Shown here: piece after piece, positions 1 through 64,000 of the stretch
Layout of the letters: each line of letters starts with the position of its first letter
Numbering within the stretch: position 1 is the first letter of the stretch
Notes under the pieces: model-generated
What the model saw: the letters and a program-made list of their open reading frames with translations, nothing else
Database searches by the model: none
What the model was told of the DNA's origin: nothing
Made by a program: the position numbers and the translations under genes
Assembly (NCBI RefSeq): GCF_030684315.1
Contig: NC_081369.1
Location: 13,678,035 to 13,742,034, forward strand
Length of the DNA stretch: 64,000 nucleotides
Source of the DNA: Stegostoma tigrinum
Lineage: Eukaryota
Reading direction: 5' to 3'

Positions 1-290
1 TCAGTATCCCGAAATCCTGAACCAGACCGTCGGCTCCAACGCGACTTTCTACTGCACCTTCCCGTTTGCTCGGGATGTGTCCAGGGTCCGGGTGAGCTGG
101 TGGAGGGACGACGAGCAGGATTTCCTCCGGGAAAAGAAGGATTCCAGGTATCACTTTGAAATCCGGAATAAAGCCAGCGCCGCCTTCCACCTCCGGGGCG
201 TGGATGTCTCCGACTCCGGGCTCTACTTCTGCCGCGTTAACAACGAGGGCAAGGTGGCGATCGGGAGCGGCACCCGGCTCCTGGTGACCG
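1..290 (+). CDS. VJ-C1 receptor gene, exon encoding a germline-joined V-J type Ig V-set domain (5' end outside window)
   Basis: Open frame from nt 2: QYPEILNQTVGSNATFYCTFPFARDVSRVRVSWWRDDEQDFLREKKDSRYHFEIRNKASAAFHLRGVDVSDSGLYFCRVNNEGKVAIGSGTRLLVT. Has B-strand Cys, C-strand Trp, DSGxYxC and J-type GxGTxLxV. Ends at a perfect phase-1 donor G|GTAAGT (290/291). Confidence 0.93.
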
Positions 291-519
291 GTAAGTCAAT
301 CCCATTTACACCCTTACCCCAACTCAGCACGGCCGGGGACGATTGCGCGAACGGGAGGCTTTTTTAATCTGAGTCAGACCCCAGGTCAGGGAGAGAGTAT
401 CCCAGGCAGGAACCTAAATCATTGCTGGCAAACTTCCTGAACCCCAGCTCCAGAGGGACAGAAGCTAGGCTGCTGGAAAAGCTCAGCAGGTCTGGCAGCG
501 TCTGTGAAGGAGAAAATAG

Positions 520-557
520 AGTTAACGTTTCGGGTCCGCTTACCCTTCCTCAGAACT
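520..557 (-). ncRNA. Minimal hammerhead ribozyme motif (Penelope-like pLTR fragment ~460-560)
   Basis: AGUU-CUGAGGA-A-GGGU(AAGCGG)ACCC-GAAA-CG-UU-AACU: 4-bp helix I, 4-bp helix II, AACGUU palindrome. Confidence 0.7.
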
Positions 558-794
558 GATTCATTCATTCAGAGGTAGTAAGAACTGCCGATGCTGGAGT
601 TAGAGATGAGACGGTCCAGTTCCGCAATGTGTTACCTGTGACCCATTCGTTCCTCTGTCTTCGAGACTGCCTTTATTTATCACCCGGGAATATTGGCCCG
701 GGGACCGAGAGACGGCGATTACCACGTGTTTCAGTCATGAGTTATTTCTCACTCCACTGCAGAGTCAAACTGGAAAACTCTCCACTAAAGCAAA

Positions 795-1415
795 ACAGAT
801 TGTAAATGAGCAAATGAAATTTTGGCATTTATTGCTCAAGGAATAGAGTGTAAAAGTGAGGAAATGTTGCCGCACCTGTACAAGGCTATAGTGAGACCAC
901 ACTCGGAGTGTTGCACAAAGTGTTGGTCTCTTTGAGGAGGGATGTAGTTGTGTCGGAGGCAGTTCAGAGGAGGTTCCCAGATTGCTTCCAGACATGAGGG
1001 GTTTGTCTTAGGGAGAGAGATTGAGCAGTTTCGGCCCATACTGTCTGGAGTTTAGCAGAATTAGAAAAGATCTAATCGAGGTGCAGAAGATGCTAAAGAC
1101 GATTGACAAAGTAGACATAGAGAGAATGTTTCCCCTTGTGGGTAAACTAGGAGAGGTTATAATTTTTGGACTGGGGTAGCAGATTTAAAACAGAACTGAG
1201 GAGCAATTACTTCTCTGAGGGTCGCGAATCTACGGGAATTCCCTACCCCAGAGTGCGACGGATGTCTGTGGCACCTAATAAATTTAAGTAGGAGACAGAA
1301 TTTTAATGATTTAATAGGTTAAAGGAAGGCAAATGAAGTTGAGGTGAAGATGAGACCAATGCTGATCATGTTGAATGCCGGAGTAGCCTCTGAATTGCTT
1401 ACTCCTGCATCTAGT
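795..1415 (+). mobile_element. CR1 3' fragment
   Basis: ctgtacaaggctatagtgagaccacactcggagtgttgc corresponds to the RT C-terminal LVRPHLEYC motif. Confidence 0.75.
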
Positions 1416-3741
1416 TTTATGACCCTCCGGACCCTGTGCCTCTGCAAAAGCCTGGGTTTTTTGGGACCACATGAGCAGGGATTGAATATCCCGGGGATGG
1501 AGAATCCCCCTGGATAACCGTCCGACGGCGCCTCTGTGCCCATTTAATCCTCATTCCAATCAGTTTACCCCTGGCTGACCATGAGTTTCTGAGCCTAGCG
1601 GACATGTAATTTTCCAGCCTTTCCCCGCAACCCTTCCCAACTTTCACTGAAAGGCAGACGAAACCGCGATTGAAATCCTGCTGAACATGAGCTGTAGCGG
1701 ATGCGCTCTTTCTCTTTAGTGTTACACGGGCGGTATGTAACACATTTACCCGGGGAGAGAGAATTAGACCTGCGAGTGATCAAACATAAACAAAAACTTT
1801 AGACTTAAAATTACTCAGTGGGGGTCTGTATTAAAATTTACAAATTCTAACATGCACATAAAATCAAACTCCATTAATTAGCGGATTCCTTTACTCGGTT
1901 ATTGCCTACAGTGAGATGGAATGGACAACAGTTGAGGGTTGTAATGAGTTAACGCAGTGACAATATTTCACAAACGCTTGGCGAGTTTATATCATTATCT
2001 CTCTTGTTTCACTTGGGTGTAATGTTGGGGCTATATTCCCTCCCCTTATACTTATATCGTCTCCCCACATCCCTATCGTCCCTCTCTTTATCCCTGTATT
2101 CTATTCCCTGACCCTATATTTCCTCCCTTTGTCACTATATTCCACCCCCCACCCTTTCTTTATCCCTTTAGTCTCCCCCCATTTCCCTGCTAGGATTTTC
2201 CATTGGGTTTAGTGACAATGGAATTGGAGGCATTTTTAGGAAGACAGTCTCATTGCACGGAAAGATCCCAGGAACGGGCCTGATCTTCCATGGGGCACTG
2301 ACCCAGGGCCGTGCTAAATGGACAGAATCCCCAGCAGGCTGAGGGCGCACTGCCATCACTGCGAATAGCCGCGGGAGGTATCTGGTCGGCGGCTGGCTCT
2401 TCCCCTGGGCTCGGAGACCTCTGCACGTTGGGACACCGGACAGCCTCCGAGCGCGGAGTTTTATCCGGGCACCGGGGCGATGCGTTGTTAAAATAGGGAG
2501 GAAAGGTTCTGGGGTGGGGGGCGTGATTGACCAATGCCGATTCTGTTTTTGGTAAAATGAGGATCTCCCATAAAACAGAACCTTCCCGTCTGCCACCTTA
2601 TTGGGAGGTAACAGTGCCCTCGGAATTTCTTCTGTACCCCACCAGCATCTGGTGTTTGTGCGGGACCCCCGCCTCGCCCCCAGCACATACTGAGAGGTGA
2701 CTGAGGACTATTGCGAGACTGGGTTGTGAGCAAGAGAAAGATGGAGTTTGTGAATGAACTGACCACAGGGTGGGTCTGTCGGGGCAAGAGAAGGAGTTAT
2801 TGAGGGATCTCCCCGTGAAGCGACGCAGATCCAAGGAAGGTGCAGCCCAGACCTGGAGCAGTGGGGAGGGTTTTGGGGGGAGGCTGGGAGCTGCAAGGTT
2901 GAGAGCGGTTTTGTGTGGGGGCTACGGAATCGGGGAGCAATGAGGTCTCACAGAAGCGCCAGCCTGAGAGCAGTTCCAAATCACTTTCACTCGGCGTGTG
3001 TCATTGATCGGGCGAAATAGATACAGGGACTGGCTGTGAAACTGCACGGGGATCCTACCATGGGGATGTTACCGTATCACCGCCCTATCGGCTGCACTGA
3101 ACCCGGAATCCAGGGCTCAGCAAACATAGGGAGTGCTGACAGCAAGAGAATGATTAAAGCACCGCTCGGTTAAATAAAGATCAAATTGGACAAACAGAAA
3201 GAATTCAGCAGCGGTGCGAAATAAAAGCACGAACTGTGGAGATCGGACCCTAATCCAACCTAGGGAAGTGCTGAAGAAACTCGGCAGGGCTAGCAACCTG
3301 TGTGTGTGTGGATTGAGTTCACATTTCCACTTCACTAGCCACTGTTCAGACTCAGAAGCAAAGCAGGCCGGTTCTATCAGCCGTAGTCAGTGCCGAAAGA
3401 GCAGAGCAAAGTGAACTCGAACCCCCACCAAAACTCCCGCTCGCTGCAGCTGTTTGGTGCCACAACAGGCTCCCATCTCCTCAGAGGGAGCGAGCTACAG
3501 GTGTAGCGGTAATCCTACACCCGGTCCGAGCTGCTCTGTAATTCCGAATTCAATATCACTCTCGTCCTTTCACGACGGCAGCATAACAGGGGCTTGTTCA
3601 GCCCATCAGCCGTGACCAAATTAAATATCCTGACCTACTCCTCGTCTCTCTTTTAGCATATTTGGTTCACACTACTCTTAACAGTTTCAATTTGTTTAAT
3701 GTCAGTTATCATTGACTAACACAGGTCTTAACAGTCATAGT

Positions 3742-3935
3742 GATAATGGGAACTGCAAATGCTGGAGAATCCAAGATAATAAAAAGTGAGGCTGGATGAA
3801 CACAGCAGGCCCAGCAGCATCTCAGGAGCGCAAAAGCTGACGTTTCGGAAGGGTCTAGGCCCGAAACGTCAGCTTTTGTGCTCCTGAAATGCTGCTGGGC
3901 CTGCTGTGTTCATCCAGTCCCACATTTTATTATCT
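3742..3935. mobile_element. Short Penelope-pLTR fold-back insertion
   Basis: Inverted arms around gacgtttcgg/ccgaaacgtc; flanking direct repeat tcttaacagtcatagt (3726-3741 and 3933-3948). Confidence 0.85.
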
Positions 3936-5340
3936 TAACAGTCATAGTTGATTAATTGCTATTTAACAGAAGTCTTAACAGTTACAATTGGTTTAATATT
4001 GATTGTTATTTGTGAAAGAAGATTTCAAATTTCCTGTGCAGAAGTATTTGTTCGCCTCATCCCTGAAAGGTTTCGTTCTAATTTGTACACCGTTACCCCG
4101 TCCTACACTCGCCAGTGGCAGTAACAGCCACTCTGTTATCAGCCTATATCTCCCAATGCCGTTAACTTCAATCACATCGCCCCCTCAGCTGCTTAGCTGT
4201 AGAGAATACAAATTTTTCCCCCCTGTCGCCGCTTCTTACAAACTAGCCCTCGGAGGCTGTAGAGGACACGTTGGTAAATGCAAACAGCATTCTGTCCCAA
4301 ACAATTCCACCATGCTCAGGACTGTTTCCAGGGACTACATCAGGGTTTAGTTTAAAGCGGCACATGAACTGGACCCAACTGTGTTCTAACAGCCAGCATC
4401 CCACGAGCCTTTTGGTTGTTTACGACATTTTAATAATTAATGTACCACTCCCAACGCCCGAAATTTCTCTGGAAGCCCCCACTGATACTCCTTAATTAGA
4501 ACAGATTCAGTTCTATCCTTTCCAGCTCCAGAGTGAACGGTTCTCAGGTTAGCCTGTATCGAAATGTGCTTCCATTTTCCCCTTAGACCACCGCTATCTC
4601 TTCGTGAAGCTATCCATTCACATTACTAACCTTTACCTTTTGGGCCATCACTGATATGCAGGCGTGGTTACCTCCTCCCCTAAGTCTGAGTTTAATCAAT
4701 CTGGTGTGCAGTGCACTCCTGTCAGTTCGATTTTCTCCTTTCCTGCCATTCGCCTAATTTTCCGATCCTTAGTCGGCGAGCGTGAACAGCCGACCGTCTC
4801 ACAGCTAGAGATACAGTCACTCAACTCCAGCCCCTGGGTTTGTGAGCGACCACAGAATTAACCCGAGCGCTTCTCAATCGCATCTGTTTTTATTTGTGAT
4901 CTAAATGTGTCGAGGCGAACAAGTGACTTTTTGAAGATTTTAGCGGCGGCCGACATATGGAGGGTGAAACTCAGGCGCTGAAACCCACCGAGTGAGTCTG
5001 TCTGAGATTAAGGGTATGTTTTCTGCTGCCTATCAGTATTCCTGAGGTTGGGAAAACAGAGAGCGGAGAGGGAAACTCCGGTATCCCAGTCTCTAAAGAC
5101 CCTCAGAGCGAGGGTATTGTCGGCGTAAACCCGGGAGAAAGTGTTCTGTGTGCATAGAAATAAAACAAAAGTCAGATTTAAACTCGCGCCGAGAGAATGC
5201 GGGTCAGACAGAGTCCTTAGAGGGATGACTCAAATGAACGTAGCAATAAAAAACAGGACAATTAAAGCTGCAATTGAACCCAATGGGATGATCCCCACTG
5301 GAAACTGACGCGACAATGATGTTGACTTTCTCTCCCCAAG

Positions 5341-5646
5341 CTTCCGCGGATTCTCCCCAGATTGTCCCGACCTTGTTTGGGAGAGAGTCCGCAATATTCC
5401 TGAGACTTGCCTGTACCTCTGGGGCCTTTCAGTCAGACGAGATCAGTATCCGCTGGTTTGTGAACGGCAGCGAGGTGCTGAGCGGAATCCGCAGCCAGGT
5501 CGAGCCGAGGCCGGACAAACGCTTCAGGGCTTCCAGTTACTTGGAGGAGAAGCAGCCCGCTCGCAATGGGACGGTGTACAGCTGCCGAGTGTCGCACGGT
5601 GGCCAGCGGGTGGAAACCCGGTACATTTACATCTCCGGTGCTGAAG
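5341..5646 (+). CDS. VJ-C1 receptor gene, Ig C1-set constant domain exon
   Basis: Acceptor ctttctctccccaag|, phase 1 to phase 1, donor AAG|GTATGG. Encodes ASADSPQIV...LRLACTSGAFQSDEISIRWFVNG...FRASSYL...GTVYSCRVSHGG...SGAE, with C1 signatures (LxC, W, YxCxVxH). Confidence 0.92.
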
Positions 5647-7012
5647 GTATGGCGTTCTCCAAGAGCTTGTTTGTGGGGTTTTTGTACCAGTCTGTCTGTT
5701 CTAATCTCAATTCCCAGCACTTGGCCCATAGCTTTGTATGCCTTAGCGTCGCATTCGTCCTCTGAACCTAGTGGGACATGAACGTGGGTTTGCTTTGTCG
5801 ACTGGCTGTACCACACACGGACATCTTTCTGTCAGAAAGGTAATGCTTGGAAGATTGGTGACCTGGTAGCTTGCTAAAGGCGATGCCATAGAAGATTGGA
5901 AAATGAAATTCAGGGTTCCCAAAGACAAAACCAGATTAATAAGCCCCTCAAAGGGAAAGTCTCCTCCAGTGCTATCTGATTTGTTCATGCTCCCTATCAG
6001 TGGCATTTCCTTGTCTGAATAAGAGCAGTTCATGGAACATGTCTTGAGGAGTTAGTGACCTGCAGCATTAACCATTTCCCACTTTGCCATCTGCCAGCAG
6101 ATAGCATGTGTAAGACCCAGTGAAATAAAACACATGTATTGTATCTTAACACAGACTTACAATCCTGACTGGCTCCTTCATTCAAAATCACTTGGGTGAT
6201 CTTCATTTTAAAACCCTTTAACTTCTATCAGCAAGTGCTTACAGCATATTTATATTCTGTGGAGAGAGAAGACCGCAAAGACCCCCAATTTTTGCTGCAG
6301 CGTTGTATTTTGGGATTGTAATGTAGACTACATTATTACACCCGTGCCTTGGGATAAAATATTTGTCAGCAAGGAAATATTTTGCCAAATGCCTGCTCAC
6401 AAACTTGATGGCTCTTAAAGGTCATTTGGGCTAACTCCTGTCACCACAATTCAGAAGTTAAAGTAGAAACTGATCAACCCGAAGTGGCGTTGATCAGTTT
6501 CAGTAGCTGTGAAAGCTGACATTGAGTGCAGCTAAATGTTAACATTAATCCTGAGTGCCTTCAGTTCTTTGAAGGGACAGAGCACAGAAAGAACAGACAG
6601 AAGCTCCTCTAGTCCAGGTCTACCACAGAGAAGGACCAACATCAATGGTGAACTTGTCCAGTCCATCAGTGGAGAAACACAGATTTGTTACAGAGGAGAC
6701 TTCTACAGTGAGTGAGGACACAGTTAGAATAGCAGAGGACATAGAAGATCAATTAAAATATTTGTCCACTACCCATTGTTCCATTGCCATCCTGACAATT
6801 TTACAAACATACATATTTCTAACCAGTAAGTATTATTTACAACTGCTACATTTACTGTCAGGATGTGGTATTGACAGATTAAATCACCTTATTGTTCAAT
6901 GTATCAGTGTTGTAGTGTATGTGTGTTGAAGTATGCATGTGTTGTATTGTTCACACATTTCCTGTGGTATGATAATGCTAACACATTGTATTTGTACTTT
7001 GAGCTTTTGCAG

Positions 7013-7126
7013 AGCCAGAATCAGGTGTTCTGCCGTGGTGGATCTATATCTGTATTGGGAGTGGGGTTTTCCTCCTGCTGCTTCTGATTATTACAATAAT
7101 ACTTTGCAAATTCTGCACGTGCAGAG
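7013..7126 (+). CDS. VJ-C1 receptor gene, transmembrane exon
   Basis: Acceptor cttttgcag|, donor GAG|GTGAGA, phase 1/1. In frame it reads EPESGVLPWWIYICIGSGVFLLLLIITIILCKFCTCR, a ~23-aa hydrophobic helix with no charged residue. Confidence 0.9.
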
Positions 7127-8089
7127 GTGAGAATACTGTACTTTGCTAAATCATTTAAATTTAGAATTTTTAATGCACTTTATTGTTAAAAGTACAATTA
7201 CAGTGAATTGAAGTGGTATTGTAGATGATTATATTTGTCTGAAATGCCTATACTCATGGATTTAAACAATCAAGTCAAAACTGAGAACATTGATCTCCTA
7301 AATTAATAAATTGGCAATTATTTTACATCATTAACAACCTCTTCAGTTGCCAGTTTGACATATGATGGAATAATTAGTCTAGTATTTCAGTCAATGCAAG
7401 GGAGACAAAAGAATGAATCACTGGCATAGATAGTTACATGTGTTGCATCAAGTATCCTGACATCACAGCTAGCACCGTGCAGTACTGCTGCCTAACTCTG
7501 TCCTATTACTGCTAGCTATGATAGAAAAAAGAGGTATGTAAAATACTGCAAGTTTGGCAGTTTGCTGCCCTGGCATCTGTAGTTATGTTGAAATCTTCAG
7601 ATAAAGCAGTATGACCTCTCCTTTCCCAAGTGTTAGATTTTCCAAGGGTCCTCAAAAATCAGTAAATTCTGCACTTAACAAATACAAAAACTGAAATGTA
7701 ACCTCATTATCTATCTGAGGAATTGATAATGGGGAAGAGGGAAATGACAGATTAAACTAATGCCATCAGATGATCTAAATTTGTGTACTGGTCCATCTTT
7801 ACCAGCTCTGCTTGTTTTGTCCTCAAAGAATTTTAGCATATTTATTAAATGTGAGATCCCTTTCACAAAAGCATGGTGACTCTGTTTGACTGTGGTAAGC
7901 TTTTGCAGAGCAAGCATCAGGTACTTTGCCAACCATTTAAAACACTATTTTAAATTGGCTTTCACAGTGGAGAACTTTATAAAAGTCCTAAAGATAACAG
8001 ATAAGCAAGGTATGGGAGGAAGAACTTTGCAACAATTTCTATCACAAGGAATAAATTATTTGAAAAATGAATGGGATTAGAATTACCAG

Positions 8090-9560
8090 GATCTGATGGC
8101 CTGCATCTGATTGATTTAGAAGAAGTGGCTACAGAGATAATAAAGATATTAGTCTAAATATTCTGGAGATTATTGGATTCTAGGAGGGTTCCAGCAGATT
8201 AATTGCTCTTGTTCAAGAAGGGAAAGAGACAGAAGGCAGGAAACTATGAATTTGTCTAACACCCTGTCATTGGGAAGATGTTACAGTTCATTCTTTTAAA
8301 AAAAGCTGGACATTTAAAATGCCTTCATACAATCAAACAGTGTCAACATACTTTTGTGAAAGGATAATCATATTTGACAAATTTGCTAGAGTTCTTTGTG
8401 AATACGACAAGCAGAGCAGATAAAGGGGAACTGGTAGATGTATTGTATTTAAATTTTTATAGGTTTTAAATTAGATGCCACATAAAAAGTTGTTGCACTG
8501 TATAGAAGCTTATGGTATTGGGAGTAATGTATTAGCATGGATTGAGGATTGGTTGACACGCTGAAGACAGAGAGTCAGGATTAACAGGTCTTCTTCAGGT
8601 TGGAAAGATGAAGATTATGAATTGTCACAAGGTTCAGTCTTAGTGTCTCAATTTTTTTATGTCCATATTGGCAAGTTGGGAAGGGGGCAGACTGTAACAT
8701 ATTGATATTTGCACATGTTACAAAAATAGATGGGAGGGTATGCTATGATGAAGACATAAGGAATAGCAAAGGAATATAAACAGGTTGAGTGAGTGGGGAA
8801 AAATGTGACCGATGGAGTTTAATGTAGGAAAGCATGAGATAAAAAACTTTGGTAAGAAGAAATAAAAGGAGAGATAATCCAAAAAAGAGCAGCACAAAGG
8901 GATTTTTATGTTCTTGTGCATGAATCCCAAAAGAATTAGCATACAGCTGCAGCAAGTAATTAAAGCAAAGATACATTTGGCCTTTATTGCTAGAAAATTG
9001 GAGTTTAAAAACAAAAACGTTTTCTTACAACTGTACAGGGTGTTTGTGAGGCCACAACTGAAGTAGTTTTGGTCCTCGTATTTAAAAAAGAGGGGTATAA
9101 ATCCTTTGGAGGCTGTTCAAAAAAGACTCATCAGGCTGATAGCTAGGTTAATGAGATTAATTTATCAAGAACAGCTAAAAAAGTTAGGGTTTTATTTATC
9201 AGAGTTTAGAAGAATGAGGGTGATTTTATTGAAACATACAAGATTCTGAGGGTCTTGACAGGTTAAATTTTGAAAAGATGTTTCCAATAGTGGGGGAATC
9301 TCAAATTAGGGAACATAGTTACAGAATAAAGAGATACTCTGGGATGCAATACAATTTTTGTCTCAGAGGATAGTGAACTCCAGTGAGTTGTAGAGGCTAG
9401 GTCACTGAAAAAGGAGGTAGAAGATTTTTGAAATATCAGAGTGAATGGAATGTTGAACTGCCCTGAAAAAGGAATTGATCCCTGGGGTAAATTATCCAAT
9501 GAACCTGTTGAATGGTGATACAGGTTTGAGGGGCTGGATGGCCTATTCTTGCTCCTTTTC
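8090..9560 (+). mobile_element. Degenerate CR1 ORF2 3' half
   Basis: RT remnants (ctagagttctttg, gtagatgtattgtatttaaatttt, ctgtacagggtgtttgtgaggccaca) ending in a CR1-like 3' UTR. Confidence 0.8.
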
Positions 9561-9961
9561 TCACGTTCTTATCATTATAATATTATGATGAGATTCATTT
9601 GATTGCCGACTAATGTTAGTTTGATTGTCATGTCTTGACCAGTACATTTTATTCTTGAGAGAGCTAATAAGAAATAATTGCTTGTAAAAAAAAATAAGCC
9701 AGTAATTAGTAGGTATCTGGTTTGAAAATACGAAGATTTTGATTGCTCAAACATGAGGGTCTGTTAAATTATATGAGACAGAGTGATGTCATACACATTC
9801 TTTGAATGGCTCCTGGATTTGATTATAACATTGGATAGTTGTGTTAATTGTTATGTCAAAGGCATTTATACATTGAAAGTCAATTTATGGTCTGTCTGAT
9901 ACTATCTGGTAGAGAATTTATTTAAAATCATATTCTTTTGAATCCATTTATTCTTTGATAG

Positions 9962-9996
9962 ACAGACGGCGAAAAGGAGAGAACAGATGTGCTCAG
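9962..9996 (+). CDS. VJ-C1 receptor gene, cytoplasmic exon 1
   Basis: Acceptor ttctttgatag|, donor CAG|GTAATT; 35 nt, phase 1 to 0. Encodes DRRRKGENRCAQ (basic stop-transfer). Confidence 0.75.
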
Positions 9997-10176
9997 GTAA
10001 TTTTTCCACTACCTCCTCTGAAATACCTTAAAAATGCAGGAAAGCATTCTTGCTGCACTGTTCCTTGGACATTCTGTCTTGGATGTTGTCTTTGTGGATT
10101 CTCTATAATCCACATTTATTGAGAGCTTCTACATATATGTATGTACTTTTAATTATTCTCCTATAGGCTGGGTTAT

Positions 10177-10328
10177 GGGCGACACAGTTGCTGAGTGCTT
10201 AGCATTGCTGCCTCACAACGCTAGGGACCCAGGCGCAGTTCCAGCCTCAGGCGACTGTCTGAGTGTAGTTTGTACATTCTCCCCGAGTCTGCCTAGGTTT
10301 CCTTTTAGTGCTCTGGCTTCCTGCCACC
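10177..10328 (+). mobile_element. HE1/V-SINE-type tRNA-derived SINE (partial)
   Basis: tRNA-like head gggcgacacagttgctgagtgcttagcattgctgcctcac, followed by the V-domain-like gtttgtacattctcccc. Confidence 0.75.
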
Positions 10329-10882
10329 ATCTACCTTTGGCCAATATCCCTTCAAACCTTTTCTGTTCATATTCTTATCCAAATGTCTTTTAATAATTGT
10401 AACTGTACCTGCATCCATCACTTTGTCTGGCAGTCCATTCCCTCCACAAACCACTATCTGGTTAAAGCAGTTGCCCCTTATGTCCTTTTTAAATATTTCT
10501 CCTTTCTCTCTCCGGTATCTTTGTTGAGGTGATACTGCAAGAAAGAATCTCCACATCATGGCCCCGATTTTAATGAGGGACTGGTGGAAATGATACACAC
10601 AAAATGCCAAAACAAGCAGCATGTTTGGTAACAATGAAGATATTGAACACAGTTAGTTGAGCTCATCCAATCCACTCCCTACCCTGCAGGTGGAAGATGC
10701 AATTCAGTGGGTTTGGGACGTGCAAACAAATATTGACAGGGAAGGTGACTGGCAGTCAGGTAAATGGTGAGGGGAGTGAAAGCATTGGGGCAAGTACAGT
10801 CTATTTCTTTGTGGGGCACAGAGGAACTCGGTATTGTCAAAGTCGATGTCTTGCCGATCTCTTTTGTACTTTTGGCTTGCAG

Positions 10883-11092
10883 CATATGCAGAAACCAGCT
10901 AACTTCAACATGGCATATACAGCTATGGACGCCAGTAGTCTTGCAAAAGATACAAAGCGCCAGCACATGGAAAGGAAAGCAGATTGTCCCCACGTCCCAC
11001 CGAGAAACCCACAGAGAAATGATGAGCATACTTATGCCACAGCACAATTCAGAAAGCAACAGGGCAAAAAGATGGGCTACACTGTGCAGTGA
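10883..11092 (+). CDS. VJ-C1 receptor gene, last coding exon (tyrosine-motif tail)
   Basis: Acceptor cttttggcttgcag|, phase 0. Encodes HMQKPANFNMAYTAMDASSLAKDTKRQHMERKADCPHVPPRNPQRNDEHTYATAQFRKQQGKKMGYTVQ*. AATAAA signals downstream at ~11732 and ~12947. Confidence 0.78.
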   Translation, partial: HMQKPANFNMAYTAMDASSLAKDTKRQHMERKADCPHVPPRNPQRNDEHTYATAQFRKQQGKKMGYTVQ

Positions 11093-13959
11093 ACACACTT
11101 CCACTGCACCAAATACAAGCAAAAAGTTGGTTCTCCAATCTTAGCTCAATGTGAATTAACGTGGCAATATAACAGCACCTATTTAAATGGTTAATTCAAA
11201 TGATAATATCTTCAATGCATTTTTTTTTCAACTCCGTCTCCTCAAGAATACCAGCTTTATGTTATAAATGGAAGTAATGAACTGATGTTAATGACAGTAA
11301 TCTCATTAGAGTTAGGTAACAATTGTCTGAATGCAGCACTCGGTAAAGGAATTGTGTAGTCTCCACAAATTAAAATCAGAAGCTGAAATTGGATTTGTAA
11401 ATTACAACAAAAATATCAAATTCTCTCGCTGACCCCTCCATTCTCCCAACATCCTTACCTCGAACAGCACAAAGTACTTTAGCAAACAAAGCAAGCACAG
11501 TAATCTCCGATGATCATTTGACAATTTTGCTGTTCTTACTTGATTGTGCAGAATTGGTAGAAAAGTTCTCAGGAAGGGTCACCCGACCTGAAACATTAAA
11601 TCTGCCTTTTCCTTCACAGATGCTGCCAGGCTGCTGAGCTTTTCCAGCAACTTTATTTTTGTTCTCATCACGGCAGTGTTACAATACTTCGGGAAAACAA
11701 ATTGTGGGGGCACACTTGAGAGTTTTCAAACAATAAAAAGAGCCAATGATTATGAGTATCACGGGGGAGTTTGTGCAGAGCCAGTAGAGAAGAATATAAA
11801 GTAAATAATGTCATTAGCTATACAAAACAAGCAAATTCTACATGAAAAGAGCAGGCAGTAAGCAAGTGCTGTTTGGATCAATTCTTTCACAGACCATGCA
11901 CAGTCTACACTAAGCTGTTTGATCTCTCAGAACAAATGAATAGCTAAGCTTAGCTCAGAATGGAACTTAACAAAACATTTTTTCAACTGAACACATTTAT
12001 TTCCACCGTTCCAACCCTGGCGCATTCAACTAAAACCCCTGTTGCCATTATCTTAATACATTGGAATGTGTTCCACGTACTGCTTGCTATATATTCATAG
12101 TGAACCACATATTTACTTGGTTTCAGATAGAATTGTACAAATTGGGAAAATAGCCATTCATGCCTTGTGTCTATGTCAGCCCTTTGAAACAGCTTTTGAA
12201 ATATTTGCACCCTTTTCTTAAATATAGCAACTATTTCTAATAATTATTTTACTTGAACTGTTACCATAGATTTTATTTGTACGCAAAACATTAGTATGTT
12301 TTAACCACCATGCTTTTATTCTGTAGAACTCATTTACTTTCTGCTCAGTTTCCTCCATTCATTAGCCTTGCCTATTTTCTGCTATCAGCTCACTTTGCAA
12401 TGTTGTTGACACAGTTACCATTTATTTCAAGAGCGCTGTCTTCCTTGGAACTGGCTAAAACTATAATTCATGAGTTGCTATACACTTCAGATTATCAGAT
12501 AGTTCCCACTGATACACACAAAACATCAATTCATTATGGGCACTACAATTACAAATGTTTTCTGGTGCAGAGGGTGAGATGGGGCATCTTACTTGTCGGC
12601 ATTGACTGACACGTGGAGAAACAATGACTGCCGAAAAAACGGGATTCTTGGGTAATAGATGCAGCAGCGGTTTTGTGTTTTAAAATTTTAATAATTAAAC
12701 TAGTTTATCCCACAGCGATCCCAGTCAGTTGGAGCAGAAATTATAATAGCACATTTGTATTTTTTTTAATTTCTATCTTCTGATCTGAATATTGAGATTG
12801 TAAATGGTTTTAATCAAATGTTATAACATTCAAAATGAGAGATTAAAGTCAGTGGTTTTGATCATTGTTCAATATGCCCTGTGCAACTGGAGCCTTCATT
12901 GTGTGAATTTTAAAAGATATCTATCTCTGCTTTGTACGTTCTGCAAAATAAAAGGTTTTATTTCTGTGTTACTTCTGGATGGAGTCACAGTTTGTAATTT
13001 TACTTTAGTTTGAATCAAATGGTAGTTAATAAACCTTAGTGCATTAGATTCATTTATTTGCATCTATATCTTCCTTAAAATGAAAATTTATTTCAGCATA
13101 AATATTATAATGATTGGTTCAAAGCTGTTTTTCTAGCCCGACAATATCTTAAAAGAGTCAAGCCTGTTTGGTAATTACAAGATTTCCTGTCCTGCAGGTT
13201 CTCATTTAGAAATTGGCGAAGGAGGGAATGGAACTGTTTACCCCAAAATATATTTTAGGAACAAAATTTGTAAAAGTGCATCACAAAACAATTCCAATTG
13301 AAAATGACAGAATTTGCAATCAAATTCAATTTGATTCAGAAAAATGTGTCCCAGGTATCACAATACAATTGTCATGGTTTTCATATTCACTGTATATTTG
13401 CAATGTCAGGAATCAGCCTGATGTGAAAACATTTCAAATTGATAATTATAGCGCATTAGGATTCAACTATTCCTCTATGAGATGGTTTGATACAATTTCT
13501 ATTCTCTTGAGGTTTACAACGCACATTGGCAGCGCCGCTTAACTGCAGATAGTGGTTTGGCTAGTTTTCACTCCATGTGCTAACAATGAGAAGTGGTGAA
13601 TGTCACTACCTTCTGGTAAAATAGCATTGGCAGTCCCAAAGAACTTCTGTGATGAGATATAACAAAGTCAGGTCAATGTGCAAAGTGCTGTGTCTGGACT
13701 GGAATTGAAAATGGCTTAGTCGCTGAGGGGTTGGTTGAAAAAGAATGCTCAGTGACTGCGCTGCTCGGTGCAAGCCCCAGGCTCTTGGGGAGGTTCAGCT
13801 GTGGCCAGCTGAAGCGGAGATCTGAAACCGTACAATCTTACCACCGACAGCCATGCTATTGCTGAATGGCTGGGCTTGGGGGAAGCTGCAGGCTGGCTGC
13901 ATCTACAATCCCCACCGGAGACATTCCCTTCAAAAATGCTGGCGTTGTCCTTGGGAGCT

Positions 13960-14410
13960 GTGTTTATGACGGGTGTTGCCGGGGTTGGAGGGTGTCAGCT
14001 GTGGGGAGAGGCAGTATAGGCTGGGACTGTTTTCCCTGAAGGCTGAGGGGTGACATTGCAGGGGTTTATAATATCATGAGGAGCATGGATAGAGTAAATA
14101 GACAAGGTCTGTTCTTCGGGGTGGTAGAGGACAGAACTAGAGTGCATAGGTTTAAGGAGAGAGGGAAAAATTAAAAGGGACCTAAGGGGCAACTGTTTTC
14201 ATGCAGAGGATGGTGCACGCATGGAATGAGTTGCCAGACGAAGTGATGGAGGCTGGTACAGTTACAACATGGAGGTGTATATGAATAGGAAGGCTTTAGA
14301 GGGATATGAGCCAAATGTTGGCATTTGGGACGAGATTTATTTAGGACATGTGGTTGGCATGGACAAGTTGGACTGAAGGGTCTGTTTCCGGGCTGTTCGA
14401 ATCCGTGACT
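13960..14410 (+). mobile_element. CR1 3' fragment
   Basis: ggctgaggggtgac...ttggactgaagggtctgtttcc matches the CR1 3' end. Confidence 0.75.
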
Positions 14411-17400
14411 CTGACTGGGTTTCTGGTGTGTGACTGTTTTTGTTTTACAGTGAGGCAGATATACAAACACAAACATTCATTATTGCGGCGCAGGATCAGA
14501 GTAGGACACGCAAGGCTTGACTTAAATGTATAAGAAAAAGCTTCAGGGAAATTGCTCCATAATATTTATTGTTAATAAATAGGGATGGTATATATTCCTA
14601 TAAATAGATTGGGTTATTTCTATTAAATTGCGTTCAAATACATTCCTAATAAATTGAGATAATTGATATTCCTAATAAATAAAGATAATTGATATTGCTT
14701 AGAGTGGGACAATAAGCAGATAGATCTCTCACTCATTCAGCTACAGGCCCGCGTGTGGAGATACTCTTCTAATTGCTTTGAGAATGGCAATGAGATAACT
14801 CGCTCATGTCAAGCCCTTATCGGGCCCTGCACCCCTCTCAGTTGAAGCTGCATACCGTGCCATATTCCTTGCAGGCTTATTTTCTCTCCTAAACAGTGTT
14901 TGGAACAGTTTCTTGTCCGGTCACGTCACAGTCGTAAATTCAAACAGGCCCAGAGAGCTAGTGAGAGCCGATCAGCCGCTTTAAAAACAAAATAACCACA
15001 GCTCTCATAAAAGTATTAACATCTGAAATTTGTGAAGGAACGTGGTTAAATCGAGAGTGCCAGTGGAGTAACAGGGGTCTGTTGGAGCTGCGGCCTGAAA
15101 CGTTATCTCTGAGCCTCACCATCTCTCTGTGCCCAGACCTGGAGCATTCTGTTTCAGTCTCATTCGCAGCTGCAGGAATCCTAACACCCTTTAACTTGAA
15201 CTCACATTCATCCAAACCCCATCCTTGCTTTAATTCTAAACCAAGTGTAGTGTCACGAATGGTCAAACAAAAGCAGTTAACAGACCAACACCAAGGCGCA
15301 GAGATAATAGGAACTGCAGATGCTGGAGAATCCGAGATAACAAGGTGTGGAGCTGGATGAACGCAGCAAGCCAAGCAGCATCAGAGGAGCAGGAAAGTGC
15401 ATCTGCCATGAATCACAAAACAGCGAGCTGAAGCAACAAAACGAGCTTTCACAAAGCTCACAACAACAAAAACAGCAAGCAGTTGCTATAAAAGTTCAGC
15501 AGGTCTGGCAGCATCTATGAAGGGAAAAAGGAAGCAGAGTTAACTTTTCGGGTCCGAATCGTTAACTCTTGTTTTTTTTCCCTTTTCCTTCACAGATGCT
15601 GCCAGGCCTGCTGAGCTTTCCCCAGCAACTTCTGTTTTTGTTCCTGATTCACGGCATCCGCACTTCTTCCTGTTTTTATTCGGCCTTCACAAAGTTGTCC
15701 CTTCCCAGAAATAACATGGAGGAAATCAAGTCTCAAAAAAGTACCAGTGATAATAGGAACTGCAGATGCTGGAGAATCCGAGATAATAAAATGTGGAACT
15801 GGATGAACACAGCAGGCCAAGCAGCATCTTGCTCCACACTTTGTTATCTCAAAAAAAAGATTATTTTATTTGGCTGATGTTCAAAAAGAAATCAACGGCT
15901 GATTTGATCGAGTGGAAAGTTAACTCACACCCACATGATTGACAAGTTTCTATCACTCATCCCAGTTGAGGCGATCATACCCTCCGTTGAGTTTCGATGT
16001 CGACGAGTTAGTTAGTGCCTCTCCAGTGGGTGAAATACCTCAGAGTCTCGTTCCACTTCCTGATTTTCCCAGTAAAACCACAACAGACAATACTGGAAAC
16101 ACTTAGAGATAATGGGAACTGCAGATGCTGGAGAATTCCAAGATAATAAAATGTGAGGCTGGATGAACACAGCAGGCCAAGCAGCATCTCAGGAGCACAA
16201 AAGCTGACGTTTCGGGCCTAGACCCTTCTGGCGAGAGACCCCAATAAATACTCCGTACTATTATTGAGGTAAACACCTTCAGATTTCATCCCTTTTCGCG
16301 TTACTTGTTGCGATCTCAGTCACCACGCCCTGCCTTGCCTTCACTCTCTCGACACTATGGGACCATCTGTTCTTTCCAGTTATTTAGACACATCATTGTT
16401 CTGCCATTCCAGCGCCATCAGCACCTTTTCTCCCCCAGCACTCCGCACCCCACCGCCGCTACAGCAGAAATGCTGCCCTTCCCCACACTTCACCTCAGCT
16501 CTGATGAAGAGTCATCTCAAAGCGAAACGTTAGTTTGCTCTCTCTCCATAGAAGGTGCCCGAACCGCTGTGATCTCCAGCAATTTTATTTGACTAAGAGT
16601 CTGAATTTTGTACCAGTGTTTTGCTCCTAAATCGTACACCAACCTGACTTGGAAACATTCTCGCATTAATATCGTTCTGATGAAGAGCCTCAAAACCTTA
16701 ACTCTGCTTTCTCTCCAAGATGTTGCCAGACCTGCAGAGTTTCTGCTTTTGTGGAAATTTACTGCCGATCCTGCAGCGTAAACTCTTTTCCCCAACCTGC
16801 CCGGCACAAACTGCTGATCTAAAAGGCGAAAGGGCGTTTGGGGATACTGCGAACGTCCCCCACATCCCGTGAACAAATAATAAAACCTGGTGTCCACCCA
16901 TATCACGAGAGAATTACCTCCACAGTGGGCTACTTAAGGATATCAAAACAACACAATTTGCTGCACGGAAAATGGGTTCAAAACACATTGGCTGAGCTCA
17001 TTGCTCAGAATATACCATCTTGTGGTTCTTGGGCAGGCCGTTCTCTGATACGACATTGAACATACATTCGTGGAGATTGCAAGCTGTCAACCTTCAGTGT
17101 AGTTATCTGTCCCACGATGCGGTCAGGATTTCAGACTGAGATATTTCGAAACGTCAGCCTTCCTGCTCCTCTGATGCTGTTTGGCCTGCTGTGTTCATCC
17201 AGCTCTACACCTTGTTATCTCAGAGTTTGCAAGAGCGAGCCCAATGCCTGGGTTTGAAATGAATGAATCTGAATTGCCTCCTGCTGGTAAATGATTGTAA
17301 CTTCGCACGTGATACCTCTGCGATGTCAACCATCATAAAACCAAACTCTATTCCAGACAGCGAGGAGTGATAAACAGTGAGGTCAGGGATCTATGAAGAT

Positions 17401-17475
17401 CCCACTCTCCCGTAAACTGATCACCTGATTCCGTCCCACTCCAACATTGTGTTGGACATCAGGAAGTGACAGAGA

Positions 17476-18117
17476 TAGTAGGAACAGCAGATGCTGGAGA
17501 ATCTAACACAACAAGGCGTAGCGCTGGATGAACACAGCAGGCCAAGCAGCATCAGAGGAGCAGGAAGCGTTCCTCTTGTTACAGGCACTTGCTTTCTGTT
17601 TAAATGAAGCTTTCATATTTTTGTTGATACAGTACACGCATGTGTGAAAATTAAGCTTAACTTTATGCTCTGTAAGTGAAAGTCTGTTTTGACTGTTACA
17701 ATGGTTGCAAAATTCAATCCTATCTAGGAACTAAGGTGGGACTTGTTGAGGGGTTTTGATAAATCGTGCAAAACAGCTCTAAGGAAACTGAACGGCAGCT
17801 GAAGAGTTGCAGCCAGTTTCAGTTAGTAAAGCAGTGGGAGAGAAAGAGAGAGATTCAGAGTGAAAAGCAGGCTTCATGTTGGAATGCAAGATAATCTTGG
17901 ATTCTCCAGCATCTGCAGTTCCCATTATCACTCATTCACGTTGGAATAACAAGGTGCAGAGCTGGACGAACACAGCAGGCCCAGCAGTATCAGAGGAGCA
18001 GGAAAGCTGCCGCTTTAGGCCTAGACACTTCTTCTGTCTAGGCCCGACACATCAATCTTCCAGCTCTTCTGATGCTGCTTGGCCTGCTGTGTTCATCCAG
18101 CTCCATGCCTTGTTATC
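17476..18117. mobile_element. Composite Penelope-pLTR fold-back with nested inserts
   Basis: Flanking direct repeat tcaggaagtgacagaga (~17459 and ~18118). A second internal pLTR piece is flanked by ttca(t/c)gttggaat. Confidence 0.65.
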
Positions 18118-18184
18118 TCAGGAAGTGACAGAGACCTGCCATTGGAAAGTCCCGAAAAGAGGGAACAATGCAGGAAGAATTTGA

Positions 18185-19115
18185 AGACGAGGTTGTTGAC
18201 ATAATTGCCGAGCTGGCTTATTTTCATCACCATGCTAGGTAACAGCATCAGTGGAACCTTCGATGAAGCGATGTTCTAATCCGCTTGGAATTTATACTGT
18301 TTGGTCCATTATGGTGAGTTCTGTCATTTCTGGTTTTGTTCTGTACGGGTTGGTATATGGGGTCCAATTCTACATGTTTTTTGATAGCATTATGGGTTGG
18401 TACCTATGCCTCTCGGAATTCCTGTGTATGTCTATGTTTGGCTGGGGCGTCTGTGGTCCCATTTAAATTGATGTCCTTTATTGTCTGAGTGTATTGATAT
18501 TAAGAAAAGTTCATTGTGTCGTTTTGCTACTAGCTGATGTTCGTGTATTCTGAAGGCTAGTTTCCTTCCTGTCTGTCTGATGTAATGTTTGTGGCAGTCA
18601 TTACATGCTATTTTGTAAAACATATTCGTTCTGCATGTTGTGGGAATGGGGTCTTTAATCCTTGTAAGTGTTTGTCGTAGAGTGGCTATGGGCTTGTGTG
18701 CTGCCAAGATTCCTAGTGGTCTTAGGAATCTCGTTGTGAATTCTGATACTTTCTTGATGTAGGGCAGTGTGGCCAGTGTCTTAGGGTGTACTGTGTCCTC
18801 TTGTTGTTGCCTATTTAGTCAGCCCCCATGGATGAAGTTGCAGGATATCCATTCATAGTTCATAGGTCAACAAACATGTGGAATTGGACCCCATATACAA
18901 ACTCATACAGAAAAAAACCAGCAATAACACAACTCACCATAATGGACGAGACAGTTTGAATTCCAAGTGGAGCAGAACAACATCACTTCATCAGTGGCCT
19001 CACTGCGGATGTCACGTAGCATGGCGATGAAACATACGAATGAAAACAAGCCAACTCAGCAAGTAAGTCAACAGCCTCACCCACAACCCGAGCTGCAGAT
19101 CCTTCCGAAAACCTT
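18185..19115. mobile_element. Degenerate Penelope-like element (second family), inverted structure
   Basis: ORF 18432-18707 (-) YKIACNDCHKHYIRQTGRKLAFRIHEH is a GIY-YIG motif. Segment ~18860-19110 is an inverted copy of ~18190-18400. Confidence 0.8.
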
Positions 19116-19730
19116 AAAGAATTAGAAGATATTCCACAGACTTATTTTCAAATCTTTTTAACAAACTCTAAGATTTACCTTCTACAAAATATGCCTGCTT
19201 GCTGGGAAAATATTATGAATCACAAGATATCCTCACAAAGTCGTCATTCTAATTGTATGAGCCATGACCATTGCTGTTGGGAGGCAATTCTACTAAGGAT
19301 GGCATCATAACTAAACCAATTACCGTTATACTCAACACCATCTTATTGTTTGTGTTTGAAATACTAGAAATATTCTTAGCTTTAGGGTCATTAGCTCCTC
19401 CCAGAAGTGGCTCTGGTGTTTCCTCCTGTGGATTTCATCCTGTTTATTAAGTAGGTAAATAATAAGAAGAGTCAAGCATCAGGGAAAGAAACATATTTAT
19501 CCTTTTCTCAAAAATAAAACTAAAGCTGTGGTTCTCTCAGATCAGTAGGCAACTTTATTTTGCTTGGACAGGTGAAGGGACAGTAAGCCAAATAAAACGG
19601 TAAATTATTCATGAAGTATAGAAACCAATTATTCTCTGTCTTAAAAAAGCAGATTAAAATGAAAAGGCCATTTCCCACATTAAGGCAAACGGGCTTCCTT
19701 GTCTACTGTAAAAATTCTGTGATTGAGAAA

Positions 19731-19937
19731 GAGATAGCAGGAACTGCAGATGCTGGAGAATCTGACATAACAAGGTGTAGAGCTGGATGAACACAGCAGG
19801 CCAAGCAGCATCAGAAAGCTGACGTTTTGGGTCTGGACCCTTTTCTGAAGAAGGGTCATGACCAGAAATGTCAGCTTTCCCACTCCACTGGTGCTGCTTG
19901 GTCTGCTGTGTTCATCCAGCTCTACACCTTGTTATCT
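19731..19937. mobile_element. Short Penelope-pLTR fold-back insertion
   Basis: Flanking direct repeat tctgtgattgagaaaga (19716 and 19935); hammerhead-like ctgaagaagggtcatgaccagaaatgtc. Confidence 0.85.
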
Positions 19938-22711
19938 GTGATTGAGAAAGATGCCCAGACCTTGAACTGAATAAGGTCTTCTCTTGGCTGGGACAGAAGT
20001 TATACACACACGTATGTATAAAATATTGGCTGTATGTTTAAACTAACTGTGAAGTCTTAATTTCCAGGTTGGTTATTTTGAATTTTACAGTCAAAAACTG
20101 CATCTTCCATAATTACAATAGATCAACAGCCATCCACAGAAAGCAGCTTTATCAAAAAGGACTAAAGCCATGCTTAAACAATGATTAAATTATGTGTGAT
20201 GGAACATGATGACTGATGGATTATTGGAAGCTCCTTGGACATGACCATAGAAACATTTAAACAGTTAAAACCTCTGCAGCCAGACTGAGCTGTTAACAAG
20301 TCTGAATTAAGACCATGTTTACTGTCTAATGGTAAAAAAATTTACATCAAAACTTTAACAAAGAAAAAGCTTTATTATCACTGCAGCCTCTACATCACCA
20401 TTCCACCACGGCTTACTGGAAGTTGGATGGAAATTCCAAACAGGAATGGTAATTTACTTCCCCTTTCCCTGTTCCCATCATTGAGGCTAGAATAACTCGC
20501 TACAGACATAGAATATAGAACATAGAACAGTACAGTACAGAACAGGCCCTTCAGCCCACGATGTTGTGCCGACCATTGATCCTCATGTATGCACCCTCAA
20601 ATTTCTGTGACCATATGCATGTCCAGCAGTCTCTTAAATGTCCCCAATGACCTTGCATCCACAACTGCTGCTGGCAACGCATTCCATGCTCTCACAACTC
20701 TCTGTGTAAGGAAAATGTATCCTGTGTGGGGACTTTCCATTCTGTGTTGTTCTCTGGCTTCTGTTTGAGTTTTCTGTTCAGAGGAAATCCTTTACTGATT
20801 ATCTACTGACCCACAGCAAGGTACTGTGATGTTTACTGCAGGAAGGGTGAAGAAATCTATCCCCGTTACTTCAGTGATTAAAAAAAAATTCCATGAGTGT
20901 TCAAGGAATTGACCGAACAAGTTTAAAATAACTTAATGTCTCAAGTACTTTACCCCTCCCCTTTATCTCACAATTTCCTAGGCTAGATCTTTAGCTGACT
21001 GATGTTGTATTGCAATGTTCAAAAAACATTCGGAAGAATGGTTAGTGAAAGTCATGGAGATTGAAATAAGATGACTGATCGACAAATGAGAAACAGCAGG
21101 GTGTCATCATTCTGACTCACCAATATAACCTTTCAGCTTGCTCACATTAGTAAAATGTTGCTGATTTCAAATTAGGTGGTTGTCTCGGAAATTGAGAAAC
21201 TTTGAGGAAATGTATTTCATTTCGAGAGCTATGTTTACACTGGGCAGCTTCATACCAGGGCATGGTACTCTTTGGACTAAATGCAGGTAAATGGGATTAG
21301 TGATGGTGGTGTTTGTTGGTCATCACAGACATGCTGGGCTGAAAGGCCTGTTTCTATGCTGTATGACTCCATAGCACTAGGCACAGAGAGGTAACACCAA
21401 TGAATGGCAATGACAGTGAATGGGTACAACTTCCAAATTCAGTTCAATAACTCATAAGATGCTGCAACAGATTTGGGATTATAATCCGTTTACAGGGGAA
21501 TTGTACCATAATGGCATGGATGAGTTTAGAAGGACAGGTTTGAAGATGTCAGAGTCTAGGATTTAGATGAATTGGTGGAGGAATGTTTTGAGTAGTAGTA
21601 AGACATTCAGTTTAAGGGGCCATCTGTTGTAGCACTGTGTTCTGCATTCAACCTGTACTGAGTTGAGTCAGACTGCTCTGGTCACTATTGTAGGAGTGTT
21701 TGAGATGTTGAAGCATTTAGATGGAGTACATGAAGAGAATCTGTTTTCCATGACTGGAAAGGATCAGTGAACAGAGGGCACAGATTTAACGTGCTTGGAG
21801 AAAAAACAGGAATGACAAGACAGCAATCGATTTTACTCAATGCCTGGCTGAGTTTTGAAATTAATGATCTGATGGAGAGGGGTTTATGCCTTCAAGGGGA
21901 ATTGGGATAAATCGAATTATGCACAAGAAGGTCAACAGGTAGGGACAAACAGATTGAGCAAGAAATCACACCATAGGTCCTTCATTTAATCTGGAAAATG
22001 CATCGATCTGCACTGAACAGTCATCTTAATACGGGTAAAAATGATAGAGATATAGCAGGAACTGTTTCCCTCATTTGTGACTCCTGAAGATATGAGTATC
22101 ATGATAACGGGGCAGAACCCCAAATTACTTCTACATTGTAATTCCAACATGTGATTTTTAAAAGAGAGCTGATAAAACCGAACATGAATGTAACTTAAAT
22201 GGCTGCCTGGGAAGAAAGAGACCCATGAGATTTCACATGTACAGATGCAAAGGGAAATTGAAACTATATCCATCAACAGGAATGGAGCTTCAAGCAGAGC
22301 AGACCGGACTTCCATGTTTTGTGACTATAAAGGTAATGAGGAGCTGACAATGAAGAGGTTGTTCACCAGCAAGCAAGCCCATCTTCTTCCTTTTTATGAC
22401 AACTGTTCATTGGGCAGCTGCTGGGCATCTGCAGTGAAAAACAGGGCAAGGGTCTGGGGAGAGCATTTTTAAAAAATCTGCCAGTAGGAGGCAGGAGTAC
22501 AGTTAGTACAGTCACATTGAATGAAGTTTCCATTTCGTATCAGCGGGATGTTGATCAGGATCTCACACAACACTAAAGTTTAGGAAATTACACATGAGGT
22601 TTCAGACTGTTGGCTTCTCTGATACTGTAAATGTAAATTTTCTGCCTGACTGCACCTTTCCTGCTCCCTGGGAAAACTCCGCATAGGCCAGGTGGCTTAG
22701 GAAAGTCATCC

Positions 22712-23149
22712 TCATCCCATGAAGCTCTTTATCTTGTTGTCCTTTATACCAGTCAGCTTTTGCCTTTTAGCTATACAACAATTTGTATTGCATTCTTCAA
22801 AGCCGAGGCAACGGTAACAAAACTGATGGTGGCAATTGGGACATAACACATCTGGGCAGCCACTCAGACAGTGTTGTGTTAATGTCTCACATTTGGGGCA
22901 GGCCCGCACTTTGGGGCACCCGTACACTTCACTACGTTTCTGCTTGATCGTGCCACAGCTCAGAAGCAGAGCGGTCAGGCTGCAGGATTTATTACCACAG
23001 CTATCACTCTGTCCGTCAGCATTCTTCCACTCCCTCAGACACTCCCAGCAAAACTGAAAGGATTTGTCCGATTTCTCGGAGCAAGGCAGACACTGAACAG
23101 ACAGCATCTCCGGATCCATCCTCTGCACGTACAGACTGCAGCTTGGACA
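22712..23149 (-). CDS. Atypical RBR E3 ligase-like gene, last exon (IBR + RING2/Rcat)
   Basis: Acceptor ttttgttcctcag|TGT. Encodes CPSC..CLPC..FCWEC..W..C..C (IBR), then RACPKC..SGCPDVLCPNCHHQFCYRC (RING2). Stop at 22712; total spliced ORF is 244 aa. Confidence 0.92.
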   Translation of the reverse strand, partial: CPSCSLYVQRMDPEMLSVQCLPCSEKSDKSFQFCWECLREWKNADGQSDSCGNKSCSLTALLLSCGTIKQKRSEVYGCPKVRACPKCETLTQHCLSGCPDVLCPNCHHQFCYRCLGFEECNTNCCIAKRQKLTGIKDNKIKSFMG

Positions 23150-24756
23150 CTGAGGAACAAAAGGAGAATTTGTGACATAAATGTCTATATTTATAGTAGG
23201 AATGTAAATCATAGGAATATGACATTAGACATAAAAATAGAGAATGCTATCATTGACATTTTCTCTTGTTATTCCACATTAGCCCATTGATCTAGTCTCT
23301 GATTTTGCAATGATTGGTTGCAGATAGCTCTGCCAATCTGTTAATTGTTCATAACATCATTAAAACAGGAGCTGCCTCTTCAGCCATTATAGTTGCTCCA
23401 ACATTCAATTAGATCATGACTGATCTATATCTCAACTTCATTAATCCCATAACCTCTAGAAATGTTTATTAATGAAATTTGATCAATCTCAGTCTTAAAC
23501 ACCCCAACATGCATGGTGTTTTGAAAGAGAATGGAAGCAAATGCTCTGAATTTCTATTCAGATCAAAAGTGTGACATTCTTTAGCACTTCCTGAAACTCT
23601 TCTGTTTAAAAGTCAGTATGTTTCATATTGAACTCCTTTGACATATTGTCATTGTTTACTTGATGTTTGCAAACCTGGCCATAATTCAAATATGCTTTAT
23701 TCGTTCTGTTACTCAGCTGCCTCTCTTTTTACCTCTGAACATTCTATCAGTTTAGTAATTGCTGACAAATTCCATATACACAACTGTTGCTGGCTTTATG
23801 CAAATTATCATGGATGGATCTAAATCATTTAACTTCAGCATCCTGGTAATTTAAAACCTGTGTGAGCACATATTTATAAGAAAAGAGAAGACCAGTAAAT
23901 GGACGTTTATGGAATTTGGTCACAAGTGTCACACAATGAACTCCTTATCTTATTGACTCAGTCTCTCTGACTACTGTGCTCAGCTTTTGCATTGGGAGCT
24001 ATTTAACTTACACACTGCTCATAGCTCATTGTCCTTTCTTGTTTGATGTGACTGGCCAATGAGAGGGCCTGGCCATGAGTGATTCCCACTGAATATGACC
24101 AGTTTACTCTAAGTGAGTAAATCACTCTAAGTGATTCAGAGAAAACCCGAATAGAATTTTGAGAATGAAATGTGGATCCAATAAGACCACAAAACAGTGG
24201 GGCAGAACAGGCCATTTTGCCTGCTGAGTCTGCACTTCCATTCAATGAGATCATTGGCCGATTTAATGATCTTCAACTCCACTTTCCTGCCTTTTCTTCA
24301 GAACTCCTCATTCCTTTATGATTACAAACCTGACTATTTTATCCTTGAAGATAGACCTGTTTCCATGCTGTGTTACTCTTTCGGCTCAAACTGGTCCATA
24401 TGCCCACTCAGCTAGTTCCACTTGCCTGCATTTGGTCTATATCTTCTAAACCCTTCCTATCCATGTGCCTATCCAAATGTTTTTTTAAATGTTGCTATTG
24501 TACCTGCCTCAACCACTTCTTCTGACAGCCCTTTCTATACACGCACAACTCTCTGCATGAAGAAGTTGCCCCTCAAGTCCTTCTTAATCTTTCCCCTCAG
24601 CAAGAATAGAGGAGCTGAATATTATTTAAATGGAGAATGACTGCAGGAGTACAGAACAGAACAGCCAGTTCTGATGAAGGATCCCAACTGGGAACATCAA
24701 CTTTCCTGCTCATCTGATGCTTCCTGGCCTGCTGTATTCCTCTGGCTCCAGCATCT

Positions 24757-25075
24757 ACAGCCTCACATCAATGGTAGGTAGGTTAATGGAGAGGATACTG
24801 AGGGACAGGATCAACCAACATTTGGATAATCAAGGTCTGATTCGTGATAGTCAGCATGGATCTGTGCATGGGAAGTCATGTCTGACAAATCTTTTAGAGT
24901 TTTTTGAAGAGGTAACCAGTAGGATGCATGAGGGTAAGGAAGTGGATGTTGTATATATGGATTTTAGTAAGGCCTTTGATAAGGTCCCGCATGGCAGGCT
25001 AGTCATGAAAGTTAGCCGCATGAGTTCCAAGGAGCGCTAGCTAATTGGATTCAAAATTGGCTCGATGGTAAGAAG
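24757..25075 (+). mobile_element. CR1 RT fragment
   Basis: SLTSMVGRLMERILRD...DVVYMDFSKAFDKVPH. Confidence 0.85.
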
Positions 25076-25267
25076 CCGGTGTAACGTAGGCTGTAAGCCA
25101 AAGCATTTCACAAGCTGGCTCAGTTAACTTCAACAAGCAAGCCAAAAGACATCAGCATTTTGACTCAAATGTTTGTTAATGCACTCGGTTTGATTACAAA
25201 GAAATCACTCAGTTCTAGATCACTTATGAGAAAAAGCACAAATCAAAACCCAACACCCTCAGGTTAC

Positions 25268-25417
25268 CTTTTTGTACGACTTTGCTTTGGGTTTCATTAT
25301 GCTGTGGAGCTGTGCCTCATACGACCTGCATTCCTCCTGCGTCAACTGTGCAATTTTCCGCACTTCCTGCCAGGGCCACTCCTGTGCACACTTGGGGCAA
25401 TTAAACGTGAAACCACC
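25268..25417 (-). CDS. Atypical RBR E3 ligase-like gene, exon 3 (end of RING1 and linker)
   Basis: Acceptor ttgtcttgtag|, donor AAG|GTAACC, 150 nt, phase 0/0. Encodes GGFTFNCPKCAQEWPWQEVRKIAQLTQEECRSYEAQLHSIMKPKAKSYKK. Confidence 0.88.
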
Positions 25418-26896
25418 CTACAAGACAACCAATTGCTGTGATCAAACCGCTGCGCTCCATCATTCCCAGCTCAGAGTCCCCAAATGGTCAGAAATGGAAA
25501 GCTACCAGGTCAGTAGAGTCATGTGACAACCTGTGTGGGCATCACTTACAAGGAGAGACAAGTAAAAGTAGGATAATGTGCAGTCTTCAGGCAAATCAGA
25601 GTTCACCTTTTTGAAATAAATCCAGCTGCTAGAAATACATACATTTATGTGAGAAGCGGGAGTATGGAACTGTATGGACTTTACTGTGTCAAAGGGAGAC
25701 CTATCATACGATTTCCTGGGAAATGAAACGTTTAAAGGTCAAGGAGAAGGTGATTTACCCACTGTTTACAAAAGCCAACTGGCTGTGGAAATGGTGTCCT
25801 GCGAAGCTTTTGAGAAGAGTCAAGAGATGAGATTTCCAGCTTAACTGTTAGGCAAACAGATTTAGAAAAAGCAAATAAAAGCAATGTACTGCTGTCCCGA
25901 AACACAGATGCTCCGACCAAGAGTTAGATTGAACTAAAACATTAATTGTGTTTCTCCCACAGACACTAGAATCTAATGGAGCCATTCATGTAATTTACAT
26001 GTCAAATACACAAAGATAAAATCAGGTTGTGTAATTTAATTGAGTTCAAAATTCTTACATGAAACGGTAAGATACAGGAGCTAAATTTGGCCATTTGACC
26101 CATCGAGTCTGCTCCACCATTCAACCACGGCTGATATGATTCTCACCCCATTCTCCCCATAACCTTTGACCCCCTTACTAATCAAGAACCTATCTATCTC
26201 TGTCTTAATTACACAGAATGACTTGGCCTCCACATCCTTCTGAGACAATGAGTTTCATAGTTTCACCACTCTGGCTGAAGAAGTTCCTCCTTATCTCAGT
26301 TATTAAACAAAGGCAAGCTCACACATAACATATTTCCTGTCACAGTCATTTTCTGTTTGTAAGAGTAATTTGGGATCGCTTATCTTTAGTAGGACAGTTG
26401 GAGAAATGTTTATTTGAAAGAAGGATGAATTAACCTTCAGATAAACACCTCCCTTTGCATAACTTTATTCCTGTAACTAGTGTATGTTTGCAGTAATGTT
26501 GCACTGATTAAAGTTGTCCTGTAGCTGACTAGGAGCTCAATAGGTTAGAAGCATAAGACCAGGAGTAGGCTATTCAACCCTTCTGCCATCATAGATCTTG
26601 GCTGATCATCTAATTTGACACCTTACTCCCATGCCACACTCATATCCATAGCTGTAATTAGTAAGTAGAAATCTATCAGATTTTGCTTTGAACATGCTTA
26701 ATGACAGATCCTCCAGGTTAGAGAATTCCAAAGACTCCCTCTGAGTGAAGAGGTTTCTCCTCAACTCACTCCTGAATGGTTTGCCTTTTATTTGAATACG
26801 TATCCCCCGATTTTAGACCTCACAGCCAATAAAACATTCTTTCTACGTTTACTCTGTCTCTCCCTTTAAGAATTTCATAAGTTTCTAAGAGATCAC

Positions 26897-27124
26897 TGTA
26901 CTGATTGTAACAAGGTCAGCCTTATAGAATATGAGTTCCCTGATTGGGGCTGTTAATCTGGTCCAATCAGGGAGTCCTGGCTGACACTTATAAAATAGGA
27001 GCGTCAAATATTGTGCTCACTCTGAGTGCTGGCACTGAGGGAGCTGGGTCAATGTCCAGGACTCTCCACGTGTAAATAAAGGATAACTTGGTGACAGAAT
27101 ACCGGTCTCTGTGGAGTTAATTCA
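26897..27124 (+). mobile_element. Solo LTR
   Basis: TG...CA termini, 5-bp TSD atcac, CCAAT boxes, TATAAAA and AATAAA. Inserted inside a CR1 fragment. Confidence 0.85.
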
Positions 27125-28374
27125 ATCACCTCTCATTTTTCTAAATTTCAGAGAATATAGTGCCTGTCTCCTCGTAGGACAGTCCCACAGTCTCAGAAAT
27201 CAGTCTGGTGAAACTTTGCTGCATGCATTGATCATCAAATTTATCTCTCCTTCAGCAAAGGGACCAGAACTGCATACAATACTTCAGTTTCAGTATCACC
27301 AGCGTTCTATACAATTGAAGCAATGACAGAAGTGGATATCTCCTTAGCCCTTGTTGTTAATGTCATTTGCCAGTACTCCTTCAACAGACCAATATTGGAA
27401 AAGAATGAGGCACTGCCAATCCTGTTGATACCAAATATGGAATTGGGCACCACTCTGTTTTTGTGACTGCATGTACCTTGCTATTTTCCATACAGAATTC
27501 AGTTGATCCATCTGGTTCGGGAACCAGTGCTACTGGTGGACTCCACTTACTTTGACAGGGCTAAATCACATGATTTTCCAAAATGTATTGAATCTCTTTT
27601 CCAGCTGAGCTGGTTTTCCTGGACTCAACTGATGCTGTTCTATCGGTCCTAACTCTCCTACATCTGCATCATGTCTAATTAACGTATTACATCCTGGTGT
27701 CCTGAGTAGTCTCACTAGAACATCTCACTGCCCCTCCTTTAAATATGAGAACACAGTGTCTTAATCTCTCAGTATTTCTGTGGTAGCTGATTGAATCATT
27801 GGAAGTTCGTTTTGAAAACTGTCTGAAGCTTACTTTATTCTTATTGTCTATCATCCTTTACTATGTGTGATACACATATTCCTCTTTAAATTCATCCCGA
27901 GATTGTACCTTTTCAGCATGTTTTTTTGCAGACCTCATTCTTCTGGCTACTATCAGGAGGAGCTATCAGGTCGATCACTTTACTAAACATCCTAACTACC
28001 TTGAATGGACCAATAACTTTCACTTTCAAAGGTTCACCTTGCAAAAACAACACAACACAACAATGCTTCATTTTTCACTTAAAATGATCTAGTTAAATGA
28101 CATTTTCTACCCATTTTTTCATTTTTGCTCGTGATACTTTTAAATGCTTTTGTGCAACTCTAGATACTCTTGTGAGACTTTCTCGAACATTTAACATTGA
28201 GGATATGTTTGTTTGTTTCAGAACTTCTCTCTAATCAAATTTAATTGTCCTCTAATCTCATGGCCAAAAATCAGTTCAAATGGACTAAATCAGTAACTTG
28301 CTTTGGGGATCCCTGGTAAAAAATAGTATAAAAAAACTAATTTCTTGTCTCAATACTGTAAGTATTCATGGCAG

Positions 28375-28553
28375 AGATGGTTGGAACTGCAGATGCTGGA
28401 GAATCTGAGATAACAAGGTGCAGAGCTGGATGAACACAGCAGCCAAGCAGCATCAAAGGAAGAAGAAGGGTCTGAGCCCGAAACATCAGCCTTCCTGCTC
28501 CTCTGATGCTGCTTGGCCTGCTGTGTTCATCCAGCTCTGCACCTTGTTATCTC
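28375..28553. mobile_element. Short Penelope-pLTR fold-back insertion
   Basis: 14-bp TSD agtattcatggcag (28361-28374 and 28554-28567). Confidence 0.85.
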
Positions 28554-28734
28554 AGTATTCATGGCAGTCTGTTTTAATCATGGTTTTGAGAGTTTGATAA
28601 CACCTCTCCAAAGCTCTTGTGTTTGCAGTTATCACCAGACTATTGATAAGCCTTAGACAAAGTTAAGATCCTGATCAGATTATATCTCAATTGGTCATCA
28701 ACACTGAATTAAAACCTGAATTAACCATTCCACT

Positions 28735-28930
28735 CAGAGATAATGGGAACTGCAGATGCTGGAGAATTCGAGATTACAAAGTGTGGAGCTGGATGAACAC
28801 AGCAGGCCAAGCAGCATCTTAGGAGCACAAAGGCTGACATTTCTGATGAACGGTCTAGGCCCGAAACGTCAGCTTTTGTGCTCCTAAGATGCTGCTTGGC
28901 CTGCTGTGTTCATCCAACTCCACACTTTGA
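28735..28930. mobile_element. Short Penelope-pLTR fold-back insertion
   Basis: 13-bp TSD taaccattccact (28722-28734 and 28931-28943); hammerhead core ctgatgaacggtctaggcccgaaacgtc at ~28843. Confidence 0.85.
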
Positions 28931-31900
28931 TAACCATTCCACTAGTGTTTCAGCTATAATGGTTCCTCAGAGGGATAGCTCTGGAAATGAAATTTTCATA
29001 TCCATATGTCTAAGGCTACACAGTTTTCACTTCTGGAAGCAGTTCTTCATAAACTACTAATATCCAACTAAATGGCTCTTCAAAACTAGCATGGGCTTTC
29101 CTCACAAGTGACATGTATAACATGTTCTACAGAACTATGCTATGTCTTTATGAAATCTTGCCCACGTATTACTACATGCCCTGCCATAGGAACTTCACAT
29201 GCTATCTGGGTGGTGCCACTGATTGTTGAACAATTATCCTTTCTTCATCTCTAGCTTAGTGAGAATGTCTCCACTTCTTCAGCAGAACTGTGCTTTAAAC
29301 TCAATAACACCCTGGAAATTCTTTAGGCTCAGAATGAGTGTGAGCTGTTTTTGATAACTTACTTAACTCTGGATCTGCTTCTTGAGTCCCACTCATGAAG
29401 ACATGTCAAATACCTCTTCTGCATTGTCTACATTCATAAATACAACTTTGTTTACAGCTAACATCTCCTTGCTGTACTACTGTGTTTTCTGGTAGTGGAC
29501 TTTGTTTAGCCATTGCTATGATCAGCACAGATGTTGGAAAAACAGCTGGAACCTGTTTTTTCAACTTTCCATCTCTTTAGCTTCAAAGAAACTTTTCCTG
29601 ATTATCAGCAAAGGTATAACTTTCAATCCCGCTAAACCATTCTCCAGAAGTAAATCAACTCCATCTACAGGCAATTTCTTAACTACCTTTAATCAGACAA
29701 CATGTCACTCTCCAATGGAATGAGACATATTGGCCACCTATTTCATTTACTAACACTTTGGCTTTCATTGATTTCACTGGAGGGAAAGTTAATCCAATAA
29801 AAGAGCTTGAATAGCTCCTGTATTCCTTGCCAGAGCTATTAGCTTTGCTGCCTCATTTGAAGAATAGGACGTTTTATTCCCTTTAGATAAAAACCCTGTT
29901 ATACCTCTCATTTACCCTATGTACCACTTCATCCATAGCAATGTTTACTTCCCATCTCTTACTTGAAGTCACAGCTACATTTTGAACTGCAACATTTACT
30001 TTTGAGTTCCCTTTCTGGACTCATTCCATCTGCTCCAATAAGTCCCATCGTTTTCCCCTGAAACTTCCAGCATTCTAAATGAATGTGTCGCACCGTGTTA
30101 CAATGGGAAAACTTCAGCCTTTGATTTTCACTTCACCCTCAATTTTTTCCTTTCTGATCTGAGGAGATTTTGGTGCACAGCTGACTATCCATTCTTTACC
30201 CTGACTCATTGCTTTTCTTTCACCTAACCACTCTCTGTCCATTTTGAATTTATGAGAGTGGCAGAAGAAAGATTTAGTTTTGTTGATCAGCTCGTAATTG
30301 TCAGCCATTATTGCTGCCTATCTAGCAGTTACGATCCTTTAGTCCTCAACATTACAGACAGTAGAGAATGTTTATATCCTACCAAGAGAATAATCTCCCT
30401 AAGAACTATATACATGATTTCATCTCCTAATGATCTTATATACCTGTCAAAATTCCTTTGCTAGGCTCATTGTAGTTTTACCCCCACTGTTTCCTTAAAT
30501 TTTGAAGCCTTAGCCTATCTAGCTCAGGCACTAATTGATTTCCACATAACTAATAGCTTAGTTTTACAGCAATCCTATATGTATGACCTCCTCTGACAGT
30601 GGAGAATCTATTTCTTGTGCTTTACCTGTGAGCATACCCTGCAAAGGCATTGTCCAGGCACCCTTTGGATAATTCATCTGTCTCACTATTTTCTCAAAGG
30701 ATATAAAGAATCCCTCAATAGGCAGGGCCTACAAAACACAATCATTTCCTTACTGGACGTTCAATTATAACTTCGATTCTCTTCATCAGACCCTGCATCA
30801 GTGCCTGAATTGTCCTTTTTTACACACATCATTCTGAGCTGATATTCATTCTCTCTGTCTTTCTCTCCATCCCTTGTCATTCATTTCTTTTCCTTCGCAA
30901 TTCTAACATTCAACATTACCACTGCCTCCCCAGTATAAATTACACATAAGGGGAGATGGGTTTAGATGTCTACTTTTCTCATTTTCATTTCCTTGTAATT
31001 TTCTTTCTTTTGGAATACCGTCTCCAGCTTTTTTAATTTCAAGTTGCTTTAATTTCTCCTCATGTTCAAATGCTTCAACCATAATTGGATTTCACCCAAT
31101 TCCAGCGTTTCACTGTCTAGGGTGTGAGGTCCCTCTTATATTTCTGGTTGCCCCAAATGCCATGCTACTACTTCGATTATGTCCACTTTCTTAGCTTAGC
31201 AGACAAAGCTACCCCCAAATTACATGCCATTTCAAATAGTCTGGTTTTCGTCACTTCACTTAACAGTGCCAAGGACAACTCTGCCAACATGGCCATTTCC
31301 AGTTCAATTTCTTAACTGGAGTATGGAACATGATGTTTTCTTTATTTTTATAATTTACTGATACCACATCTAAATCTTTGAGGTCTCTTTCTCAATATAA
31401 GACAGCCGTGAGTCCCTCATCTCCTGTTATGCTGCACTTGGGAATGTACACTGACTCTGAGCCCCACTACTCCTGGGTCACCATAAAAGATAATGACCTA
31501 ATCAAAGCGCATAAAGTCTCCAGTTTACTTTCTGTTGGAATCAAGTGAAAATGAAACGTCGATCAAGTTCATGTACTTAATAAAGACAACTATTTATTAC
31601 AAGTAAGTACATTCTAATCACAATTAAACATCATGAATTATCACAATCTGGTTCTTATTGTTAAAACTTTAAGCTCATTTTAAAACACCCCACACACATA
31701 CAGGCTGACATAGACAAACAATAAAGCCATTGAGTTTATGGGTAGATGAAAAAATAGGAAACAGTTTACTAGCACCAGACTAGTGGTTCACTGAGATAAC
31801 CGGTCTGGTTTATCAGGAGTTTCCGCTCCTTGAACTCCTTTTACCAGGTCTTTTTTTCATTTCTTCATAGCAAGCCCAGAGCAACTGGTACACTGACTGT

Positions 31901-32202
31901 AAAGTCTCTTGTTCCCTATCAGTGGTCCTCCTCAGGTCGCTGGCTATTTTCCCCATTTGTGAATGAGAAAGCATAATATATGACACAATACTTGGCTCCT
32001 TCATCCTCTAAAAACCTCTAATCTCTTCTATACTTTGATAAATTACTCCAGGGCCATAATGGTGACTTATATGGATGCGGAAACTGGTATAATCATTAAA
32101 TTTAATTATTTTCCTTTTATCATCCACTTCCTCCACAATAAGAGACCCACCTTGGAGCTGCAAATGCAAATATCCAGCACTGGAGAATAATTGTGAACTC
32201 AC

Positions 32203-32279
32203 CTCATCTAGAAGTGCCTTACACCATTGCTTCAGGCCACTGGACTTTACCACATGGCCACAAGATGTTTCATGATCTC
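32203..32279 (-). CDS. Atypical RBR E3 ligase-like gene, exon 2 (partial RING1)
   Basis: Acceptor tgtcttttgtag|, donor GAG|GTGAGT, phase 1 to 0. Encodes GDHETSCGHVVKSSGLKQWCKALLDE. Confidence 0.88.
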
Positions 32280-33484
32280 CTACAAAAGACAACAGGCAGA
32301 GGTTGAGTTTGCAATTAATTCAAGCATCCAGATTTGAGGGGCTGAAGGGTTATGTAAAGCTTTGTCATTCCCATTGCAAATTCAGGAATGCAATGCGGAT
32401 TGCCTGGATTGACTTCTGACTCCATATGGGAGGGCCACTGCAAACAGGAGGAAGCTGACAAAATGTGCAAATTTGAGAAAAATGTATGTGCACAATGGCA
32501 GGAAGAACCTAACACTGAAGCATTTTCCCCCCCCTATTCCTGTGTGGAATGTGGGTGTAACCGACAAGATGGCATGTATTGCTCATCCCACCTTGCCCCC
32601 CCCCCCCAGAACAGAGTGGCTTCCTCGGCCGTTTCAGAGGGCAGTTAAGAGTCAAACACATTGATGTGCATCTGGACTCATGTGGAAACTAGACCAAGTA
32701 AGGGTGGCAGATTTCTTTCCCTTAAAGAATATCAGTGAACTAGCTAAGTTTTCGCATCTGTTGTTTTGCTGTGGTCATTAGTTCAGCTTCTAATTCAGAT
32801 TTTATTAAATTCAGATTTCACCATCTGCTTCAGTGGGATGTAAAATTACGTTTGTGGATTTCTAATCCAGTGATACTACCATTATCCCACTGCACTGCCC
32901 ACCCCCCACCCCCTGCTCAGTTTAAACGTTTACACACAAGAGGAAATGAGTGGTAGAGGTACAGGAAGAATGGATTATATGCAGCAAGAGATGAAATTGA
33001 AAGAAACACAGGTATTAAGTGACTTAATGCTCATGGCATGCCCTACCAACGCAAAGTAGAAAGCAGTAAAGCCAGAGAGATTGCTAAACCTTGCAGAAAT
33101 ATACTAAAGACCAAGCCAAAATGTTTTGATGACACTGTGCAGTTCTAGTTGTCAAGACCTGAGAGATATTCAAGAGGTTGAGAGGTGACCTTATAGAAGT
33201 TTATAAAATTATGATGGGTATAGATAAGGTGAATGGCAGGTGTCTTTTCTCTAAGGCAGGTGACTTCAAGACAATGGGGCATACTTTTAAAGTGAGAGGA
33301 GAAAGATGTAAAAAAGACATGAAGGACAATTGTTTGTTTACACAGAGAGTGGCTTGTGTGTGTGCAATGACCTTCTGGAGGAAGTGGTCGATGCAGGTAA
33401 TTGCGAGTTGCAATATTTAAAAGACGTTTGGATAACTATATGAATAAGAAATGTTTCGAAGGATACAGGCCAAGTCTCCTTCCT

Positions 33485-33838
33485 CTTTATTCATTCATGG
33501 GATGAGGGTGCTGTTGGCTAGGCCAACATTTATTGCACATCCCTAATTGCCCAGAGGGCAGTTGCGAGTCAACCACAGTGCTAAGGGTCTGGAGTCACAT
33601 GTAGGCCAGACCAGGTAAGGATGGGAGTTTCTTTCCCTAAAGGACATTAGTGAACCAGATGGGTTGTTCCAATAATCGACAATGGATTCACAGTCATCAT
33701 TATATTCTTAATTCCAGATATTTACTGAATTCAAATTCCACCATCTGCCATGGTGGGATTCAAGCCCAGGTCCCCAGAAAATTATCTGGTTGTCTGGATT
33801 AACAATCCAGCGGATAATACCAGGCCATTGCCTCCCCC
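33485..33838 (-). mobile_element. tRNA-derived shark SINE (SacSINE1/Deu-like)
   Basis: B-box-like head and catggcagatggtggaatttgaattc body, tail catgaatgaataaa. Inserted within a CR1 3' end. Related copies at ~32630-32890 (-) and ~45452-45795 (+). Confidence 0.7.
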
Positions 33839-34458
33839 AGTGCTGGCAGGTGGGACTAGTTTAGATTGGGATTATGCTCAGTATGGACTAGTTTCACTGA
33901 AGGGTCTATTTTCATGCTGAATGAATATATGACTATGACTATATTGCTGGATCTAGGACAGGTAATTAGCAATGAGGCTGGCCCCTACTGCCAGGGGTCA
34001 AAGGGATGAGAAGAACCTGTAAAATTGTGGTATGTTCAGTTCCTGAGAGGAAGTCTGGGAGATGATCTTAAAGTAGCGGATAAAATGTTTAGCAAATTTA
34101 AAATGATAAATTTTGAATGCCAATTTCAAATAAATTGAGTCAGGAAATTTGAGTGAGTAAATTTGGAGCTGATCAGAGAAATTTTTGCACAAAAGAGTGA
34201 CCACTGCTGGGAAAACATTGCCAGACAGAACAGCGGCAGGAAAAACCGAGGAACTCATTTAAGGAGAAACTGAATGCTGCAGTTTAGAGAATTTGGGATC
34301 TTCCCAGAAGACTTTATAGATCCGGCAGAGCTGCCCCCAGTGTTGTCAAATATTTGCCTAATACCACCCCATTCAAAGCAACTGAGGTTTTCTGTACAGA
34401 TGTTGAGATAAATGTGAGGTGTTGCATTTTAGTAAGGCTAACCAGGGCAGGACTTATC

Positions 34459-37400
34459 CATAGAACATAGAACATTACAGCACAGTACAGGCCCTTCGGC
34501 CCTCAATGTTGTGCCGACTTGTCATACCAACCTGAAGCCCATCTAACCTACACTATTCCATGTACGTCCATATGCTTGTCCAATGACGACTTAAATGTAC
34601 TTAAAGTTGGCGAATCTACTACCGTTGCAGGCAAAGCGTTCCACTCCCTTACTACTCTCTGAGTAAAGAAACTACCTCTGACATCTGTCCTATATCTTTC
34701 ACCCCTCAATTTAAAGCTATGCCCCCTCGTGCTCGCCGTCACCATCCTAGGAAAAAGGCTCTCCCTATCCACCCTATCTAACCCTCTGATTATTTTATAT
34801 GTCTCAATTAAGTCACCTCTCAGCCTTCTTCTCTCTAATGAAAACAGCCTCAAGTCCCTCAGCCTTTCCTCGTAAGACCTTCCCTCCATACCAGGCAACA
34901 TCCTCGTAAATCTCCTCTGCACCCTTTCCAAAGCTTCCACATCCTTCTTATAATGCAATGACTAGAACTGTACGCAATACTCCAAGTGCGGCCGCACCAG
35001 AGTTTTGTACAGCTGCAGCATAGTCTCATGGTTCCGGAGCTCGATCCCTCTATTAATAAAAGCTAAAACACTGTATGCCTTCTTAACAACCCTGTCAACC
35101 TGGGTGGCAACTTTCAAGGGTCTGTGTACATGGACACTGAGATCTCTCTGCTCATCTACACTACCAAGAATGTTACCATTAGCCCAGTACTTTGCATTCT
35201 GGTTACTCCTACCAAAGTTCATCACCTCACACTTGTCTGCATTAAACTCCATTTGCCACCTCTCAGTCCAGCTCTGCAGCTTATCTATGTCTCTGTGTAA
35301 CCTACAGCATCCTTCTTCGCTATCCACAACTCCACCGACCTTGGTGTCGTCTGCAAATTTACTAACCCATCCTTCTACGCCCTCATCTAGGTCATTTATA
35401 AAAATGACAAACAGCAGTGGACCCAACACCGACCCTTGCGGTACACCACTAGTAACTGGTCTCCAGGATGAACATTTCCCATCAACCACCACCTTCTTGT
35501 CTTCTTTCAGCAAGCCAATTTCTGACCCAAACTGCTATATCTCCCACAATCCCATTCCTCCGCATTTTGTACAATAGCCTACTGTGGGGAACCTTATCGA
35601 ATGCCTTGCTGAAATCCATATACACCACATCAACTGGTTTACTCTCATCTCCCTGTTTGGTCACCTTCTCAAAGAACTCCAATAAGGTTTGTGAGGCGCG
35701 ACCTACCCTTCACAAAACCATGCTGACTATCCCTAATCAAATTATTCTTTTCTAGATGATTATAAATCTTATCTCTTATAACTTTTTCCAACACTTTACC
35801 AACAACTGAGGTAAGGCTCACTGGTCTATAATTACCAGGGTTGTCTCTACTCTCCTTCTTGAACAGGGGAACAACATTTGCTATCCTCCAGTCGTCTGGC
35901 ACTATTCCTGTAGACAATGACGAGTTAAAGATCAATGCCAAAGGCTCGGCAATCTCCTCCCTGGCTTCCCAGAGGATCCTAGGTTAAATCCTATCCGGCC
36001 CAGGGGACTTATCTATCTTCACACTCTGTAGGATTTCTAATACCTCTTCCTTGTGAACCTCAATCCCACCTCGTCTAGTAGCCTGTATCTCAGTATTCTC
36101 CTCGACAACATTGTTGTTTTCTAGAGTGAATACTGTCGAAAAATATTCATTCAGTGCTTCCCCTATCTCCTCTGACTCCACTCACAGCTTCCCACTACTA
36201 TCCTTGATTGGCCCTAATCTTACTCTCGTCATTCTTTTATTCCTTAAATACCCATAGAAAGCCTTAGGGTTTACCCTGATCCTATCCACCAGCAACTTCT
36301 CATGTCTCCTCCTGGCTCTTCTGAGCTCTCTCTTTAGGTCTTTCCTGGCTACCTCAAGCGCCCTAACTGAGCCTTCACATCTCATCCTAACATAAGCCTT
36401 CTTCATCCTCTTGACCAGAGATTCCACTTCCTTCGTAAACCACGGCACCCATGCTCTACAGCTTCCTCCCTGCCTGATAGGTACATACTTATCTAAGACA
36501 CACAGGAGCTTTTCCTTGAATAGGCTCCACATTTCTAATGTGCCCATCCCCTGCTGTTTTCTTCCCCATCCTATGCTCCCTAAATCTTGCCTAATCTCAT
36601 CAAAATTGCCTTTCCCCAGCTATAAATCTTGCCCAGTGGAATACACCTATCCCTTTCCATCACTAAAGTAAACATAACAGAATTGTGATCGCTATCACCA
36701 AAGTGCTCACCTACTTCCAAATCTGACACCTGGCCGGGCTCCATGCCCAGTACCAAATCTAATGTGGCTTCGCCCCTTGTTGGCCTATCTACATACTGTG
36801 TCAGGAAGCCCTCCTGCACACATTGGACAAAAACTGACCGATCTATAGTACTTGAACCATAGTGTTCCCAGTCAATATATGGAAAGCTGAAGTCCCCCAT
36901 GACAACTACCCTGTCTCTCTCACTCCTGTCGAGAATCATCTTTGCTATCCTTTCCTCTACATATCTGGGACTATTCGGAGGCCTATAGAAAACTCCCAAC
37001 AGGGTGACCTCTCCTTTCCTGTTTCTAACCTCAGCCCATACCACCTCAGTTGATGAGTCCCCATACATCTTTTCTGCAACTGTTATACTGTCCATGACCA
37101 ACAATGCCACACCTCACCCTCTTTTACCGTCTTCTCTGCTCTTACTGAAACATCTAAATCCCGGAACCTGCAACAACCATTTCTGTCCCTGCTCTATCCA
37201 TGTCTCCGAAATGGCCACAATATTGAAGTCCCAGGTACCAACCCATGCTGCAAGTTCTCCCACCTTATTCCGGATGCTCCTGGTGTTGAAGTAGACACAC
37301 TTCAAACCAACTTCTTGCTTGCCGGTGCCATCTTGCGTCCCTGAAACTTTATTTCGGGCCTTCCCACTCTCAACCTTTTCCATGCTCGAACTGCAATTTT

Positions 37401-38480
37401 GGTTCCCATCCCCCTGCTGAATTAATTTAAACCCACCCGAATAGCATTAGCAAATTTCGCCCCCAGGATATCGGTACCCCTCTGGTTCAGGTGAAGACCA
37501 TGCTGCTTGTAGAGGTCCCACCTACCCCAGAAAGAGCCCCAATTATCCAAGAATCCAAAACCCTCCCTCCTGTACCATCCCTGTAGCCACATGTTCAACT
37601 CATCTCTCTCCCTATTCCTCGCCTCACTAGCACATGGCACGGGCAACAAACCAGAGACAACAACTCTGTTCACCCTAGCTCCAAGCTTCCACCCTAGCTC
37701 CCTGAATTTCTGCCTTAAATCCCCATCTCTCTTCCTACCTATGTCATTGCTGCCAATGTGGACCACAACTTGGGGCTGCTCACCCTCCCCCTTAAGGATC
37801 CCAAAAACACGAACAGAGACATCACGCACCCTGGCACCTGGGAGGCAACACACCAACCGTGAGTCTCTCTCGTCCCCACAGAACCTCCGATCTGTCCCCC
37901 TAACTATGGAGTCCCCAATGACTACTGCTCTGCTCCTCTTCCCCCTTCCCGTCTGAGCAGCAGGGACAGACTCTGTGCCAGACACCTGTGCCCCACTGCT
38001 TTTCCCTGGTAAGTTGTGCTCCCCAACAGTATCCAAAACAGTATACTTATTGTTGAGGGGAATGGCCACAGGGAATCCCTGCTCTGCCTGCCGGTTCCCT
38101 TTCCGTCCCCTGACCGTAACCCATCTGCCTTTTTCTTGTACCTGAGGAGTGACTACCTCCCTGTAACTCCTCTCAATAACCCCCTCTGCCTCCCGAATGA
38201 TCCCAAGTTCCAACTCCCTAACGTGGTTTTCGAGGAGCTGGAGTTGGGTGTACTTCCCGCAGATGTAGTCAGCAGGGACACTAGTGGTGACCCTTACCTC
38301 CCATATTCTGCAGGAGGAACATTCAACTGCTCTGACCTCCGTTCCCATTATTCTAAATTCCCAAAGAGACTGTTGAAAAATAAAGAATAAAAGGTAAGCT
38401 TTTTAAAGATTCAAAAACAGTGATTCACTGGCTTCCCGACAGGACCCTGGTCCAAGCTCCTGCCGCTGCTGCTGCGGCAA
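34459..38480 (-). mobile_element. Near-full-length CR1 LINE (ORF1 open, ORF2 frameshifted) in RBR intron 1
   Basis: 5' UTR, ORF1 at 37422-38348, then APE endonuclease (YFNTRSIRNK, ISETW, GVFYRPP, MGDFS, SDHN) and RT (YMDFSKAFDKV, SGVPQGSVLGP, FADD) split over several ORFs. 3' tail is (TTCTATG)n. Confidence 0.95.
37422..38348 (-). CDS. CR1 ORF1p (N-terminal zinc finger/coiled coil + SGNH esterase domain)
   Basis: 308 aa with CSSC..ICGK, VVIGDSIVRG, CCLPGARV, VVHIGSNDI and GLHLN motifs. Confidence 0.88.
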   Translation of the reverse strand: MGTEVRAVECSSCRIWEVRVTTSVPADYICGKYTQLQLLENHVRELELGIIREAEGVIERSYREVVTPQVQEKGRWVTVRGRKGNRQAEQGFPVAIPLNNKYTVLDTVGEHNLPGKSSGAQVSGTESVPAAQTGRGKRSRAVVIGDSIVRGTDRRFCGDERDSRLVCCLPGARVRDVSVRVFGILKGEGEQPQVVVHIGSNDIGRKRDGDLRQKFRELGWKLGARVNRVVVSGLLPVPCASEARNRERDELNMWLQGWYRREGFGFLDNWGSFWGRWDLYKQHGLHLNQRGTDILGAKFANAIRVGLN

Positions 38481-39489
38481 CCAGTTAATGGAAGGGCTCT
38501 GGGGTGTGTTGCTGAATAAAGAGAGCTTGGGGTACAAGTGCACATTCCCTCACCGATAGAAAGGGTGGTGAAGAAGGCATTTGGAGCACTTAACCTTCAT
38601 TGGTCAATGAGTATCAGAACTGAGATGTCATTTTGAGGCTGTACAGAATACTGGTGAGGCCACCTTTAGAACATTGCTTTCAATTTTGGTCTCCCTGCTA
38701 TACAAAAGATGCTGTTAATCTTAAAATATTTCAGAAAAGATTTACAGGGATGGTCATGGGACTGGAGGGTTTGGGTTATATGAAGGAGCTGAACAGATTG
38801 GGGCTTTGTTCCCCTGGAGCATCAGAGACTGAGGGGTGACTTTACAAAGGTTTATAAAATCATGAGGGATGTGGATAGGGTGAATAGCCAAGGTCCTTTT
38901 CCCAGGTCGGGGAGTCCAATATTAGATGGCACAGGAAGTTTAGGACATCTGGTCGACATAGTTGAGTTGGACCAAAGGGTCTGTTTCTATTACTCCATAT
39001 AGAGATGGAGAGAGACACAGCCTGGAGGGAGGATGTTGAAGCTGCTCCTGAAGTTGATACATTTACTCATAGAGATTCTACTGCAAAATTTCAGCGCTAA
39101 AAGTCATTCCACCAGAATGAATATAATCAGAGCTTTGTATTTCCTCAATAAATAAAGTAGATCCATCTGATGAGACCCTTCGTGACTTAAGGATTGCACA
39201 TCATGGTCTGGCAAACATTACCAAATTAGTGCATTCTGCTCTCTGTATAAATTCTACAACATATGCTGCCAAGCAAAAAATCTACTTCAATATTTCCAAA
39301 AAAATTTACGATGGACTAGGCTGGAAATTAAAATTGAGTCACATCTATTTTGGAAAAGCAAATTATAAAGTAAGTTTTATCAGTACTAATCAGTCAGGGC
39401 TGGAATTCAACCAGGCAGGTTCATTTGAGGGACTCAAGAGGGCGTTATATAGTTATTTCAGGAGAAATAAGCCTAGAGGTCACACCACA

Positions 39490-39900
39490 CTAGGTTATAG
39501 TTGAACATGTTTATTTGAAATCACAAGCTTTCACAGTGCTGTTCCTTCATCAGGTGACAAAATAACAGTGCTCCAAAAGCTTGTGGTTTCAAATAAACCT
39601 GTTGGGCTACAGATAAAACAGTGTGGAGCTGGAGGAACACAGCAGCCAGGTAGCATCAGAAGATCAGAGAAGCTGACGTTTCGGGTCAGAACTTTTCTTC
39701 AGAAATTTCTGAAGAAGGGTCCCAACCTGAAACATCAGCTTTCCTGCTCCTCTCATGCTGCCTGGCCTGCTGTGTTCCTCCAGCTCCACACCATGATATC
39801 TCTGACTCCAGCGTCGGCAGTTTTTACTATCTCCATTGGATTAGAATCTGGTGTCACGTGATTTTTGATTTTGTCCACCTCGGCCCAACACCGGGCGCCT
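39490..39900. mobile_element. Nested Penelope-like pLTR fold-backs (two families)
   Basis: Inverted tttatttgaaatcacaagcttt / aaagcttgtggtttcaaataaa arms with cacctgatgaagga on the - strand, interrupted by a gctgacgtttcggg-type fold-back. Confidence 0.7.
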
Positions 39901-40763
39901 CCACATCAATAGAAATAATGCTTAGGGTTGGTGCAGATATGATGGGCTAAACGGCCCTCTTCTGCATGATAATAATCATGTAATTCAGTGAATTGAACCA
40001 GTATGGGTTTATCTTAATATTGCACTTTTCAAAGGAATATTTGAAAGTCCCAATCCTACAAGTTTAATATATAAATCTGATTGATGATCATTTTACCAAA
40101 AGAGCTTGCTGCAAGTCACCTCAACTGGCTATTAAATAGGACTGTCTTTTTTTACAATTTACTTTACCCTCCCCCCACCCCCTCTCTATCACCTCTCAGT
40201 CTCAACATTGAATGCAGCACAGCTTCTGGCCAATGCAAGCCCACTGGCTATCACCTGCACCTGGAATTGAACAAACCTGGCTTTTAGTCCTTCCCTGCCA
40301 CATGGGAGTCAGTGTTTGTGACTGTAGGAAGCTGTTATGAGGAAGGCAAAGATTTATTACAGTATAAATTATCAATGTAAGCAGATAACTCTCATAATGT
40401 ACAGACACAGCCTTTGGTTGAAAATGAGTCACATAAAAAAACCCCAAAGAACTGTGGATGCCTGAAATCAGAAACAAAGTCAGAAATTGCTGAGAAAACT
40501 GTAGCGAGAAAGCACAGTTAACGTTTTGAAATGTTAAACACGTTTTGAAATGTTAACTCTGCTTCCTTTCTACAGGTGTTGCCAGGCCTGCTGAGCTTTT
40601 CCCAAAAATTTCTGTTTTTGTTACAGATTTATCATTCCATTTTTGCCCTGTCTTGTCAAAGACAAGTCTACGGAGTATTTCACACCGTACAGGTTACCAA
40701 CAGCATGCACAAGTTTACAGTAAGGAATTCTGTTCTAAACCTCAGCAGAGTGTTTTTTTTCAC

Positions 40764-40833
40764 CTGTTTCCAAACTTGCCACTGTGCCGAATAGAAATCT
40801 TCTATCCATCGCATCATAAACAATGATTTCCAT
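40764..40833 (-). CDS. Atypical RBR E3 ubiquitin ligase-like gene, coding exon 1
   Basis: ATG at 40833, MEIIVYDAMDRRFLFGTVASLET, phase-1 donor CAG|GTGAAA. Joins exon 2 in frame and lies just downstream of the ISRE/kB motif cluster. Confidence 0.72.
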
Positions 40834-40893
40834 CGTCTCGTATTGCTGCAGAATATATGAATCTGAGCATTTGCTCGGTCATTACTGCTGTAA

Positions 40894-40974
40894 TTTCCCG
40901 TAGCTCATCTGCTTTCAGTTTCATTCTGTTGCAATGACCTTTGAGATCAGGACGGCTGGGAAATGGGACTCCCC
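40894..40974 (-). promoter_or_regulatory. Candidate interferon/NF-kB-responsive promoter of the RBR gene
   Basis: ISRE GAAACTGAAAG (- strand, ~40912-40922), GAS-like TTCCCGTAG (40895-40903), C/EBP-like TGTTGCAAT (~40927-40935) and kB GGGACTCCCC (40965-40974). All lie 60-140 nt upstream of the ATG. Confidence 0.6.
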
Positions 40975-42008
40975 ACAGATGTATGAACTTCAAACTGTTG
41001 CCTGATTGTGCAAAATATTCCACTGAGGTCATTAACAAAATAAAATCAACACTTTTTTTTACCCTTGTCAGCACCCAGCCATTAGTGAATACCAATCCAA
41101 CATATAAAAGACCAGGTTACTAATAACCAGAACTGGCTACAACTGAAGGGATTGAATCAGTTTTGATTAGTTAAGTGTTAAATTTTCAGTCATGTTGTGA
41201 AAGCAAATGGGAGCAATAGATATATGAAGGCAGGCTAGCAATAAAGGAACCACACTGTAAAGAGAATCGCAGTAGTCTTAAGTGGAATAAAGTTGATGCT
41301 TGTGAAAACAGTGAGAAAACAGCAGATAATGTGAAATGCATGGTGTAATATTTGAATAGAGCTGGAGCTCACCAGAGTTAGTTCACACTTTGTAGTGATA
41401 AGACTGGCTTTTCTCACCTACCCATGAAAATAAACGATCACAGACTTCATTGCCAACTCCTCTTATCAATTTGTCAGGTTGCCCAATCATATCTGAACTT
41501 TTTAGCAGGACATTCATCACATCCCCAATATTGCCAGTACATTTGAGTGAGTATGTTTCAATGTACCTCCTGTAGCTAGAACAAACAGCTGTACTATGCA
41601 GATGTGAATCAGATCCAAAGAATCTGAAAGTGGGCTCAGGGTAGGAAGCCTTGGGTTTGAGAACTTGGAATAAATTGTCAGTTTGTCACACCATTGAATA
41701 TATCAATTTAGAATGTCTTTAGTTTAGAAGCCACGCAGGTCGAAGGGAGAGCAGGAGAGACAGACCACACAAAGAGATTAGAGCTGCCTGAAGAACAGGT
41801 AGGCCAAGATTGTTGGGAAGTGAAGGCCATGCAGGCAGGTGAGGTAATGGTGATACCTGGAGTTAGGTGAGGAAATGGGAGGCAAGGTTTAAACTAGAAA
41901 CAAACAAGCAGTTTGTGCAGCCCCTTTAGTGCAGAGCTAACTTTTAGGTAATAACTCCCATTATCATCAATTCTTGAAGGCAGCCAAGGGGAGAAAAGAA
42001 AGGTGCAC

Positions 42009-42009
<1 letters not shown>

Positions 42010-42081
<72 letters not shown>
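42010..42081. repeat. (AC)36 microsatellite
   Basis: Perfect dinucleotide run. Confidence 0.98.
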
Positions 42082-42084
<3 letters not shown>

Positions 42085-42099
42085 GAGATATTTTCACTT

Positions 42100-43530
42100 C
42101 TGGACTCAGGTAGAGATGTTTGATTCCTGTCTTAAGGGTGTAAAAAGAATGTTTTATTGGACGGAAAAATTCACTCAGATTTGTGAATGAGCTAGAATGG
42201 TAATGATGAGGTGCCTTGATTAGAGGAGAAGATAGAAATGTAAGTGTGATTTATTTCAGCACCTGGAATAATCTATTAGGTCATCAATCAATTGAATATA
42301 TCAATGTAGAATTTCTTTGGGTTACAGTGAAGGCAAATTCAGATAAGAAGAATATTTAAGTTTGGATTTGAGCAATTAAGTTTTTGGGAACCATAGAAAG
42401 TAATAAGGAATATCCACAAGCTAGATACGGTCTTTGATAAACTGTAGGTTAAAGCTTTTAAGTCTAAATGGTAATGATTAGAGAATAGTAACAATTTCTG
42501 TCAGAGAAAGTAATTAAGCCAAGTAATCTGGAGGTGACTAATACCATTCACAGATAGACAGTAACATCCACATCATCAGGTGTGGTGGAGAGAAGAAATA
42601 GAACATTGAAAACAAATTTAAATGTTGGATACAAATCATCAGATAATGAGATACTGAACTCATTTGGTTTGACATTTATGTAGACAGTTAGTAAGTCTTT
42701 TGTACACGATTATGCAGTGTTGAAGGTGGCCTGTCACCTCAGTGGGAGGGCATATACAGCAGGAGACTGCAATTCAGAAATCAGTGGGGATCATTAGACT
42801 AGCACTAGAGGCAGTGGTTAAAGGACATCAGAAGGAAACATGGTTACCGTCCGATTAGTTAACCATTAGGGCAGATGAAGCAGCGAAGTACACAATCACA
42901 TTTAAACCTGAGCATTAGGTGGCAGCAATAGTAGCAAGCGGTTTGGAGAAAATAAACATGATACTTCCATGCAGGAATATAGAGGAGGAGTATGATGGAA
43001 GAACAAGATGTGATAAAAGGTGCTGATGGCATCAGATGAAGATGGCGCCACCATTCAGAGCCGCCTCATGAAAACATACCATGGAAATGCACACCATAGA
43101 AGTGAGGCCAATTTTAGGAGGATGGGCAGATGCTGGTTGTGGCAAGGATTGGGAAGAGAGAAAGCAAGTGACTGTCAGTGATACCTGGTACGTGCCTAGC
43201 CTAACCCAGAATGATGAGTGAAAGTCTACATGGCACACCAGCAATGGCCAATGGGGCCATGGAAGCAGCTACAATTAATTTCTCAGGGCCTTTCCCACTG
43301 AGTAGGGGAGCAACTTATTCTATGGTCATTATTGGCCAATTTATGGGATGTGTGGAAACATATCCCACGTGAGAGTGTTCAGCACCAATTATTTCTTGAA
43401 TAATGTTAGAAGAGGTAATCTTTATATTGAGCTAATCCTTATCTTTACAAATGGATTCACCTCAGAGAACACATTGAGTCATGAAGGAATACAAGGTGAT
43501 TACAGTGCAGCAAGTAATGAAAAATGTATG
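42100..43530 (+). mobile_element. Highly degenerate retroviral (ERV) pol remnant: RNase H and integrase
   Basis: VVKGHQ...ADEAAK (~42815-42890) and GPWKQLQL...YSMVIIGQF..VETYPT (~43255-43370) resemble RNase H and integrase-core motifs. Confidence 0.55.
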
Positions 43531-45451
43531 TAGAACATTGACCTTTATGTCAAGAGAGTACAAAAATAAGGACGTCTTGTAACACAAATATAAGTTATTG
43601 GTGAGGTCAGACCTGGACTACTGAGTACAGTTTTAGTCTCCATATTTAAATAAAAAAGATTTACTGGCATCAGGGGTAGGTCAAAAGAGATTCGATAGGT
43701 CAATTCCGAGGAGAAAGGGGTTAATTTATTGAGAATAGCTAAACCACTCTTCCCAACAATTTCACTGTAAGTCCCTTTGAAATCTTGCCTAATTCAATAA
43801 AACCTCTCCTTGCTCACTGTAGTGCCAGAATAAAGGATCACCAATTTAAGATTGAAATGAGGAGGAATTTCTTCTCTGAGGATTAAGAATCTTTTGAGCT
43901 TCTTGGCTCCCACCTCAGACAAGCTCATCAGCCTGTATTCTAGTTCCCTAGGTCTGCCGTCACATTCCATCCTGAGTCTTGGGATCTGATCCCTCGTAGA
44001 GATTCAGGCTTTGGACCACACCTTAGGGAGACTGCTAACTGCTCACCTCCCAACCTGGACTCCACACCTACCCTCAAGACTGTGACTATGGTTCTATGAT
44101 TCCAGATCTGTCCTTGGAGTTGGCCACATGCCAGAAAGGATGGGCTTCAGCACAAAACCTTGTACCAAGTTGGAGCCTAGCTTCTCCTTTCTTGTTGACA
44201 GTGAGCCCAGACTTGCTGATTAGCCTGTTAATGTATTAAGCATTTCTGTATGCATATGGATCCGAATTTTCCTGTACACTCCAACTGAAGACGCCACCTG
44301 AGGAACTTGCAGCAGAAGCCATCTGTAACCACACCCCACCTTGGAGCTGGGAATATGTAATCCTTTCCCCTCAGTCCTGGCTGAAGTCCCCTTGTGCCTG
44401 GTAACTCTCTACGTACAGATCCTCCTTCCTGCCACCATCTATAGAATGTGCAGTGTCAGTTTCAGAGCTGGTCACTGACAGTGTCGGGTCTAGTGTTCCT
44501 CATCAATTTCTTCTTCCTTTTGTCTTCAGCCTCCCACATCACTGCCTGGCCAAGGGGTAGCACTTGGGTATCTGAAAGGGGCAGTGCTCATGGGTAACGT
44601 ATGGGGAATGTGAAGGACAGAGGTGCAAATAGTTTGTGGGTTGAGCGGGATGTGGAATTTGGGAAGGTGGATTAGAATTACTGTGAACTGGTGAGCCCTC
44701 TGACTGTGTGGCTATCACTGGGCCAGCAAGAGGGGGATATACATCATCATCACTGAAACAGTGAGTAGAACTGAAACAAGTGGGGGAATGCTTTAACTTA
44801 AAACAAAAATAAAATCAATCACAACCAAAGTGAAATAAAATCTTCCTTCTCTGTTTGTGCAGTCTGTTGGTGTCAGGCTGGATGGAAGGGCCTTTGACAA
44901 AACTCCTTTTCTTGTGGTAGATCAGTTTTTTAAGCCACTTGGGTAGAAATTTGCAACATTCTTGACATCAATTCAAAATTCAAACTCCCTTAGAACATTC
45001 ATTCCTGACGAAGATTCTGGATCGAAAGGCTTTTATACAATTGGTCACTCAGTATTGGTCCCGAGTTCAATATGATTCCAGATGGGATACCCTGATATGG
45101 ATCTGTCTCGCCAAACATAACTTTCACCCAGAACTACCGTTCTTTCAACATATCGTGTCTACATCTGCATGGTGGCCATAGGTCAGTTCTGCAAATGGCA
45201 TTTTTCCCTTTGATGTGTTGCTGTCTGAAATTCACTTGATATCCTTTAGATGTGACATTCCATTGCTCCTCTCCAGATTCATTATCATTAACACAGGAAT
45301 TTTCCCAGAAAATTGCTGACTGTTCTCTTTCATCTTTTGCGTTGATGCCCTTTTTATTAAACAAAAACACAAGCTGCTCTTAGAAGTTCAAATCAATAAG
45401 TGATTTGGCACTAAATGATCTATTATCATCGCTGCCTCTTATGTCACTGTG

Positions 45452-45795
45452 GAGATGATGGCCTTGTGTTATTATCAGTGGACTTCTGTCATTCCAGAAG
45501 CCCAGATAATGTTCTGGGGATCCAGGTTTGAACCCTACCATGGCAGATGGTGGAATTTGATTTCAATAAAATATCTTGAATGAAGAGTATAATGATGGCT
45601 GTGAATTGATTGTTGGGGAAAAATCCATCTGGTTTACTAATGTCTCTTAGGGAAGGAAACTGCCATCCTTACCTGGTCTGGCCTATATGTGACTCCAGAC
45701 CCACGGCAATGTAGTTGACTCTGGCCTCTGGGCAACTGGGGATAGGCAGTAAATGCTGCCTGGCCAGTGACACCCTCATCCCATGAATGAATAAA
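45452..45795 (+). mobile_element. tRNA-derived shark SINE (same family as 33485-33838)
   Basis: ggtttgaaccctaccatggcagatggtggaatttga...cccatgaatgaataaa. Confidence 0.7.
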
Positions 45796-47139
45796 GGACA
45801 AATGAATGTTAAACTTGGATCTAGTTGAGATTACTATTTGCTTTTCACAGACACACTCATGTTTGTTTAATACATCCAAATTAGAACTAGCTTGAAATAA
45901 ACCAAACAGCTGATTTTTCAAAGAAATGTGATCTTGTCCAATATACACAAGGTTCCATCATTGTTTTCGAATTTTCATTTTATCCTATGGGCTTCTTTGC
46001 AATTTTTCCTGATTCTATTATTTGAAACAACCATTTGTGTTCAGAGCAAGTCAAATATCTGATGGTACAAACAAATTATGAAAAGTTGTTTACGATTTTG
46101 CCTGCTTGCAAAATAGTTGGAGGAAGTAAAACTAAATAAATGGAAGTGTAGGCAAAAACCTAGATTCCAGACTGTAACAGGATGTCATTGATGTTAAAGA
46201 AAGACTTCAAAAATTGATTCTGGCTGTTACTGCATTGTACCAATACTGTCCTGGGCCAGTATCTTTCAGAATAGCCATTAAACTGACAACATGTTTGCCT
46301 AACGCAATCCCTGTTTTGTTTTTGAAAGAGTTCAGGGAGCAGTTTGAACTCTCAGATTTGAAAGAGAATTGGTTAATTACCTGAACAGAAAATATTTGCA
46401 AAGATACAGCGAAAAGACAAGGAACTGGGGCATTGAGAGTTGCACTTGTAGAAAGCTGGCCCCGACATGATGGGTTGAATGGCCTCCTTCCACGCTGTAA
46501 CAATTGTCTGATGTTTATGATTTCATGGCTGAAGTTTAACTTTCAACATGATATTGATTATCTCGACAAACAGACTGTCTAGTCATTACTCTTTGAGATC
46601 ATGCTGTGCACAAATTGGCAACTACATTCCCTGTTATATAGCTGCTACTGGACATCATAGATGCTGCAAAGCTGCTTGGAACATTTCATCAAATGAACAG
46701 CAGGACATAAATACAAACTCTTTTTTTTAAAATACTGCATTCAGTTCAAATTGCAAGCTCCTGACCTGAAACTTTCAGACCATCTGAATTCTGTGTTGTA
46801 GAGTATCTACAGAGTAGTTGCAGTACTTACACTAATATTTTAGCAACTCCAGCTCTTTAGAGAAAAGCTTTGAAATAATAGTCCCACATTTCCTTCTCCA
46901 AGTATTTATTCTCATCACTGGCTCTCTCAACCCTATTCTGATCCTGCTCCCAACTGCACTAATCACTCTTGCTTATTGACAGTGCTTAGAACTGTTAATT
47001 TGCTCCTAATTTCTGGTTGTGAGGTAAATCCCTTTCAAAAGGCAAGTATTGTCTTTCTATTGTACCTTCTATTCCTTCAGACCACCATCCATTTCTAAAT
47101 GGTTAAACACATGGTGGTCCTCTCATCACCACTTTCCAA

Positions 47140-47920
47140 ACATAGACTGGGATTGTCATAGTGTTTAGGGGTTGGATGAAGAGGAACTTGTTAGGTGTGT
47201 GCAAGAAATTTTTTCTTTTTACTCAGGGTGTGGATGAACCTCCTGGAGAAGGAGCAATGCTTGACCTTCTCTTGGGAAATGAGGCAGGGCAAGTGACTGA
47301 GGCATCAGTGGGGGATCACTTTGGGGCCAGTGATCAAAATTCTTTAATTTTTAAATAGTTATGAGAAAGGATAGACCTGATCTAAAGTTCTAAATTGGAG
47401 TGAGGTCAACTTTAACGGTATGAGGCAAGAACATTCAAAAGTTGATTGGGACAGGTAAATGGGTGGTTGGAAAGTGGGAGGCCTTCAAAAATGAGATAAT
47501 GCGAGTCTACAGGTAGCATGTTCCTATTAGTGTGAAGGGCAAGGCTGGTAGGTGTCAGGAAAGCTGGATGATGAGAGAAATTAAGGCCCTGGTCAAGAAA
47601 AAGAAAGAGGCACATAGCAGGTATACATAGCTGGTATCGAGTGAGTTGTTCGAGGAGTAAGTAGCCAGGCAAAGGGAAATAAGGAGACATAAGATAGCTT
47701 TGGCTAATAGGGCCAAGAAGAATTGAAAGAGATTCTACAAATACATTAAGGGGAAAAGAGTAACGAGGGAGAGCATAGGGCCCCTGAGAGACCATCTACA
47801 AGACCATCTATGCGTGGAAGCACAGGAGATGGGTAGGATACCAACGGACTTTTTCATGTTAGTATTTACTTTGGAGAAGGATATGAGAGCTAGAGAGCAT
47901 GAAAAATAAAGAGTAATATC
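47140..47920 (+). mobile_element. CR1 ORF2 internal fragment
   Basis: LDLLLGNEAGQVTEASVGDHFGASDQN is the end of the endonuclease domain. Confidence 0.75.
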
Positions 47921-50900
47921 TCGATAAATCCACCTTTTAACTTGAAACTTTTATTTTTCTAGTTTATATTAAAAAGGACTGATGTTAACGATTACATTAT
48001 TTCTTTATTTTTCTACTTATTGTATGAAAGTCTGTAACGCTTAACTATTTAACTTTGTTTCTTTTACTACTTTGTACCTGAGTTTTTGTACCAAGGTACA
48101 TCAGTATCTAAGATGGTGCCATTTGTGACGACATTAGACACATTTCACTGTAGTCCTGTACTTCTGTACTTGAGAATGTGTGACAATAAAATCTAAATCT
48201 AAATCTAACCTGGGACCTGATCAGGTGTATGCCAGAGCTTTGTGGGAAGCTCATTGGCCACTATTTACTTTGTACAGGTTATTCCTTCAACACAAGACCA
48301 GGTTGTAATTTGAACCTCACACATTCGAGGCTGACTCACGATCAAGGGAGGAGCAGCTGAGTCACTTTCCCATTGCCCAGCTCACAGTTTTTAATCTTGT
48401 CGCAGATGGACTGCAACCAAATCCAAAGAGTCAGCCTTTGTATCTATCGGAGACGGAGGATGAGCACAGGTATCTGATACCATCCAATGTAAGTACCGGA
48501 TGCTGGATATTACTTCATTTCCCTCGATCCTTGATCTCCCCCTTTCTCATCTTCATTGTTGCTTCCAGTCCATCCTTCATCCTGCTCAGTGAATTGGGGT
48601 AACATTACACAGCTGTATTTTCTAACCTGTGTCCCATTCGCACCCCCCAACAATCGATTTCTCCTCTCGTTCCAAACTACTGCCTTCCCTCCTCCCTCCA
48701 AGCATCTTGTGATGCACTTTGGGATGTTTCATTGTGAAAGGTGCTGTGTAAATATCAGTTGTTGGTGTGTTGCCACCTCACCAGGCTGATGCTCGTTCAC
48801 TGTATCAGGTCATGCATTCTCCTTTTGCTGTTTCTGTGGTCGACAGCAGCAAAGTGTCTGATATCTGACTGGGACAGTTCAAAATATGGAAGAAACAGAT
48901 GGAAAAAACATTGTCTCGCTGACTGTAGCACACGGGGAAGGCTCTCTCTGTCAGAGTCCCATTTTCTGTCCTGGGAGTCAAAGGTAACTGCTGGCATTGG
49001 AAACACTCACAAGTCCATCTTTTTAAATATTCTTTCAATGAAGGTTTACATCCATGTAGTATGTGGCTTAACTGCCCATTATTTCAATACCCAATGCGCT
49101 CCTCCTCCAAACAGGACATTCACTGCCTGGAATGATCCTCTAAGACTGACACAACATTGAAGTGTGGCCCAAGTGTGGCTCACTTCATCAGTTACCTCAG
49201 TGATCAATAACATCAGAAGGCAGTACTGCCTTTGACATATTAGGATTCACCTCTTACTTGGCTCAACATTTCCTCATATTCTTTAGATCCATCAATGGAA
49301 AACTTTTCCTGTAGGTCTGTGCCCAGATCAGAATTTGAATGTTGCTGCCACATTTGTTCATATTTACTTGCAAATGAGGCTGATGCATAAAGAACTCATC
49401 TCCAAAATTTCCAGGAAAGCAAAAAAGCTGCTTATCAATTCGAAAGTATCTGCATAGGCAAATGTGTAGTACATATAGAATTCCTGCATTGAGCGTCAGT
49501 TTTTCATTGTCCAGGACCTGCAACCCACAGGTAAGGAGTTGCTATTCCTTTATTCATGTTTTTAATCTGTATATTTTTACTATTTAAATAAAGACTGACA
49601 AAGTAGAATGTGAATTGTAAACCAACTGGTTTTAATATATTGTCATTAACTTAGTCTTCCTGAATGAAACTGACCGACACTCGATGTTGTGCTAGGAACA
49701 TAAAGGGTAATTGTATATTTTTCTGCTTTTTGTAAATTTCTGAATATAAATATGTGGTTTGATACAATGGAGATTTTGTAATGTAAGGAGGAGAACATTC
49801 TTGGTGAAGTTTTTTATGAACCTCTGTCTGTGCACTGTTCATGGATAGCTGTACAGACTGTTGCTGAGTTTCTTGGTCTGTTATTGTGCTTTGCAGTTCC
49901 TTCCAACACTGACCCTGCCAGGGTTAGTGGGACCTGCAGGAGGACATCACATTGTTGGGGGTGGGATTGGTGCGCAACTTTGGGTGTAAACCTGGTGCCT
50001 ACCTGCTCTGTGTTTTCAGAAGCCCCTACGCTGCCCTGTGTAAGATTTGGAGTGAGGACTGTATGAACTCAGTAATACTCCTTCTACTTTCTGTGGATGT
50101 CAATATGACTCAGCCACATGGTAATCCACACTGCACAAAGGCTGGGTCTTCGATCCAGATCAGGATGAATTTTTGAGGACAGCAAATACTGATCTGCTGT
50201 CCATTTTAAATCATGAGTCACTGTGTGAACTTTCTGATACTATGGGAAAGCGGTCTCAATGCTATAGAATTGGAGGGTTGCAGTTTCTTGGTTCCTGGTT
50301 TTGTTTAGTGTCCCTCTGACTAGACTGATATCTGTGTCTCAAAATGATGAGGGTCCACTCTCCAATGTGAGTAATTTAGAGCAGAGGGCAGTGAATGTTT
50401 CTGACACAGGCTGTGGTGTGAACATGAAATGGGTGCACTTGAACTGTCCATGTTCCTGAGGTCTGACATGGACTTACCATTACATTTTGACTTCTATATT
50501 TGATATTCTGTCATATTGGCTCCCTGTTCAATTTCAGATAAATATCGATCGGCTCATTCTTCTTTGAACCGTGCATTGTTGCTCATGGACTTGCTGATTG
50601 TACAGACGGTACTTTAACTCCAGTTTCCCCAAGAAGATATTGCTGAAAGGGAAACATGTCAGTCATTCTGGTGTCATCAGTGCAATTTTAACATGGAAAG
50701 TGTTTGCTAAGTCCATCCTCCATATTGGACCCTTCGTTCCTGTCTGACAGTGGCATGGCATGAACACATTTCTTGGATTTTGTTTTCATTTTGCTGCTTT
50801 TGCTGATTACTCCTAACGTTTCTCATTCTTTGAGTCACTCAGCTATTGAGATGAGCTCAGCCTTTTTGACGAGTATTTTAATTGAGTCGTGGTAGTGCCA

Positions 50901-52462
50901 GGGGCTGCAGAATATCACTCGGGCCCATTCCTGTCAGGGCAGATGTGTGGGCAGGTTGTGGGTGAGCTGGTGGGTGAGGGCCCAACACCCAACAGAGTCA
51001 TTTAAACAGACCGCCATCCAACATAACACTCAGCGCTCGGGTGCTTTGACTTTGCTTCGGTGTGGATACACTGTGGTTACCTCGAAGAGGAAAGGTCTCA
51101 TAGAGTTCTGGGTTAACCCCACACATTACTGTCCCCCTGTTGATTGTGCTGTCAGATTCAATGCTGGGCTGCACCCTGACATTATTGAAGTGAACAGATG
51201 GTGTGTAGTTTGCATGCTGCCTGTCTGAACGAGAACAAATGTTGACTCGTTACAAATTGTAACTAATGTTTCGGAAAACGCAAGTTTCCTCAATGGAACG
51301 TTTTGTCCACATTCAGTTATTTAGTTGAAGCCATATTCTGTGTTCACCCTGACTGTTGAAGTACTGCAAGTACATCGACAATATCTCGCTGGAAATACCA
51401 TTTCCGATTGCACAGTTTGGGTTTCTCTAACACTTCTATTTTTGAAACCGGGATCAATCCTAACATTATTAATATCTTCTTTTTGAATATTTTTCAATGA
51501 ATGAATGTACATCCTTTCAGCCACAAGGCGTCAACTCAGAAATCCAGGAAAGATGTGACCAATGTATTGTAAATCCTGGCTTCAAACTTTTAAACAATTC
51601 CATTCTTGTATCAGGTATATACTCGTGTACTCTGTTGAGTTGTTATTTTCATATTGTTCAGACCATTGAAAATGATTTCTTTAGGATCGTTCTGAAAATC
51701 CTTTCTAAATGCTCTGTCCTAATTCAATTCGTGCACTGTAGACTGTTTTATCCATTGTGTACTACGTCAAAGAATGTTTTGGGAATCAGTAGCTTTGGCA
51801 CCAGTGGCATTTTCAGTAACTAGCATCATAATGAGGTGCCTTCCCTCACTGGGATAAACATGTAGCAATAATACCATCCCCACTCCTTAACTAAAACCAC
51901 TAAGCATTAACCCCAACTCGCAAACCCCGCACCAAAATCCAACTCACATCAGCCATCCTGATTCCCAACCTGAACTCCGAATTCCAGCTAATAATCTCTG
52001 TCCCTATTCCCAATTTCTAACTTGAACAACTGACTCCTAATCTTCCCACAAATCCATACAACATATGTTGAGAGGAGCAAGTATCTGTTCCATATATTTT
52101 TCACAATAGTTGGCACTGAATGGTTAAAAACATGTGGAAATGAAGATTGAGGTCATACTGTGGCTCCAATATTGTTTTGGCTCTTTCCCTGTTCATCCAG
52201 AACCACCTGGGAAGGAGGAGGTGAGTATGTAAAACGGAGAATGACGAGTGGCAGTGGAGAAGGAACCAGGCAGTGGGATTAGCTTCACATGACTACAGAA
52301 AAGAGCAAGCAGAAGGAAGGATGGATCAAATGTCACATAAACTTTCTGGATCACATGCTTTTCCACATCAATACCCAAGCCAGCTCTGAGATTCATAAAA
52401 AACCTGAAGGAATTACAACTCAGACTTATAACTGAAGTAATGATGGACGGTGACAATCAATT

Positions 52463-52758
52463 TGAAATGACTGCACAGAGACTGGTGCCCCATCACCAAT
52501 TCACCCTTTGTGTCTACTTGTGTACAGTACACTGGGTGTGGCCAGCCAGTTTGGAGTCAGGCCCCAGAACTGTGGAGATTCTAAACCTCCTCTTTATATT
52601 TATTTCCCCACATGGAACATTTAGGGCCTGCACACACACCAAGCATTTTAATTCCTGTTTATATTGGTAAGCCCAGGCTTTCTTGACTGGCTCAGGTTAA
52701 CAACATGAACCAAGGTTCTCGTAGTCAACAAGATCCAGTTGCTTCCAGTCACAGCACA
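52463..52758 (-). mobile_element. Solo LTR, same family as 26897-27124
   Basis: tgaaatgactgcacagagactggtg...cagtcacagcaca is similar to the reverse complement of the 26.9-kb LTR. Confidence 0.65.
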
Positions 52759-53220
52759 ATCCAAACTGATTAGTTCCAAACATTTATGTTTAATTTAGAG
52801 CTTGGACTACCATTGTTTTTATTTCCAGTCTCTGGTCTGCTCAGGACATGAGCTAACAAGGACAGATGAGCTGCCCTCAGCCTCTCTCGGTCCCTGTTTC
52901 ACTTGGTCACTCACAGCTGAGCCCCAGCAGGCTGACAACTCCATTAGAGCATTTGTCGCTGTCAAAATCTCAAAAATTTCCCCAAACATATTCAGCGATC
53001 AATGATTGTGATTTCAAGAGGGAGCTACATCCTCTCCATTAGTGTCACTGCATGTTGGCCCAATGAGATGTCATCATTTCGCTCAATCTAATTCTACGTA
53101 GCTTGGGAGTAATATTGTTTGTGTGATACTCACGCTGTGCTCTCATATTCACAATGTTGATTTTCCAGAGAAGGAATCCAGTGGAAGATGCCTCTCAAAG
53201 CAAGTCCCTGTCATAGACTG

Positions 53221-53272
53221 ATGAGCTGTCAATGTCTTCTCTTTTACTTCTTCAGCTTTCACATTGGAAAAG
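53221..53272 (+). CDS. ADGRG1/GPR56-like adhesion GPCR, signal-peptide exon (exon likely begins at 53169)
   Basis: Acceptor ttttccag| at 53168, ATG at 53221, MSCQCLLFYFFSFHIGK, phase-1 donor AAG|GTAATC. In frame with the PLL exon. Confidence 0.68.
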
Positions 53273-54352
53273 GTAATCCATTTGTCAGCACTTCCTTTGT
53301 TTGACTTCATTTCAAATCCCATCTTATTTCAAAGCTTATATTAGGCTGGTGACCCAATGAGATGAATTGTGTATCTCAACATGAACATTAGACCTTGTTT
53401 TCATAACTTAGTGTAATGTGATTTCTGTACGTTTCCCACAATTGATATTGAAAGGAAGGATAGAAAAATGGGAAATACTGTTAATGGAAGGTGAAGTAAC
53501 AAAGTTAGGCGATTAGAGAGATAAAGATATTGAATTAGATTTAGTGAATTGAATCAGGGTTATTGCCACATGTCCTCAAATGAGAAAAGTGAAAAGATTA
53601 CAAGTCAGAGCAAATTACCGCAAATGCTGGAATCTGTGCTGAAAACAGCAAATGCTGGAGTGAACAGCAGGTCAGGCAGTGTCTACAGGGAGAAAGCAAG
53701 CTAACATTTCAAGTCGAGATAACTCTTTATCAGAGCTGATGTGAAGTGCGATTGAGACTCAAAACGTTGTCTTGCTTTCTCTCCACGGATGCTGCCTAAC
53801 CCTGTGTGATCTCCAGCATTTGTTGTTTTCAGTCAGAAGTTCAGAAGTCACCACTTAGCAGCACCACCTTCGGTACAAAGATACCAATGTGCGGAATGTT
53901 AGCTGGAAAGCAGAAAAATAAGGACAACTAAGTTAAAAATTTAAACATTACAGCCTCTCTTCCTGAAAAGATATCAGACAAATGCTGCAGTAAGTAATGA
54001 CAGCGACAAATAGGGCCGATGAGAATTTCATTTCCAACATCTGCTTGTTCTACCTGAGACCTTTCTGAGAGTAACAGGGTTTACAGAAAGGAAGAAACAT
54101 GGATCTAAAATGGCTGCAAGGCCACCTGCTCTAAGTTTGGGCAAGGTTCATGAGATCCATGTGGAATAAACAAACCCATTGACATTGAGATTTCAACTTT
54201 ACCTGAAGAAATAAAATCTCGCAACTGAGTCAACAAGAAATTTTCACCTTTTGTTTGATTCAGTGATTTTAAGATTTCAAACGATGTTAACGTGACCGAT
54301 CAATTAGCCAGCTTGGAAAGACAATGGATCAAGACTCTGGAATAAACAATGA

Positions 54353-54620
54353 ACATGGTGGCTCAGTGGTTTGGGTAACTGTCTTTCTGGAGGTTGCATG
54401 TTCTCCTCAAGTTTGTGTGGGATTCCTTTGGGTGCTCCGGTTTCTTCCCGCATGCCAAATACGTGCCAGGTACGTGGATTGGCCAACCTAAAATTCCCAT
54501 CGTGTCTAGGAAGGGAAATGTAGGGATGGGGTGGGTCGGGGTTTGTTTGCTCTTTAGAGGTTTGGTGTGGGCTTGATAGGCCAAATGGCCTGCCCCATAC
54601 TCTAGGGATTTTCTTTGTAC
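54353..54620 (+). mobile_element. HE1/V-SINE-type SINE (internally deleted)
   Basis: catggtggctcagtggtt...gttgcatgttctcc...ggattggcca...ggccaaatggcctg. Confidence 0.7.
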
Positions 54621-54914
54621 AGTATTTCAACGCTGGTTTTCAGCATCAGGAGGAAGAGAATGAAACGTGAATTTCTGCAATACGGGCTAGAGCTCTCCCT
54701 CTCCCTCTCCCTCTCTCCCCCTTTCTGTTTTCTATCATCATCTCAGAGACAGCACCAGTGAAAACATAAACTGGAGAAGGGAGTGATCACCAAGAACTCA
54801 ATGATCTACAAATTCCGCAACTGTTGAGGATAAAAGTCAATCACTGAAATCTGATTTCAGCTGAAGAATCTAATACCCCAAGGAGACTAAATTCTCCGTA
54901 ACTGCACAATTATT

Positions 54915-55045
54915 NNNNNNNNNNNNNNNNNNNNNNNNNNNNNNNNNNNNNNNNNNNNNNNNNNNNNNNNNNNNNNNNNNNNNNNNNNNNNNNNNNNNNN
55001 NNNNNNNNNNNNNNNNNNNNNNNNNNNNNNNNNNNNNNNNNNNNN
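54915..55045. other. Assembly gap (131 N)
   Basis: Run of N inside the ADGRG1-like intron. Confidence 0.99.
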
Positions 55046-56359
55046 AATTTAATGATTGGTTTTGATTCAAGAGGGTCGTAAATATCCTCTTTTTATTCAA
55101 GGAAAGCTTGACAATGGGCTCCTTCATTTTCTATTGAACTATGTTTTCATTAAAGGATCATCACTGTATGCTAAAGAAAACAAATAACATTCGTTGGAGC
55201 TGAGTAAGATGGGATTGAAAGTAAAAGGGAGCTGATTCACCTTACACACCTTGTATACAATAAGTTCGAAAGCTGATGAAAAGATTAGAAAACTTCATTT
55301 ACCTTCCTGAATCCTGAAAATTCGTCCAGTTAAAGCCCATTAAGTTCTGCAGCAGCGAAGTCATTCAGTCTTATGAAGGTCTTCCTTAGAAACAGCACAT
55401 TACATGAGACTGTGTTCCTGAGCTGCTTCGTTACTGACCGGCTCAGGCTGAGGAAGTGAACAGATCTGGCAGCAGGAGGGAGTAGAGCGAACACTCTAAA
55501 CATGCAATCATCTTCCAGTGCAAAATCTCAGCCTAGCTCATTTCATCAAAGTTATAAAATTAAATTGAGGTCTTGTACCCGAAATTGTTCCCAAACTGTG
55601 TTCCAATTACCCCAATTTGAGATTCTGAACCCACATCCTCTCGATCGCAAAGACTCCCGATGTCCACATCTGTAATGTCCTCATTTCTGCTCTGACATCA
55701 TTTCATCTGGAGCTGATACTCTTTCTCATCCCATTGGCAGTTCCATCTTCCTGATTTTCCTAGTATCCCTCTGCTACCACCCTGTGCAAATCACAGTTCA
55801 TCCAAGTCCCTCCAACTGGGTTCCGATCCTGAACAAAATCCTGTTTGATAAACATCCAGGTCCCATTGACCTGCACCCTCATCTCCTCTCCAAAGTCACA
55901 AATTTAAACTTCCCATCCTGGTCTTGTACCTCCTCTCCCTCAGTTAGCCCCTTCAGCCCTGCAGCTACCACCTTCCAATCCTTTCCATTTCTCTCTCTCT
56001 CCAACTTGAGCATCTTATCACTTTTTGTCTACTCATTGGCCCCGTTCCCTTCATCACTAAAGTCCCATCATCTGAAATTCTCTCACTGAAAGTCTCAGCA
56101 CCCCATGGATGCCCAGTCTTGTGTTGCTCAATAGGTTCAAGGTCTCTCCCGTTTAGCACAAAGTGATCGTGCCCCACAACAAATGGATGTTATAGATGCT
56201 GATGTGTTCACCGAGCTGGGAGGTTTGATCACAGATATTTCATCCCTTCACCAGGTGACATCTACGAGGATGAAATTTCCGCCATCAAACCTCCCAGCTC
56301 AGTGAACACACCGACATCTACAACCAGCAGCCCAGCTACAAATCTTCACTCAAACCCTG

Positions 56360-56900
56360 AAGGTGGATGTTATTCACAATGTGAATGTAGGGCTTTGTCT
56401 CCACCAGGACTATGCTCTGGTCACTCTTCCTGATACCGTCATGGGCAGATGTATCTGCAGCTGGAAGATTGGGAAGGCTGAGAACAAGCATGCTTTCCCC
56501 TCTTGTTACTTCCTTCTCTACCTACCACAGACTGAGTCCAGTAGCTATGTCCTTTAGGACCCGTCCGGCTCAATCAGTGCAGAGCTGGACATTGAAATCC
56601 CCTCCATTTTTTTGCACTCACCACACTCAGTGCTTCCTCCAAATGTTGTTCAACATGGAGCAGGACTTCAGTCAAGGGAGCATGGTCCGTGGTAATCAAA
56701 ACTAAATTGGAAGTTGCAGTTTCCCCATCACCTGACATGTCCAGCGCGTCTGGCAAAACTTGACTCCATTGTCGTGTACTCCCGACCAATAAAAATGTCT
56801 GACCATTTTAGCCTTTGTTTTATTGATATCAACATGACATGACAATGGCATCAAAGTTTTGTTAGCGAGTGCTCCAGTGAAGTGCATTGGAACTTTATGT
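56360..56900 (-). mobile_element. Gypsy integrase/RT fragment
   Basis: HFYWSGVHDNGVKFCQTRWTCQVMGK resembles the integrase zinc-binding region. Confidence 0.65.
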
Positions 56901-57076
56901 CATTCTGAAGGTGCTATGTCGAACTAAAATGTTTTAGCTGATTACTAATTCCTGATGATGCAATTTGTATGGGATTTCCCTCAATTTTCCAGCAAAGTCA
57001 GAGGGTAAAATTTAAAAACTTCTTAGAAAATTTCTCACGTGGTCGATTAGCACTGATCTTGTGATTGTTTTTGCAG

Positions 57077-57523
57077 CAATAGTCGGTGAATTTACATTTT
57101 GTGGCAACGTGAACAGTACCATTAATAAATCCTGTCACTACATTGGCCCAGGCCCATGTTCACTGAAAGTGTCCGTAAACACAACAGGCTTAGAAATAGA
57201 AGCTCATCTCATGGGGAAGGGTCGATCTTCCTGCACACAAGATACTGCAGCAACTACACCTGAAGCTTCATCAGAAATCTGCATCACTTGGAAAGGGCAC
57301 GTTGGCCAACTCTACATAACGCGAGGTGATGTTGTCAAGTCATATTCAGCTGCCTTGTCCACTGAAGGGAAATGTTGCCAACGTTTCACTCTCACCACTA
57401 ACACTTCACACAATAATTCACCATGGCTGAGAGACATTATTTACGTAAATCAATCCAACTTCCATCCTGTTCACATGGAAAAAGCTTCTTATTTGGAATT
57501 TACTGCATCTGAAGGAGCGTGTG
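57077..57523 (+). CDS. ADGRG1: ADGRG1/GPR56-like adhesion GPCR, PLL (pentraxin/laminin/neurexin-like) domain exon
   Basis: Acceptor gtttttgcag|, donor G|GTGAGT, phase 1/1. EFTFCGNVNST...LEIEA...ICITWKGHVGQLYI...CC aligns by eye to the GPR56 motifs DFRFCSQRNQT...FCLYWNRHAGRLHL. Orthology versus ADGRG3/5 paralogues is not resolved. Confidence 0.75.
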
Positions 57524-58650
57524 GTGAGTAGAATAATAAATGACACATTGTGAATCATATATATTTTTAAAAAGCTCTATGATTTATCATAGATAAAGAA
57601 TAAAATAGAAATATAGGCCCAGGCTTTCTCTGTTTCTCCAGAACCTCAAGGAGGTGAAAATATGATTGGTTGGTGGGGGACCAAACTGCTGTCTGTCCTC
57701 AGCTCTGTGCACCTCAGCCTCCCCTAATGTATACCTCCCCGTTATCCCGGGGGATGGTCCGATCAGGCAGAATATTCCTGCCCTCGATATGAATGTCAGT
57801 CTGTCAAAGAATGTGCATAAGACAATGATGCTGTCCACCACATTTCCACCACTCTGGATGGTTAGACCGAGCTAAATATTGATCTTATAAATCGGAAGGG
57901 TGTTTTTGAGCATGATTACAATTGGACGATTCACCATATTACAATGGATATAAAGTCTTTATGTCTTCATCAGGATCGATGTTCAGAGTTTTATGCTCCC
58001 AATACTCCATCAGGAGCACAAGTGATTTACTTGCCCAGTTCCAAGCTTCCTTTGGAAATAGCTCCACGGTGCTGGTATCCTGTCACTGAGTCACCCTTTA
58101 TTTACACTGGCGTAACACGTGACACTGACCCAGCTAGCGAGTAGGACCCCTGACACTCCTGTTTACAGCAGCCTGCCAGGAGACGTGTGCACAGAAATGT
58201 TTCCCACGTACTAGAAAGCAAAATGATAGGAGATGAACAGGATTGTGACCCTGCCACAAACATGTGCACAGTATTTATGTCAGTTTTCAAAATAGCCCAG
58301 GACCCAGTGAAACACAACCTAAACCTGTTTGGACACCACACTGAATTCACGTTTCATGTGGAGTGATCTCAAAGTGGTGAATGGTGACCATTCCAATGAG
58401 TTTCACTTTCCTTCCCTCCAGCAACACATTGGGTCTGACTCTGGATTTACACAAACAGGTTACAATCGGTTCAGCGAGGATCACTTCACACCACCAGGAA
58501 AATTGTTATCAAAATCGAAACGTTGGCAACTTTTTAACAAGATACTGAATTTGCAAGCAAACATATCCAAATTCTCAAAATTCAAAATATTTTTACTGAT
58601 ATTGAAATTTTGAGTTTCACTCTTCTTTCTAACCTCATCCTTCCTGTTAG

Positions 58651-58795
58651 AAACACCATTTGCTGATTGCATAAATCAGAAAAACAACTTGAATGAACTC
58701 ACAAACAAAGGGCAGTTGACAGTAAATGATGCTCGCTATGCAATGTTACTGACCAACAGAATCCTGGAGGAATGTAATGAGAGTTCTTCAGTCAG
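58651..58795 (+). CDS. ADGRG1-like GPCR, linker/GAIN-A exon
   Basis: Acceptor ccttcctgttag|, donor CAG|GTAAGT, phase 1 to 2. Open frame ETPFADCINQKNNLNELTNKGQLTVNDARYAMLLTNRILEECNESSSV. Confidence 0.82.
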
Positions 58796-59799
58796 GTAAG
58801 TGATAACAGCTTTTTTTTTGAGAAAAATGTTTGACAGGTGATGTATAGAAAGGACACATTTTAGACATATTTTACCCGAGGATTAAGCAGGTTCCCTGCC
58901 AGGTTCTTGTTCCTTCCTGCTTCAGTAAACATGAGGCTGTTCATGCGATATTGAGGTTCCTCACAAGTGAATAAAATCAACCCTTTTTAATTCAAAGCTG
59001 TTTTTTCAACTTCAATGTTTTTCTTTCCAATGAAAGAAAAGTTACAATACATTGTGTTGTGTGTTTAGTTCAGATGTTTTAATTCCAGTTCATAGATCCA
59101 CTACAAACGGATCCTGAGTGGTGTATCCTGCCGTTTCATTGAGATTGAACTCCATGGTCAGCTTCAGGGAGGGAGACATCCCAGCTGGATGTGGTCTGCC
59201 CTCAGACAGCAAAAAAATAATTTGGTAAGTCTGGCTAGCCAGAGTACAACGCCAAAACAACATGCAGAATGATGAGCGGTAACGATAGAATGGACAGTCA
59301 GAGTCCTTTTCCACAAATAGAAATGTTTATTCCGAGGAAACACAGGTTAGAGGTGAAATTGGGAAAGCTCAAGGAGATGTGAGTCAAGGCTTTTACACAG
59401 AGGATGATACGTGCCTGGAATGGGCAGAGAAGGTGGTAGAAGCAGCTATGACAGCAATGTTTAGAAGTCATTCCACAGAGACAGGGACAGGCAGTGAATA
59501 GAGGGACACAGACCACATGGAGGCAAAAGGCTTTTAGTTTAGAAAGGTTGTGTCTGTTGGCACAGGCATGGTGGGTCGAAAGGCCTATTCCTGTGCTGTA
59601 CTGTTCTTTGTTCTTTGTTTGAGCATGGAGTACATGGGGCAATCTGGAGAAATCGAGAGAGATATGATACTGGTACTTCTCCTCCACCGCACTCACTGCC
59701 CTGCAGTCAGTGGAAGAGAGCCTGAACCTCACTTTGTTCCAATGTTGAATCTATTCATTGAGCTGGTTCAAGGAGGTGAGAATAAGGAACCTTTCTGCC

Positions 59800-60370
59800 A
59801 TCATTCCAATGCCAACCTTCTCCTTTCTCCTTCATGGAACTGAACTCTTTCAACAATTCCCACATGTCAAATGGAGTCTTGCTTGATAACAGCTTCTCCC
59901 AATTAACACTGCCTAGCTCCAGTCTATGGCTGGTGTAATTTATCCTCCCTACATTTTGTACCTTCTCGCAAGATCCTAACTTATCCTTGTTTATATCTAT
60001 CTTCAAGCGTAATGAGTTGCGATCACTGTTTCCAAAATGCTGTCCCACTGAATGGTGAGTCTCCTGGGAGGGCTGATGAGCCAACACCAGGTCCAGGATG
60101 GACCCCTCCTCAAATTGGACTCACCACGTACTGTTTCAAGAAACCCTCTTGGATGCATTTAACAAATTCTGCCGCATCTAAGCTTCTGGTTCTAAGGGAG
60201 TGCCAGTCCGTATTGGGAAAGTTGAAGTCACCCACTACGATAACCCTGTTCTTACTGCATCTTTCCATAATCTGCCAAAACATTTGTTCCTCAAAGTCTC
60301 AGTGGCTGTTGCGGACACTGTAGTTTAATCCTATTTGAGCAATTGAAGCCATCTTATATTTGGGTTCTCT
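59800..60370 (-). mobile_element. CR1 endonuclease fragment
   Basis: VGQHFGNSDRNSLR and GDFNFPNT-like remnants. Confidence 0.7.
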
Positions 60371-60991
60371 GCCAGTCTTTCCTTTCTGATTTATTGGTTG
60401 TAACATCCACTTTGGTTTTGCAATGCGCATCTGGATAAGGTTACATCAGTCCAAGCTCCTCATTCAGGCACAGCATTGACCTCTTTGCAAAGCCTCCATA
60501 ACACAACAATAGGGGTGCAGTTGGTCTTCAGCTAGCAGGTGCTGTTGCACGGTCACACCATTATTCCCACACACCAAATGGTCTCTCAGTATCTCACTTC
60601 AGGTGGAACCAAAGTCATATGCCTGTCGAGTAAAACCAATAACATCTGAGAATTAGAGGAGACTTAAGGTTGTAATATTCTTGAACTAAATCCATCAACT
60701 CCTGCAAGATTTTAGCATCTGATATCTCAGGAAATGATAGGCTCCAAATAACTGAAAATGATGTGGGTCCACATGCTCGCTGGAGAATTACTCATTGCTT
60801 TTTGCTGTCTCCAATCCTGTCTGCCCAGAAAAAATGTATTCTTTCCACATACGGTGCCCAGCCTGTGTCAGCAGGATCGAACGAGTCAAACTTCCCAAAT
60901 AGCGGCATGATGCCAGATATGCCGATCCCCAACTCAATGAGAGCTGTTGCAAGCGAATATCTTCAGGGTCATGATTTTCTCTCATCACGAC

Positions 60992-61227
60992 TGAAATAAC
61001 TCCACAAAAGCTGATATCCCATCACCCAGGCCCCCTGTATTTCCATGGGCAGAGCACATGACACTGACCGAGCTGGCTCAGAGCCGGCTCTGAGAGTGAA
61101 CAGAGCCCCCAACACTCCTGTTTATATCTGTCAGCCAGGACTCCCTGTTTGGGCCAGGTTAACAGCCCCAATCAGGGAACTCATCCTCTATGGGATCCAC
61201 CTGGCTATCATTGTTCCGATCACTACA
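60992..61227 (-). mobile_element. Solo LTR, same family
   Basis: tgaaataactccac...cagccccaatcagggaactcat...cactaca; a further fragment lies at ~58050-58165. Confidence 0.75.
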
Positions 61228-61660
61228 GTCTTCAACAACTTCCCCTCACTTTGGGAAAGCCATTCAGTCAATGCCTTCAGAAAAACATTTGCTGGGAGCC
61301 TTGTCTCCTGGTTTAATCTTCTCTCATAGTTCTTCAGATTCATCTGGCGAGAAACTGTGCCCATCTAAGACTGGCAGCGCCATTGATGTTCCTGTGTTTG
61401 AGCTGGTGTTAATGTGGGAGCTTTGGTGTTTAACAGAAACTCAGGGCAGACTTCTTAGCAATTATTATAATATGTTTATTCTCACACAGAACATGGCAGT
61501 AAGGTAACAGAGCAACATGCTCTGCTTGCATCTTCATCAAACTCACTGCATGAAAATGTTTGGCTTCACACCCCGATTGCTTCTCCCACCAATCACCTTG
61601 AATGACTGATCTCGGGTTATCGAGCTCCTGCCAATGGCTACAATGCTCTCTCATTCGACT

Positions 61661-63254
61661 TAAGATAACAAAATGTGAGGCTGGATGAACACAGCAGGCC
61701 AAGCAGCATCTCAGGAGCACAAAAGCTGACGTTTCGGGCCTAGACCCTTCATCAGAGAGGGGGATGGGGGGAGGGAACTGGAATAAATAGGGAGAGAGGG
61801 GGAGGCGGACCGAAGATGGAGAGTAAAGAAGATAGGTGGAGAGAGTGTAGGTGGGGAGGTAGGGAGGGGATAGGTCAGTCCAGGGAAGACGGACAGGTCA
61901 AGGAGGTGGGATGAGGTTAGTAGGTAGCTGGGGGTGCGGCTTGGGGTGGGAGGAAGGGATGGGTGAGAGGAAGAACCGGTTAGGGAGGCAGAGACAGGTT
62001 GGACTGGTTTTGGGATGCAGTGGGTGGGGGGGAAGAGCTGGGCTGGTTGTGTGGTGCAGTGGGGGGAGGGGACGAACTGGGCTGGTTGAGGGATGCAGTA
62101 GGGGAAGGGGAGATTTTGAAACTGGTGAAGTCCACATTGATACCATATGGCTGCAGGGTTCCCAGGCGGAATATGAGTTGCTGTTCCTGCAACCTTCGGG
62201 TGGCATCATTGTGGCAGTGCAGGAGGCCCATGATGGACATGTCATCAAGAGAATGGGAGGGGGAGTGGAAATGGTTTGCGACTGGGAGGTGCAGTTGTTT
62301 TTTGCGAACTGAGCGGAGGTGTTCTGCAAAGCGGTCCCCAAGCCTCCGCTTGGTTTCCCCAATGTAGAGGAAGCCGCACCGGGTACAGTGGATGCAGTAT
62401 ACCACATTGGTAGATGTGCAGGTGAAACTCTGCTTGATGTTCCACATCAAGCAGAGTTTCACCTGCACATCTACCAATGTGGTATACTGCATCCACTGTA
62501 CCCAGTGCGGCTTCCTCAACATTGGGGAAACCAAGCGGAGGCTTGGGGACCGCTTTGCAGAACACCTCCGCTCAGTTCGCAAAAAACAACTGCACCTCCC
62601 AGTCGCAAACCATTTCCACTCCCCCTCCCATTCTCTTGATGACATGTCCATCATGGGCCTCCTGCACTGCCACAATGATGCCACCCGAAGGTTGCAGGAA
62701 CAGCAACTCATATTCCGCCTGGGAACCCTGCAGCCATATGGTATCAATGTGGACTTCACCAGTTTCAAAATCTCCCCTTCCCCTACTGCATCCCTCAACC
62801 AGCCCAGTTCGTCCCCTCCCCCCACTGCACCACACAACCAGCCCAGCTCTTCCCCCCCACCCACTGCATCCCAAAACCAGTCCAACCTGTCTCTGCCTCC
62901 CTAACCGGTTCTTCCTCTCACCCATCCCTTCCTCCCACCCCAAGCCGCACCCCCAGCTACCTACTAACCTCATCCCACCTCCTTGACCTGTCCGTCTTCC
63001 CTGGACTGACCTATCCCCTCCCTACCTCCCCACCTACACTCTCTCCACCTATCTTCTTTACTCTCCATCTTCGGTCCGCCTCCCCCTCTCTCCCTATTTA
63101 TTCCAGTTCCCTCCCCCCATCCCCCTCTCTGATGAAGGGTCTAGGCCCGAAACGTCAGCTTTTGTGCTCCTGAGATGCTGCTTGGCCTGCTGTGTTCATC
63201 CAGCCTCACATTTTGTTATCTTGGATTCTCCAGCAACTGCAGTTCCCATTATCA
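61661..63254. mobile_element. Penelope-like element fold-back insertion (GIY-YIG 3' fragment in inverted repeat)
   Basis: Arms 61662-62440 and 62444-63222 with a 3-nt loop. GIY-YIG motif NVVYCIHCTRCGFLYIGETKRRLGDRFAEH. 15-bp TSD ctctctcattcgact (61646-61660 and 63255-63269). Confidence 0.93.
63127..63158 (+). ncRNA. Minimal hammerhead ribozyme motif of the Penelope pLTR
   Basis: CU-CUGAUGA-A-GGGUCUAGGCCC-GAAA-CG-UC-AG: core boxes, helix II hairpin, palindromic ACGU helix III and GUC site. Helix I is only ~2 bp. Mirror copy on - strand at 61726-61757. Confidence 0.7.
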
Positions 63255-63802
63255 CTCTCTCATTCGACTGTTTGGTGCTGTTATGGTTGTAAATGTTTCT
63301 CTCAAGTCTCCCCTCAGCCCGAGTGAGCTGGAAAATACAAATTGGTTTATAAAATGACCCCTACCATTGTCCCTCTGAAATGGTCCAAAACAGGAAATGA
63401 GGGTGAATTTGAACTTAAGTATGCCCAGGAAACACGAATGTGTTGCGGGAGGATGTGGTTCAAACTCTGAGCGAGTTAGTTTTAATTGAAAGCTGATTTT
63501 TTCGATTTAGGACAATTCAGGGGAGAGTTTTGTGAAATGTTTGAAAGTAATGTGAATAATTTGTATCTCAGCATATGTAGTGATTACAATCACGATAAAG
63601 ACTGATGCATTCTGATGAAGAGTTGCCAGACTTGGAGCATTAACTCTGCTTTCTCCCCGTAGATAGCTGCGTTTCGCCAGCATTTACTGCTTCTGTTTCA
63701 AGAGAGAGACTGATGTGTGATAATTTAGTGAATGTCTACCTTACAGAGTGAATCGCTGTGTTTCTTATCCAGTTCAATGTTAACTGCCTGTTTGTTCTCC
63801 AG

Positions 63803-63950
63803 ACTGGAGTCTGATCTACGTCAGGTCCTGAAGGAAATGGATTTTACGATGGACAGTCAAACCTTTGTACTTCCTAATGTCAAAGCTGCTGTGATCAATC
63901 CGCGTCAGAGTGGTTCTTCAGAATTTCAGGTTACTGCCAATTTCTCTTGG
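63803..63950 (+). CDS. ADGRG1-like GPCR, GAIN-domain exon (gene continues beyond window)
   Basis: Acceptor tttgttctccag|, donor TGG|GTAAGA, phase 2 to 0, 148 nt. Reads RLESDLRQVLKEMDFTMDSQTFVLPNVKAAVINP..., resembling GPR56 [32 protein letters not shown]. Confidence 0.82.
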
Positions 63951-64000
63951 GTAAGACCTTTCGCAATGCAGTGTTTAAAAATAATAGAATATGAAAAGAT

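What the first reader, a model, noticed from the sequence alone, without database searches (positions are those of the whole stretch)
1..11092. Non-rearranging antigen-receptor-like gene: germline-joined VJ + single C1 + TM + signalling tail
Seen: five exons splice with consistent phases into an open 317-aa frame. The V exon already contains a J-type G strand (GSGTRLLVT) with a short CDR3-like loop and no RSS, and is followed by one bona fide C1-set domain. Established: a V(J)-C1 ectodomain is the layout of TCR and Ig light chains, and C1-set domains are nearly restricted to Ig/TCR/MHC/b2m/tapasin/SIRP. A VJ-C1 gene not split by RAG is the form predicted for the antigen-receptor precursor, and only a few such VJC1/NKp30-related genes are described in sharks and amphibians. 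Inference: unlike TCR chains it has no charged TM residue and carries its own long tyrosine tail, so it looks like a self-signalling innate receptor built on an antigen-receptor ectodomain, possibly an undescribed family.
Basis: partly seen in the sequence, partly recalled or inferred. Interest (0 to 1): 0.88.

Follow-up and report, generated by a model that had tools for sequence, protein, structure and literature searches.

The report
Shark NKp30-like V-C1 membrane receptor gene
This is an intact shark gene for a non-rearranging immune-type receptor (one V domain with a built-in J strand, one C1 domain, a membrane anchor and a tyrosine-bearing tail). It is one conserved member of a large cartilaginous-fish receptor family already present in public annotations, so it is not a new kind of gene.

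Summary
Five + strand exons with GT-AG borders and matching phases (1-1-1-0) give 320 codons inside the window, or 317 with an alternative acceptor. They encode a V domain ending in a J-like GSGTRLLVT strand, one C1-set domain, an uncharged TM helix and an ~90-aa tail. No other Ig-sized open frame and no RSS is present.

The "undescribed family" reading does not hold. The gene has one clear counterpart in each of eight elasmobranch species (whale shark 84-100% per exon; skate 49%). It sits inside a large chondrichthyan VJ-C1-TM family that NCBI auto-names SIRP-, NCR3-, tapasin- or Ig-lambda-like. Outside cartilaginous fish its V is closest to amphibian NKp30 (NCR3) V domains. A paper I could not read (Kinlein 2021) describes shark NCR3-family genes.

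This lineage lacks canonical ITIM, ITSM or ITAM motifs. It keeps two tyrosine motifs and a PxxPxR site, and its TM segment is the most conserved part.

No RNA run was available, so the junctions rest on orthologues. The scan's first-stage notes list this stretch three times and similar genes on other DNA of this genome.

Verdict: real gene, new member of a known kind, moderate interest.

The parts
1..290 (+). V(J) exon, cut by the window edge; the reading frame starts at base 2. It has the two Ig cysteines, the WW motif, DSGLYFC, a short CDR3-like loop and the J-like G strand GSGTRLLVT. It ends in phase 1 at donor G|GTAAGT.
   Evidence: (V-set 2.7e-9). No RSS heptamer or nonamer.
291..5340 (+). 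Intron 1, about 5 kb, with no Ig-like open frame.
5341..5646 (+). C1-set domain exon, phase 1-1, 306 nt. It carries YSCRVSH and ends ...ISGAE at donor G|GTATGG. A weaker in-phase donor lies at 5637|5638.
   Evidence: (C1-set 7.8e-10). 'SGAE' is conserved in the orthologues.
7004..7126 (+). Stalk, TM and juxtamembrane exon, 123 nt, phase 1-1. It reads ...EPESGVLPWWIYICIGSGVFLLLLLIITIILCKFCTCR. The helix has no charged residue. An alternative acceptor at 7013 removes 3 codons.
   Evidence: (97.6% identity to whale shark), and 85 (most conserved segment, 79% mean pairwise identity).
9962..9996 (+). 35-nt mini-exon, phase 1 to 0, encoding the basic stretch (D)RRRKGENRCAQ.
   Evidence: (11/11 residues identical to whale shark).
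10883..11092 (+). Last coding exon: 69 codons plus TGA. It holds tyrosine motif 1 (NMAYTAMD), a PxxPxR site (PHVPPR), tyrosine motif 2 (HTYATAQF) and a C-terminal GYTVQ.
11093..11737 (+). Presumed 3' UTR. The first poly(A) signals are at 11369 and 11595 (ATTAAA) and at 11732 (AATAAA). The true end is unknown.
   Evidence: There is no RNA evidence.

Best explanation
The window holds all exons downstream of the leader of an intact, non-rearranging IgSF receptor gene of an orectolobiform shark closely related to the whale shark.

The protein is a type I membrane protein. From outside to inside it has: an NKp30-like V domain whose G strand is a built-in J (GxGTxLxV), one C1-set domain, a short stalk without cysteine, an uncharged but very conserved TM and juxtamembrane segment (PWWIYIC-GSG...CKFC), and a disordered ~90-aa tail.

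It represents one elasmobranch lineage, seen once in each of eight species. That lineage sits inside a large chondrichthyan VJ-C1-TM family, many of whose other members carry SIRP-alpha-like ITIM tails.

Shown here: the gene structure, the domain identities, orthology, family placement and the conservation pattern.

Inferred: the V domain binds a conserved, probably host-encoded ligand, because the gene stays single-copy and recognisable from skates to sharks. Signalling would run through phosphorylation of two conserved tail tyrosines and an SH3-binding PxxPxR site. The first tyrosine motif, MxYTx[MVIL], is ITIM-like but not canonical. The second is xYA(T/S)P. The TM segment may also mediate association with a partner. 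Whether the signal is inhibitory or activating is open; I lean weakly (about 40%) to inhibitory or modulatory.
For: - Exon structure and phases.
- Pfam V-set and C1-set.
- Whale-shark orthologue maps exon for exon at 84-100%.
- Eight orthologues at 49-74% identity to the whale-shark protein, each species with one gene in the hits.
- C1 tree: orthogroup supported 100*, with the window next to whale shark.
- V tree: the chondrichthyan family is one clade (97*) against the amphibian and reptile NKp30-like V domains chosen as outgroup. The window's shark group has 88 support, with the skate sequence unresolved beside it.
- The best non-chondrichthyan V hits include Xenopus proteins that UniProt names NCR3.
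- Solved human NKp30 is the structural match with the highest sequence identity in the list (31%, Z 13.4). NKp30 also aligns over the full V exon at 3.7e-4.
- AF2 model: both Ig domains at pLDDT 86-97, a TM helix and a disordered tail.
- TM and juxtamembrane segment is the most conserved part, 79% against 60-64% for the Ig domains.
- Tail motifs.
Against: - No transcript evidence for this species. All four runs holding the DNA are genomic.
- The leader exon is outside the window.
- The link to NKp30 rests on modest scores (E about 1e-7 to 1e-10 for multi-V amphibian proteins; 3.7e-4 to the solved NKp30). The outgroup in the V tree was chosen from the best hits, so it is not an independent test.
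- A full-length profile scores Ig lambda light chains (1.6e-13) and SIRP-alpha (2.5e-12) about equally.
- Structure search ranks B7-family V-C ectodomains first (Z about 15).
- Tail motifs are not canonical. Tyrosine 1 is lost in the skate, and the Pro of motif 2 is Ala in this window.
- The homodimer test gave no answer.
Confidence: 0.75

Rival explanations
1. It is a true shark SIRP: a homologue of tetrapod SIRP-alpha/beta/gamma that has one C1 domain instead of two and would engage a CD47-like ligand and SHP phosphatases.
For: - NCBI names many family members 'tyrosine-protein phosphatase non-receptor type substrate 1-like' or 'SIRP gamma-like'.
- The orthologue profile hits solved SIRP-alpha at 2.5e-12 and SIRP-gamma at 2.9e-11.
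- SIRP clusters are among the nearest in the protein atlas.
- Paralogues carry alternating xTYAxLxL and xEYAxxQ-type motifs. From my own knowledge, these resemble the SIRP-alpha tail.
Against: - Only one C1 exon is present and there is no room for another.
- This lineage has no canonical ITIM.
- No protein of SIRP-alpha length and layout appears among the 150 best V hits, whereas NKp30-type V domains do.
- Ig lambda chains score as well as SIRP.
- The automatic names are inconsistent: SIRP, NCR3, NCR3LG1, tapasin-related, Ig lambda, TCR beta, CD276.
Confidence: 0.12
2. It is a B7/butyrophilin-type ligand (V-C ectodomain, TM, tail), such as a B7-H6-like molecule, and not a receptor.
For: - The best two-domain structural matches are PD-L2, PD-L1, B7-H6, B7-H3, butyrophilin and B7-1, at Z 14-15 over 184-200 residues.
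- NCBI names some paralogues 'NCR3 ligand 1-like' or 'CD276 homolog'.
Against: - Z values of many unrelated V or V-C chains lie within 1-2 units, and the V-C angle is only a model.
- By sequence the V is nearest to NKp30, CD79b and TCR V domains, with a J-like GxGTxLxV strand.
- Foldseek ranks Ig light chains and TCR first.
- Pfam calls the second domain C1-set and gives no C2-set_2 match.
- Paralogues carry ITIM tails typical of receptors.
Confidence: 0.06
3. It is a direct relic of the antigen-receptor precursor, or a germline-joined Ig light-chain or TCR-like chain.
For: - The V(J)-C1 layout matches.
- Ig lambda light chains are the top contiguous sequence and Foldseek matches.
- C1 hits include Ig lambda C, MHC and UrIg2.
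Against: - Identity to light chains is only 20-24%.
- The V has only about 14 residues between the C-strand Trp pair and the conserved Arg (sequence), which leaves little room for a C'' strand. It also lacks the Phe/Trp before GxG.
- The stalk has no cysteine for an interchain bond.
- TM and tail exons are present, unlike IgL.
- UrIg and UrIg2, with MHC or AgR-complex linkage and closer V and C relationships, are the published candidates.
- The homodimer test gave no answer.
Confidence: 0.05

Closest known systems
NKp30 (NCR3), including the shark NCR3 family of Kinlein et al. 2021 (Immunogenetics 73:333; not readable here)
   Same: Both have a non-rearranging single-exon VJ-type V domain with a GxGTxLxV G strand. 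The best non-chondrichthyan V hits are amphibian NCR3-named proteins. Identity to solved human NKp30 is 31%. A Pristis family member is named NCR3-like by NCBI.
   Different: Tetrapod NKp30 has no C1 domain. From my own knowledge, it has a TM arginine for pairing with CD3-zeta or FcR-gamma. This gene has a C1 domain, an uncharged TM and its own tail. I could not check whether it is one of the eight published nurse-shark genes.
SIRP-alpha/beta/gamma
   Same: Both have a VJ-type V followed by C1-set domain(s) and a TM with a tyrosine tail. The profile hits SIRP-alpha at 2.5e-12. Paralogues have SIRP-alpha-like ITIM tails.
   Different: This gene has one C1 instead of two. Its lineage has no canonical ITIM, and its V is not closest to SIRP V domains.
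PRARP (Fu et al. 2019, chicken and other bony vertebrates)
   Same: From my own knowledge, PRARP shares the V(J)-C-TM-tail layout of a non-rearranging IgSF gene. It is listed with NKp30 and SIRP among joined-VJ genes.
   Different: No PRARP sequence was available, so the relationship is untested. PRARP is described from bony vertebrates.
UrIg and UrIg2 (shark non-rearranging antibody-like genes)
   Same: They are shark genes with a single-exon VJ and C1 domains. UrIg2's solved chain is among the C1 hits (4.7e-7).
   Different: UrIg and UrIg2 have three to eleven C domains, and UrIg2 forms homodimers. They map to the MHC or the AgR complex. This gene has one C1 and an NKp30-like V.
B7 family (B7-H6, PD-L1/2, butyrophilins)
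   Same: Both have a V-C-TM-tail layout. B7 members are the top two-domain structural matches (Z 14-15).
   Different: As far as I know, B7 V domains lack the J-like strand. By sequence this V is nearest to NKp30, TCR and CD79b V domains.
Ig lambda light chain (including shark germline-joined clusters)
   Same: Both have a V(J)-C1 ectodomain. Lambda chains are the best contiguous PDB and Foldseek matches.
   Different: Identity is 20-24%. This gene has TM and tail exons, no C-terminal cysteine, a compact V, and one-per-species conservation instead of clusters.

Membership tests
Chondrichthyan VJ-C1-TM receptor family (auto-named SIRP-, NCR3-, tapasin-related- or Ig-lambda-like) | Leader, single-exon VJ domain, one C1-set domain, TM and cytoplasmic tail | tested here: met
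   The leader exon is outside the window but is present in orthologue P0163.
Chondrichthyan VJ-C1-TM receptor family (auto-named SIRP-, NCR3-, tapasin-related- or Ig-lambda-like) | V and C1 each group with family members in trees | tested here: met
   V tree: family clade 97*. C1 tree: orthogroup 100*.
NKp30 / NCR3 | Non-rearranging VJ-type V domain in one exon with a GxGTxLxV G strand | tested here: met
   (GSGTRLLVT, no RSS).
NKp30 / NCR3 | V domain closest to NKp30 V domains among proteins of other vertebrates | tested here: inconclusive
   Amphibian NCR3-named and similar proteins are the best non-chondrichthyan hits, and identity to solved NKp30 is 31%. The E-values are modest, and TCR-alpha and CD79b score as well on parts of the domain.
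NKp30 / NCR3 | Ectodomain of one V domain only; charged TM residue for ITAM adaptors (the mammalian form) | tested here: not met
   A C1 exon is present and the TM is uncharged. The shark NCR3 family may differ from the mammalian form; that paper was not readable.
NKp30 / NCR3 | Linkage to the MHC | not tested
   The window shows only an IBR-domain gene and repeats. An unchecked scan note places an NKp30-like gene beside C4 on another piece.
SIRP | V-C1-C1 ectodomain | tested here: not met
   There is a single C1 exon and no further Ig-sized open frame.
SIRP | Four tail tyrosines forming ITIMs that recruit SHP-1 and SHP-2 | tested here: not met
   This lineage has no [ILVS]xYxx[ILV] motif. Paralogues do.
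SIRP | Binding to CD47, or orthology at the SIRP locus | not testable with these tools
   No binding assay is possible and no chromosome-scale synteny is available.
UrIg / UrIg2 | VJ followed by three or more C1 domains | tested here: not met
   One C1 only. UrIg architecture is taken from PMC12227049.
Ig light chain (germline-joined) | V-J-C with no TM, a C-terminal cysteine, and close identity to IgL isotypes | tested here: not met
   TM and tail exons are present. Identity to light chains is 20-24%.
TCR chain | Charged TM residues and a connecting-peptide cysteine | tested here: not met
   The TM is uncharged and the stalk has no cysteine.
PRARP | Sequence grouping with chicken PRARP genes | not testable with these tools
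   No PRARP sequence or paper was available.

The most novel reading that the evidence does not exclude
This elasmobranch-wide, single-copy lineage may be a receptor that has not been described and is distinct from the eight published nurse-shark NCR3 genes. It has an NKp30-like VJ, one C1, an unusually conserved uncharged TM, and a tail without a canonical ITIM. It could preserve the ancestral VJ-C1-TM form from which tetrapod NKp30 arose by loss of C1, and to which the SIRP-like ITIM receptors are related. It might signal through a TM-associated partner that is still unknown.
Probability: 0.2. Interest if true: 0.6.

Novelty: new member of a known kind. Interest (0 to 1): 0.4.

Why it matters
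Non-rearranging VJ-C1 genes bear on how Ig and TCR arose, so each lineage in cartilaginous fish adds a data point. This one shows that an NKp30-like V is joined to a C1 domain in a gene kept as one copy in each species examined, from skates to sharks. That is unusual for NK-type receptors, which usually evolve fast, and it points to a conserved ligand. The value is comparative. It does not displace UrIg and UrIg2 as precursor candidates, and the family is already visible, under misleading automatic names, in public annotations.

Tried and rejected
- RNA evidence. All turned out to be genomic contigs covering introns at even depth, so no splice junction could be tested.
No orthologous loci, leader exon structure or synteny could be fetched.
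- Homodimer test of the whale-shark ectodomain: no answer. This is evidence neither for nor against pairing.
- Word-indexed protein searches returned only chondrichthyan family members. They say nothing about SIRP, PRARP or IgL relatives.
- The joined spliced protein of the window was never sent to any tool. Exons were searched one by one by reference, and the whale-shark orthologue P0163 served as the full-length proxy.
- Papers not held: Kinlein 2021 (PMC8273117), Flajnik 2012 (PMC3709836), Ohta and Flajnik 2015 (PMC4594805), Ohta 2019 (PMC6761025), Flajnik 2023 (PMC10530332). Fu 2019 (PRARP) did not turn up in any paper search. Whether this exact gene is already published therefore remains open.
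- Rejected: germline-joined IgL, TCR chain, three-domain SIRP, pseudogene. All five exons are open and conserved.
- Neighbouring IBR-domain open frame: no solved relative, so it gives no synteny anchor.

Full report
**What is in the sequence**

Reading the + strand of 1-11092 gives five exons with canonical borders:
- The V exon (2-290) is cut by the window edge and ends at G|GTAAGT.
- The C1 exon (5341-5646) ends at G|GTATGG.
- The TM exon (7004-7126) ends at G|GTGAGA and has a second possible acceptor at 7013.
- The mini-exon (9962-9996) is 35 nt.
- The last exon (10883-11092) ends in TGA.

Phases are 1-1-1-0. The sum is 963 nt, which is 320 codons plus stop.

Pfam calls the first exon V-set (2.7e-9) and the second C1-set (7.8e-10). 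The PDB and the protein atlas agree. The C1 exon has the YxCxVxH signature.

The V exon runs without interruption through a J-like G strand (GSGTRLLVT) into the splice donor, and no RSS heptamer or nonamer lies in 1-700. No other Ig-sized open frame exists on the + strand up to 13 kb, and tblastn finds no second V or C1 in the 64 kb. There is therefore exactly one V and one C1.

**Support for the gene model**

No RNA could be brought to bear.

The model rests on orthologues instead. A whale-shark protein (P0163, 350 aa) maps to exactly these five exons at 84-100% identity per exon. Seven further elasmobranch proteins share the same layout. They come from Hemiscyllium, Chiloscyllium, Heptranchias, Cetorhinus, Heterodontus, Scyliorhinus and the skate Leucoraja.

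The conserved 'SGAE' after the C1 domain supports the 5646 donor over the in-phase alternative at 5637. The choice between acceptors 7004 and 7013 stays open.

Full-length work used P0163.

**What family it belongs to**

A full HMMER search with the V exon gave one close representative (Heptranchias, 66% identity). Below it came dozens of 220-400-aa proteins at 35-46% identity with the V at the N-terminus. All that I looked up are from sharks, rays or chimaeras.

NCBI's automatic names for them are 'tyrosine-protein phosphatase non-receptor type substrate 1-like', 'SIRP gamma-like', 'NCR3-like', 'NCR3 ligand 1-like', 'tapasin-related', 'Ig lambda-1 light chain-like', 'TCR beta chain-like', 'CD276 homolog' or 'uncharacterized'. 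The inconsistency shows that no curated family name exists for them.

Trees built separately on V and C1, with the window's exons as separate rows, gave the following:
- The chondrichthyan V domains form one clade (97*) against the best non-chondrichthyan hits.
- Inside that clade sit the window's own lineage, a tyrosine-free group sharing the PWWIY TM start, and a large ITIM-rich group of 51 rows.
- On C1 the window's lineage, including the skate, is supported at 100* on a long stem, with the window next to whale shark.

The gene is thus the counterpart of one gene seen once in each of eight elasmobranch species. No chimaera member of this lineage appeared among the hits.

**Relation to known families**

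The best V hits outside cartilaginous fish are amphibian and reptile proteins with NKp30-type V domains. Among them are Xenopus proteins that UniProt names NCR3. Solved human NKp30 aligns over the whole V exon (3.7e-4). In the wide structure search it has the highest sequence identity of the listed matches (31%, Z 13.4).

Between the C-strand Trp pair and the conserved Arg there are only about 14 residues (the sequence, and the strands). This leaves little room for a C'' strand or a CDR2-like loop. A skate IgNAR V domain is the best single-domain structural match (Z 14.8).

A profile of the eight orthologues scores Ig lambda light chains (1.6e-13), SIRP-alpha (2.5e-12), SIRP-gamma (2.9e-11) and TCR-gamma (4.7e-10) about equally. 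Foldseek ranks light chains and TCR first at 20-24% identity. The wide structure search ranks B7-family V-C ectodomains first (Z 14-15), with many unrelated chains within 1-2 Z units. Beyond the NKp30-like V, the ectodomain is about equally distant from IgL, TCR, SIRP and B7.

It fails defining features of:
- SIRP (two C1 domains, ITIMs)
- mammalian NKp30 (V only, charged TM)
- UrIg and UrIg2 (three or more C domains)
- IgL (no TM)
- TCR (charged TM, stalk cysteine)

**Literature**

Joined-VJ IgSF genes are a recognised set: CD79, NITR, SIRP, CD8, NKp30 and PRARP (PMC11599192). VJ-C1 genes are discussed as relics of the antigen-receptor precursor (PMC10751288). UrIg and UrIg2 are the published leading candidates (PMC12227049).

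PMC12227049 also lists eight nurse-shark 'NCR3 genes' (MT914154-914161). These come from Kinlein et al. [quoted passage not shown] That paper and several others were not held. I could therefore not check whether this lineage is one of those eight, nor whether they carry a C1 domain. I found no paper in the held library that describes the VJ-C1-TM family as such.

**How it probably works**

The AF2 model of the orthologue shows a signal helix, two confident Ig domains (pLDDT 86-97), a TM helix and a disordered tail.

The tail of this lineage has no canonical ITIM, ITSM or ITAM. It keeps:
- a first tyrosine motif, M(A/V/T)YT(A/D)x-D. It aligns with the first ITIM-like motif of the paralogues, is lost in the skate, and reads NMAYTAMD in the window.
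- an invariant PxxPxR site (PHVPPR)
- an invariant second tyrosine, (V/I)YA(T/S)P, which reads HTYATAQ in the window

The most conserved part of the protein is the TM and juxtamembrane segment, at 79% mean pairwise identity against 60-64% for the Ig domains. It has invariant WWIY and GSG residues and flanking cysteines. This suggests an interaction within the membrane even though the helix carries no charge.

From this I infer a receptor for a conserved, probably host-encoded ligand. It would signal through tyrosine phosphorylation and an SH3 ligand site, and possibly through a membrane partner. None of this is shown, and the sign of the signal is open.

The TM exon is 123 nt in phase 1-1, so skipping it stays in frame. 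NCBI predicts such an isoform in Scyliorhinus (P0166).

**Context**

The rest of the window gives no synteny anchor. It holds:
- an IBR-domain open frame on the minus strand at 22.7-23.2 kb with no solved relative
- retroelement-like open frames (by eye)
- a weak PLL-domain frame at 57.1-57.5 kb
- an assembly gap

Unchecked first-stage notes of this scan list further VJ-C1-ITIM genes 3.5, 3.6 and 10.9 Mb upstream on the same piece and more on other pieces. They also list an NKp30-like gene beside C4 on another piece.

**Verdict**

It is wrong on novelty of the family and overstated on the antigen-receptor-precursor angle. I class this as a new member of a known kind, with a real chance that it is already described. 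Interest is moderate.

Noticed in passing
window 9971: Run X1 (sample S1) reads A where the window and the other three runs read G. This is the second base of a CGA codon in the mini-exon and would give Arg to Gln (RRRK to RRQK), so it may be a coding polymorphism between individuals.
   Followed up: partly
window 6720: All four genomic runs read G where the window has A. The site is in intron 2.
   Followed up: no
window 5692-5887, 8240-9610, 10200-10590: These intron stretches have contig depth of hundreds to about 2000, against 10-20 elsewhere, with many loose ends and joints. They are high-copy repeats.
   Followed up: no
window 22712-23212 (-): A Cys-rich 166-aa open frame matches the IBR domain (PF22191, 2.5e-6) and has no solved relative. 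It is probably the last exon of the RBR-like gene that another scan note reports at 22.7-40.8 kb.
   Followed up: partly
window 34548-38348 (-): A run of long minus-strand open frames (136, 183, 90, 121, 176, 89 and 308 aa) looks like a reverse-transcriptase-type retroelement by eye. I ran no domain search on it.
   Followed up: no
window 61898-62986: This is an inverted duplication. Identical 169-aa and 133-aa open frames lie on opposite strands, and two near-identical frames carry a GIY-YIG-like stretch. It is probably two Penelope-like element ends facing each other.
   Followed up: no
window 57061-57531 (+): A 156-aa open frame has a weak, sub-threshold match to the PTX/LNS-like (PLL) domain (5.3e-4, 20.6 bits against a cut-off of 25). 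It may be an exon of an adhesion-GPCR-like gene.
   Followed up: no
window 54915-55045: A run of N, meaning an assembly gap or a masked stretch. Left as it is.
   Followed up: no
P0166 (Scyliorhinus torazame isoform X2); window 7004-7126: NCBI predicts an isoform that skips the TM exon and keeps the frame. The window's TM exon is 123 nt in phase 1-1, so the same soluble form is possible here.
   Followed up: partly
P0013, P0014, P0015, P0151, P0152, P0185: A sister group of VJ-C1 proteins in rays, bamboo sharks and the elephant shark mostly shares the PWWIY..C TM start with this gene. Their tails are basic and essentially free of tyrosine.
   Followed up: partly
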